Positions 1 to 41,598 of a DNA stretch of 41,598 nucleotides are shown piece by piece. Made by a program: the position numbers and the translations under genes. The notes below the pieces were generated by a model, which saw only the letters and a list, made by a program, of their open reading frames with translations, did not search any database and was not told the origin of the DNA. How positions within the stretch are numbered: the first letter of the stretch is position 1; each line of letters begins with the position of its first letter. Source of the stretch: a virus (lineage: Duplodnaviria; Caudoviricetes). The DNA lies in IMG/VR virus record IMGVR_UViG_3300029317_000004, positions 1 to 41,598 of that record; one strand, 5' to 3'.

Positions 1-49
1 ATCTCGTGTGTTTTCAGTACAATGCTCGACCTTCAGATGATTGAATAGC

Positions 50-126
50 AGGCGCGTAGCTCAGTTGGTTAGAGCGCATCCTTGACATGGATGAGGTCGG
101 TGGTTCGAATCCACTCGTGCCTACCA
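50..126 (+). tRNA. tRNA-Val (GAC), intact, reconstituted at attL
   Basis: Acceptor stem AGGCGCG/CGTGCCT, D-arm TAGCTCAGTTGGTTAGAGC, anticodon loop TTGACAT, T-loop GGTTCGAATCC, encoded 3' CCA; 77 nt. Confidence 0.96.
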
Positions 127-127
127 A
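81..127 (+). repeat. attL core (47-bp direct repeat, 3' half of tRNA-Val)
   Basis: CTTGACATGG...GCCTACCAA is identical to 40306..40352; the repeat begins at the anticodon loop. Confidence 0.95.
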
Positions 128-244
128 GTTTTAGTAATACTTTCAGCTACTTAGAACACTTAGCTAGAATTTAGCCCACGGTTCGCAGACCTCTTAAAGG
201 TCTAGCGAGCTACCGCTAAGGTCTAGCGCCTCTAAGGAGCTGAT

Positions 245-1402
245 ATGCAGTTTACATCCCTCTCTATAGCAAGCCTTGAGCCTTCCAAGACCGTTAAAAC
301 TATCCGGTCTAGTGTAGACAAAGGGTTCGCTATTAAAGTCTCACCAGCAGGCTCTAAGACCTTCCTATACATATTCAAGCGACAAGGTAAGACCGTCCAG
401 CGCAACTTAGGGCGTTATCCTGACGTTTCCGTTGATGACGCGAGATTAGCTTATTTAACCTATAAGAACGGTAAACACGCCACACCAAAGTCTAGCGCGC
501 TAGACCTTCCCAAAAAGTCAGAATATTCCATCAAAGAGGCGTGGCGCGATTACGAACGCGAAGTGGGACACTCTCATTTAAGCCTTGGCGTAAGAAAACA
601 ATACGGAGCTATTATCTATGAGTTTATTAATATTCGCGGTAATTTGCCTGTTGTACGTTTGGATGGACGACTAATCAAAGAATATCTTCGCCTATTCAAG
701 GCATTTAAAACCAAACCTAATAAGATTAAAGTGGCGCTATCAACGCTCTGTAAGTATTTAGTTGAGATAGACAAGTTAGACACGAATCCTTGTGTCGGCC
801 TGCCCACTAAAGCCAGTAAACCTAAAACACGTAAGTTCAGCCGTGAGGAGCTTCAAGCGTTCCTACCTATCCTCAACAGCTCTGATGTAGCTTCGCACAA
901 TAAAGACGTTCTAAAGATAATCCTACTAACCTTAGCGCGTGTCAGTGAAGCCGCAAATATGGAGGTGTCCGAGCTGGACTTAGAGCGAAGCCGTTGGATT
1001 CTCCCTGCGGCGCGTTCTAAAAACGGTAAGGAAATGCTAATAGCGCTACCTCAACAGGCCGTTGCTCTCCTTAAGCCTCGTATAGCTGATTCTAAGGACG
1101 GCTACGTGTTCACCAGCTCAAAAGGTAGTCTACCTAGTCGGCACGGTGTTAGGCAGGCGCTTATGCGCTTATGTGAGGCGGCAGGCTGCTTACCTACGTC
1201 TTCGCATGACCTCCGTAGAACAGCGGCGCACCATATTAATAGTTTAGGTGTACCCTCAGACCTAATCAGTAAATTAATGAACCACTCACCTTCCGGTGTT
1301 ACCGCCACTACATATATTCAGGCCTCCTTGTTCGACTATGAAGTGGAGAAGCGGCAGGCGCTAGAAACATGGTCTGAAACCCTTACGCAGTGGGGGCTAT
1401 AG
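245..1402 (+). CDS. int: Tyrosine integrase with N-terminal arm-binding domain
   Basis: N-terminal KVSPAGSKTF...LGRYPDVSVDDAR arm-binding motif; catalytic R (ARVSE), K (SKNG), HDLRR, MNH, Y; next to attL. Confidence 0.95.
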   Translation: MQFTSLSIASLEPSKTVKTIRSSVDKGFAIKVSPAGSKTFLYIFKRQGKTVQRNLGRYPDVSVDDARLAYLTYKNGKHATPKSSALDLPKKSEYSIKEAWRDYEREVGHSHLSLGVRKQYGAIIYEFINIRGNLPVVRLDGRLIKEYLRLFKAFKTKPNKIKVALSTLCKYLVEIDKLDTNPCVGLPTKASKPKTRKFSREELQAFLPILNSSDVASHNKDVLKIILLTLARVSEAANMEVSELDLERSRWILPAARSKNGKEMLIALPQQAVALLKPRIADSKDGYVFTSSKGSLPSRHGVRQALMRLCEAAGCLPTSSHDLRRTAAHHINSLGVPSDLISKLMNHSPSGVTATTYIQASLFDYEVEKRQALETWSETLTQWGL

Positions 1403-1426
1403 AAAGTGCTTGCCTTAAGAACAACA
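1401..1426 (+). promoter_or_regulatory. Putative phage RNAP promoter, copy 1
   Basis: AGAAAGTGCTTGCCTTAAGAACAACA recurs exactly at 4245 and 4317 and, with 1 mismatch in 21 bp, inverted at 39585..39605; all copies lie outside assigned genes. Confidence 0.65.
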
Positions 1427-1452
1427 AAACTCAAAGTAACACTTATAGTCAA

Positions 1453-1529
1453 CTATAGTAATTACTAATAGTCCACTATAGAGGGCTACCCAATAACTGA
1501 GTGTTAACCCACCTCAGTAAACTAAACAT
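1453..1529 (+). repeat. Left copy of long-range inverted repeat (palindrome-rich block plus 38-bp hairpin block)
   Basis: 1492..1529 is the exact reverse complement of 39494..39531; 1453..1484 matches the reverse complement of 39539..39569 with a 1-nt indel. Confidence 0.9.
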
Positions 1530-1705
1530 CACATAACTAAAGGCAGGTAATTAACAGATAGGTCACCACATATAGCTCGCGCATACGCAACAGCTCGCTG
1601 TACAACCAACTAAACACACACATACTTACACACTAAACGCGAATCTATGCCGCCTGTAATTCTACGGGAGGCTATAGCTTTGCCTAGTCAATAGAGGATA
1701 CGTAA

Positions 1706-4177
1706 ATGAATAATGACTCACAACTATTTAACAAAGAATTGATGCTTGATAAGAACCTTTACATAAGGGAGCACGCTTTAGAAGAAGATGCTCATAATGT
1801 AGCCATTGATAGAGTACGCAAGAAGGTTGAAATGCAAGGGCTGGATAAAACGCAGGTCGGCACAGATAAGGTGTATGAGGTGTTAGCTGACGTAGCTAAT
1901 AACCTCGCGTTATGGTGTGTTGAGCAAGGCGCTAAACGGCGTAAACCTGAAGCGTTTAAGTACATCTCCGCCATAGACCCTTCAGTGTTAGCCTTCGTAG
2001 CGGCGAAGCAGTGTGTGATAACATTAGTTAAAGGGGATGCACCGTTTGTGAAGGTGACACTCGCCATCGGTAGGCGTATTAAAGAATTAGTCGATTACGA
2101 TATTTTCCTGACAGCGCAGAAAGCCGCTTATAAGGACATTGAACACCGCATTAAGTTTGCAGGTACTGAGCGTAAACGACTGCGGGTGTTAAACAAGAAG
2201 TTGAGTGAACTAGGCTTTGAAGGTGCGGATTGGTCAGAACAGGTCTGCATCGCTATTGGCGCTCAGTTACTCGAAACCTTTATAGACACGACCGGCTATC
2301 TACAGGTCATCAACAGGCGCGAAGGCCGTAAGACACGTAAAACTATTGGTATCACACCGCTGGCTGAAGAATGGTTAGCCACCTCAGAGATTAAAGAATC
2401 ACTTTTAGCACCGTTTCATTACCCGATGCTCGTGCCTCCGCAGCCTTGGACAACACCGTATGATGGCGGTTATCTCAATAAGCAGCTACACCCGCTAAAT
2501 TTAGTGTGGTCACGCAATAAGCTGTCTAACCGCATCTTGGAGAATCAAGAGATGCCTGAAGTCTACGAGGCTATCAACGCCCTTCAGGACACACCGTGGC
2601 GTATCAACAAGCGAGTGCAAGAGGTGTTTTCCACCCTATTAGAGTCTAAAGAAGCAGTGGCAGGACTACCCGCTCAAACACCTAGAGAACTGCCTGCTAA
2701 GCCGTGGGAACCCACGCTTACACAGGATGAAATAAGTACGTGGATAGAAGTTAACGAGGAGGCCTTTGCTAACTGGAAACGCAAGACCTCTGAGATTCAC
2801 GTGGAGAACGGAAAGGCCGCTTCCAAGCTATCCGCAGCGACACAGAAGCATACCCTCAGCCTCAAGTTCCTGACTGAAAAGGCGATGTACTACCCGTATG
2901 GCCTCGACTTCAGAGGACGGATTTATGCTGCGGCTGGCGCTGGTAGTATCAATCCGCAGGCAGACGATAGCGGTAAGGCTTTACTAGAGTTTGCGGTGGG
3001 TAAACCTGTCGGTGATGCAGGTGGGTTCTGGCTCGGTGTTCATCTAGCTAACACGTTCGGTGAAGACAAAATCAGCCTAGAGGAGCGCGTACGGTGGGCA
3101 GTCGAACATACCTTAGAGATTGAGCTATACGCGGCTAATCCTTTAGACTTTAGGGGCTGGATGGACGCGGATAAACCCTTTAGTTTTCTAGCGGCTTGCT
3201 TCGAGTGGGCAGGGTTTATGGCGGAAGGTGACAGCTTTGTTTCCCACCTACCCATCGCTGTAGACGGCTCGTGTTCAGGCCTACAACACTTCGGTGCAAT
3301 GCTGAAGGATGAAGAAACCTGTAAGAGCGTTAATGTTATCGGCGCAGGCTCAACACCTACGGACGTGTATACCAAAGTGCGCGATAGAGTGGCAGCGTTA
3401 ATCGCACAAGACACTAACGTGCTAGCTGAAGAATGGAAGACACGTCTGAAGCGTGACACGGTTAAGCAGCCGACCATGACCACGCCGTATGGTGTATCGG
3501 TACGCGGCATGAAAGACCAGATTAAGAACGCCATTATTAAAATGGTCGATAAAGGGTCTATACCGCCGTTTAGTGTGTCAGCTAGTGAAGCCTCCGTGTA
3601 CTTAACGCCCTTCGTGGCTACGGCTATTTCTGAAGTGGTCAGTGCGGCTACTCTAGCAATGGATTGGCTCAGCCACGTAGCGGAGGTGTGCGCGGAAGCT
3701 GACAGGCCGGTACGCTGGACGACACCAACAGGTTTAAGTGTCACACAGGCTTATAAGAAGCAAGTCGGTAAGGTGACTAATCTAATGTACGGAGGCCAGC
3801 GTATGCAGCTACACCTTAAAGTGGACACGCCGCAGATCAACAAGGCTAAATCAAAGGCTGGCTGTGCGCCTAACTTCGTACATAGTATGGATGCCTCACA
3901 CCTCATGGCGACTGTCGCTTACAGTGTCCACAACAACGTTGATACGTTTGCAATGATTCACGATAGCTTCGGTACACATTGTGCCAGCGTTGAAACACTC
4001 TCTGCGGTGTTACGGGAAACCTTCATCACACAATATAACGGCAATGTACTAGCCGACTTATATGCAGAGGTGTCACAGCAATTGCCCGCTGAATCACTGG
4101 CCGACTTACTCCCACCACCGTGCCAAGGTGAGATGGAGTTAGCACAAGTACGAAACTCGGAGTTTTTCTTCGCCTAA
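1706..4177 (+). CDS. T7-like single-subunit DNA-directed RNA polymerase
   Basis: DFRGRIY, motif A AVDGSCSGLQH, motif B RDTVKQPTMTTPYG, PNFVHSMDASH, motif C IHDSFGTH, C-terminal FFFA. Confidence 0.98.
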   Translation: MNNDSQLFNKELMLDKNLYIREHALEEDAHNVAIDRVRKKVEMQGLDKTQVGTDKVYEVLADVANNLALWCVEQGAKRRKPEAFKYISAIDPSVLAFVAAKQCVITLVKGDAPFVKVTLAIGRRIKELVDYDIFLTAQKAAYKDIEHRIKFAGTERKRLRVLNKKLSELGFEGADWSEQVCIAIGAQLLETFIDTTGYLQVINRREGRKTRKTIGITPLAEEWLATSEIKESLLAPFHYPMLVPPQPWTTPYDGGYLNKQLHPLNLVWSRNKLSNRILENQEMPEVYEAINALQDTPWRINKRVQEVFSTLLESKEAVAGLPAQTPRELPAKPWEPTLTQDEISTWIEVNEEAFANWKRKTSEIHVENGKAASKLSAATQKHTLSLKFLTEKAMYYPYGLDFRGRIYAAAGAGSINPQADDSGKALLEFAVGKPVGDAGGFWLGVHLANTFGEDKISLEERVRWAVEHTLEIELYAANPLDFRGWMDADKPFSFLAACFEWAGFMAEGDSFVSHLPIAVDGSCSGLQHFGAMLKDEETCKSVNVIGAGSTPTDVYTKVRDRVAALIAQDTNVLAEEWKTRLKRDTVKQPTMTTPYGVSVRGMKDQIKNAIIKMVDKGSIPPFSVSASEASVYLTPFVATAISEVVSAATLAMDWLSHVAEVCAEADRPVRWTTPTGLSVTQAYKKQVGKVTNLMYGGQRMQLHLKVDTPQINKAKSKAGCAPNFVHSMDASHLMATVAYSVHNNVDTFAMIHDSFGTHCASVETLSAVLRETFITQYNGNVLADLYAEVSQQLPAESLADLLPPPCQGEMELAQVRNSEFFFA

Positions 4178-4240
4178 CCGAAAGACTATCCGCTAATAGA
4201 TTGTTAGGGCAGGCCTTTCTACGAGGCTGCACAGTGCAGC

Positions 4241-4349
4241 TTCCAGAAAGTGCTTGCCTTAAGAACAACAGAACCGAGAGGTCTTCTGTCTAGTCTACCC
4301 GCAGCGCATTGTTTCCAGAAAGTGCTTGCCTTAAGAACAACAGAACCGA
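4241..4349 (+). promoter_or_regulatory. Tandem putative phage RNAP promoters (two identical 37-bp copies); possible replication origin
   Basis: TTCCAGAAAGTGCTTGCCTTAAGAACAACAGAACCGA at 4241..4277 and 4313..4349, directly after the RNAP gene, the position of T7 phi1.1A/phi1.1B. Confidence 0.7.
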
Positions 4350-4365
4350 AACAGGAGTATGCCGC

Positions 4366-4527
4366 ATGGCTTCCACACTCGCACTACCCACCACCGCAGA
4401 AGCGATGGACTTAGCTCAAGAGGGACTCTTCGTACAAGACGTGTACGACTTTGAACCGCTTGATTACTACTTTGAAGAAGAAACCCTTGAAAGTTACTCA
4501 ATAGAAAACTACCACACAGGAACTTAA
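4366..4527 (+). CDS. Small acidic hypothetical protein (53 aa)
   Basis: AGGAG RBS before ATG 4366, in frame with ORF 4309..4527; stop abuts the SSB start. Confidence 0.6.
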   Translation: MASTLALPTTAEAMDLAQEGLFVQDVYDFEPLDYYFEEETLESYSIENYHTGT

Positions 4528-5199
4528 ATGATTTTAGACGACAAACAATTACTGATTACCCCTAAAGCACCTGCTTTATTCCCTCATTTAGTCGAGCCTG
4601 ATAACTATGAAGGCTCTTTAGACTACAAAGTGTCCCTAATCCTTGATCCGGCAGATACCGGCGTACAGGAACTTTTAGATGATATTACGGAAACAGCCGA
4701 AGCTCAGTTGGCCTTAGCGGTTAAGGAGCTGACAGCGAAGGGCGGTAAGCATAAGAAGCTGGCGGGTGAAATGTCACTGTCACTGCCCTTCAGTGAAGAA
4801 TACGAAGAAGACGGCAGTGAAACAGGGCGCTTCATCCTCAAGGCTAAATCGAAGGCCGCAGGTGTGACTGCCAAAGGTAAGGCGTGGGAACGCAAAGTTC
4901 CACTATTTGATGCGGGCACTTCAGGTAAGGTTAAGAAGATTCCACATGGAACTGTCCCTATCTTTAGTGGCGCAGTGCTGAAAGTTGAACTCGTTACTAA
5001 TGTCTACACCGCCACCGGCTTAAAACTCGCAGGCGTATCTTTCTTCATTAAAGCTGTACAGGTTATTGCTGTATCAGAAGGCAATGACTCAAACGGCTTC
5101 GGCTGTGAAGAAGGTGGCTTTGATGCCAGTGACTTAGAAGAACAGGACATTGCGCCAGACTTTGAAGATGACGTAGCCGGTGTGGATGAAGACTTCTAA
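4528..5199 (+). CDS. Single-stranded DNA-binding protein (T7 gp2.5-like)
   Basis: TPKAPALFPHLVEPD...YKVSL N-terminus, KAVQVI, acidic tail ending in Phe (DEDF); syntenic position. Confidence 0.85.
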   Translation: MILDDKQLLITPKAPALFPHLVEPDNYEGSLDYKVSLILDPADTGVQELLDDITETAEAQLALAVKELTAKGGKHKKLAGEMSLSLPFSEEYEEDGSETGRFILKAKSKAAGVTAKGKAWERKVPLFDAGTSGKVKKIPHGTVPIFSGAVLKVELVTNVYTATGLKLAGVSFFIKAVQVIAVSEGNDSNGFGCEEGGFDASDLEEQDIAPDFEDDVAGVDEDF

Positions 5200-5594
5200 T
5201 GTCCCTCTTTAACGTGCAGCGTGAACATCTGCTGACGTTAAGGCTTCCTTACCCTCCGTCAATAAACAATTATTACGGTACAACCCGTTCCGGTGGACGC
5301 TTCATTAAGAAAGCCGGTACGGATTATCGCACGAAGGTTATCGACATATTGCAGGCCACCACCTTCGGTAAAGAGCCGTTAGCGCACAGATTACAGGTCT
5401 GGATCGAAGAGTACCCACCAGATCGCCGTAGACGTGATTTAGACAACACTAAAAAGGCGCTATTAGACGCGCTCACTCATGCAGGTATATACGCCGATGA
5501 CTGCCTTATTGACGACCTTAGAACCGTGCGCGGTGAGGTTATCAGAGGCGGCTATGTGCGTGTGTATATCTCTAAAATAATTAAGGAGAAATAG
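5199..5594 (+). CDS. rusA: RusA-family Holliday junction resolvase
   Basis: LPYPPSINNYY and PPDRRRRDLDNTKKALLDAL...DD motifs. Confidence 0.9.
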   Translation: MSLFNVQREHLLTLRLPYPPSINNYYGTTRSGGRFIKKAGTDYRTKVIDILQATTFGKEPLAHRLQVWIEEYPPDRRRRDLDNTKKALLDALTHAGIYADDCLIDDLRTVRGEVIRGGYVRVYISKIIKEK

Positions 5595-5777
5595 ATGCGC
5601 GACCTAAAGCAAGAAGTCATTGATAGGCACGTCAGTAAGGCCGGTTTAAGAGGCCGAATAGACGCTAAATGCGCGGAGTGTATCTATGACCCTACAGGTG
5701 AGGGAACGTGGCGTAAGCAGGTGTCTAATTGCACCGCTAAGAGCTGCCCCTTATATGACGTAAGGCCTACAAACTAA
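5595..5777 (+). CDS. Small Cys-rich hypothetical protein
   Basis: AGGAG RBS; CAEC...CTAKSCPLY possible metal site. Confidence 0.7.
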   Translation: MRDLKQEVIDRHVSKAGLRGRIDAKCAECIYDPTGEGTWRKQVSNCTAKSCPLYDVRPTN

Positions 5778-5799
5778 CACCTATAACAGGATTAATATT

Positions 5800-6006
5800 A
5801 TGAAAGTAGAAAAAAAAGAACGTACTCAAGGTTTCGCACCTATTACCTTGGAGCTGACTATCGAAACAGAAGCCGAGCTAAAGGCTCTACAGGCACATCG
5901 TGAGAGGGTGGCCGAATCAGACTACAGGAACGCAGGTGTTGGCGCTGCTAGCGCTGTTATTTTGGAACGCCTTGTGGATCAGCTTTACAGGGTAGCTAAC
6001 CTATAG
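5800..6006 (+). CDS. Hypothetical protein
   Basis: AGGA RBS, fills the operon. Confidence 0.65.
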   Translation: MKVEKKERTQGFAPITLELTIETEAELKALQAHRERVAESDYRNAGVGAASAVILERLVDQLYRVANL

Positions 6007-6008
6007 CC

Positions 6009-6425
6009 ATGAAGAAAATCTTACAGAAAGCCTCTGTAGATTTTCTGATTGTCCACTCCACCTACACTGCTGCACGCCTTGATCTAACAGTCGAGGACGT
6101 GTTGAACCGCCGTATCAAAAACGGCTTCCCTGACATAGGGTTTCATCACGTTATCACACGTGACGGCAGTGTAGAACTCGGTGTTCCATTAGACACCGTA
6201 GGGACACACACCCCGCGTTTTGCTGACTCAGCTATCGGTATCTTACTGGTAGGCGGCAAAACCTCGCGGGGTGTTCCTTCAGATAACTACACGCAAGCTC
6301 AGAAACAAAGCCTCAAGACCCTCTTAACCACGCTCAAGCTAACCTACATAAACGCCAAAGTTATCGGTAGCGGCGAAGTGTTAGGCGGGTCTTCCCCTCA
6401 TTTTGACCTACAGGAGGTTACATGA
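6009..6425 (+). CDS. T7 gp3.5-like amidase-fold protein, probably catalytically inactive
   Basis: LIVHST, DIGFHHVITRDG, SAIGILLVGG and NYTQAQKQSL match T7 lysozyme; the C-terminal Zn ligands are replaced. Confidence 0.85.
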   Translation: MKKILQKASVDFLIVHSTYTAARLDLTVEDVLNRRIKNGFPDIGFHHVITRDGSVELGVPLDTVGTHTPRFADSAIGILLVGGKTSRGVPSDNYTQAQKQSLKTLLTTLKLTYINAKVIGSGEVLGGSSPHFDLQEVT

Positions 6426-6619
6426 CACAACTCGATAAGATCAATAATCACCTAATATCACACGGGCAGATTACCTCAATAACCGCCATCGGTTTGTATG
6501 GTGTCACGCGGTTAGCTGCTGTCATTAACAAATTGAAAGCCGAGGGTGCAACAATCAAGACGGAGTACAAGAAAGGCGTGCAATGTAACCGTTACGCCAT
6601 CTACTCGCTAGAAGCCTGA
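6422..6619 (+). CDS. Small winged-helix DNA-binding protein
   Basis: ITSITAIGLYGVTRLAAVINKLK...YAIYSL pattern; GGAGG RBS, ATGA overlap. Confidence 0.7.
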   Translation: MTQLDKINNHLISHGQITSITAIGLYGVTRLAAVINKLKAEGATIKTEYKKGVQCNRYAIYSLEA

Positions 6620-6620
6620 C

Positions 6621-8252
6621 ATGGGTGACGCGACTTTTCTACATAAAGAACCGTGTCCTTCTTGCACCAGTAAAGACAACTTAGCACGTTACGATGATGG
6701 CAGTGCTTACTGCTTCGGCTGTGAATACGTGGAGTCAGCAGGCGGTTCAACTACCGCAGCTAAGAAGCCTCCGGTGCAGAAAGACCTCGTGCCTCTTGGT
6801 GAGTTTCTACCGTTAGATAGCCGTAAAATTAACGCGGTGACGTGCCTTAAGATGCGTTATACCATAGGAACGTATAGTGGCAAGAAGGCGCATATTGTCA
6901 ACGTGCCTGACCAAGACGGTAACGCGGTTGCACAGAAGATACGACTTGCCGGTAAGCAGTTCCGTTATATCGGTGACACTAAAAAAGCAGGCTTAATCTT
7001 TCAGGATATATGGCCTGCGGGTTGCTCTACTAAGGTGGTCATCTGCGAGGGTGAGATAGATGCGCTCAGTGTTTCTCAAGCGCAAGATAATAAGTATGCG
7101 GTAGTGAGTGTCCCTAACGGCGCTAAGTCAGCACTGAAGGCGTGTAAGGCTTCCTATGAATACCTAAACACCTTTGCTGAAATAGTGGTCATGTTCGATA
7201 TGGACGAGGCCGGTAGAGAGGCTACTAAAGATATTAGTAAGCTCTTCGGCAGTAAGGCGCTAATCGCTACGCTACCTGAGAAGGACGCTAATGAGTGCCT
7301 TAAAAAGGGTCAGAGCAAGGCTATTGTAGTTGCTATCTGGAACGCTCAACCATACCGACCTGATGGTGTGGTATCGCTCAGTTCACTCAGGGATGAAGTC
7401 ACTAAAACCGTAGAACACGGTAAGCCGTGGATTTACCCTAAGCTGACTGAGGCTTCCTACGGCAGACGTGAAGGTGAGCTGTACTTTATCGGTGCAGGTT
7501 CAGGTATCGGCAAAACTGACTTCTTCTTGCAACAGGCGGAAGCTGACATTGCAGACGGTGAAGGTGTTGCTCTGTTCTTATTAGAGCAGCCGGTACTAGA
7601 AACCGCTAAACGTCTGTGCGGCAAGCAGGCTAAGAAGCGCTTTCACGTACCCGATGAACCGTTTACGGAGGAGGAGCTACTAGCCGCCTTCGACACGCTG
7701 GACAGTTCTAAGGCCTACCTTTACGACCACTTCGGCAGTAAGGATTGGGAAACCATTCGTGACAATATCCGCTGGCTAAGTGTCGCTGAAGGCGTTAAGC
7801 ACTTCTACGTTGACCACCTAACCGCCTTAGTGTCACACGAAGATGACGAACGGCGTGCGCTGGAACGGATAACCGCTGAAATGTCCTCACTGGCACAAGA
7901 GCTAGGTATTTACCTCTACGTCATCAGTCACCTAAGTACGCCTGAAGGTAAGCCGCATGAAGAAGGCGGTCGCGTTATGGCGAAGCACTTCAAAGGTTCA
8001 AGAGCTATCGTTTACTGGGCGCATTTCATGTTCGGCCTAGAACGCGACACTCAAGCTGAAGATGAAGAGCTGCGGCAAGTAACCACCTTCCGCGTCCTTA
8101 AAGACCGCTTCACAGGTAAGGCTACCGGCCTAACTTTCTATCTCGGTTACGAATCTGAAAGCGGCATCTTATATCAACAGCCTGACGATTGGACACCACC
8201 TAACAGTGATACAGGGAGCGGCTTCACGGCTGAACCTAATCACGACTTTTAA
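6621..8252 (+). CDS. Primase-helicase (T7 gp4-like)
   Basis: Zn finger CPSC...CFGC, TOPRIM CEGEIDALS and FDMDEAG, Walker A GAGSGIGKT, VDHL, ISHL, LKDRFTG. Confidence 0.97.
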   Translation: MGDATFLHKEPCPSCTSKDNLARYDDGSAYCFGCEYVESAGGSTTAAKKPPVQKDLVPLGEFLPLDSRKINAVTCLKMRYTIGTYSGKKAHIVNVPDQDGNAVAQKIRLAGKQFRYIGDTKKAGLIFQDIWPAGCSTKVVICEGEIDALSVSQAQDNKYAVVSVPNGAKSALKACKASYEYLNTFAEIVVMFDMDEAGREATKDISKLFGSKALIATLPEKDANECLKKGQSKAIVVAIWNAQPYRPDGVVSLSSLRDEVTKTVEHGKPWIYPKLTEASYGRREGELYFIGAGSGIGKTDFFLQQAEADIADGEGVALFLLEQPVLETAKRLCGKQAKKRFHVPDEPFTEEELLAAFDTLDSSKAYLYDHFGSKDWETIRDNIRWLSVAEGVKHFYVDHLTALVSHEDDERRALERITAEMSSLAQELGIYLYVISHLSTPEGKPHEEGGRVMAKHFKGSRAIVYWAHFMFGLERDTQAEDEELRQVTTFRVLKDRFTGKATGLTFYLGYESESGILYQQPDDWTPPNSDTGSGFTAEPNHDF

Positions 8253-8264
8253 TAAGGAGAACAC

Positions 8265-8465
8265 ATGAACGATACCGCTTGGAAAGAAGTAACCACTGAC
8301 GGTTACCCGCAAGTAACGGGTGACTACATTTGTAAGTTCGAGAACCCGCAAGAGTCACCGGAAATACTTGAATTTGATACAGAGGAAGACGCTGACCAAT
8401 GGGTAGGCTACGTCAGTGCTAAAGTCATCTGGCGGGTTACTAGCTGGGCGGAGATACCGCAATGA
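8265..8465 (+). CDS. Hypothetical protein
   Basis: AAGGAG RBS; overlaps the RNR start. Confidence 0.65.
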   Translation: MNDTAWKEVTTDGYPQVTGDYICKFENPQESPEILEFDTEEDADQWVGYVSAKVIWRVTSWAEIPQ

Positions 8466-10432
8466 TAGGAATAACTGCCCCTAGTACCCGCGCTGAGATT
8501 ATCACACGCCGTACTTATAACCGACCCTTGAACGATGCAGGTACACACTTTGAAACGTGGGCAGGCACGGTCAACCGCGTCATCATGCACCAAGCGTGGC
8601 TATGGGAGAGAGCGAAAGGCTCACCGCTGTCTGAGGCGGAGCAGGCAGAGCTGAATGAGCTGAAGACGCTCAAGATGGAGCGTAAGGTTTCGATGTCGGG
8701 ACGTACCCTATGGTTAGGCGGAACGCAGATAGCTAAAACAAGGGAAGCCTCACAATTTAACTGCTCGTTCTTACGCCTTGAAACGGCCTACGATATGGTG
8801 GATGCTTTGTGGCTGCTTATGCAAGGTTGTGGTGTAGGCTTCAGTCCTGTGGTAGGCACACTCAATGGCTTTCAAAAGCCGATAGAGAACATTCGCGTTA
8901 TTAACTCAACACGTACCACAACAGGCGGAGTAGAGCATAACGAGGAGTCCTTTGAAGCAGGTGTGTGGACTATCAAAGTAGGCGATAGCGCAGAAGCGTG
9001 GAGTAAGTCTATTGGTAAGCTGCTGGCTGGTAAGTACAATGCTACTGAGCTGGTGTTTGACTTCAGTGAAATCAGGCCAGCCGGTGAAAGGCTCAAAGGT
9101 TATGGCTGGATCAGCTCAGGTGACACGGCGTTAGCGAAGGCGTTAGTGGCTATCTCAGGTATCTTAAATAAGCGTGCCGGTAGCCTGCTTTCCCGTATGG
9201 ATATTCTGGATGTTACTAACTGGCTCGGCACGATACTGTCTTCCAGACGCTCAGCGCAGATAGCTATATTCTGCATGGACGAACCGGAGTGGCAGGAGTT
9301 CGCTATCGCTAAAAAGAATTGGTGGCTAACAGGTAATGAGCAGCGGGAACAGTCGAATAATTCACTCGGCTTTAACAAGAAACCTCAACGTGCCGAACTG
9401 CAACACATCTTCGACTTAATGCTGGACTCAGGCGGCAGTGAGCCAGCCTTCATTAATAAGGAGGTAGCACGCCAACGTGCGCCGTGGTTCTACGGAGCTA
9501 ACCCTTGTGTTGAGATATTGCTGGGCAATAAATCATTCTGCAATCTCACCGAAGTAGACATAGCAAAATTCAAAGGTGACAGTGCAGGTCTTCACCGCGC
9601 CTTATACATCGCAGCACGGGCTAATTACCGTCAGACCTGCGTTAACTTACGGGACGGCGTGTTACAAGAAGCGTGGCATCTTAATAACGAGTTCCTGCGT
9701 TTATGTGGTGTCGGTTTAACAGGTATCGCTCAGCGTGACGACTTAGGCGCACATGACTTACAAATGATGCAGCGTGAGGCGACTTCAGCGGCCTATAGCA
9801 TGGCAGATGAACTCGGCTTACAACGGCCTAAGAATGTCACTTGCGTCAAACCTTCAGGCACGCTCAGTAAGATTATGGACACCACAGAAGGCATCCATAA
9901 GCCGTTAGGTCGCTATATCTTCAACAACGTTAACTTCGGTAAACACGATGCACTCGTGCCACTATTGAAGGAAGCCGGTTATAAGGTCATCCCGAACCCT
10001 GCTGACCCTGAAGTCATCTTAGTCACCTTTCCGGTCGCTTGGGATAATGTCGAGTTTGATAAGTTCAACGGCATGGATGTTAACTTGGAATCCGCAGTCA
10101 CGCAGTTAGAGCGCTATAAAAAGTATCAAGTGAACTGGACGCAGCAAAATACCAGCGTAACTATTTCCTACGCACCTGAAGAGGTGTATCAGATTATCGA
10201 GTGGCTACTAGCTAACTGGGAACACTACGTTGGCGTGAGCTTCTTATACCGCACAGACCCGACTAAGACAGCCGAGGACTTAGGGTATCTGTACCTGCCT
10301 CAAGAGGTGGTCACGAAAGAAGCCCATGACGCTTACGCCGCCACACTCAAACCCATAGATTTAAGCAAAGGTAATGAGTTGGATGCTTTGATAGATGAAG
10401 AGTGTTCTACCGGCGCTTGTCCGATTAGATAG
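8462..10432 (+). CDS. nrdJ: Class II (adenosylcobalamin-dependent) ribonucleotide reductase
   Basis: RRTYNR, GRTLWLGG, FNC, NPCVEI, CNLTE, KPSGT, C-terminal CSTGACPIR; no beta subunit gene present. Confidence 0.93.
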   Translation: MIGITAPSTRAEIITRRTYNRPLNDAGTHFETWAGTVNRVIMHQAWLWERAKGSPLSEAEQAELNELKTLKMERKVSMSGRTLWLGGTQIAKTREASQFNCSFLRLETAYDMVDALWLLMQGCGVGFSPVVGTLNGFQKPIENIRVINSTRTTTGGVEHNEESFEAGVWTIKVGDSAEAWSKSIGKLLAGKYNATELVFDFSEIRPAGERLKGYGWISSGDTALAKALVAISGILNKRAGSLLSRMDILDVTNWLGTILSSRRSAQIAIFCMDEPEWQEFAIAKKNWWLTGNEQREQSNNSLGFNKKPQRAELQHIFDLMLDSGGSEPAFINKEVARQRAPWFYGANPCVEILLGNKSFCNLTEVDIAKFKGDSAGLHRALYIAARANYRQTCVNLRDGVLQEAWHLNNEFLRLCGVGLTGIAQRDDLGAHDLQMMQREATSAAYSMADELGLQRPKNVTCVKPSGTLSKIMDTTEGIHKPLGRYIFNNVNFGKHDALVPLLKEAGYKVIPNPADPEVILVTFPVAWDNVEFDKFNGMDVNLESAVTQLERYKKYQVNWTQQNTSVTISYAPEEVYQIIEWLLANWEHYVGVSFLYRTDPTKTAEDLGYLYLPQEVVTKEAHDAYAATLKPIDLSKGNELDALIDEECSTGACPIR

Positions 10433-10531
10433 TAGAAACTAGACACGAAGGCTTACCTCTGAATACGGAGTTTTAGACTGAACAGGCAGGGTGGTCACTG
10501 TCGCTGGATATGTAACCAGCTTTATTAAACA

Positions 10532-10948
10532 ATGAGATTAAAAACAATGAGTACAGAAAAGCCATTAACGGCCTCGATCTATAGCGAGAAGACGCAGCAC
10601 AACCTGAAGGAGATGGGCGTAGGGCTGACACAGGCCTGCCACGGTATTGCACGTGAATGTGGCTGGTGGGAAACAACTACGGAGCGCGATGTTCCACGGT
10701 TATTAATGCTGTGTGTTTCGGAGTTAGCCGAGGCGATGGAAGCCGATAGAAAGTCGCTTATGGACAGCCACCTTTCACAGCGAAACGGTTTAGAGGTGGA
10801 GCTGGCTGACACTGTTATTCGTATCTTTGATATGGCAGGCGGCTTAGGCCTCGATGTGGCAGGTGCATTAGCTGAGAAGCTGGCCTATAACACAACACGT
10901 CACGACCATAAGCCTGAAGTAAGAGCTGATGGTGGTAAGAAGTATTGA
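10532..10948 (+). CDS. MazG-like NTP pyrophosphohydrolase
   Basis: SELAEAMEADRK...EVELADTVIRIFD acidic motif; start may be ATG 10547. Confidence 0.8.
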   Translation: MRLKTMSTEKPLTASIYSEKTQHNLKEMGVGLTQACHGIARECGWWETTTERDVPRLLMLCVSELAEAMEADRKSLMDSHLSQRNGLEVELADTVIRIFDMAGGLGLDVAGALAEKLAYNTTRHDHKPEVRADGGKKY

Positions 10949-10950
10949 AG

Positions 10951-11010
10951 GTATAACGCAATAAATAATCCGCCACGGTAAAGCTGTGCGGATTATTTGC
11001 CTTGTTAGGC
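10951..11010 (-). other. Integron attC site 1 (60 bp)
   Basis: Minus strand: R'' GCCTAAC, AAGGC, L'' AAATAATC, stem-loop, L' GATTATT, TATTGC, R' GTTATAC. Confidence 0.85.
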
Positions 11011-11029
11011 GCATAACGGAGTAAGTAAC

Positions 11030-11239
11030 ATGGGATATGAAGAAAGGTTAGCAGGAATAAAGGGGATCCACCCAGATATGCCTATCAAGCAGGCTAAATC
11101 TGTCGCTATTCTTCTCGATATGGGGTGGGAATGGTGCGGTCTTGGTGCGAATAATTCAGTTGATATTAAAAGAACGATAATGAATGACTTTACTGAGAGC
11201 GCTTATATACGAGAGGACGGCACTTTTAGGTGCGCCTAA
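11030..11239 (+). CDS. Cassette-borne hypothetical protein A
   Basis: GGAG RBS; bounded by the perfect inverted pair GTTAGGCGCA (11004) and TGCGCCTAAC (11231); stop TAA lies inside the R box. Confidence 0.75.
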   Translation: MGYEERLAGIKGIHPDMPIKQAKSVAILLDMGWEWCGLGANNSVDIKRTIMNDFTESAYIREDGTFRCA

Positions 11240-11294
11240 CGCTATAAATAAGCCGCACAGCTCTATCGTGTCGGGCTTTATTGACTTGTTATGT
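11234..11294 (-). other. Integron attC site 2 (61 bp)
   Basis: Minus strand: R'' ACATAAC, AAGTC, L'' AATAAAGC (one extra base), stem-loop, L' GCTTATT, TATAGC, R' GTTAGGC. Confidence 0.88.
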
Positions 11295-11318
11295 TGCAAC
11301 TAGAAAAAGGAAATAATC

Positions 11319-11537
11319 ATGAGTGATAATGGTAAAAGCTCTGCTATGCGCAAGCAGGATTTGAGAATAAAAGAGCTTGAGCAAAAACTTATTGAAACAG
11401 CTCAAGAACTTGGGTGCATGATAGATATGGCAAACGCAAGGTTAGAGCTGGGCATATCTATTTCAGATACGGATGACCCCGACTATTTTGACAGTCAGAC
11501 AGTACACGAGGCTATGATGCTTGCGAAGGCAATATAA
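11319..11537 (+). CDS. Cassette-borne hypothetical protein B
   Basis: AAGGA RBS; bounded by GTTATGTTGC (11288) and GCAATATAAC (11529), 1 mismatch; stop TAA lies inside the R box. Confidence 0.75.
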   Translation: MSDNGKSSAMRKQDLRIKELEQKLIETAQELGCMIDMANARLELGISISDTDDPDYFDSQTVHEAMMLAKAI

Positions 11538-11586
11538 CGCTATAAATAAGCCGCCGTGCTTTTGCGGTCGGGCTTTATTGACTTGT
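11532..11586 (-). other. Integron attC site 3, interrupted in R'' by the intron
   Basis: Arms identical to attC2 (TAACGCTATAAATAAGCCGC...GTCGGGCTTTATTGACTTGT), then the sequence breaks at TTGT|GTACG. Confidence 0.85.
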
Positions 11587-12165
11587 GTACGCCCGACATG
11601 GGCATTAACTAATGAGGTGAAAGTCCTCTGTAGGAAAATCACGCTCTATTACCTATCAGTATTAGAGAATAACTACTAGCGAATGGCAAGTGCTTATCCG
11701 CAAGGATTGGTTCGAAGGAAGCCGCTAGCAAAACTGCGAGCTAATGAACAAAAACATCATATGAGGCGTAGGCTGGAGGCGAGTTGGCAGAGCCGGCCCC
11801 ACGAAGTGCTTTGGGTCCAAGATAACGAAGCCATGTGTTCTAACGGCCACCGTAAATGATGTAGTTGCGCAGGGAAAGTTAATGCCCTTATCTGGGGAGA
11901 TCTGTTTAACAAGCGATCGGTAAGCAACCAGTTAGGCCCTGGTCTATAAATGCCTTGGCTCCAGAGAGTGTATCGCCTCTGGAGAGCGAAACAGATACAA
12001 ACCGATAGCGCCAACAAGGGTAACCTTGTCGGTGATTAAGCAGAAGTCAGCAGACGGCATAGTAGCCCAACGCCCAGCGTAATGGCTGGGACATGGTGAA
12101 GGCCTGAATTCGAAAATCAATGAGGAGCCTGTGCAGCTCAGTTGTTCCGTATCCGACCGGATTTA
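11587..12165 (+). mobile_element. Group IIC(-attC) intron, 5' fragment (approx. domains I-III), no RT ORF
   Basis: 5' end GTACGCCCGACATGGGC, GAGGTGAAAGTCCTC hairpin, GAAGGAAGC, GCAGAAGTCAGCAGACGGCATAGTAG and GAAGGCCTGAA are typical class C intron motifs; inserted after TTGT of an attC; 3' boundary approximate. Confidence 0.8.
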
Positions 12166-12211
12166 GGGGCGCTGGCGCTTTATGCCGTCGGTTTTAAACG
12201 ACTGGTTATAA
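12160..12211 (-). other. Partial attC site 4
   Basis: Minus strand: R'' TTATAAC, CAGTC, L'' GTTTAAAA, central stem; the R' arm is degenerate or fused to intron sequence. Confidence 0.6.
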
Positions 12212-12240
12212 GGCTTTTAGATTATTAAAAAGGAAACAAA

Positions 12241-12423
12241 ATGCAGATAGATGATATTGAGCAGGAAGAGCTTGAGGCTAATTGGTCAATGGGCGACTAC
12301 ACAGATAAAGAATGTAGGAATTGTGGTAGAAATAGGGTTCGCAAATGCCAGAACGGTAAGACTAGATGCGAGAAATGCAACTGGATAAAAGAAGATGACC
12401 AGTATTGCGACTTAGCCTTATAA
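12241..12423 (+). CDS. Cassette-borne Zn-finger-like hypothetical protein
   Basis: CRNC...C...CEKC; AAGGA RBS; bounded by the perfect 11-bp inverted pair GTTATAAGGCT (12205) and AGCCTTATAAC (12414). Confidence 0.75.
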   Translation: MQIDDIEQEELEANWSMGDYTDKECRNCGRNRVRKCQNGKTRCEKCNWIKEDDQYCDLAL

Positions 12424-12445
12424 CAGCGTAATAAGCCGCGCACCA
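12418..12445 (-). other. Half attC (L'-R') or attI-like site at the array edge
   Basis: Minus strand GCGGCTTATT-ACGCT-GTTATAA, similar to the attC2/3 arm; no partner arm found before polA. Confidence 0.5.
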
Positions 12446-12545
12446 TCCACGAAATTAAATACACAACACCTATCAGAGGCATTTTTACGCCTATCCATTA
12501 GCTCATGCGCTAGTAGTTGCGTAGGGTAAACCAAAAGGAAGTATT

Positions 12546-14366
12546 ATGAAAATCTTTGACATAGAAACAGACGGCTTCCTAGAAGACCTTACGCAGATAC
12601 ATTGCGCGTGGCTCTACGATACGGAAACTGAGCAGTACACTTGTTACAACAATCAGAACAACGGACAGCTTTCTATCGCTGACTTCTTAGCTGAAACCAG
12701 CAGCGGGGACTTACTCGCTCACTACGGTAACGGCTTTGATTATCTCGCCATCAAGCAGCTCTACCCAACGTGGACACCTGCTGGAAAGTTGTACGATAGC
12801 GTGTTAATTAGTCAATTGATCTGGACAAACCTGAAAGACCTCGACTTCGGGCGGTTGACTAAACCACGCTTCAAGAACTTCCCTAAACGGCTTATCGGCT
12901 CTCATTCTCTAAAAGCATGGGGCTACCGCTTAGGCGAGTATAAGGGTGACTTCGGTGAAACAACCGATTGGGGTGTTTGGTCGCAGGATATGGAGGATTA
13001 CTGCAAGCAGGATGTAGTGGTCACTAAGAAGTTGTGGGAGCTAATCTTAACTAAGAATTACAGCCAACCCGCTATTGAGCTAGAGCATGACTTCGCGGCT
13101 ATCATCAAGCGACAAGAACAGTTCGGCTTCAAGTTTGACGAGAGGAAAGCACGTGCGCTACAAGGTCGGCTAATGATGCGTAAAGCGGCACTCGCTGACG
13201 AGTTACAGGCGTTCTTCTTACCGTGGGAAGTGGTCGTTGATCCGCACTTTGTACCCAAGGTAAACAACAAGGCACGTGGTTATATTAAAGGCGTACCTTT
13301 CGTTAAAAAGAAGATTATCACCTTTAACCCGAATAGCCGTGACCACATCGCTGACCGGCTAATAGCCCTCTATGGGTGGAAGCCAACAGAGTTCAGTGAG
13401 AGCAGCCATAAACCTACCGTAGACGAAACGGTACTGAAGACACTGAACTACTCGCCTGCACCGTTGTTGATTGAATACCTCACCGTTAATAAGCGGCTTG
13501 CGATGTTAGCAGACGGTAAACAGGCGTGGCTTAAGCAGGTCAAGCAGGGGCGTATTCACGGTCGTGTCAACACGATGGGTGCGGTCACCGGCAGGTGTAC
13601 ACACTCTAACCCTAATGTCGCTCAAGTCCCTGCGGTCAGAGCAGCTTACGGGGCTGAGTGCCGTGAACTGTTTACCGTAGATAGCGGCTACACACTTATT
13701 GGTGCAGATGCTTCAGGTTTAGAACTGAGGTGTCTAGCGCATTATATGGCAGCTTACGATGATGGAGCTTACGGGGATGTCGTGCTTAACGGCGATATTC
13801 ACACCGAGAACCAGCACGCCGCAGGTCTGCCCACACGTGATAACGCTAAGACCTTTATTTACGGATTCTTATACGGCGCGGGTGACGGCAAGATAGGGGA
13901 GATTGTCGGCAAAGGTAGCGGTGAAGGCAAGCGTCTACGCGCTAAATTCCTCGCCTCACTACCCGCGCTAGAAAGTCTTACTACAGCCGTCAAAGCTAAA
14001 GCCGTGCGCTCTAAGAAACTAAAAGGTCTGGATGGGAGAGTGTTACACGTTCGCTCACCACATGCAGCCCTCAACACGCTCCTGCAATCAGCCGGTGCGC
14101 TCATTATGAAGCAAGCCTTGATCGAGTTAGAACGGCTGTTACAAGAGGCAGGACTAAAGAATAGCCACCAAAGACCGACCCGCCCTGACTATGAGTTCGT
14201 TAATAACGTGCATGACGAATACGGCATACAGGTACTTCCTGAACACGTAGCACTAATTGAGAAGCAGGCCACAGCAGCGATGACCTTAGCCGGAGAACAC
14301 TTCAGCTTTAGGTGTCAGATTGACGGTGAAGCTCAAGTAGGCAAAACGTGGAAGGACGTACATTAA
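12546..14366 (+). CDS. Family A DNA polymerase (T7 gp5-like)
   Basis: Exo I FDIETDG, HSLKAWGYRLG, TGRCTH, motif A DASGLELR, motif B RDNAKTFIYGFLYG, motif C VHDE. Confidence 0.98.
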   Translation: MKIFDIETDGFLEDLTQIHCAWLYDTETEQYTCYNNQNNGQLSIADFLAETSSGDLLAHYGNGFDYLAIKQLYPTWTPAGKLYDSVLISQLIWTNLKDLDFGRLTKPRFKNFPKRLIGSHSLKAWGYRLGEYKGDFGETTDWGVWSQDMEDYCKQDVVVTKKLWELILTKNYSQPAIELEHDFAAIIKRQEQFGFKFDERKARALQGRLMMRKAALADELQAFFLPWEVVVDPHFVPKVNNKARGYIKGVPFVKKKIITFNPNSRDHIADRLIALYGWKPTEFSESSHKPTVDETVLKTLNYSPAPLLIEYLTVNKRLAMLADGKQAWLKQVKQGRIHGRVNTMGAVTGRCTHSNPNVAQVPAVRAAYGAECRELFTVDSGYTLIGADASGLELRCLAHYMAAYDDGAYGDVVLNGDIHTENQHAAGLPTRDNAKTFIYGFLYGAGDGKIGEIVGKGSGEGKRLRAKFLASLPALESLTTAVKAKAVRSKKLKGLDGRVLHVRSPHAALNTLLQSAGALIMKQALIELERLLQEAGLKNSHQRPTRPDYEFVNNVHDEYGIQVLPEHVALIEKQATAAMTLAGEHFSFRCQIDGEAQVGKTWKDVH

Positions 14367-14384
14367 TTTAACAGGAGTAATTAG

Positions 14385-15113
14385 ATGAAATTAGAATTAA
14401 GAGCGGTACAGGTAGCCAGCCTTGCCTATAAAGACGCGCAGGCTTTCAATGATGCAGGTTACTACAACGTGGCCGGTATCACAGACGAGGACACCAGTAC
14501 GCAAGCATTTATCGTGGAGGATGACGATTACCTCTATTTAACCTTTACCGGCACTGAGAGCTTTACCGACCTAATCACCGACCTTCGCTTCCTTAAGAAA
14601 AAGGCCTTTGGTCAGTTCCGCTTACACCGTGGCTTTTGGGAAGCATGGCGCTCAGTGTCTGACCGTGTAGCCGGTGAAGTTATGCAGCGTCAATTAGATG
14701 CTAAGGCTAACGAAGATATTATGAAGCCTGTTGTTTACTGTGGTCATTCCCTCGGCGCGGCCTTAGTAACGATAGCTGCTGCCACACATAACCCTAATTA
14801 CTGCATCACATTTGGTTCGCCACCTGTAGGAGGCAAGCGCTTTCGTACGCATACGGCAGAAGCTAATACGCTCTACTTACGCTACGCACTAGACGGCGAC
14901 CCTGTACCACGCTTGCTTAAGTGGAATCCGTTTTATAGACACGTAGGGCGCTTATTGTTCATCGACTCTGAAGGTGAAACACATATCAATCCTAGCTGGT
15001 GGTCGGCGCTGAAGATGCGACTCAGCGGTTCGAGAGATATAACTGACCACGCTGTTAGAAGCTATCACACACAAGTATTCTTAGATAAGGAGGGGCGATG
15101 TACAAGGAATTAA
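14385..15113 (+). CDS. Class 3 lipase-like alpha/beta hydrolase
   Basis: FTGT, LHRGF, nucleophile motif GHSLGAA, TFGSP, DPVPRL, late DH. Confidence 0.88.
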   Translation: MKLELRAVQVASLAYKDAQAFNDAGYYNVAGITDEDTSTQAFIVEDDDYLYLTFTGTESFTDLITDLRFLKKKAFGQFRLHRGFWEAWRSVSDRVAGEVMQRQLDAKANEDIMKPVVYCGHSLGAALVTIAAATHNPNYCITFGSPPVGGKRFRTHTAEANTLYLRYALDGDPVPRLLKWNPFYRHVGRLLFIDSEGETHINPSWWSALKMRLSGSRDITDHAVRSYHTQVFLDKEGRCTRN

Positions 15114-15523
15114 TCAGTCAGCTTGAACACCACGAGGGCTTCCGCTCGCATGTGTATAAGGACACGGTGGGTATTAATACCATTGGCTTCGGGACTAACT
15201 TAGACAAAGGCATTACAAAGCGTGAGGCCGGTGCTTTACTCACCGCTACGCTGGAAGAACTACAGTTTGAACTCCTCGCTAGTAAACGCACACGCGGTAT
15301 CTGGGAAACACTCAGTAACCGTAGGCGTGCCGTTATCCTCAACATGCTCTACAACTTAGGACTGACGCGGCTCTACGGGTTTAAGCGTATGTGGGCAGCC
15401 TTAGAAGCCGGTGATTACAATAGAGCCTCGAAGGAAATGCTGGCTTCTAAATGGGCGCGGCAGGTTGGTGAGCGTGCTAAGGACTTGGCAAGGCAAATGG
15501 AGGGGGACTTATGGCAACTTTAG
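15098..15523 (+). CDS. Lysozyme-type endolysin (T4-like/GH24)
   Basis: HEGFRSHVYKDTVGINTIGFG (E-x8-D-x5-T), NMLYNLG, SKWARQVGERA. Confidence 0.9.
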   Translation: MYKELISQLEHHEGFRSHVYKDTVGINTIGFGTNLDKGITKREAGALLTATLEELQFELLASKRTRGIWETLSNRRRAVILNMLYNLGLTRLYGFKRMWAALEAGDYNRASKEMLASKWARQVGERAKDLARQMEGDLWQL

Positions 15524-15711
15524 AACAGAAGCGGCTACTAGCGACCACACTACAACGTCAGTTTCAAGGGTTACAAGAACTCTTAGAAAGAGCTAAAGCT
15601 GAGGATGTGGAAGTACGTCTAGCCACACGCGGCGGTGACACGTTGGTAGCCAACCTCCAAAGCAGACCTACCAAGCTAGAAGTTCGCACAATCTTAGGTG
15701 TAGACGTATGA
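15511..15711 (+). CDS. Hypothetical protein
   Basis: GGAGG RBS; overlaps both neighbours. Confidence 0.65.
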   Translation: MATLEQKRLLATTLQRQFQGLQELLERAKAEDVEVRLATRGGDTLVANLQSRPTKLEVRTILGVDV

Positions 15712-16463
15712 CCACGCTCTTGATAGATACTGATATTGTGGCCTACCGCTTAGCGGCGGTAAGTGAAACTGACACAGCTTTCGGAAAAACAGTCGATGAC
15801 TTAGGTGACGTGTGCTTACAGGCGGATAGTGTCATAGCGGGGCTGGTTGAGAAACTTAACGCCACGGACGTGATTATGTGTTTATCCGATAAGCAGAACT
15901 TCCGTTATGACGTACTGCCTACTTATAAATCAAACCGTAAAGGCGTGGAGCGGCCTGAGTTACTACAGGCTGTTAAGGATTATCTAGCGACTGAATACAA
16001 TAGTCGTGGCTATCCCTACCTAGAAGCCGATGACGTGATGGGTATTCTAGCCACCCATGACCACGCCGTAAGTGGGCGTAAGATTATTGTGTCGGAAGAT
16101 AAAGATATGCGAACGATACCTTGCGAGCTTTATGCACCACATCGTCCTGAGTTAGGTGTTATCACGATTAGCGAGCTGGATGCGGATAGATTCCTTATGT
16201 GGCAAACAATCTGTGGCGACAGCACCGATGGTTATAAAGGCGTTCTTGGAGTAGGTAAGACGAGCGAGTGGGCTAAGGATGTAATAGCCGCTGACAGGGA
16301 AGACCTGTGGGAGGAAGTGCTATGCGCTTATGCCAGTAAGAAGCTAACCGAAACAGACGCATTACAGCAGGTGAGAGTGGCACGCATTTTACGGGCTGAA
16401 GACTTCAATATAAAAACTAAGGAGATTACTTTATGGCAACCAGAGCTGCTAATGAATCGTTAA
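15708..16463 (+). CDS. 5'-3' exonuclease (T7 gp6-like)
   Basis: LLIDTD, NFR...YKSNR, LEADDVMG, SEDKD, GDSTDGYKGVLGVG. Confidence 0.95.
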   Translation: MTTLLIDTDIVAYRLAAVSETDTAFGKTVDDLGDVCLQADSVIAGLVEKLNATDVIMCLSDKQNFRYDVLPTYKSNRKGVERPELLQAVKDYLATEYNSRGYPYLEADDVMGILATHDHAVSGRKIIVSEDKDMRTIPCELYAPHRPELGVITISELDADRFLMWQTICGDSTDGYKGVLGVGKTSEWAKDVIAADREDLWEEVLCAYASKKLTETDALQQVRVARILRAEDFNIKTKEITLWQPELLMNR

Positions 16464-16741
16464 ATGACGCTACACCTGAGCAGTGGGATAAGGCCAGTAA
16501 AGCTAGTCCACTGGACACTCAGGTAGGCGGAAAACACTACACCGATATGAAGATACAGCCGATTGAATATTCAATGGCTAATGACTTAGATGCGTGTCAG
16601 CACACCATCATTAAATATGTATCACGCTTTAGAAACAAAGGCGGCGTAGAAGACTTGCGTAAGGCTCGTCAAACGCTCGACCTACTAATTCACTTTGAAA
16701 CGAATAACACATACGGAGAAACACATGCTCAACCTAAATAA
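16433..16741 (+). CDS. DUF3310 / T7 gp1.7-like protein
   Basis: QVGGKHY...IQPIEY...IKYVSR...KGGVEDLRKA. Confidence 0.85.
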   Translation: MATRAANESLNDATPEQWDKASKASPLDTQVGGKHYTDMKIQPIEYSMANDLDACQHTIIKYVSRFRNKGGVEDLRKARQTLDLLIHFETNNTYGETHAQPK

Positions 16742-17021
16742 TGTAAGTAAAGGCACACGGCTAGCCGCTAAACAGCAGCTTAAATTCGACAATGCAGCTA
16801 AAGGCGCTGTAGCGTTAATCGAAAACTATCAGAACGAAGCTAAGGCCTCACAGAAGGCTGCGGAGCTTTTAGCGGCTGAAGCGCAAGAGCTTAAAGAAAA
16901 GGCGAAGGCTTGTGAGCTACGCAGTGCGGATATGGAAGTATTAGCGACACGTACCAAGCAGGTAGCCGGTCGAATCTCTGAGCTGTTAGGGCTTGGAGAA
17001 ACTGAAGTAGGCGAGGTGTAA
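16725..17021 (+). CDS. Coiled-coil hypothetical protein
   Basis: GGAG RBS before ATG 16725; Ala/Glu/Lys-rich helix. Confidence 0.7.
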   Translation: MLNLNNVSKGTRLAAKQQLKFDNAAKGAVALIENYQNEAKASQKAAELLAAEAQELKEKAKACELRSADMEVLATRTKQVAGRISELLGLGETEVGEV

Positions 17022-17022
17022 C

Positions 17023-17205
17023 GTGAAGATATTAAGCGTCTTTCTCATAACCCTCTATGTAGCCCTCGCAGCCGGTTGGATTCAGAACCTTATTAAGCTA
17101 ACGGAGTGTGACTTTGAAGCCCCCTATAAGGCCGAGATTCTTCACACGGCTGGCCTTATCCCTCCTATCGGAATGGTGACAGGTTGGTTAGACGTAGGAA
17201 AATAG
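17023..17205 (+). CDS. Small membrane protein
   Basis: GAGG RBS, GTG start, hydrophobic N-terminal segment. Confidence 0.7.
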   Translation: MKILSVFLITLYVALAAGWIQNLIKLTECDFEAPYKAEILHTAGLIPPIGMVTGWLDVGK

Positions 17206-17213
17206 TAAAACTT

Positions 17214-17238
17214 AGGAGTCTTCGGACTCCTTTTTTTT
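17214..17238 (+). terminator. Rho-independent terminator ending the + strand arm
   Basis: AGGAGTC-TTCG-GACTCCT followed by a T tract. Confidence 0.9.
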
Positions 17239-17248
17239 CAAATTGCCG

Positions 17249-17437
17249 CTACCGGCCTAGCATATAACGCGCTAAGGCGTAACTAAGCGGGGTCAGTAGG
17301 GCATAGAATACCAGCCCAACAATCAGCGTATTAACAATGCCGATGATGAACACTAACACAAGTAATATCAGACAAGCACAGCCTCTTAGCGCCTGTCTTG
17401 CACCTTCCTGAGCCAAGGGCATATTGGTCTTTTCCAT
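17249..17437 (-). CDS. Small two-TM membrane protein (moron-like)
   Basis: AGGAG RBS; long hydrophobic stretch; lies between two terminators. Confidence 0.65.
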   Translation of the reverse strand: MEKTNMPLAQEGARQALRGCACLILLVLVFIIGIVNTLIVGLVFYALLTPLSYALARYMLGR

Positions 17438-17469
17438 TGTAAACTCCTATTTAATTAGTAGACTATAGC

Positions 17470-17508
17470 AAAAAAAACTAGAAGCATCCGTTAAGACACT
17501 TCTAGTTT
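17470..17508 (-). terminator. Rho-independent terminator ending the late operon
   Basis: Stem AAACTAGAAG/CTTCTAGTTT with a T tract on the minus strand, just after the 713-aa gene. Confidence 0.7.
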
Positions 17509-17515
17509 GTAACGA

Positions 17516-19657
17516 TTACTCACGTTCTACGAGTAACTTATCTTCGCCTAACTCACGCGCTAAAGCACGCACTAAGGTGGCTATCCCTCTATCGTAATCT
17601 AAAAGGTCAGTCCCTTTGTAGCGCTCACGTAGTTTAGCATCCAGCTCTTTCTCAAGTGCCTTGCTGTGATTAGGTGTCATCTTACCGTCAGCTAGATGCT
17701 CACCTGCGGTTGCCAGCTTCGCCTTCTTTATTCCTTGTGTAATATCGCGCAGAAAACCTAAAGAGGCGAAACCTACACCGGCAGCCCTACCTGTAGGTAA
17801 AGCAAGACGTGCCATCACACCTACTGCCGCTCTCGCTGTGCCTGAAGGGTTATCATCCGAGGCTATCTTGGCTCTTTTACCGCGTTGACTCCAAGCACCG
17901 ATAGCGTCATCAATCTGCTTTACATAGGCCTTACCGTATAACACCTCTTTAGACTGTGGCGATAGACCCGCCCATACCCGCTTAAAGGCCTGCTCGTTAA
18001 ACTGAGGGACACCGCCTTCAGCCACGTCTTTAACGTTCTTGGTAGCGGCTTGAAACGCTTTAAGTAAAGGCGCTTGCTGCATATTCGCCCACACCTTTTT
18101 ATCCGCCGCGTTGCCTAAGTTCAGCTTACCACGCAGTCTTTTAAGGTCGTTGATATTGCGAGGACGTGTGAAGTGTTCCACCGCCTGTGAAGGTAGCATT
18201 CTAAAGTCATCCGCACCGGCACGCTTGGTTGTCATCTTCTCTACTGCGTCCCCTTGTTCCCACTTAACCTTAAAGTCTGCACGTGCCTTACGCGCCTCAC
18301 GTCCTAGCTTCACCAGCTCGTTACTCGCTCCTTGATGCACCATCGCACCATCTACCCATGTTTCTAACAGCTTCTTTGTCTGCCCTAGAACACGGTTCTC
18401 GCCCTTAGAGGCTAACGGTTTATAGAGGTCGTTAATCTCCTGCACTAAGTCCTCGTAGTTACCCGCAGTTACCGGCTTCTCAGCAGCGGCAGTAGGGGAT
18501 AGGTTACCACCCATCGGTTGACCCTGTGCGTCTAAAAGAAACACATCATCACCCTTCTTCTGGATGACACCATACTTCTTAAGCACCTTGTTTAGTTTAC
18601 CCACCGTACCATCGGCTGAAATCTTATGGTCATTCAGTAGCTGGGGCAGAGCTTCCTCTAAGCCGTCCGTATTAAGCGTCTTCCCACCTGTAGAGGCATC
18701 GAGCTTCTTATACAGGTCTTTATAGGTGTCTGCATCCTGTGTACGGAGGTTGCCCAGTAGTTCGCTTAAGTCCTCACCAACTGCGGTGTTATCGGAATAA
18801 GTACCACCTGTCTGCTGCACAAAACCTTCAGCCTTCGCCTTTATATCCAGCTCTTGTTGAGCCATAAACTGACGTAGTGTGTCCTCGTCGTTTAGCTTCA
18901 TAATGTCGGACTTCTCACGTAAGGCGGTGTTGTTGCCTGTCGCGTCTGCCATGTCTAGCTCAAAGCCGCCTTTAGCGCGTGTGTCAGCTATTAGGTCTTC
19001 AGCCTCATCAAGAGGTCTTCTAGCCGTTTCCGCAACACCCTGAACGTCCCTAGACCTACGAAACTTATTAACCTTAGCGCCTACCAGATCAATAGCGCCT
19101 TGACCTGCAACACCTAAGCCAGCGCCCCAAGCAGCCGCTTTACCTCGCTCGCCTAAATCACCGCGTGTAGTCGCGCCCTCAACAAGCGCCCCTTCAAGCG
19201 CCATTGCTTTATAGCCTCTAGCGCCTAACTTAGCCGCGCCACCTATCACGCCTGCGCCAGCGACACCTGTAGCTAACACCTCCCCACCAAACTCACCGAT
19301 AGAGGCGGCAGTAGACTGTTCTGCCAAGGCTTCCCAGCTCTTACGTTCGCCTTCTATCGTGTTATTCAGTGTCGCTAAGGCATCATCGTCACCTGTAGCG
19401 CGGTAGTACCCATCTTGTACACCTCTAACGATATTCGCAGCGCCACGCCCTAAACCGACTAAGGCGCGTTCGCCTACACCCATATCATCTATGGTACTCT
19501 GAATACCTACGGCGGCGTGATCTACCGGCGCTTGTGGTGCTGCCGCCTGCTCCGCCTCAACCTCGTCAATCATAGCAATAAGGGCGTTTACATCGTCCCG
19601 ATTACCCGCAGCATCCGAACGCTCTAATTCAGCGTAAAGCTCGTCTAATTCATTCAT
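17516..19657 (-). CDS. Putative ejection/internal virion protein
   Basis: Large Ala/Gly-rich helical protein with hydrophobic segments at the end of a podovirus late operon; positional inference. Confidence 0.6.
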   Translation of the reverse strand: MNELDELYAELERSDAAGNRDDVNALIAMIDEVEAEQAAAPQAPVDHAAVGIQSTIDDMGVGERALVGLGRGAANIVRGVQDGYYRATGDDDALATLNNTIEGERKSWEALAEQSTAASIGEFGGEVLATGVAGAGVIGGAAKLGARGYKAMALEGALVEGATTRGDLGERGKAAAWGAGLGVAGQGAIDLVGAKVNKFRRSRDVQGVAETARRPLDEAEDLIADTRAKGGFELDMADATGNNTALREKSDIMKLNDEDTLRQFMAQQELDIKAKAEGFVQQTGGTYSDNTAVGEDLSELLGNLRTQDADTYKDLYKKLDASTGGKTLNTDGLEEALPQLLNDHKISADGTVGKLNKVLKKYGVIQKKGDDVFLLDAQGQPMGGNLSPTAAAEKPVTAGNYEDLVQEINDLYKPLASKGENRVLGQTKKLLETWVDGAMVHQGASNELVKLGREARKARADFKVKWEQGDAVEKMTTKRAGADDFRMLPSQAVEHFTRPRNINDLKRLRGKLNLGNAADKKVWANMQQAPLLKAFQAATKNVKDVAEGGVPQFNEQAFKRVWAGLSPQSKEVLYGKAYVKQIDDAIGAWSQRGKRAKIASDDNPSGTARAAVGVMARLALPTGRAAGVGFASLGFLRDITQGIKKAKLATAGEHLADGKMTPNHSKALEKELDAKLRERYKGTDLLDYDRGIATLVRALARELGEDKLLVERE

Positions 19658-19659
19658 CG

Positions 19660-20940
19660 TTACCTTCCAGCATTACGCGCTCTTATTTCAGCTAACCGCT
19701 GTGAACGGGATGTACGGCCTACACGGTTGTTCACCGGCTCTACAGCCGGAGGTGCTTCAGGTTCTTGTAGGTAGGTGGATAAGTCGTTCTTCGGGTCGTT
19801 AATGTAAGAGTAGATCGCACCTTCAATATCACGTGCCGGAGCATCCGCCTTACGCATCTTAAGCACCGTGTCACCTAGAGCGACATTACGCTTACTCTGT
19901 GCCAATTTGTAGCGAATAATCTGCCTGTTACCTTCCACCGTCTTCCCAAAGCCTGCACTGAAGGTCTGAAATAGCTCCATCTCCTTCTCAGACACAGCAC
20001 CCTTCGTTTCGGAGATACGCGACATAACTTCATCACCGAGTAACACCATCAACTGTTCAGCGTTGGCTAAACCGCGTGTGTCTACGTCAATGCCTAAACC
20101 TTCAGCCGCCTTCTTAACACCTGTTAGTGTTTCGGCGAACGTACCTGTGTCTACGTTATCCAACAACTTCAGCATAGTTTCATAGCGGCGAGTGTTAGCG
20201 CGTGCGCCTAAACCGGCCTCAAGCACTACATCATTACGTTTAGCTGCGCCTTGCGCTCTACTGATACCTGTATCACGTGTAATAGCTTCCTCAGTCGTGT
20301 CACCGGCAGCGCCTTTATCGAAGATAGCTCCGTAGGTTTCAGGGTCGTTCTTATATAGAGCCACCTTTTCTTCCAGTGCTGACATTTTAGCGGCTTCATC
20401 TTTACCGAAAATCCGCTCAAACTCTTCAGGACTGTTACGTAGTAAGCTAAGCTTCTCTTCGAGTGCTGACATTTTAGTGGCTTCTTCTTTACCGAACATC
20501 CGTGCGTACTCTTCGGGATTCTCACGGAGTAGGGTGAGCTTTTCTTGCAAGGCTGAAGGTTTATCGCTCTCCTTACCAAAGATAGCTCCGTAGGTTTCAC
20601 GGTCATTCTTAAATAGAGATACCTTCTCCTGCAAAGCAGAGGGCTTCGAGGACTCAGGCCGACCATACAGGCGTGCGTAGGCGTTTGGGTCGGACTTCAG
20701 TAGGTCTAACTTCTCCTGCTGCTGTGACGGTTTACTATTCGCCTTCCCTTCCTGATAAGCCCTAGCCTCTGCTAGATCAGCCTTCTTATCCGTACGGCCT
20801 CGTTGGTATTGAGCTTCCGCAGCCACTCTCGACTCTGCTAACCGTTTAGTCCTCATGGACTCCGCGTGTATCTGTCCGAAGTAATTACCTCCGGCACTGG
20901 CTGCAATCGCTAACGCTCGTAGCGTGCTTGAACTTGCCAT
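19660..20940 (-). CDS. Putative ejection protein with internal repeats
   Basis: Five ~28-29-aa repeats; KGAVSEKEM motif typical of phage injection proteins. Confidence 0.6.
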   Translation of the reverse strand: MASSSTLRALAIAASAGGNYFGQIHAESMRTKRLAESRVAAEAQYQRGRTDKKADLAEARAYQEGKANSKPSQQQEKLDLLKSDPNAYARLYGRPESSKPSALQEKVSLFKNDRETYGAIFGKESDKPSALQEKLTLLRENPEEYARMFGKEEATKMSALEEKLSLLRNSPEEFERIFGKDEAAKMSALEEKVALYKNDPETYGAIFDKGAAGDTTEEAITRDTGISRAQGAAKRNDVVLEAGLGARANTRRYETMLKLLDNVDTGTFAETLTGVKKAAEGLGIDVDTRGLANAEQLMVLLGDEVMSRISETKGAVSEKEMELFQTFSAGFGKTVEGNRQIIRYKLAQSKRNVALGDTVLKMRKADAPARDIEGAIYSYINDPKNDLSTYLQEPEAPPAVEPVNNRVGRTSRSQRLAEIRARNAGR

Positions 20941-20951
20941 GTATTAACTCC

Positions 20952-21545
20952 TTATAATTGATCGGGCGCAGCACCGGCTAGGTAATCCTTCATGTCAGGG
21001 TCAATGTCCTGCGGGTTCTCCTGCATCCATTCTTGTAAGCCGATAGAGAAGGCTTCCGCCATCTGGTCTTCATTGAAGTTCGCTGACGGGTCTACGTCCT
21101 CATAAGCCTGAACAACCTGCTCGACTGCCGTTTCCCCAATCCCGAATAGAATCTCCGAGTCCACCGCAGGGTTCGACTGTTTAACTATCTTGATAATGTC
21201 GTGGGCAACTTGCCCGACACCCTCTACAGGGTCGTTAGCTGCTTGTATCACCTTGAACATTTGGTTAGCCCGTTCACCATTCACCAGTTCAGATACCTGA
21301 AGTTCTAACTGAGTGAATTGCTGTTGCTCTTCGGCGGTAGGCTCTTCGTCCTGAAGGTTTGCATCATCAGGTGTCTGCGCCATCATGTTGCTGTACTGAG
21401 AACGCTTATCTTTGACCCCTTGAACAGCGTCTGGTTTACCTGCTTCGGCTTGTTGTGCGGCTTGAGCTTCGGCTTGTTGAGAGGCCTGAGCGCCGTTACG
21501 TTCGTTAATTTGTTGTAGTAAAGACATTAGGCCACCTGCTGCCAT
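20952..21545 (-). CDS. Hypothetical virion-associated protein
   Basis: 197-aa acidic Gln-rich ORF in the late operon. Confidence 0.65.
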   Translation of the reverse strand: MAAGGLMSLLQQINERNGAQASQQAEAQAAQQAEAGKPDAVQGVKDKRSQYSNMMAQTPDDANLQDEEPTAEEQQQFTQLELQVSELVNGERANQMFKVIQAANDPVEGVGQVAHDIIKIVKQSNPAVDSEILFGIGETAVEQVVQAYEDVDPSANFNEDQMAEAFSIGLQEWMQENPQDIDPDMKDYLAGAAPDQL

Positions 21546-22207
21546 TTGTTATTGGAGGTGTTAAAGTATTGCTGTGGTTTACTCTCTATATTAGTAGCGG
21601 CCTCCTTCGAGGCAATACGTTGGATAGGAGAGGGCGCTTGTGAGTAGACCGCTGCGCCGCCTGCGTCTTCACCGACTGTACGGTTGTAACCTGCGCGTTC
21701 CATAATGCCGTAGGTGTCTTCACGTACATTTAGCTGTGTATTGTTATTAGCTAAGAGTTCCGCTTCCTTTTCTTTTTCAGTCTCTTTAGCTTCTTTAGCC
21801 TCCGCACTGCCTGCTAGCATCTGAGAGCCTGCGGTGAAAGCCGATGAAGCCAGCGCACCGTTACTAGCTATCGCTGAACCGGCGGTACTCGCTAAACCAC
21901 TCAGCGTTCCCATTATTCCTGTAGAGGCCGTGCCTAAAGTTGACACTGTTCCTGCTACTGTTCCTGCTACTGTTCCTGCGGTTCCTGCTACTGTCCCTGC
22001 GGCTCCTGCTACTGTACTTCCTACACCGGCTGCTAACGACCCCGCCCCACCCATAGCGGCGAGTGCAGCGCCTCCCGTAAAGAACACAGCGGCGGCAATC
22101 AGTACGATTTTGAATAACTTCGACTTAACAATCTTCTTGACCACCTTCACTACTTTCTTCCAGACCTTCTTGACGGCCTTGAATACCTTCTTAATTGCTC
22201 CACTCAT
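21527..22207 (-). CDS. Putative small ejection (pilot) protein
   Basis: Basic amphipathic N-terminus, TM-like segment and Gly/Ala/Thr repeats; follows the GNAT-like gene as P22 gp7 follows gp14. Confidence 0.55.
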   Translation of the reverse strand: MSGAIKKVFKAVKKVWKKVVKVVKKIVKSKLFKIVLIAAAVFFTGGAALAAMGGAGSLAAGVGSTVAGAAGTVAGTAGTVAGTVAGTVSTLGTASTGIMGTLSGLASTAGSAIASNGALASSAFTAGSQMLAGSAEAKEAKETEKEKEAELLANNNTQLNVREDTYGIMERAGYNRTVGEDAGGAAVYSQAPSPIQRIASKEAATNIESKPQQYFNTSNNKWQQVA

Positions 22208-22677
22208 TCCTTACCTCTAATTTTTAAATAGGTCACACCTACACGCTTATAGCCTAAGCCTTTGTAGCTCTTATCCATCACCTGCGTAGTCGCGTTAAGC
22301 CTGGATAAACTTAACGAGGAGGCCAGTAGGTTAGGTATTCTTGAACACCACCTGTCGTAAGCCTCCGCCATTACCTGATAACAGTCCGTGCCTCTTAAAC
22401 TAGGCGACACGTAAAGCGCCAAGTCTTCAGCAACTAAACCTTCAGCGTAAGCGTGTGAGTCTACGTGTCCGATGACTGTCCCTTTAACACGTCCGTTAAC
22501 GATAGCCACGAGGGTGAGCTGATGGCTGTCCCCAATTAATGCGCTCAGTAGATTCTTCACCTTATACTTACAGAAGGGGAAGTCTTTCTCGTGGCCTTCT
22601 TTCAGCCCTTTCAGACATAGACGTGTCATCTCGTCTAAGTGAGAGGGACGCGCTATTGTTAATGTATATGCCTCCAT
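22204..22677 (-). CDS. GNAT-fold protein
   Basis: LALYVSPSLRGT and YKGLGYK motifs. Confidence 0.75.
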   Translation of the reverse strand: MEAYTLTIARPSHLDEMTRLCLKGLKEGHEKDFPFCKYKVKNLLSALIGDSHQLTLVAIVNGRVKGTVIGHVDSHAYAEGLVAEDLALYVSPSLRGTDCYQVMAEAYDRWCSRIPNLLASSLSLSRLNATTQVMDKSYKGLGYKRVGVTYLKIRGKE

Positions 22678-22680
22678 AGC

Positions 22681-23493
22681 TTAGAAAGTGTAATCAGGGA
22701 TAGGTGCAGGCTCAGGTATCGCTGTCTGTATCAGTTCGCCGCTATTAACGAAGGTAAGCCGAGCCTCGAAGCTGCCCTTGATACGTTCATAAAGTGTCTT
22801 CTGTGAAGCGGTTGAAGCGTTCGCGTCAATACCTGCAATCGCCTTTTGATACTCAGTCCACGTAGAGTTCACCGTGTCATTCGCCGCCTTATCCACGATG
22901 ACCTTTTGCTGCAAAGCATTCATCTCCCTACGCACGTCAGCATCTATCGTGGCTGTCTGAATCTTATTAGTGGCGGTAGAGTCAGCCTGATACTTGGTAC
23001 GCCAGTTATTAGCCGCTGCGTTGGTGGCTGCTACACGCTCGTTAGAAGCCGTCTGCGCCTGTACCGTGGCTAACTGACCTGCATTCTGCAAGCGCTGACC
23101 TGCTAAGGCGTTCTCGTTACGTTCGCGGGTTTGTGTCAGCGAGGCCTCATTGCCTAGTGTAGTGTTCGTTAAGGCCGTGTTAGCCCGTTGGTTCTCGGTG
23201 CGCCTCGCTGAGTATATTTCAGCGTCCTTCATAGCGAATTTACCGGCTTGGTCAACCACCGCACCTGTAGCGGCTCTTTGTGCGATAGTTGTGTTACCTA
23301 AGCCACGACCCGCCGCGCCGTCTTTGGCCTGTTGAGCCACACGCTGCATTACTGGCGCTTTAAAGTCTGTGTGCTTCTGTAGCTGCCCGTACACCGTATC
23401 GGTGGACTCGTTAACCGCCGAGTTTACGGCTGTTGAATCATAAGTTGTACCACTATTTGCCATGTTTGAAAAACCTCTCGTAAACTCGGACAC
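22681..23493 (-). CDS. Hypothetical virion protein
   Basis: Ala/Asn/Gln/Thr-rich, RGLGNTTIA motif; start may be ATG 23463. Confidence 0.65.
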   Translation of the reverse strand: MSEFTRGFSNMANSGTTYDSTAVNSAVNESTDTVYGQLQKHTDFKAPVMQRVAQQAKDGAAGRGLGNTTIAQRAATGAVVDQAGKFAMKDAEIYSARRTENQRANTALTNTTLGNEASLTQTRERNENALAGQRLQNAGQLATVQAQTASNERVAATNAAANNWRTKYQADSTATNKIQTATIDADVRREMNALQQKVIVDKAANDTVNSTWTEYQKAIAGIDANASTASQKTLYERIKGSFEARLTFVNSGELIQTAIPEPAPIPDYTF

Positions 23494-23641
23494 CTAAAAA
23501 GAACAGGTTTCCTATTAAAAGTAATGACGTGCCTAACACTATCCAATCCTGAATAGGTAGCCCTAAAAGTAGCCAGCCGGACACGCCTACGGGTATGGCA
23601 GGTATAGCCATGCTCACTCCTTCTTGTGTGTTAATAGCCAT
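23453..23641 (-). CDS. Putative holin
   Basis: Two hydrophobic segments around PIQDW, basic C-terminus; second in-frame ATG at 23611 with GGAG RBS. Confidence 0.6.
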   Translation of the reverse strand: MAINTQEGVSMAIPAIPVGVSGWLLLGLPIQDWIVLGTSLLLIGNLFFLGVRVYERFFKHGK

Positions 23642-24282
23642 TAGCTAGGCCAGCCTGTCGTAATGTCGTAATCAATAATCGCCTGATGCGTTGTCAGTAA
23701 ATCAACGGCCTCATGGTGCGCTTTCTCATTACTAAAAGCGGCTTGCACATGATTACCGACCGCATCAGCAATAGCGTCTAACTGCGCTTTATCAATAGTT
23801 ACCCAGCCGCCAACACTTTTCCAATCGAGTGTTTTAGTGGGGTTATTGCCGAGGTGATTAAACGCACTTGATACCATCGCTTGCGACAATTTATCTGTAC
23901 CAACTACAATGCCATTACCTAAAGTGACACCGCTTGTTTCAACCTCATAACGTTTAGCCGTCACCCGCTCTTTCGCTGCCGATTTAACCGCATTTAGAGT
24001 AGCCTCGATCTCTTGAGCGGTTAACGCGACCACCTCATTAGTGACATTAACTACACGCTTGGACGCATCAACAGTTAGAATTTCAGCGCCTAATCGCTGG
24101 GTGTATTCGTCAAAAACTGTTGCTTGAGGAGATTCGCGCCAGTATTCAATATCCGTTAGATTTTGAGGGACTGGATTTAGCGCGGTCTGTAGATTATTAA
24201 GTGTATGAGCCGATAGCCCTTTAAGATTAGCAGGGATAGACTCACGGCTTAGCTCTTGTGTTCGTATATTTATTTTAATCAT
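23641..24282 (-). CDS. Tail fibre-associated protein (DUF4376-like)
   Basis: RYEVETSGV...TDKLSQ...WKSVGGWV...HVQAAF...GW C-terminal pattern. Confidence 0.75.
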   Translation of the reverse strand: MIKINIRTQELSRESIPANLKGLSAHTLNNLQTALNPVPQNLTDIEYWRESPQATVFDEYTQRLGAEILTVDASKRVVNVTNEVVALTAQEIEATLNAVKSAAKERVTAKRYEVETSGVTLGNGIVVGTDKLSQAMVSSAFNHLGNNPTKTLDWKSVGGWVTIDKAQLDAIADAVGNHVQAAFSNEKAHHEAVDLLTTHQAIIDYDITTGWPS

Positions 24283-25004
24283 TTATCCTTTCCTAGATGC
24301 ATAACGTATAACGTTTTTGGATCGGCTCCCCAGTTCCATACTCTGAGCGTATCTTTGTCTTCAAGTCTAACAGCTGCACCAAGGCCGCCATTACTAGTAG
24401 GAAATTGAACCTGCCGCAAGGTCGTTGAATAGCTGCCTACCCTTCTCCTACCTTGGGAAGAATCAGCCGCATTTCCAGTAGTCGTCGACTGAAGAAAGAA
24501 CAGCGTATTGAGGGGGTCAGGAATTGGGACAGCTAGAGCCTGCGTTACTCCATCCGATGTTGCCGTAGGTAAAGCGACAGAGTCTATAGAGTCGTAATCA
24601 AAATCGTACTCTACGACCTCGATGTACGTGGAGTAATCGTTATTGTTGTACACTATGTCTATCGTTGTGCTATTAATTAGCTTAAGGGCAAGGCGCCTTG
24701 CTGTCGACTGGTATAACTGCTGGACTAACAACTGCTCATACTCTATAGGACACATACTGTCACAGTTGTGTGCGCTGTAGTTCGTATAACTCTGAATCCT
24801 TATCAAGCATTTAGCGGGATCGTTTATGGTAAAACCGAACGTATGATTGCCAGTATTACCTGCCGATATTGAAGCCGTTTCCCCTCTGTTAACTATATGC
24901 AAAGGAGAGAATGGCTCATTGCGAGAAACGCGGCTAGATTTCCTTGCTGGCAACCCGCCCAACCCGCCACCAACAGTAGGCTTTAACTTAGGTAAATAGG
25001 CCAT
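24279..25004 (-). CDS. Hypothetical protein, tail fibre module
   Basis: 241-aa beta-rich ORF between fibre-related genes. Confidence 0.6.
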   Translation of the reverse strand: MAYLPKLKPTVGGGLGGLPARKSSRVSRNEPFSPLHIVNRGETASISAGNTGNHTFGFTINDPAKCLIRIQSYTNYSAHNCDSMCPIEYEQLLVQQLYQSTARRLALKLINSTTIDIVYNNNDYSTYIEVVEYDFDYDSIDSVALPTATSDGVTQALAVPIPDPLNTLFFLQSTTTGNAADSSQGRRRVGSYSTTLRQVQFPTSNGGLGAAVRLEDKDTLRVWNWGADPKTLYVMHLGKDK

Positions 25005-25006
25005 CC

Positions 25007-25420
25007 TTAAAAGTCAGTCCATTCAGCGTTAAACACAATACCACCTGCTAAAGCCACGGCGCTGGACACATAAAGTTCATCACCTGCCTCTAAGCGGATA
25101 GGTGTAGTTTCAGTAATATCATCGAAGATGGTCGGTTCATTATCAGTCGTCGCCGCCCATGTGTGCGCCCCCATTAACGCGCTATCAACCATGCGTTTAG
25201 TTGTACCAGCGTCTTGTGAGATAAACAGATACAAACCACTAGCCGTAACTGTTGCTCTTGGAATAGCGGATAACTTAGTTAAAATCGCGCCTTCTGCTCC
25301 TGCCGTGCCTATTAGAACTGTGTTGGTCGGAGTATCAGAGGTCACTGCTCCTGCTAATGTAGCTACTGCTGAGCCAGTTTGTGGGGTTTGTGCGAATGCT
25401 GCGGTAAATGTTTTAGCCAT
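25007..25420 (-). CDS. Hypothetical virion protein, tail fibre module
   Basis: 137-aa Thr/Ala-rich beta protein, LEAGDEL motif. Confidence 0.65.
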   Translation of the reverse strand: MAKTFTAAFAQTPQTGSAVATLAGAVTSDTPTNTVLIGTAGAEGAILTKLSAIPRATVTASGLYLFISQDAGTTKRMVDSALMGAHTWAATTDNEPTIFDDITETTPIRLEAGDELYVSSAVALAGGIVFNAEWTDF

Positions 25421-25438
25421 GATTTAGTCCCTTAAATA

Positions 25439-25987
25439 TTAAAATGAAAGCGCGGTAGCCTGAGCCTGCGCTAGTGTTAACGCATCGCTTGCAATCTCAG
25501 CCTGACCCACGTTAGTTATTTTGTTGGTTTGAGCGTCAAGATTGCCTCCTAGCTGCGGCGAAACATCCCCAACAACACCTAGTTGTATAGCAGTCGTATT
25601 AGCGTCTATACCCACAGTATTAGCGTCTATACCTACCTGCAACGCATCCAGTTCTGGACTAACATCCCCAAGTACGATAGCGGTAGCTCTATCGGCTTCG
25701 GTTTCCGCTCTATCGGCTTCTGCCGTACATTTAGCTAACTCAGGTGCAGCTAGATCAGTGAACTGCGTAGTGAAATACTGCTTGGTAACGGCGTGTTCTC
25801 CGTCAATCGGTTCACCTACATGGAAGGGTGTAGAAACACCTAAATGACCGGCAGGAGCGCCTGCGTCTAACGCTGCACCTAGCCCGTCTAAACTCGCTTT
25901 TAGCGAATCCTGTAGGCCGTTAAAATCATCAGATTTAATCGTTTTACGGGGTCTTACATATTTGAAAACATCGAATATATTAGCCAT
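25439..25987 (-). CDS. Short tail fibre/adaptor-like protein
   Basis: HAVTKQY, AEADRA coiled repeats and DVSPQLGGNLD...ITNV fibre motifs. Confidence 0.65.
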   Translation of the reverse strand: MANIFDVFKYVRPRKTIKSDDFNGLQDSLKASLDGLGAALDAGAPAGHLGVSTPFHVGEPIDGEHAVTKQYFTTQFTDLAAPELAKCTAEADRAETEADRATAIVLGDVSPELDALQVGIDANTVGIDANTTAIQLGVVGDVSPQLGGNLDAQTNKITNVGQAEIASDALTLAQAQATALSF

Positions 25988-28053
25988 TATCTTGTTAGCC
26001 CTCTATTTGAATAGCGTAATGTGTAGCCTGTTAAAGTGAAGCTCTCAGTGTCCTTACCGCTGTGGTAGAAAGAGAACTCAACGTTATGGCCTGTACCCAC
26101 TAGCTTCGTAGTTTGCCGTGAGAGCGGGTAGGAGTCGTAAACAGCGTGGTCGTACTGGGCTACATCCCAACCAGCAGCACCGCCTGTTATATTCAGCTCT
26201 TTAGCGAGAAAGGACTTGCGGCCTTCGTTCATCGTGTAATACATACGGAGGTCTACGGCAGAAGCCGCATATACTTCGAGGTCTATCTCCCTGAAGCGTT
26301 TACGCATCTGCGGTGAGCCTACATGGTTGGGCTGTAAGGTTAGGGAGGAAACGATGTTGTCCCCGTCAAAGGACGTGCCTTTATCTGCCTGATACACCAG
26401 CCCATCATCACCGCCGAACAGTAGGCGTTCAGTCCCGTTAGCGTCATCTCCGCTATCTACGCAGGTAACACCAACGCTGTAGAGGCCTTCTGTAATGCCA
26501 TACCTAATACCCTCGTTACCGTTGGCGTTGTAGGTGACACGTGAAAGGCATAAGAACCTATCTCCGAAGAAGAAGCGCATCTGGTTGAGCGATTTAATAG
26601 CCACCGCAGCCGTAGGTGTTAGCTCATTGAACTCTCGCATGAGTGGCTGGATGTTATCGCTCACCGTGCCTGCATCAAAGCCACCTAATGAGTCGGTACG
26701 CTTCAGTGAGCTGATGCCTCTATTTGACACCGAGAACACATCATCTAAGGCGACCACTGAATCAGGTTTAGCACCTAACGTGTCCGACACGACATACTTG
26801 TACCAATCCTGCGTACTAGAGCCTTTTAGAGCCTGTACCGTATTCTCAGTGAAGGTGTGCATCAAGTCCGTGCCGGTATGGGAGAAGCCGGTGATAATGT
26901 CGCCTGCGCCCCATTCTGACGCACCTAAGAAACCGTCCAGTAACTCAGGTTCATCCGCAACAGAGGTAATCGCCGTCCCGTAATCGGTGGCTAGCCATAA
27001 GCGACTATTGTGCGCCCGTAGCTGCGTAAAGGTGTCATCTAGCTGTCGGTAATCAGACGCAATTGGCTGTATGCAGTCGTATTGAGGCTTGTAGACACCT
27101 GCCATATTAACGCCGTCTACAAAGTAAATATAACGAGTTCCTGCGCTGGCGTAGAAGTTATGAATCAATGGCCTAACACGCCCACCTCCGTTAAACTGAT
27201 AGGGAATGAGCGCCTGAACCGCGCCGATGGTCACACTATCAGCGTCCCTTACTAAGGTATCACTGGTGGTGAGTGACGTACCTGCCGTATTGTGGATAGC
27301 CAGTACCTGCTTAGTCGCATCAGGGACACCCGCATCATCTAGGTACTCAAAGACACCTAAGATAGTGTGCGCCGCTGTGTTACATACGTCACCACGGATA
27401 GGTGCGCCAGTGGCAGCACATACCACCATCTGAGCATAACTTACCAACTGCCAACCGGCGGCGGTAGACCTATAGGCTAAGAGTTTTCCTGTACCATCAT
27501 CGCGCCAAGCAATCGTTGTTCCGCTAAGCTGCGCCACGCCTCTAATAGCGCCTTCGCCGGTAGGTGAGCTGATGTTATTTCGCCTGTAATCTCTCGCCTG
27601 ATTTAAGTAGGCAAGGTCGAGTTCATCAGTGTCAGCACCTCTATAGGTCGCTTCGATGATAGAGCAGGTCGTGTCAAAGGTTAGCGGGTTAGTGTCCAAG
27701 TCAAGAGGTACGTCACCTACTAGCTCACCGCCTACGACTGTAGCGGTTAAGCCGTCTGTAGAAGCGGTGTAGGATATGATAGTAAACGAAGCCGTGCCTA
27801 CTGTTAGAGTCGCGCCGATTACCAGCGGAATAGGCGTCACCCTTAAGTCCCAATCTGAGATGCGGATTAAATGGTATACCGCTTCAGATGGAGAGGCCTG
27901 ACCATCAAAACGCTCATAGCCCCCGATACGGGTGTAACCCCCTTTGACAGACTCGTAATAATTCAAAGCCTCGCTTGTAGCTCCCGCCGCTACGCGCAGA
28001 GGAGGCGTAACGAGGTCTAAGCCGCCCTGAAGGGCAACGAATTTACTAGGCAC
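25987..28053 (-). CDS. Putative tail nozzle/hub protein
   Basis: GGLDLVTPP N-terminus, beta-rich, C-terminal RKRFR; GAGG RBS with GTG start; position after the adaptor. Confidence 0.65.
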   Translation of the reverse strand: MPSKFVALQGGLDLVTPPLRVAAGATSEALNYYESVKGGYTRIGGYERFDGQASPSEAVYHLIRISDWDLRVTPIPLVIGATLTVGTASFTIISYTASTDGLTATVVGGELVGDVPLDLDTNPLTFDTTCSIIEATYRGADTDELDLAYLNQARDYRRNNISSPTGEGAIRGVAQLSGTTIAWRDDGTGKLLAYRSTAAGWQLVSYAQMVVCAATGAPIRGDVCNTAAHTILGVFEYLDDAGVPDATKQVLAIHNTAGTSLTTSDTLVRDADSVTIGAVQALIPYQFNGGGRVRPLIHNFYASAGTRYIYFVDGVNMAGVYKPQYDCIQPIASDYRQLDDTFTQLRAHNSRLWLATDYGTAITSVADEPELLDGFLGASEWGAGDIITGFSHTGTDLMHTFTENTVQALKGSSTQDWYKYVVSDTLGAKPDSVVALDDVFSVSNRGISSLKRTDSLGGFDAGTVSDNIQPLMREFNELTPTAAVAIKSLNQMRFFFGDRFLCLSRVTYNANGNEGIRYGITEGLYSVGVTCVDSGDDANGTERLLFGGDDGLVYQADKGTSFDGDNIVSSLTLQPNHVGSPQMRKRFREIDLEVYAASAVDLRMYYTMNEGRKSFLAKELNITGGAAGWDVAQYDHAVYDSYPLSRQTTKLVGTGHNVEFSFYHSGKDTESFTLTGYTLRYSNRGLTR

Positions 28054-28065
28054 AGTTGCCTCCTC

Positions 28066-28545
28066 TTAAATGGATTTAATACCCGCAAGAAGCCAATCGG
28101 CGGCCTGCTGGTAGGTGGTTGAATCGGTGTAATCGGGTAGCGCTGGAAACTGCGCTTTAACTGCTAAATAATCAGCCTCAAACGCTGGTCTATTTTCGCC
28201 ATACTCCTTCGTCCACAAGCGCCAAATGGGGAAGTCTGAAAGAACAACAGCCTGCTGCCTTGTGAGTAAAATTCCGTACTCGCGATCATCCTTAGCCAGC
28301 TCTTTCGCTACTTCTAACACCATTAAATCAGGTTCTAGCGGTAGTCCTTCGGCATCCACCAGCTCATCCACCATAAACGGGTTAACGGGGTTTTCCACGC
28401 TGCCCACGTAGATCGTGTTGTTAGAATTGTGCGTACCGGCGTTGCTAAAGCGCAGGCTCATCTGGTGCGCCTCGGTGCCTTCGATTAGCTCTAAACCTTC
28501 GCGATAAATTGACCAGTATTGCTGTTGACTGTTTTTTCCTAGCAT
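28066..28545 (-). CDS. Hypothetical protein
   Basis: 159-aa ORF in the late operon. Confidence 0.65.
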   Translation of the reverse strand: MLGKNSQQQYWSIYREGLELIEGTEAHQMSLRFSNAGTHNSNNTIYVGSVENPVNPFMVDELVDAEGLPLEPDLMVLEVAKELAKDDREYGILLTRQQAVVLSDFPIWRLWTKEYGENRPAFEADYLAVKAQFPALPDYTDSTTYQQAADWLLAGIKSI

Positions 28546-28603
28546 AGTATTAGCCCTATTGTTAGCTCAATGGTGATTAGGATTGTGGTTGATTGGAGTA
28601 GGT

Positions 28604-29956
28604 TCATGCTATGTTGATTAGTCTTTTTATGGATACGTTTGAAATAGTGCCAACAGAACTAGAAAACACTCGTTTAAAGCCAACGTTACCAATACCTGAA
28701 ACAACCTCACTATGGCGGCCGTCTACAGTTGCAATATAGCCACCCGCCCCAAGCTGAATACCTCCACCTCCTAAGCCTACAGCATCAAACTCAACAATAA
28801 ACTGGGCTGTCGTACTATCTATCAGCTCGACTGGGGTAAGCAGTGCCGAACCGGATGAACCATTTACTGTAAAACTTCCGTCACCGTTGTCAGTCCAAGA
28901 CGTAGTGACAGTAAATGGGGCTAACCACAACTCCTCGCCTAACCAATTAACCCCATCATCTACCAGCGTATAATTCTCACTCTCGTTGATATTTACTGCC
29001 TTACCGAATCCGTCTGCCCGTTTGAGCGACATATATACTAGCTCCGCGTCTGTAGCCCCCCACCTTGTTATCCTCAGCTCCGCACCATCTGCCTTGATAA
29101 CACCGGAGTGAGTGCCTGTGACGTTTAGTACAATATTTGATGGAAATCCACCTGAGTCTCTAATTGCGATTCCTGCTCCAGAGTTCACAATGACTTTGGC
29201 TTCCCATATGTAGGTCACCCCTACCTCCATCGCATCTGGCTGAGTCAACTCCAGATATAAGCCGTCAGTGACAAAGTGAGCGCCATTAGCACCTTCAGTA
29301 ATGACATTGGGGTCTGAATAATCCCCAACATTCCAGCCGTCGGGGTCGTCATTAGTCCAGTATGCAAACTGATTGTTGAGGAGTGCTTCACTCCCCAACA
29401 CCGCCGCTTTATTCTCTAAAATATTGGTGGTTGAAAAGTCTACCGATAAATCAGGATCAAGCACGAGTACGCCTGCTTTCCACGTTTTAAGCTCGGCCAT
29501 GATGCCGTTAAAATACAAGCCGCTATTGCGCTGGCCGATCACATCAAAGCTAAAGGGGTCGCTATTGGCAAGGGTATTGGGGAAATCAACCTCGCCCAGT
29601 TTTGCTGATATAACGCCATCAATTCGTTCTAGCCAGCCTGTTTGCAGGGTGCCATTTCGCAGGTTAGGTAGAGTGCCAAGATATTCGTAAGCTCCGTCAG
29701 CTAGTCGTAATCCCACCTCGTTGCTGCTCGTGATAAATAAGGCGTTAGCGTAGGATGACTCCTGGCCAAGTATTGCCTCCTCACCTGTGCTTTTGGACAC
29801 AATCGAGAACTTTATTTTAAAATCAGCGGGGTAGGTTTGCGGCTCTACGCTGTAGTACATTGAGCCGATGCTAGCGGTTTCTGTGAAATAGCGTTTAAAA
29901 AGCTTTGCGAGGTAGCACCGTGCCGAACCGAAGGTAAACCCTAAACAGGCATCCAC
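28604..29956 (-). CDS. Putative fibre/decoration protein with LamG-like and carbohydrate-binding-like domains
   Basis: IGQRNSGLYFNGIMAELK LamG-type motif; LGSEALLN and LGEELW domain starts; ISNVSIKR end. Confidence 0.6.
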   Translation of the reverse strand: MDACLGFTFGSARCYLAKLFKRYFTETASIGSMYYSVEPQTYPADFKIKFSIVSKSTGEEAILGQESSYANALFITSSNEVGLRLADGAYEYLGTLPNLRNGTLQTGWLERIDGVISAKLGEVDFPNTLANSDPFSFDVIGQRNSGLYFNGIMAELKTWKAGVLVLDPDLSVDFSTTNILENKAAVLGSEALLNNQFAYWTNDDPDGWNVGDYSDPNVITEGANGAHFVTDGLYLELTQPDAMEVGVTYIWEAKVIVNSGAGIAIRDSGGFPSNIVLNVTGTHSGVIKADGAELRITRWGATDAELVYMSLKRADGFGKAVNINESENYTLVDDGVNWLGEELWLAPFTVTTSWTDNGDGSFTVNGSSGSALLTPVELIDSTTAQFIVEFDAVGLGGGGIQLGAGGYIATVDGRHSEVVSGIGNVGFKRVFSSSVGTISNVSIKRLINIA

Positions 29957-30199
29957 TTAAGCATCCATGACTTCAATAACTGTCGTAGCGACAAAATCAA
30001 GCGTAGCCACTTTATCGGCTATAGCGGTCACACCGGCTGGCATCGTAGCGGTAACGCCGGAGGCGTTAATGGTATAAGCAGATTCCGCGCTTAGGCGGAT
30101 AGCTACCACACCTACTGTAGAGAAGACTTGCGTAGACTCAATGCGGTTAGGTGCAAAGCATTGTAGTTTCTCGTCATTGTTTGTTCTTGGTAAGGCCAT
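29957..30199 (-). CDS. Small hypothetical virion protein (80 aa)
   Basis: AAGGA RBS before ATG 30199 (MALPRTNN); the longer ORF call overlaps the adaptor gene. Confidence 0.65.
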   Translation of the reverse strand: MALPRTNNDEKLQCFAPNRIESTQVFSTVGVVAIRLSAESAYTINASGVTATMPAGVTAIADKVATLDFVATTVIEVMDA

Positions 30200-30200
30200 G

Positions 30201-30863
30201 TTAATTCCTTGATAAAGGTGAGGGGGAAAGACGGACTGAACCTGTTTCGCGGTGAAGCATGACGCTATAGATGGCGTTAAAGTTTCGGATAGCCGCTTGA
30301 TAAAGCGCCTGCCACTCTTTGCCTTGTTCGCGTGCGTACTGCTCAACAGCTTTCCACACAATAGCCTTGTGAAAGGCCGGTTGTAGTGTTGGCGTATCGA
30401 GGTCAGCCACCAGAAAAGTAGGGGCGGCGTAGTATTCGTAGGACATACTCAGCGCCGCATCTGGCTTCGGGTAAACGTGCAGCGTGTCATCAGGGTATAA
30501 AGCAATATAACGTGGTGTACCGGCGTAGCTGTTAGCGCCTTTTTCTAAGGTCTGCATCTGTCGGTGACTGATAGCGGCTAAGGATGCAGAAGAGCCTGCG
30601 AGTCTAAAACTTGACACGTCTATGTCAGTACCGCTTGTCTTACCTAGCTCACTTAGCGAGTAAGTACCTTGACCGCCTACTGTGGTAAAAGTATCTTCAG
30701 CCCAACGGAAGCGCCAGCGTCTATTGCGTTGTATTTCTACCCAAGCATCGGCAATCCACGTGGTCGCCTGTCGGTATTCGTCCGTCTGATTAACTACTGA
30801 GCCGATAGGGTCACCTGCGCCTGTTTCGGCGAGGTAGTCATTAGTAAGCTGAAGATAATTCAT
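30201..30863 (-). CDS. Head-tail adaptor protein
   Basis: MNYLQLTN...W...WRF, GTPRY, VYPKPD, P..FHKAIV pattern of phage adaptors. Confidence 0.75.
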   Translation of the reverse strand: MNYLQLTNDYLAETGAGDPIGSVVNQTDEYRQATTWIADAWVEIQRNRRWRFRWAEDTFTTVGGQGTYSLSELGKTSGTDIDVSSFRLAGSSASLAAISHRQMQTLEKGANSYAGTPRYIALYPDDTLHVYPKPDAALSMSYEYYAAPTFLVADLDTPTLQPAFHKAIVWKAVEQYAREQGKEWQALYQAAIRNFNAIYSVMLHRETGSVRLSPSPLSRN

Positions 30864-30866
30864 CGC

Positions 30867-31328
30867 TTACTTACCTTTGTTAATGAAGCGCAGTACGGTC
30901 ACAGGGTATTTAGTAACCTGTACCTTGTTCTCAATCGGAGCTTCGTCTTTCAACTTGCCTGCCTTGTCTAACGCAGGGATAACGAAGCCTAACGAGTTAA
31001 TGTCCATCAGCACGTTATAGAAGTCGATAGGCACTTCTACGTCTTTTTCACGTTGTACGGTCATCATGCGCCCGTTGTGGCCTAAGCGTACGGCGTGTTG
31101 GCCTCCCGCTTCTGGTGATAAGGCGATACGAATCAGTACGTGTGTAGCGTCTTTTGTAGGGTCTTTCTTGAGCCATTGCAGCGCTTCAAAAAGCTGCTCA
31201 AGCATATATTCACGAGGCACATCATTCTCGAAGGAGAGTCCGGCTTCGGTTTCTGCAAATTTAATAATCTCGGCAGTTGACGCATCGTTGATATTCAGTG
31301 CATCGTATTTAGGTTTAGCTTTTGTCAT
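30867..31328 (-). CDS. Hypothetical protein
   Basis: GAGG RBS; immediately after the capsid gene terminator. Confidence 0.7.
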   Translation of the reverse strand: MTKAKPKYDALNINDASTAEIIKFAETEAGLSFENDVPREYMLEQLFEALQWLKKDPTKDATHVLIRIALSPEAGGQHAVRLGHNGRMMTVQREKDVEVPIDFYNVLMDINSLGFVIPALDKAGKLKDEAPIENKVQVTKYPVTVLRFINKGK

Positions 31329-31343
31329 GTAGTCCTCTAAATT

Positions 31344-31372
31344 AATAAGAAAGACGCTCCCGTAGGAGCGCC
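31344..31372 (-). terminator. Terminator after the major capsid gene
   Basis: Minus strand GGCGCTCC-TACG-GGAGCGTC then TTTCTTATT. Confidence 0.75.
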
Positions 31373-31391
31373 TATCGTTAACTGTTTACGG

Positions 31392-32393
31392 TTATTCGTT
31401 TACAGTGTGCTTAACAGCGACAATCCAATCAGCGTTAAGAATTTCTTCGGCGGTGTACATTTTCCAACCTACGTGACCTGTCTGACCGAGTGGGTCAGTA
31501 TCAGTCGGTTTACCTACGTTACGGACGATAGGCTGGTAAGCGCCTTTACCGGCTAAGTTGACACAGCCGTAAGCGTCCATACCCACGTATAGCGAGGTAT
31601 ACACATCAGCGTTCGTACCTGTTGTAGATACACGTCCGGCAGTAGTGGCAAGTAACTCACCTGCGTCTAACTGTGGGTCTAAATCGGGTGAGCTGACATA
31701 GCGCACGTTGTCTACTGAACCAAACTCATGCTCACAGACAGTGGTTTGCTTGCCGTATTTAGCTACCGGCGTAAAGCCGTCCATTGCTCTAATATCTTTC
31801 TCAGCATCGGTGTGGACGAAGGCAATGTAAGCCGCTTCAATAGCTTTCGTACTGACGGCTACACCGCCGGACACAATAGAGGTGAACTTCTTAGCCTTGT
31901 TGCGCTGTAGTGTACGAACCGCTAACTGCTGGTCGGCTTTTGCTAGAAGGCCGTCAGTTGTCACCAAAGACGTACCACCGGCGTACTGAACGTTGGTGGC
32001 TGCACGCAGCTTGCCCCATAAGAGTGCTTCACGTGTCATCGCGACCTGTTCAGCGTTTAGTTGGTTAACATCGCTTAAGATAGGTGTTGTGTGTAAGTCC
32101 ACCATAATGTCGGTCACAGGTGTATAACCACCGTATTGTGATAAGACAACATCCAGTTGCTCGTAGCGAATTTGTGAAGCTGAAGGAGGCACACCCTCGC
32201 TTAGTGGAGTCGTAGCCGCTGAATACGGAATAGCCCTACGGAAGCGTAAAGTGTTTGTTGCGTTCTTCGGATGGGTGAACTTCTTTGCGCCGTACTCTAA
32301 GCACAAGAAAGGTTGAACGTGTTTCAGTGCTTGCTTTTCTAATTTAGCAGCAACAGTTCCGGTAATATCGCCATAGGCGTTAGTTAAAGGCAT
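31392..32393 (-). CDS. Major capsid protein (N4-gp56 family)
   Basis: TPLSEGVPP, QYG, HEFGSVDNVR, DPLGQTGHVGWK motifs. Confidence 0.88.
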   Translation of the reverse strand: MPLTNAYGDITGTVAAKLEKQALKHVQPFLCLEYGAKKFTHPKNATNTLRFRRAIPYSAATTPLSEGVPPSASQIRYEQLDVVLSQYGGYTPVTDIMVDLHTTPILSDVNQLNAEQVAMTREALLWGKLRAATNVQYAGGTSLVTTDGLLAKADQQLAVRTLQRNKAKKFTSIVSGGVAVSTKAIEAAYIAFVHTDAEKDIRAMDGFTPVAKYGKQTTVCEHEFGSVDNVRYVSSPDLDPQLDAGELLATTAGRVSTTGTNADVYTSLYVGMDAYGCVNLAGKGAYQPIVRNVGKPTDTDPLGQTGHVGWKMYTAEEILNADWIVAVKHTVNE

Positions 32394-32409
32394 TTATGTT
32401 TTCCTAAAG

Positions 32410-33213
32410 TTAATCAGTCGCCCACTCAGCTTCGTACTGCTCTGCCGTTGATAGGCTAGAAGCGCTACGCAAGTCCACCTGTGCAGAAGAGCCGCCTGCA
32501 TCGGCAATACCCTGTAGCCCTGCTTGTGTGGCAGGTGTTTCAGCTTGAGGTGGAGCGGCTTGTTTATATTGAGTTAAAATGTCGATGATGCTTTCTGCAT
32601 CGGAGGCTTCTATAGCTTGTCTAACAGGTTTGGGCTGTGCGCTTATCCATATCTGAAACTCATTTGAGTTATAGACTTCACCGGCATCTGCGTGTGCCGA
32701 CAAAATAGCGTCAGCAGGGTCGTCAGATGTTGGTGTGGATTCTCCACCCTGCTTGCCGTAGAGCTTATTAAGGTCTTCGGCGTATTCAGGGTGGTCTTTT
32801 TCAAACTGAGTCGGTTCACGTGTTTTCTCTATAAGCTCGGCATTTTGAGTGCGTAACTCATTTAGCTGCTTTTCAAGCATGACGGCCTTATCAGTAGAAA
32901 GGCGAAAGCGGCCTCGCATAGCCTTTTCATCGTTCTCAGCCTTTTGTAAGGCTTTTAGTTGTTCAGGAGTCGCATTAGCCCATGTGGTATCACTGTCAGA
33001 CTCCGCAGCCTGAGCGGTAACACCTTCTGAGGTAATGGACTCTTGCTTCTCTAAAGCTACGGCGGCAGACGCGGTATCAGCCGGTATAGTCGGTGAGTCT
33101 TCAGCCGTGTTTACTACAGCAGGTGTTGTAGGAGAGTCGTCATCGAGTCCCCATTCTGCATCGTAGTCAGACGGCGTATTAAGCTCTTGAGATTGATTGT
33201 CGTTATCTTGCAT
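32410..33213 (-). CDS. Putative scaffolding protein
   Basis: Acidic low-complexity N-terminus and coiled coil; between portal and capsid genes. Confidence 0.65.
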   Translation of the reverse strand: MQDNDNQSQELNTPSDYDAEWGLDDDSPTTPAVVNTAEDSPTIPADTASAAVALEKQESITSEGVTAQAAESDSDTTWANATPEQLKALQKAENDEKAMRGRFRLSTDKAVMLEKQLNELRTQNAELIEKTREPTQFEKDHPEYAEDLNKLYGKQGGESTPTSDDPADAILSAHADAGEVYNSNEFQIWISAQPKPVRQAIEASDAESIIDILTQYKQAAPPQAETPATQAGLQGIADAGGSSAQVDLRSASSLSTAEQYEAEWATD

Positions 33214-33321
33214 TTACTTTCCTCTTGGCGAGTGTCGGCCTCTAGTTGCCTAGAAGGAAACACTCTAATTTATGTGGTAGGAGGGTGGTTACCCTAGTGC
33301 CTAGTAACGGCAGGCGGAACG

Positions 33322-35658
33322 TTAAATACCTGTTTCACCTGTCGTCATTTTGTGGTGTAGCTCTGCGTCTTGACGGTCTTCAGCCTGCTTTCTTAAGCTA
33401 AGTTCTGAGGAAGCCTTCTGCTCACTACGTCTGTCTTTTTCACGGTCAGCGCCGATTTTTGCAGCGGTCACATCACGTTTAGTTTGTTCAACGAACTGTT
33501 GTTTCTGAATGTCGAAGGTCGCCTTACTTTCAATCTTGGCAAATTCTTCCTGTGACTTAGACATCGCGACACGTTCATCTTTAGAGAGCTTGGCGTATTC
33601 CAATTCAAACTGAGCCTCTAGCTCTTGTACCTTAAGTTCATGGTTGGCCTGCTTCTCTTGTGCTTCAAGCTGTAATCGGCCTTGCGCCAGTTCTATCTCA
33701 GCTTCACTCACTGCCACCTTACGGTCTTCGATAAGAAGCATCGGGTCTTGCTCAGGTTCTTGTTGAGCCTGCTGTTCCGCACGCTTCTCCATCTCTTCAT
33801 CCGTTTCAATGAATTGACCTTCAGGATGCTGCATGGACGTAGCAATGGCGCGTAACAACGGTAAGTGCTTAACACCCTCCAATTTACCGCCTTCGGTCAT
33901 TTGATAGAAGGTCATTAAGTTGGTCGCCTGTAGCTCCTTCGAGAGTAGGATGGTAGAGCCGCGTGCTTCTATCTCCATCAGGCCTTTAATGTCATCGTCC
34001 TCTTCAAACTGCATGAAGAAGTCGTAGAACCGCTGGATTAAGGTTGCTGTTATCTGGTCGTCATAACGCCTAGCTTGTGAGCGGCGGGTGACTGAGCTAT
34101 TGTTCTGCTGTATCTGTGTCGCACCTAGGGTCAGCGGGGCGTTATCGTTCATCTGCTGGTTCTTCTCAACACGGGTAACGCCTGTCAGTTCAAAAGCATC
34201 TTGTTGTGCTTTATCCATGAGGGTAAAGAGCTGCTGAATGTCCTGCTGAATATGGAACAGTTCAAATGGCTTATCGGTACGCTCGTTAGAGTACACACCT
34301 CCGCTTTTATGCCACACCTTGCCGCCTTTGATACTGTAGTCGTTCGAGCCGTCAGCCGGTTGAATCTGGTCTTTATCGACCACAATCTGCGGTAAGGTTG
34401 AAGCGCCTGCATTATCCAAGGCCATACGCCACGCTGTGTTATAGACATGGGCAGGGTCGTTCATTAGGTAAGGTATGCCGAAGCCGAAGATAGATAAGGG
34501 GTCTTCGTCCCAGTTGAAGATTGAGTAGAGGGTGTTATCACGTGCGTAAGGGTTAACGACTACCTTCAGTACCTGCTCGTTTATCACGTAGGTGACACAT
34601 TTAACCCAAGCCGCTTTAGAGTCGGTAGTGACACCGGCTGCGTCTAAGTGCTTGCGCTCAATATGCCCGTGGCGCTCCCATAACACGTAACGCCCGTTGC
34701 TAAGGCTGCGGCTGACACTTGAATCTCTGGCTTCTTCACGGGTTTCATCCTCCTGTGTACTGAAGTTTGAAACGCCGGTAGCGAGGAGTCTAGCGACAAG
34801 TGTACTGTCAAAACCCTTCTCTTTTGCCACGGCCTGTAGCTGTGCAGGGAGTAAGAAGGTGCGCTCCCATGTGTAGCCCCATTCCTCGGTTTCTGTCGCC
34901 GACATATCGGGGAAGAAGTCAAACGGGGAAACACACTTAACATCCGGCGCTAACTCGGTAGCCGTCTTTAAGGCAAACTCGCCGGACTTCTTCTTCGCCC
35001 ATGTCGAGGCGGCTTTATTAGGGATAGGTGCTTTGAGAATACCTGTGCCGTAAATGGCAGCATCACGAATACACTTACGCGCTTTAGAGGGATAACGGGC
35101 AGCAATCAGTGAGCTGTCAATCTTAGCGAACATTCGCTTGGCTTTACGCCTAACACGTTCTACACGTCTGTTATGTGCTTGGCTGTTTGTTAAGGGAGTA
35201 CCTTCAGCATCCAGCAGCGCCTCACCTTTAGAATCTACCGCTGGCTCGTTGGCTAACACTAAAGGCGGTTCGGCTAAGACGGTAGGCTTAATGCCGTAAT
35301 TCTTATCGTCAGAAGGGAACAATAGGTCACCTAGCTGACTCGCGCCATCATTGGTAATCTGCTTGGTGATGTTATGGTACACGCGGTTCTGTACCAACGG
35401 CATATCAAACTGCTCTTCTAAGCTATCTCTACCCAGCGCGTCTTGTGAGCCTTTGTAAGCTCTAGCGGCTTCGATCAGCCTGCGGTCAATGTCAATCTTA
35501 CGGTCAGCGATGGCGCTATTACGCTCAGCTACCAGTAAGCTATTCAGTGATTGTAGGTCACGGAGCTTCTTCTGCTCAGGTGTTAGCTCTTCTTCAGGGA
35601 TAGCCGAATCACTGGCAAACTCTATGTCATAGTCATTCTGTACTTTTTTATCTTGCAT
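33322..35658 (-). CDS. Portal protein
   Basis: AAIYGTGILK, VSPFDFFPD, IFGFGIP, long Gln/Glu-rich C-terminal coiled coil; follows TerL. Confidence 0.85.
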   Translation of the reverse strand: MQDKKVQNDYDIEFASDSAIPEEELTPEQKKLRDLQSLNSLLVAERNSAIADRKIDIDRRLIEAARAYKGSQDALGRDSLEEQFDMPLVQNRVYHNITKQITNDGASQLGDLLFPSDDKNYGIKPTVLAEPPLVLANEPAVDSKGEALLDAEGTPLTNSQAHNRRVERVRRKAKRMFAKIDSSLIAARYPSKARKCIRDAAIYGTGILKAPIPNKAASTWAKKKSGEFALKTATELAPDVKCVSPFDFFPDMSATETEEWGYTWERTFLLPAQLQAVAKEKGFDSTLVARLLATGVSNFSTQEDETREEARDSSVSRSLSNGRYVLWERHGHIERKHLDAAGVTTDSKAAWVKCVTYVINEQVLKVVVNPYARDNTLYSIFNWDEDPLSIFGFGIPYLMNDPAHVYNTAWRMALDNAGASTLPQIVVDKDQIQPADGSNDYSIKGGKVWHKSGGVYSNERTDKPFELFHIQQDIQQLFTLMDKAQQDAFELTGVTRVEKNQQMNDNAPLTLGATQIQQNNSSVTRRSQARRYDDQITATLIQRFYDFFMQFEEDDDIKGLMEIEARGSTILLSKELQATNLMTFYQMTEGGKLEGVKHLPLLRAIATSMQHPEGQFIETDEEMEKRAEQQAQQEPEQDPMLLIEDRKVAVSEAEIELAQGRLQLEAQEKQANHELKVQELEAQFELEYAKLSKDERVAMSKSQEEFAKIESKATFDIQKQQFVEQTKRDVTAAKIGADREKDRRSEQKASSELSLRKQAEDRQDAELHHKMTTGETGI

Positions 35659-35664
35659 GGTTTC

Positions 35665-37176
35665 CTAGTAATTCGTTATGGCATCAACAGGTCTGCGGGT
35701 GACAAACTCGGTATGCTTAATTAAGCGCTCGTAATGCGGGTGAGCTAATAAGCATAAGTATTGAAGTGCGTCATGTGGATGTGAGGAATCGTTCTTAGTA
35801 GGTGCATCTTTGAACTGCGCCTTGCCCATCACTTGCTTACGCTCGTAACAGTAGGACGCATTAAAGCCTTTGCGTAACGCACCACACTCTCTATTGAGCT
35901 GGAAGGCAGGGATGCCATTAGGTGTCTTCTCGGTTAAGAAGTAACGCACGGCGTTGAGCCTAAGTTCTACGTGGTTAGACAGGGCAGGCGAGGTCACAAA
36001 CCAATCACGGAACACGCCCGTTTTAGAATTGTTTAACACATCAAAGTAGTTGAGGCCTTGCTGACTTAAGCCGTGGGAGGCTACACCGGCAGGGTCGCCA
36101 ACACTCTTAATGGTGAACTGACCTTTCGGGTAGAACTCTTCAAGCAGTGGACGTACAAAGTTCTTAGCGAAGTCATGGAGTCCGATATTGTCAGCGACAA
36201 GCTCATGCAGAATACGCAGTTGACCATTAGCCATCTTCTGCCCAATGATGCAGGCTTCGCCACCACGACCCCAATCCCAACCAATCAAGATAGGCTCACC
36301 GGCAATAGCCTTGAGCTGCACCTTGGATAGGTGGTAATCATCAGACCACTGCCTACGGTAAATAGCCTTACCCGATAAGGTGACACCAAAGTTACCGCAG
36401 AACAACACACTAATCTGTTCAGGTGTCATTGAGGTTACTTTGTCTAAGTAGTAGGCTTTGGCGCCAACACCTAAATAGCGGAAGTTCTCACCGTCACTGT
36501 TGAGGCGATAGCCGTCTTCTGCGGTGTTATCCTTCAATAGGGCAGGCGGTTGTTTCCATAGCTCCCAACCTTTCGGACTCGTGTTAAACTTCTCAGACAC
36601 CCAACCGTCATCTTCAGGCGGGTTAGTGTCCAATAGTAACGACACTCGTGTGATAGGGTTGTCCACGTCTACCGCATCAACAGGTGCAGGATAACGGCCT
36701 AACCGTGATAACACCGTCGTCACTACGTCATAATCCATCGCACCACACTCATTAATGAAGCCACCTGTTAACTCTAAGGACTTCAAGTTCTCATAATCTG
36801 TGGGCTTAGCTACAGCCATGAAGATGAACTCAGCATTTAGTTGTGTGCCATCGGCTAACTTATCCGTCCACCTAATTCTCATAGGCGCACTCTCCGTATA
36901 ACGGCGGGTCGTTTCATTAGGCTTCAGCCAGAGCTTGAAGGACTCATAGACCGTATTGCGTAACTGCGGATAGGTTTCGCGAACGATAATCCAACGACTT
37001 GAGCGCTTATTGTGAACATCAGGGCGCTGCATAACAGCTAGCATGATAAGCTCATTAATCATCATCGTAGATTTACCTGAGCCAACACAGCCCATCACTA
37101 ATCGAATGTCAGCATGTGAATCATGGAAGTCAGCACCTGTTGGTGAAGCTTCATAGCGTACGGTTACATCAGCCAT
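35665..37176 (-). CDS. terL: Terminase large subunit
   Basis: Walker A GCVGSGKS, LKSLELTGGFINE, DTNPP, nuclease GWDWG, GDPAG, SHPHDALQY. Confidence 0.93.
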   Translation of the reverse strand: MADVTVRYEASPTGADFHDSHADIRLVMGCVGSGKSTMMINELIMLAVMQRPDVHNKRSSRWIIVRETYPQLRNTVYESFKLWLKPNETTRRYTESAPMRIRWTDKLADGTQLNAEFIFMAVAKPTDYENLKSLELTGGFINECGAMDYDVVTTVLSRLGRYPAPVDAVDVDNPITRVSLLLDTNPPEDDGWVSEKFNTSPKGWELWKQPPALLKDNTAEDGYRLNSDGENFRYLGVGAKAYYLDKVTSMTPEQISVLFCGNFGVTLSGKAIYRRQWSDDYHLSKVQLKAIAGEPILIGWDWGRGGEACIIGQKMANGQLRILHELVADNIGLHDFAKNFVRPLLEEFYPKGQFTIKSVGDPAGVASHGLSQQGLNYFDVLNNSKTGVFRDWFVTSPALSNHVELRLNAVRYFLTEKTPNGIPAFQLNRECGALRKGFNASYCYERKQVMGKAQFKDAPTKNDSSHPHDALQYLCLLAHPHYERLIKHTEFVTRRPVDAITNY

Positions 37177-37213
37177 ATTAAAGCTCCATAGTAGGTGAGT
37201 GTATGTGTGAGGT

Positions 37214-37376
37214 TGTAGAGTGCAGTAATACTGTAGTGGTCAATAAGTGACCATTAGCGTGCAAGGATGCTGTAGAGTGCAGCAAGACTGTAGTGGTCAA
37301 TAAGTGACCATTAGCGTGCTGAGTTTCTAACTAAAAAATAAAAATAGGAAAGCGTTTTGTGGTCAATAAGTGACCA
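37214..37376. repeat. Tandem repeat with three copies of the palindrome TGGTCA-ATAAG-TGACCA
   Basis: 49-bp units at 37214 and 37271 (2 mismatches); 17-bp core at 37237, 37294 and 37360. Confidence 0.9.
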
Positions 37377-37649
37377 GTAGTGTTCTGAGTTGTTACCCTA
37401 ATTGTGAGGGACTTTATGCACCGTTTTGGTGCGATAGAAACAAGAGGTTAGGCGTGTAGCCCTCACCAGAAAACTGTGGAAAACTACGTGATGCCATGCC
37501 CTAGCACAGCAGGCGCTCGTCCTATATAAGGGGGTGGGGTGGGCGGCCTAACGTGTCAAGAAGGGCTTTGAGTCTAGCGAGCGCTACCTATTGAAAGTTG
37601 ATGTTTTCTTTTTATTTCAACAGGTTGTGGCTACTCGCTAGACTTCGCG

Positions 37650-38207
37650 CTATTCCTTGGTCTTCGAATAGTGGGTCTTCTTGATGCCTGAGAAGTCAAA
37701 GGTCACCGCTGGCATGTCATCGCGGAGCTGTTTATCCCATAACATATAGGCTTGTAACTGCTTCCGCGCATTGTCCTGAGAACCCTGATTAAACACGGCT
37801 TGTCCCTCGCGTGATACGGTGACCATGCCTAACACAGGTTTAAACACTGTTTGTACATCACGCGGATTCATCAGAACCCATTTGCTCAGCTTGTCATCCC
37901 ACTCGCACAGGTCACTGATAGAAACACTAGCTTGCACCTTTAGCCGCTCAATGATTGCCGTCTTACTATCTTCTAGCTCTTCGCGTTTCACTGCTTGCAA
38001 CTCTTTAAAAGCTGCCTGAACCTCTGGCCTGACTAATATCTCGCGGCCTCTAGTATGTAGCTGGCGATAGTCGCCCTTGTAGTTGGCGTGTCGAGCGCCT
38101 TCGGTCAGCACTAGCCGTACTAAGTAGCCGTCCAAGAACAGTTGATAGCGCGGTCTTAATTTGTCGTACAACGGTGTGGCTACTTGCTTCTTATTGATTT
38201 CTAACAT
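37650..38207 (-). CDS. terS: Putative terminase small subunit
   Basis: LRPRYQLFLDGYL...TEGARHANY...GREILVRPEVQAA resembles the TerS HTH; first gene of the late arm. Confidence 0.7.
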   Translation of the reverse strand: MLEINKKQVATPLYDKLRPRYQLFLDGYLVRLVLTEGARHANYKGDYRQLHTRGREILVRPEVQAAFKELQAVKREELEDSKTAIIERLKVQASVSISDLCEWDDKLSKWVLMNPRDVQTVFKPVLGMVTVSREGQAVFNQGSQDNARKQLQAYMLWDKQLRDDMPAVTFDFSGIKKTHYSKTKE

Positions 38208-38268
38208 GATTGGTTACTCTTTAATATATGGGGCGGTTAATTTAATTGATTTATTTACACGAAAGCAC

Positions 38269-38297
38269 TTGCGTATGCGCTAATGAAAGACTATATT
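38269..38297 (+). promoter_or_regulatory. Sigma70 early promoter
   Basis: TTGCGT-17 bp-TATATT with AT-rich upstream sequence, before ardA. Confidence 0.7.
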
Positions 38298-38347
38298 ATC
38301 TCTCAAGCGCAAACAGTAGCGCATCATTAACTAAACAAGGAACACAC

Positions 38348-38899
38348 ATGAACGCATTAGCAGCTATGAGCAACCAAGAGTTAACAAACACATCTTCTAT
38401 GTACATTCACTACTGGGAGCTTTCACACTATAACAATGGGCAGCATGTTGGACGCTTCTTTGACCTTGAAGGTGTGACAGAAGACGAACATCAGACAGAA
38501 ATAGCAGAATGGCTTGAGGAGGTTAGCAAGGCTAGCGGTGAACTCTGCGAGGAAATCATAGTAGGTGACGCTGAAGGTATACCGCGTGAGTATCTTGGTG
38601 AATGGTCTATAGATAGCGGGTTCTTTGAGTTCAACGAGTTTCTAAGTAGCACGCACCTAGAGCAGGAAGCTGTCGAAGCTGGACTCTATTTAGACATACC
38701 GCTTGAGAGCTTAGAAGACGCATATCAAGGCTGCTGGTCTTCAGATGAGGACTTTGCAGAGGAGCAAGCCGATTCATGCGGCTTACTAGATAACGCTACT
38801 AGCTGGCCTCTAAACTGCATCGACTGGGAAATGGCAGCACGTGAGCTTATGTATGACTATAGCGAGCATGACGGGCATTACTTCAGCGACAACTATTAA
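38348..38899 (+). CDS. ardA: ArdA antirestriction protein
   Basis: YNNG...G.FFDL, EEIIVGDAEGIP, YQG...SDEDFAEE, IDWEMAAREL; very acidic; AAGGA RBS before ATG 38348. Confidence 0.88.
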   Translation: MNALAAMSNQELTNTSSMYIHYWELSHYNNGQHVGRFFDLEGVTEDEHQTEIAEWLEEVSKASGELCEEIIVGDAEGIPREYLGEWSIDSGFFEFNEFLSSTHLEQEAVEAGLYLDIPLESLEDAYQGCWSSDEDFAEEQADSCGLLDNATSWPLNCIDWEMAARELMYDYSEHDGHYFSDNY

Positions 38900-38959
38900 T
38901 TTTTATTTAACTAGCATTAACGCATACGCAACTAAATAATCACAACAGGATATTATATT

Positions 38960-39304
38960 ATGAGCAACCTACACATTGAAACTAAGTCCGGCTACAGCAT
39001 CCGGTTTGAAGCTCTTCCAGAATACGAGCCAGACCACAGCTTTTGCAGTGGCATATACTTAGAGGACTTATTGCACCGGATAGCTACAGGGCAGTTGGTG
39101 CAGTTCTGCGCGAAGGTGTCCGCACATAGAGAAGGTATAGAGCTAGCGGCAGCTTATCTTGGGAACTGTATCTATGAAAGCGTAGAGGAGTTTTACACCA
39201 CGTTAAAAGGGGATTACTTCGATGATTTAGCAGCAGAGGCTATAGAAGAGGCTGAGGCAGTTAGGGCTAGCTTATGCGTCAACATCGCGGAGGAGCGAGT
39301 ATGA
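38960..39304 (+). CDS. Acidic early hypothetical protein
   Basis: AGGA RBS, 114 aa. Confidence 0.7.
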   Translation: MSNLHIETKSGYSIRFEALPEYEPDHSFCSGIYLEDLLHRIATGQLVQFCAKVSAHREGIELAAAYLGNCIYESVEEFYTTLKGDYFDDLAAEAIEEAEAVRASLCVNIAEERV

Positions 39305-39447
39305 ACAACCACCAGCCACACCTCGACACTCGCAGTATCTTACAACAAGGCGCGTACGGTTCTAAGCTGATATACACGAATGCAAGCTTTAGGACTAAGC
39401 CGAGTCTATTCATCAGACTTAAGCGCTTAATCGGTTTTCGACTATAG
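39301..39447 (+). CDS. Small hypothetical protein (48 aa)
   Basis: GGAGG RBS and ATGA overlap with the upstream stop; open frame to TAG. Confidence 0.5.
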   Translation: MNNHQPHLDTRSILQQGAYGSKLIYTNASFRTKPSLFIRLKRLIGFRL

Positions 39448-39493
39448 CTATCTACAGTGTCTATTAATCCTACTAGATACCTATAGTCTGTAT

Positions 39494-39569
39494 ATGTTTA
39501 GTTTACTGAGGTGGGTTAACACTCAGTTATTACACAGGCCTCTATAGTGGACTATTAGTATTACTATAG
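39494..39569 (-). repeat. Right copy of the long-range inverted repeat
   Basis: Reverse complement of the 1453..1529 blocks. Confidence 0.9.
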
Positions 39570-39584
39570 GTTTATCTTGCAGGG

Positions 39585-39605
39585 TGTTCTTATGGCAAGC
39601 ACTTT
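39585..39605 (-). promoter_or_regulatory. Putative phage RNAP promoter facing the late operon
   Basis: Minus strand AAAGTGCTTGCCATAAGAACA, 20/21 identical to the + strand copies. Confidence 0.6.
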
Positions 39606-39624
39606 TACATTGGGACATATCTAC

Positions 39625-39653
39625 TGGACATATAACAGTTAACTGTTTAAGCT
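39625..39653 (+). promoter_or_regulatory. Sigma70 promoter with palindromic operator candidate
   Basis: TGGACA-17 bp-TAAGCT; the spacer holds the perfect palindrome AACAGTTAACTGTT (39634..39647). Confidence 0.55.
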
Positions 39654-39769
39654 TGCGCTACTGAAGGCGTACGGTAACACATCGGAGGAATGTATGTCTT
39701 TAAGCCGTGGCTTAAGAAACGCCAAGGTCTATACGGAAGCTATACAAACAATAAGAACAGGGAGATAAT

Positions 39770-40192
39770 ATGCACGCAGAACAACTAACACACACACGTA
39801 GTACGGACACTATAGTAATCACTCAAGGACTAACAAAGGAACGCATCATGCTAGCAACTAAACGATTTATTAAGGCTAAAACCCTATTACAGGCAGCTAC
39901 CAAACTTCAAGTAGAAATGACGCAAATAGACGCGCTTATCTTCATTTATAACGCAGGTCGATCAGGCGCAAGGCTCACAGATATGGCAGAGGCTACAGGC
40001 GTGTCTATAAGCGCCGCCGGTCGTACTGCTGCGACTTTCTCAATACAAGGCTACAAGGGCGCTAAAATGAAAGGCTGGGGACTTGCTGAAACCTTCATTG
40101 ATTACAACTTCCCTGCTTTTAAAATGGTGCGCCTAACACCTAAAGGCATCGCTGTTATCGAGGAGTTTCTGAAGGTACTCACCTCAGATTAA
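39770..40192 (+). CDS. MarR-like winged-helix regulator (candidate repressor)
   Basis: LTDMAEATGVSISAAGR HTH and KMVRLTPKG wing; next to att; alternative start ATG 39848 has its own RBS. Confidence 0.8.
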   Translation: MHAEQLTHTRSTDTIVITQGLTKERIMLATKRFIKAKTLLQAATKLQVEMTQIDALIFIYNAGRSGARLTDMAEATGVSISAAGRTAATFSIQGYKGAKMKGWGLAETFIDYNFPAFKMVRLTPKGIAVIEEFLKVLTSD

Positions 40193-40305
40193 ATGATAAG
40201 GCGTTTCATTCTAATGTCATCTTGTGCTACACTGCCTGCCTTCAGAGTCTAGCGCGTAGAATGACTAATCACCTAAGTAGTTGTAAGGGTCAGTCTAACT
40301 AAAAA

Positions 40306-40352
40306 CTTGACATGGATGAGGTCGGTGGTTCGAATCCACTCGTGCCTACCAA
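40306..40352 (+). repeat. attR core (duplicated 3' half of tRNA-Val)
   Basis: Identical to 81..127. Confidence 0.95.
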
Positions 40353-40403
40353 TCTACTGAAACTCTTTATATACCCTCTATTAAAAATTATTAAGGTCCT
40401 AAC

Positions 40404-41598
40404 GTGCCAGTTATTACATTACCGGATGGAAGTCAGCGCGAGTTTTCACAAGCAGTAAGTGTGCTCGAGGTCGCAGCAGATATTGGTGCTGGCCTAGCAA
40501 AGGCTACCGTTGCGGGTAAAGTGAATGGTGAGTTGGTTGATGCCTGCGAATTAATAGAGCAAGACGCTAGTTTATCTATTGTTACTGGGCGTGATGAAGA
40601 AGGTGTCGAGATTATTCGTCACTCAACAGCTCACTTGCTGGGTCACGCTATTAAACAATTATTCCCGGATACGCAAATGGTTATTGGGCCGGTTATCGAT
40701 AACGGCTTTTATTACGATGTGCAAAGTGAACACCGGTTTACACCGGATGACCTTGAAGTGATTCAAAAACGCATGGCAGAGTTGGCGGCAACGGCTTATG
40801 ACGTTGTGAAGACGATGGTGCCAAAAGCAGAGGCTCGAGCGTTATTTGAGTCGCGTGGTGAAACCTATAAAATGCGTTTAATTGACGATATGGGTGATGA
40901 GGTGGTCAACGTTGGCCTTTATCAGCACGAAGAATATACCGATATGTGTCGTGGCCCGCATTTGCCTAATATGTCATTTTGCAAAGCCTTTAAACTCACG
41001 AAGTTAGCCGGTGCTTATTGGCGCGGTGATGCCAATAATGAAATGTTACAGCGTATTTATGGCACGGCTTGGGGCGATAAAAAGGCGCTTAAGAAGTATT
41101 TACACCGTATCGAAGAAGCTGAAAAACGTGATCACCGTAAAATTTCAAAATCATTAGACTTATTCCATTTACAGGAAGAAGCGCCAGGAATGATTTTTTG
41201 GCACGATGCGGGCTTAACAATATACCGTACTATTGAGCAATACATTCGTCGCAAGCTAGAGCTTAATAATTACGTAGAAGTGCGTACGCCGCAATTGGTC
41301 GATAAAACCTTATGGGAAAAGTCGGGTCATTGGGATAAATTCCGCGACGATATGTTTACGGTGGATTCTGATAGCCGTGAATATGCGGTTAAACCAATGA
41401 ATTGCCCTTGCCACGTACAAATTTACAACCAAGGTTTAAAAAGCTACCGAGACTTACCACTAAGAATGGCTGAGTTTGGTTCTTGCCACCGTAACGAGCC
41501 GTCTGGCACCTTGCATGGTTTGATGCGTTTACGTAACTTTATTCAAGATGATGCGCATATCTTCTGTACTGAAAAGCAAATTCAGTCTGAAGTGTCTG
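40404..41598 (+). CDS. thrS: Threonine--tRNA ligase (host; runs off the window)
   Basis: GTG start, [48 protein letters not shown]. Confidence 0.97.

What the first reader, a model, noticed from the sequence alone, without database searches (positions are those of the whole stretch)
10951..12445. Integrase-less integron cassette array inside a phage replication operon
Seen: between mazG and polA lie two complete attC sites, one interrupted site and two partial sites, alternating with three 60-72-aa ORFs. Each ORF is bounded by its own 10-11-bp inverted pair (GTTAGGCGCA/TGCGCCTAAC; GTTATGTTGC/GCAATATAAC; GTTATAAGGCT/AGCCTTATAAC), the signature of cassettes that once existed as circles. No intI is present; the only recombinase is an arm-type phage Int. 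Known: IntI recombines folded attC bottom strands and can insert cassettes at secondary GTT-like sites. Inference: the phage uses host IntI in trans as an accessory-gene exchange system, expressing promoterless cassettes from its own RNAP operon. Both prophage induction and intI expression are commonly SOS-linked.
Basis: partly seen in the sequence, partly recalled or inferred. Interest (0 to 1): 0.9.

Follow-up and report, generated by a model that had tools for sequence, protein, structure and literature searches.

The report
Inverted phage cassettes with intron remnant
A T7-like prophage carries three small genes in integron-type cassettes built back to front relative to most bacterial ones, with one junction split by a truncated mobile intron; the cassettes were likely delivered by a host integrase, since the phage encodes none, and the array is now partly decayed.

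Summary
The array is real: two whole attC sites, one interrupted, two halves, three ORFs with matched 9-11-bp ends, no intI, in a tRNA-Val-integrated T7-like prophage. (1) Polarity is inverted: the attC top strand is the minus strand, so all three genes lie on the recombinogenic bottom strand. (2) The interruption (11587-12178) is the 5' 592 nt of a group IIC-attC intron at its TTGT|T target, which independently marks plus as bottom; domains V-VI are deleted. Cassette B recurs in another study's contig with other neighbours, breaking at the predicted G|TT crossovers, so these units do move. Inversion is a phage trait: majority-inverted in 21 of 28 viral locus clusters versus 3 of 55 bacterial (p 3e-12), and in 2 of 3 published phage CALINs I could score. 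Only cassette A still has two intact flanking sites; no empty allele, host intI, expression or SOS link was shown. Phage CALINs are published (Qi 2023); inverted polarity I did not find in print, but this scan has noted it before on other phage DNA. New variant of a known kind.

The parts
10532..10948 (+). mazG-like pyrophosphatase gene, left flank (likely start 10549); its stop lies 8 nt from the crossover of site 1
   Evidence: PHROG 5658, E 9e-49; sequence
10951..11010 (-). attC1, complete; top strand on minus; predicted crossover G|TT at 10957/10956
   Evidence: model R1 29.9 bits minus, 21.1 plus; boxes 5-nt spacer/8-nt L''/7-nt L'/6-nt spacer; fold z -3.95 on plus
10957..11239 (-). cassette A (283 bp): attC1 plus inverted ORF1; the only unit with two intact flanking sites
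   Evidence: 10/10 terminal inverted repeat; predicted circle junction folds at -23.5 kcal/mol on the bottom strand
11030..11239 (+). ORF1, 69 aa, function unknown; stop codon inside the R' box of attC2
   Evidence: 3 other proteins 75-77% identical, all ending FRxA; no Pfam, PHROG or NCBIfam hit
11234..11294 (-). attC2, complete, aadA7-like architecture; crossover at 11240/11239
   Evidence: model R1 54 bits; identical or near-identical copies in other contigs
11240..11537 (-). cassette B (298 bp): attC2 plus inverted ORF2
   Evidence: run X3 contig matches 11236-11538 with 5 differences and has other neighbours on both sides
11319..11537 (+). ORF2, 72 aa, unknown function, phage-type family; stop inside the R' box of attC3
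   Evidence: 13 other proteins 63-82% identical; Atlas nearest cluster 0.90, 96% viral among recorded members
11532..11586 (-). attC3, R'' box split by the intron after TTGT
   Evidence: model R1 37.2 bits; intron-free versions continue with T in runs X1 and X3
11587..12178 (+). 5' remnant (592 nt) of a group IIC-attC intron: domains I-III and about 20 codons of its ORF; domains V-VI absent
   Evidence: Rfam RF02001 E 7e-24, RF01998 E 9e-11; no RF00029 in the window but present in both comparators; best hits 75-82% identical, 346 plasmid records matched; relatives diverge after 12178
11661..11689 (-). predicted outward promoter P1out of the intron, facing antisense to ORF2, ORF1 and mazG
   Evidence: TTGCCA-17-TCTAAT, only match in the window, 0.02 expected; same version and domain-I position as in Table 3 of PMC3001079; activity untested
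12179..12213 (-). half attC4 (R''-L'' arm only), joined to the intron remnant by a deletion
   Evidence: box anatomy; junction placed by loose ends at 12178
12241..12423 (+). ORF3, 60 aa, Cys-rich zinc-ribbon-like protein in cassette C; stop inside the R' box of site 5
   Evidence: PHROG 24897 E 4e-15; 11-bp terminal inverted repeat; homologue followed by a bottom-strand attC in viral locus L155
12418..12442 (-). half attC5 (L'-R' arm only), 5' end of the array in integron polarity
   Evidence: 12 of 13 nt shared with attC2; no partner arm downstream
12546..14366 (+). T7-like DNA polymerase, right flank
   Evidence: PHROG 17, E 8e-137
245..1402 (+). arm-type phage integrase (not IntI); prophage bounded by a 47-bp repeat at 81-127 (tRNA-Val) and 40306-40352

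Best explanation
This is a short, partly decayed array of true integron cassettes in the early operon of a temperate T7-like prophage, with every gene on the attC bottom strand, likely assembled by a host integron integrase acting in trans and likely read from the phage's own early transcript. Shown: attC anatomy, strand polarity, matched cassette ends, movement of cassette B as a unit, intron identity and target. Inferred order: a first cassette entered at a GTT just 3' of the mazG stop on the antisense strand; that fixed the polarity, so later attC-mediated insertions were expressed only if they too were inverted; a IIC-attC intron then entered attC3 (sense to the phage genes, because it targets the bottom strand); a deletion removed the intron's 3' part, a fourth cassette and half of attC4. 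Cassette A is predicted to be still excisable; B and C are probably frozen. Inverted polarity would act as an address: such cassettes are silent from a host Pc promoter but expressed in a phage operon, while ordinary host cassettes entering the phage array would be antisense.
For: Minus-strand model scores and box spacing. Intron at TTGT|T on plus, the published bottom-strand target (PMC7923331 and PMC3001079). Own-end versus cross-end matches 10/9/10 versus 4-8 of 10. X3 contig: attC, 248 other letters, attC, ORF2, then other sequence, with breaks at 11237 and 11538. Same pattern scanned in viral and bacterial collections: cassettes bottom/top/unclear 37/13/23 of 73 viral against 15/138/44 of 197 bacterial; by locus cluster 21/3/4 of 28 against 3/46/6 of 55, Fisher p 3e-12. 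7 of 37 inverted viral ORFs are DNA methylases or Mom-like, against 0 of 15 inverted and 0 of 45 sampled ordinary bacterial ORFs. Published CALINs of PH101 and ctTUS972 have annotated genes opposite to the model strand. A mazG homologue is a whole inverted cassette in L157. Phage attC sites are IntI1 substrates (PMC9892861); IntI inserts cassettes at genomic attG sites (10.1101/2022.09.11.507474).
Against: No close relative, so no empty or alternative allele of the mazG-polA interval: 0 of 80 polA loci (35-53% identity) have an attC hit, and mazG and polA were not found together at close identity in the fetched loci. Host genome and intI not available (G000 is the prophage contig). The polA-side end is a half site, which a simple attG insertion does not predict. 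Inverted cassettes also occur in bacterial arrays (15 of 153 classed) and beside this attC family in the same runs, so block capture from a host array is possible. TJE1 scores as ordinary polarity. attC2 and attC3 fold no better than shuffles as naked strands (z about 0). No phage-promoter motif lies in or near the array (4 copies: 1405, 4249, 4321, 39583). The orientation counts rest on one attC family, a longest-ORF rule and a genome scan stopped at 7 of 64 parts.
Confidence: 0.7

Rival explanations
1. One-off block capture: a stretch of a host or other-phage array, already containing the intron, was taken up by illegitimate recombination; IntI never acted on this phage.
For: Half site at the polA end; attC sites of this family with both polarities occur in other contigs of run X1, which may be the source sample; near-identical intron relatives occur in the same runs; no array near polA in 80 relatives.
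Against: The mazG-side end falls exactly on an R' box; three of three inverted is unlikely from bacterial arrays where 15 of 153 classed cassettes are inverted, unless selection filtered it or the donor was a phage.
Confidence: 0.17
2. The units move between phages by homologous or short-repeat recombination at the attC repeats (or by a phage-borne IntI in a co-infecting phage), not by host IntI.
For: attC2 and attC3 share 20-nt identical arms; the phage has an ssDNA-annealing protein, resolvase and exonuclease; the inverted pool is concentrated in viral contigs.
Against: Cassette ends pair with their own partner beyond the conserved GTTA, as circles require; attC1 and attC4 differ from attC2/3 in sequence; breakpoints in X3 sit at the R boxes, although identical attC arms would also allow a crossover inside the repeat.
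Confidence: 0.08
3. The locus is an intermediate of intron-assisted cassette formation: the IIC-attC intron joined attC sites to phage genes.
For: A IIC-attC intron lies in the array; the idea is published for these introns (passage in PMC7923331); the bottom strand is here the transcribed strand.
Against: Cassettes A-C already have matched ends; only one site has the intron; of 3 viral contigs with this intron start none lies among sense-strand cassette genes.
Confidence: 0.04
4. Ordinary polarity: the plus strand is the attC top strand and these are standard host cassettes.
For: Each ORF stops in a TAAC box, as ordinary cassette genes do; site 1 also scores on plus (21.1 bits).
Against: Sites 2 and 3 score only on minus; extrahelical bases and 5/6-nt spacers fit minus for the sites where they can be read; the intron's bottom-strand target is on plus.
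Confidence: 0.01

Closest known systems
CALINs in phage genomes (Qi et al. 2023, PMC9892861; main text parts 1-4 of 7 and supplement part 1 of 2 read, figures not seen)
   Same: attC cluster without intI in a phage; small unknown ORFs; 5 of 6 tested phage attC sites recombined with attI1 by IntI1
   Different: The text does not remark on genes lying on the bottom strand and calls TJE1 and PH101 typical; by my model PH101 and ctTUS972 are inverted and TJE1 is not. No T7-like prophage and no intron among the cases I read.
Group IIC-attC introns (S.ma.I2, Sh.ba.I2, G.s.I1; Leon et al. 2010, PMC3001079, parts 1-2 of 6 and passages; PMC7923331, passages)
   Same: 5' end, TTGT|T target in R'' on the bottom strand, P1out promoter motif, 75-82% identity to plasmid copies
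   Different: Described as opposite to cassette transcription; here it is sense to the genes because the cassettes are inverted, lies in a prophage, lacks domains V-VI, and P1out faces against the phage operon.
SALINs, small CALINs and attG insertion (Loot et al., 10.1101/2022.09.11.507474, passages)
   Same: IntI in trans puts cassettes at genomic GTT-type sites, giving integrase-less attC sites
   Different: Shown for bacterial chromosomes; does not account for the L'-R' half site at the array's 5' end or for uniform inversion.
Classical integron cassette (aadA7-type attC; control sequence in the supplement of PMC9892861)
   Same: R''-5 nt-L''(8)-loop-L'(7)-6 nt-R' layout, extrahelical bases, matched cassette ends
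   Different: Gene on the bottom strand; attC precedes the gene and supplies the previous gene's stop; first extrahelical base in attC2/3 is A on top (T on bottom) where aadA7 has C (G); no intI, attI or Pc.

Membership tests
attC site | R'' and R' boxes with conserved AAC/GTT, L''/L' boxes, 5- and 6-nt spacers, extrahelical bases | tested here: met
   sites 1-2 whole, site 3 split, sites 4-5 halves
attC site | bottom strand folds and is recombined by IntI | not testable with these tools
   in silico folds: site 1 z -3.95, sites 2-3 z about 0; predicted circle junctions -23.5 and -9.6 kcal/mol on the bottom strand
gene cassette | unit from G|TT to G|TT with complementary R'/R'' ends, found in other arrays | tested here: met
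   end matches; cassette B with other neighbours in run X3; shown for 1 of 3 units
gene cassette (classical polarity) | gene on the attC top strand, upstream of its attC | tested here: not met
   3 of 3 genes on the bottom strand
complete integron | intI gene | tested here: not met
   TIGR02249 0 matches; arm-type Int only
complete integron | attI site and Pc promoter | tested here: inconclusive
   5' end is an attC half site; 1 weak sigma-70 match in 2.4 kb, below the shuffle mean of 3.7
CALIN | two or more clustered attC sites, no intI nearby | tested here: met
   IntegronFinder itself not run
group IIC-attC intron | group II domains I-IV and 5' end like IIC-attC members | tested here: met
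   primers listed in PMC3001079
group IIC-attC intron | insertion at TTGT|T of R'' on the attC bottom strand | tested here: met
   window 11583-11587; intron-free junctions in X1 and X3
group IIC-attC intron | catalytic domains V-VI and reverse-transcriptase ORF of the IIC-attC clade | tested here: not met
   no RF00029; ORF ends after 25 codons; so it is a remnant, and the clade cannot be tested by protein tree
temperate T7-like (Autographiviridae-like) prophage | single-subunit RNAP, T7-like replication genes, integrase, att repeats | tested here: met
   formal taxonomy not tested

The most novel reading that the evidence does not exclude
Phages keep their own pool of integron cassettes in inverted polarity and use host IntI to swap them; polarity sorts one recombination system into a host-expressed and a phage-expressed gene pool (enriched in DNA-modification, anti-restriction-type genes), puts the recombinogenic strand on the phage coding strand, lets an attC half site serve as a landing pad in place of attI, and gives IIC-attC introns a sense-strand, transcribed home.
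Probability: 0.4. Interest if true: 0.85.

Novelty: new variant of a known kind. Interest (0 to 1): 0.62.

Why it matters
Bottom-strand recombination is held to exist so that cassette genes face the Pc promoter. A large cassette class built the other way round, concentrated in phages, means that the integron machinery also serves the phage side, while cassette arrays of bacteria are reported to store anti-phage genes (10.1101/2024.07.02.601686 and .601719, search listings only). It bears on the open question of where cassettes come from, and is directly testable with standard strand-specific IntI assays. This locus adds a biological strand marker (the intron) and a cassette caught in two arrays, but is itself partly dead.

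Tried and rejected
A strict window-specific attC pattern found 0 viral contigs. blastn of the whole interval against 50,697 phage records: no match. polA search gave only 35-53% relatives, 0 of 80 with an attC hit; mazG search gave 80 loci, none with a close polA beside it; so no empty site. Searches with ORF2 and ORF3 in viral contigs gave weak hits and one true ORF2 homologue (L391) that ends in the same TAAC but has no attC hit. No RNA holder listed; runs X2 and X6 hold short near-identical polA pieces but none bridges the interval, X7 laid nothing. No joint showing excision was listed; contigs drop rare variants. No family for ORF1 or ORF2 in Pfam, PHROGs, NCBIfam or the Atlas. No LexA-like box (consensus recalled). 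mazG as a cassette in this window: no upstream attC or matching R'', rejected for the window. Cumulative GC skew follows gene direction and does not give the replication direction, so the lagging-strand argument (PMC5371416, passages) is untested here. Taxon-drawn genome control was not available for a virus record.

Full report
Context. The window is a whole temperate T7-like prophage with host flanks: a 47-bp direct repeat at 81-127, inside tRNA-Val, and at 40306-40352, thrS-like host DNA at the right end, an arm-type integrase, single-subunit RNA polymerase, primase-helicase, ribonucleotide reductase, mazG-like gene and DNA polymerase on plus, and structural genes on minus. G000 holds only this contig, so the host genome could not be searched. 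There is no IntI.

Observation. I built a covariance model from 37 attC sites of other viral contigs (96% of cells paired, 71 double-sided changes against 23 in shuffles; the set was picked by a pattern, so it is one attC family). It hits three sites in the window, at 54, 37.2 and 29.9 bits, with background at 12 bits or less. Each cassette's two ends match each other at 10/10, 9/10 and 10/10, and match the other cassettes' ends at 4-8/10, as expected if each unit was once a circle and the sites in the array are hybrids.

Polarity. All three model hits are best on the minus strand, and sites 2 and 3 score only there. Read on minus, site 2 has the layout of the aadA7 control printed in the supplement of PMC9892861: R'', 5-nt spacer, 8-nt L'', loop, 7-nt L', 6-nt spacer, R'. 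The ORFs are on plus, with a purine-rich ribosome-binding motif behind each R'' box and the stop codon inside the next R' box. They are real genes: homologues at 63-90% identity exist for all three, and several end in the same R-box-encoded residues. So each gene lies on the attC bottom strand, the opposite of classical cassettes.

The interruption. 11587-12178 is the 5' part of a group II intron (Rfam E 7e-24 and 9e-11), matching 346 plasmid records, 75-82% for the best, and aligning from its first base with copies in Photobacterium and Shewanella plasmids. It starts directly after TTGT; intron-free versions of the site continue with T. That is the published IIC-attC target, TTGT/T in R'' of the bottom strand (PMC7923331, passages; PMC3001079), which marks plus as bottom without any model. 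Relatives in three runs diverge after 12178, where the window continues into the R''-L'' half of another attC; a deletion, possibly at a short GGCGC match (inferred), took the intron's 3' part, a fourth cassette and half of attC4. Domains V-VI are missing, so it is predicted not to splice. It keeps the P1out motif at 11661-11689 (Table 3 of PMC3001079), which here faces against the phage genes.

Mobility. In run X3, from another study, one 681-nt contig reads attC (identical to attC2), 248 other letters, an attC variant, ORF2, and then other sequence; the match to the window runs 11236-11538 with 5 differences, and loose ends begin before 11237 and behind 11538. The predicted cassette B is 11240-11537; the extra matched bases are essentially the conserved TAA and C. 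Whether that contig is viral cannot be told. Loose ends of this attC family in X1, X3 and X5 show both polarities: 5 of the 5 listed ends behind R'' read as ribosome site plus start (one cut at AT) on plus, and 3 of the 7 listed ends before R' read as ribosome site plus ATG on minus (read by eye, 4 rows not shown; X1 may be the source sample). A homologue of ORF3, frameshifted, is followed by a bottom-strand attC in viral locus L155, and a mazG homologue is a whole inverted unit with a 9-bp end match in L157. Against this: no empty allele was found; 0 of 80 polA loci have an attC hit, and one ORF2 homologue in a virus has no attC.

Generality. The same pattern was scanned in viral contigs (73 loci) and bacterial genomes (151 stretches listed, 150 loci held, scan stopped at 7 of 64 parts, full flanks for 80). 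By single site, one per locus, after dropping duplicates and loci with under 250 nt of flank: inverted/ordinary/tie 38/5/14 of 57 viral and 15/52/59 of 126 bacterial. By cassette between two sites: 37/13/23 of 73 and 15/138/44 of 197. By cluster of overlapping loci: 21/3/4 of the 28 (of 61) viral clusters with a cassette, 3/46/6 of the 55 (of 123) bacterial, p 3e-12. 28 of 37 inverted viral cassettes have end repeats of 7 bp or more. PHROG hits at 1e-5: 11 of 37 inverted viral ORFs, 7 of them DNA methylases or Mom-like; 0 of 15 inverted bacterial; 5 of a random 45 of the 138 ordinary bacterial, none a methylase. Of five phages from Qi et al., the model found sites in three: PH101 (4 sites on plus, annotated genes on minus) and ctTUS972 (2 on minus, genes on plus) are inverted, TJE1 is ordinary. 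Limits: one attC family, a longest-ORF rule, viral contigs may include host flanks and genomes may include prophages.

Mechanism. Shown: anatomy, polarity, intron, one unit in two arrays, phage bias. Inferred: IntI from the host acts in trans (phage attC sites are IntI1 substrates, PMC9892861; IntI inserts at genomic sites, 10.1101/2022.09.11.507474). A first insertion just behind the mazG stop on the antisense strand spared the gene and fixed polarity; thereafter only inverted cassettes would be read from the early transcript, whose likely promoters (a 21-nt motif at 1405, 4249, 4321; function inferred) lie 6.6 kb upstream; no convincing promoter lies in the array on plus. If phage genes run with the fork, the bottom strand would be the lagging-strand template, which raises attC folding and excision (PMC5371416, passages); replication direction is unknown here. 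The half site at the polA end is either the scar of a lost cassette or block capture, or a landing pad; undecided. Today only cassette A has two intact flanking sites. No LexA-like box was found, so the SOS link is unsupported.

Known and new. Integrase-less attC clusters in phages are published (17 CALINs in 10,705 genomes, PMC9892861), as are IIC-attC introns in CALINs (PMC7923331). In seven literature searches I found no paper describing systematic bottom-strand genes in phage cassettes or a IIC-attC intron in a phage attC; the library lacks most subscription papers and bioRxiv supplements, and figures were not seen. This scan has noted inverted phage cassettes on other DNA several times and sense-strand introns of other lineages in phage attC sites; those are unchecked notes, read after I had reached the same polarity reading, and not counted as support. 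Verdict: new variant of a known kind, interest 0.62; the general pattern is stronger than this one decayed locus.

Noticed in passing
L157:92-152 and 158-640; L196:1435-2510: A mazG homologue (58-63%) is itself an inverted cassette gene, in an array with a Lar-like anti-restriction gene downstream.
   Followed up: partly
window 4171-4209: The RNA polymerase stop lies in GCCTAAC followed 24 nt later by TTGTTAGG, like an attC with its hairpin removed; only 12 bits, E 1.7, may be chance.
   Followed up: partly
window 1405-1425, 4249-4269, 4321-4341 (+), 39583-39603 (-): 21-nt motif, 0 expected by chance, likely the phage RNA polymerase promoter.
   Followed up: partly
window 17516-37176 versus 245-17205: Structural genes run opposite to the replication genes, unusual for T7-like genomes (from my own knowledge); cumulative GC skew turns at about 17 kb.
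   Followed up: no
window 37209-37385: Three copies of a repeat with the palindromic core TGGTCAATAAGTGACCA between the terminase genes, possibly operators or packaging signals.
   Followed up: no
window 38246-40192: Anti-restriction gene (PHROG 2059) and a transcriptional regulator next to attR.
   Followed up: no
L081:3001-3704; L392; L393: Internally deleted, ORF-less IIC-attC-type introns that keep domains V-VI; two lie in viral contigs, antisense to their neighbours; L394 has a copy after a hairpin, sense to a 503-aa gene.
   Followed up: partly
L086, L094, L099, L104, L122, L146, L151: Inverted viral cassettes carrying DNA methyltransferases or a Mom-like enzyme.
   Followed up: partly
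KR534323 75919-77987; MW202573 2281-2703: Published phage CALINs are inverted by my model, which the paper's text does not mention.
   Followed up: yes

Follow-up and report, generated by a model that had tools for sequence, protein, structure and literature searches.

The bottom-strand selectivity of integron recombination is held to ensure that cassette genes face the promoter Pc, and single antisense cassettes occur in bacterial arrays, which fits the bacterial counts given below (6/281). Phage CALINs, group IIC-attC introns, attG insertion and mobile attI pieces are already known. In the available text of Qi et al. (2023, PMC9892861), phage CALINs are clusters of attC sites without intI, and their sites are recombined by IntI1 with a bottom-strand preference; attC1 of PH101, cloned as the bottom strand, recombined with attI1 by IntI1 better than did the top strand. 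According to the available portions of the respective papers, IIC-attC introns enter the attC bottom strand (Leon et al. 2010, PMC3001079), short pieces of attI can be mobile (PMC12901181), and IntI can insert outside integrons, at attG (bioRxiv 2022.09.11.507474). Canonical cassettes of class 1 and sedentary chromosomal integrons, as described in the accessible sections of Nivina et al. (2016, PMC5027507), share with the locus reported here the R''-L''-L'-R' order, spacers of 5 and 6 nt, the bulge positions, complementary ends and a stop in an RYYYAAC box. Unlike the cassettes of that description, those of our locus carry their genes on the bottom strand, behind their own attC and with the stop in R', and have neither intI nor Pc.

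The window, by which we mean the whole stretch of DNA that was analysed (41,598 nucleotides), is one 41.6-kb record holding an integrated T7-like temperate phage. Its phage genes include an arm-binding integrase, an RNA polymerase, a ribonucleotide reductase, a mazG-like gene and structural genes. Only 1.2 kb of host flank is present, and beyond the right copy of a 47-bp repeat lies a frame that we take, from its sequence, to be thrS; the repeat in a tRNA gene, with this thrS-like host gene after it, identifies the record as an integrated prophage. The cassette array lies between the mazG-like gene and the polymerase gene, inside a run of plus-strand genes, and the features needed here are as follows.

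81-127 and 40306-40352: the 47-bp attL/attR repeat, in a tRNA gene.
10532..10948, plus strand: mazG-like pyrophosphatase gene (PHROG 5658, E 9e-49), an ordinary phage gene and the left neighbour of the array.
10951..11010, top strand probably minus, nearly strand-symmetric: attC1 (24.2 bits minus, 20.6 bits plus); predicted crossover 10956/10957.
11030..11239, plus strand: ORF1, 69 aa, no named function, three non-self homologues at 75-77%; predicted cassette 1 at 10957-11239.
11234..11294, minus strand: attC2 (45.9 bits, no plus match at E<=10); predicted crossover 11239/11240.
11319..11537, plus strand: ORF2, 72 aa, no named function, 13 non-self homologues; predicted cassette 2 at 11240-11537.
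11532..11586, minus strand: attC3 (21.5 bits, no plus match at E<=10), its R'' interrupted by the intron; predicted crossover 11537/11538.
11587..12178, plus strand: group IIC-attC intron remnant (Rfam RF02001 and RF01998), domains I-III and the start of IV.
12179..12211, minus strand: probable R''-side half of a fourth attC, which resembles attC arms of other phages and does not occur in the intron's relatives.
12241..12423, plus strand: ORF3, 60 aa, cysteine-rich (PHROG 24897, E 4e-15), two homologues at 90% and 67%.
12418..12436, minus strand: attI-like terminal site with a 7-bp L-like box, a 5-bp spacer and G/TT; predicted crossover 12423/12424.
12546..14366, plus strand: a gene that we take, from its sequence and position, to encode an A-type DNA polymerase; the right neighbour of the array.

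No attC was found in the 57 mazG homologue loci searched (68 fetched) or in the 51 loci of polymerase relatives searched (80 fetched), and no empty mazG-polymerase allele was found, the closest mazG relatives being 80% identical and the polymerase relatives only 53%. The mazG gene itself was considered as a cassette and ruled out, as it has no complementary start and its homologues are plain genes. A contig identical to the window over 6216 bases (L365) was not counted as independent, and run X1, possibly the sample from which the window came, was likewise left out of the independent evidence. A promoter scan returned one site against 3.7 expected.

The three attC sites, which fall within 640 bp, match a canonical model over its full length, are its only significant matches in the 41.6-kb window, and all have inverted R''/R' and L''/L' boxes with 5- and 6-nt spacers. 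The initial annotation had read all three as canonical on the minus strand. Scoring each strand separately bears this out for attC2 and attC3, which match on minus only, so that plus is not their top strand, but leaves attC1 ambiguous, with nearly equal scores on the two strands. The covariance model used was built from 12 canonical bacterial attC sites, 11 with the next gene starting on the top strand plus one class 1 site; since the 11 had been drawn with a pattern derived from the window's own attC, likeness to the model is by construction, and polarity is anchored independently. The attC model R1 missed the sites of PH101, so negative scans with it are weak for other attC families. The extra base that had been noticed in the L'' arm of attC2 is present in the model alignment, and attC3 has one too. 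Extrahelical bases on the R''-side arm, which mark the bottom strand, are present in attC2 and attC3 but missing in attC1, whose L stem has none and whose single bulge sits on the non-canonical arm. The bulges of attC2 lie at top-strand positions 16, about 20-22, and 24, and the first bulge in both attC2 and attC3 is T where G is usual. The polarity of attC1 rests on its spacers and on its likeness to attC2 and attC3, and its top strand is probably minus. The attC1 hairpin stands out from shuffles (z -4.8), shuffled sequences fold as well as attC2 and attC3 do (plus-strand z 0.65 and -0.58), and folding energy does not separate the strands of attC2 and attC3, the plus strand of attC2 not being the more stable.

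A marker of polarity that is independent of attC scores is supplied by the intron remnant, and through it this window adds evidence beyond those scores. The intron begins at 11587, directly after TTGT, in the attC bottom strand; this junction is colinear with the ones that introns form in the catB3, aadA1 and aadA16 attC sites, there too in the bottom strand, and over the 5' ribozyme part the remnant is 75-82% identical to introns of plasmid integrons. The insertion after TTGT in the bottom strand and this degree of identity are what it shares with the introns of Leon et al. (PMC3001079, in the portions available). It differs from them in being sense to the flanking genes rather than opposite, and in being a dead remnant; it lacks a reverse transcriptase and domains V-VI. 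In the class 1 integrons that we compared, the cassette genes run opposite to the intron, whereas in the window they lie on the intron's strand, so the earlier suggestion that the insertion side of the intron agrees with the attC polarity is upheld. Because the remnant sits in attC3 exactly as such introns sit in class 1 integrons, the plus strand is the bottom strand. As far as sequence can tell, then, the reversed polarity is real, the coding strand being the bottom strand, and the canonical layout, in which a top-strand ORF precedes its attC, is absent. Intron likeness ends at 12178 (contigs of 4/4 runs), and intron-free relatives of attC3 diverge after 11586. One other IIC-attC intron was found in viral contigs, in an array that is canonical and host-like. 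An IIC-attC intron of a Photobacterium plasmid (L125:4001-4710) has no protein gene and keeps domains V-VI; the start of domain IV is common to it and the remnant in the window.

The sequence that follows the remnant modifies the picture for ORF3. Positions 12179-12211 were considered as the start of an intron protein, which is ruled out because intron likeness stops at 12178 in all four runs. The R'' of this segment is complementary at 10 of 10 positions to the end of ORF3, and the segment is probably ORF3's own site, fused to the intron by a deletion from domain IV. The claim that each plus-strand ORF has its attC upstream therefore stands for ORF1 and ORF2 and needs amending for ORF3, which is preceded by more than attC3 and its intron, namely this half attC. 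Similarly, the TAA stops of all three ORFs (11237-39, 11535-37 and 12421-23) do end at AA/C, as had been proposed, compared with 3 of 25 other plus-strand ORFs ending in TAAC; that each stop is the complement of an attC R' does not extend to ORF3, whose stop lies in the non-hairpin terminal site.

The terminal site has no hairpin partner and no fold, and its box spacing is that of attI1. Of the features of an attI, the L box, the 5-bp spacer, G/TT and the lack of a hairpin at the array head are present; an adjacent intI and Pc are absent. With the attI1 simple site and the delta-attI cassettes (PMC12901181, in part) it shares the 7-bp L box, the 5-bp spacer and G/TT. It differs from attI1 and from attG, so far as the available text describes them, in having another sequence and no adjacent intI, in occurring in several copies per phage genome and in lying transcriptionally downstream of genes. 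The same motif closes reversed arrays in other phages. A relaxed form of the pattern matched 41 viral loci, many of them by chance; in 14 of 17 motif-bearing loci that we picked by hand as likely real, the motif directly follows the TAA stop of an ORF, and this ORF is often the final one in a row of genes that end in attC. In the complete 52.8-kb phage G006 (loci L095-L097, L104, L115, L116 and L183), which has several arrays with 11 or more attC matches in all, six exact copies of the motif are spread over the two strands, and the attC top strands lie opposite to them. In another locus (L099:1877-1894) the motif stands in place of the left arm of a longer attC, as a hybrid site.

At the left edge, the array meets ordinary phage DNA, and the coordinates confirm that the crossover lies 8 nt past the mazG stop, as the initial annotation had it. 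Its comparison of this edge to insertion at a secondary site is weakened: with a conserved attI-like site on the right, there is no need to assume a random secondary site on the left. The two edges may be halves of one dedicated target that was there before the cassettes; alternatively, a block that already carried the motif may have inserted at a secondary site and left this junction.

Whether the genes move as cassettes can be judged from their ends. ORF1 to ORF3 all have full-length homologues and ribosome-binding-like sequences. When the decamer on the GTT side upstream of each gene is compared with the gene's downstream end, the two are complementary at 10/10 positions for ORF1, 9/10 for ORF2 and 10/10 for ORF3, against 4-8 in cross pairs. 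From this complementarity the units can be recognised as cassettes, but it does not tell which hairpin moves with which unit. In run X2, 11236-11538 is present with five differences, with another cassette upstream, unrelated sequence past TAAC and no attC3, so that ORF2 does not travel with attC3. The attC before ORF2 in that record differs at three loop positions, a different attC there is identical to attC2, and only 24 downstream letters are available; the record is thus supportive, not decisive, on which hairpin goes with ORF2. Runs X1, X2 and X5 on 11237-11586 brought up several more contigs with a site like attC2 or attC3 and, after it on the bottom strand, a start with its ribosome-binding site, which on their sequence are further reversed cassettes from the same samples.

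One could suppose instead that gene-less attC elements insert singly at the AAC of resident phage TAA-C stops and that the genes are immobile as units. IntI does insert at a minimal GWT motif (bioRxiv 2022.09.11.507474, in its available text), and a homologue of ORF2 at 75% identity (one sequence, in L364/L366) is a plain phage gene with no attC that already ends in TAAC. Against this stand the gene flanks, complementary at 9-10 of 10 positions where cross pairs are not, and the presence of ORF2 in another array, bounded at the same TAAC. We regard this alternative as unlikely; single attC insertion may describe the origin of the cassettes, not their present state.

If the genes are carried as reversed cassettes, the next question is how the layout is distributed. 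With a single attC pattern, 67 loci were obtained from viral contigs and 169 from bacterial genomes, the bacterial set comprising 5 of 64 parts, an estimated 1800 or so stretches in which Lysobacterales dominate. Sites with fewer than 200 bases on a side were dropped, and the remainder were scored on each strand for a ribosome-binding site and start after the site. Among 56 viral sites, 38 had this signal on the bottom strand only, none on the top only, one on both and 17 on neither, as compared with 6, 64, 0 and 211 among 281 bacterial sites (Fisher p 3e-23, the sites not being independent). The viral bottom-strand signal comes from 38 of 52 contigs with 34 distinct flanks, near-identical phages each being counted. 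A cruder test by longest ORF gave 39 bottom and 14 top of 66 on the right side of viral sites, against 35 and 195 of 303 for bacterial ones, and an even split on the left side of viral sites (22 bottom, 21 top). Of 17 attC matches beside intI in one gammaproteobacterial order, 14 have a top-strand ORF whose end falls at R'', the canonical arrangement. Exceptions exist among the viral sites, TJE1 being canonical. The distinct class that the initial annotation had suggested is thereby supported: dozens of other phage sequences have this layout, and the reversed cassettes appear to form a phage-associated class. One related cassette encodes a Lar-like restriction-alleviation protein.

A second alternative holds that these are rare antisense cassettes of the host integron pool, selected because a phage operon can read them, with no phage pool or docking site. 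The attC family of the window's sites is indeed shared with bacteria, the reversed layout occurs in the six bacterial sites counted above, and the intron must derive from a cell with integrons. But neither ORF1 nor ORF2 has a match in plasmids, and relatives of ORF1 to ORF3 were found only in phage or unassigned short contigs, which agrees with a phage rather than an integron cargo. Matches to PHROG families were obtained for 9 of 34 viral bottom-strand ORFs and for none of the 6 bacterial ones. The terminal motif, moreover, was found in 0 of 401 gammaproteobacterial genomes and 0 of 30 intI loci; both sets centre on the genome of an unrelated locus, maybe not the host's, and the host's own attI perhaps lies outside them. 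The host-pool origin therefore seems to us quite unlikely. As to the individual genes, the Atlas matches of ORF1 and ORF2 name no family, an alignment search for ORF1 in the five motif-bearing records found nothing, and no relatives of ORF3 were located in viral contigs; weak Lactococcus phage matches to ORF3 were set aside.

The array has the makeup of a CALIN, at least two close attC sites without intI, and not that of a complete integron, which has intI next to attI. No IntI was found in the window, whose integrase is of the arm-binding prophage type and does not match the IntI model, and of 50 related viral records, a set that includes 10 with a completeness of 90% or more, not one gave a match above the TIGR02249 cut-off. 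Five motif-bearing records, two of them complete and including G006, contained no tyrosine recombinase. That a different, phage-type recombinase cleaves the other strand, making plus functionally the top strand and the cassettes ordinary, is very unlikely: attC1 does score almost equally on both strands and lacks canonical bulges, and bulge loss or inversion relaxes strand choice (PMC5027507, in part), but attC2, attC3 and the intron retain the canonical asymmetry, X2 has ORF2 without attC3, the right array end carries a half-site as minus-top polarity predicts, and neither the motif-bearing records nor the window offer such an enzyme.

We consider it probable that a host IntI acting in trans recombines the reversed cassettes at their coding-strand R', with entry at the attI-like site and expression by operon read-through. 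On this reading the array is a row of integron-type cassettes in which the attC bottom strand is the coding strand and a hairpin lies ahead of each gene, and the row ends in the attI-like docking site. Cleavage would fall at AA/C in the plus-strand R', and the mobile unit would consist of the hairpin, the ribosome-binding site, the gene and its TAA; with its own TAA inside, a unit would not lose its stop codon on being joined to any other. Entry of new units would take place on the right, at 12423/12424, in which case ORF3 would have arrived last and ORF1 first. Expression would come from transcripts of the co-directional phage operon, which would read through the genes and continue into the polymerase gene. 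Were a cassette captured by a host integron, its gene would lie antisense to Pc, so that silence from the host Pc and expression in the phage, both proposed earlier, would follow from the geometry. Later, the IIC-attC intron would have entered attC3, and a subsequent deletion would have taken out the 3' part of the intron together with what remained of that cassette and one half of the attC that followed; because of this history ORF3 is probably fixed, and cassettes 1 and 2 may still excise. A host integron integrase is the likely catalyst that inserts and excises cassettes at the docking site.

More tentatively, at somewhat less than an even chance in our estimate, phages may run an integron system of their own without an integrase gene. 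Such a system would consist of a separate pool of reversed cassettes, made from ordinary phage genes, and a short attI-like docking site that spreads to several places in a genome; the host IntI would shuffle the cassettes, and their polarity would leave them unexpressed in host integrons. In this layout IIC-attC introns have the same sense as phage mRNA, so that new cassettes could arise on phage transcripts.

In open PMC papers and the main text of bioRxiv preprints, we found no description of a reversed class of phage cassettes, nor, in their available portions, anything on it in PMC8876359, PMC11551772, PMC13676570 or bioRxiv 2022.02.06.479319. The available text of Qi et al. (PMC9892861) does not use the words "antisense", "opposite" or "reverse" and describes no phage attI-like site and no intron. 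It calls TJE1 and PH101 typical arrays; here, TJE1 is canonical and attC1 of PH101 is reversed, its bottom strand lying on the strand of the annotated phage genes (KR534323 75900-76700; L476, L477). PH101 is the best outside anchor for the proposed mechanism, but its cassette is not a clean case, because the stretch between its two sites also contains about 250 unannotated bases. If the present reading is true, a phage-biased pool built the opposite way would mean that phages put host integron integrases to use for reshuffling accessory genes of their own. The origin of cassettes becomes testable, in that a plain phage gene already ending in TAAC is among the near relatives of ORF2. The window offers a marker of polarity independent of the site scores, the intron, as well as a small array that lends itself to direct assay.

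Several further features of the prophage deserve record. At 4172-4209, an RYYYAAC box also contains the stop of the RNA polymerase gene, a GTT box comes about 25 nt later, and the attC model gives a weak score of 13.2 bits; this is possibly a collapsed attC or a chance match. An 18-bp motif occurs four times (1403-1420, 4247-4264 and 4319-4336 on the plus strand, 39588-39605 on the minus strand) upstream of gene blocks, against 0.02 expected by chance, and is promoter- or operator-like. Three 54-bp repeats at 37209-37385, with terminase genes on either side, are a candidate packaging or regulatory region. Finally, a class 3 lipase gene (14385-15113) precedes a lysozyme-like gene, and an ArdA-like anti-restriction gene lies at 38246-38899.
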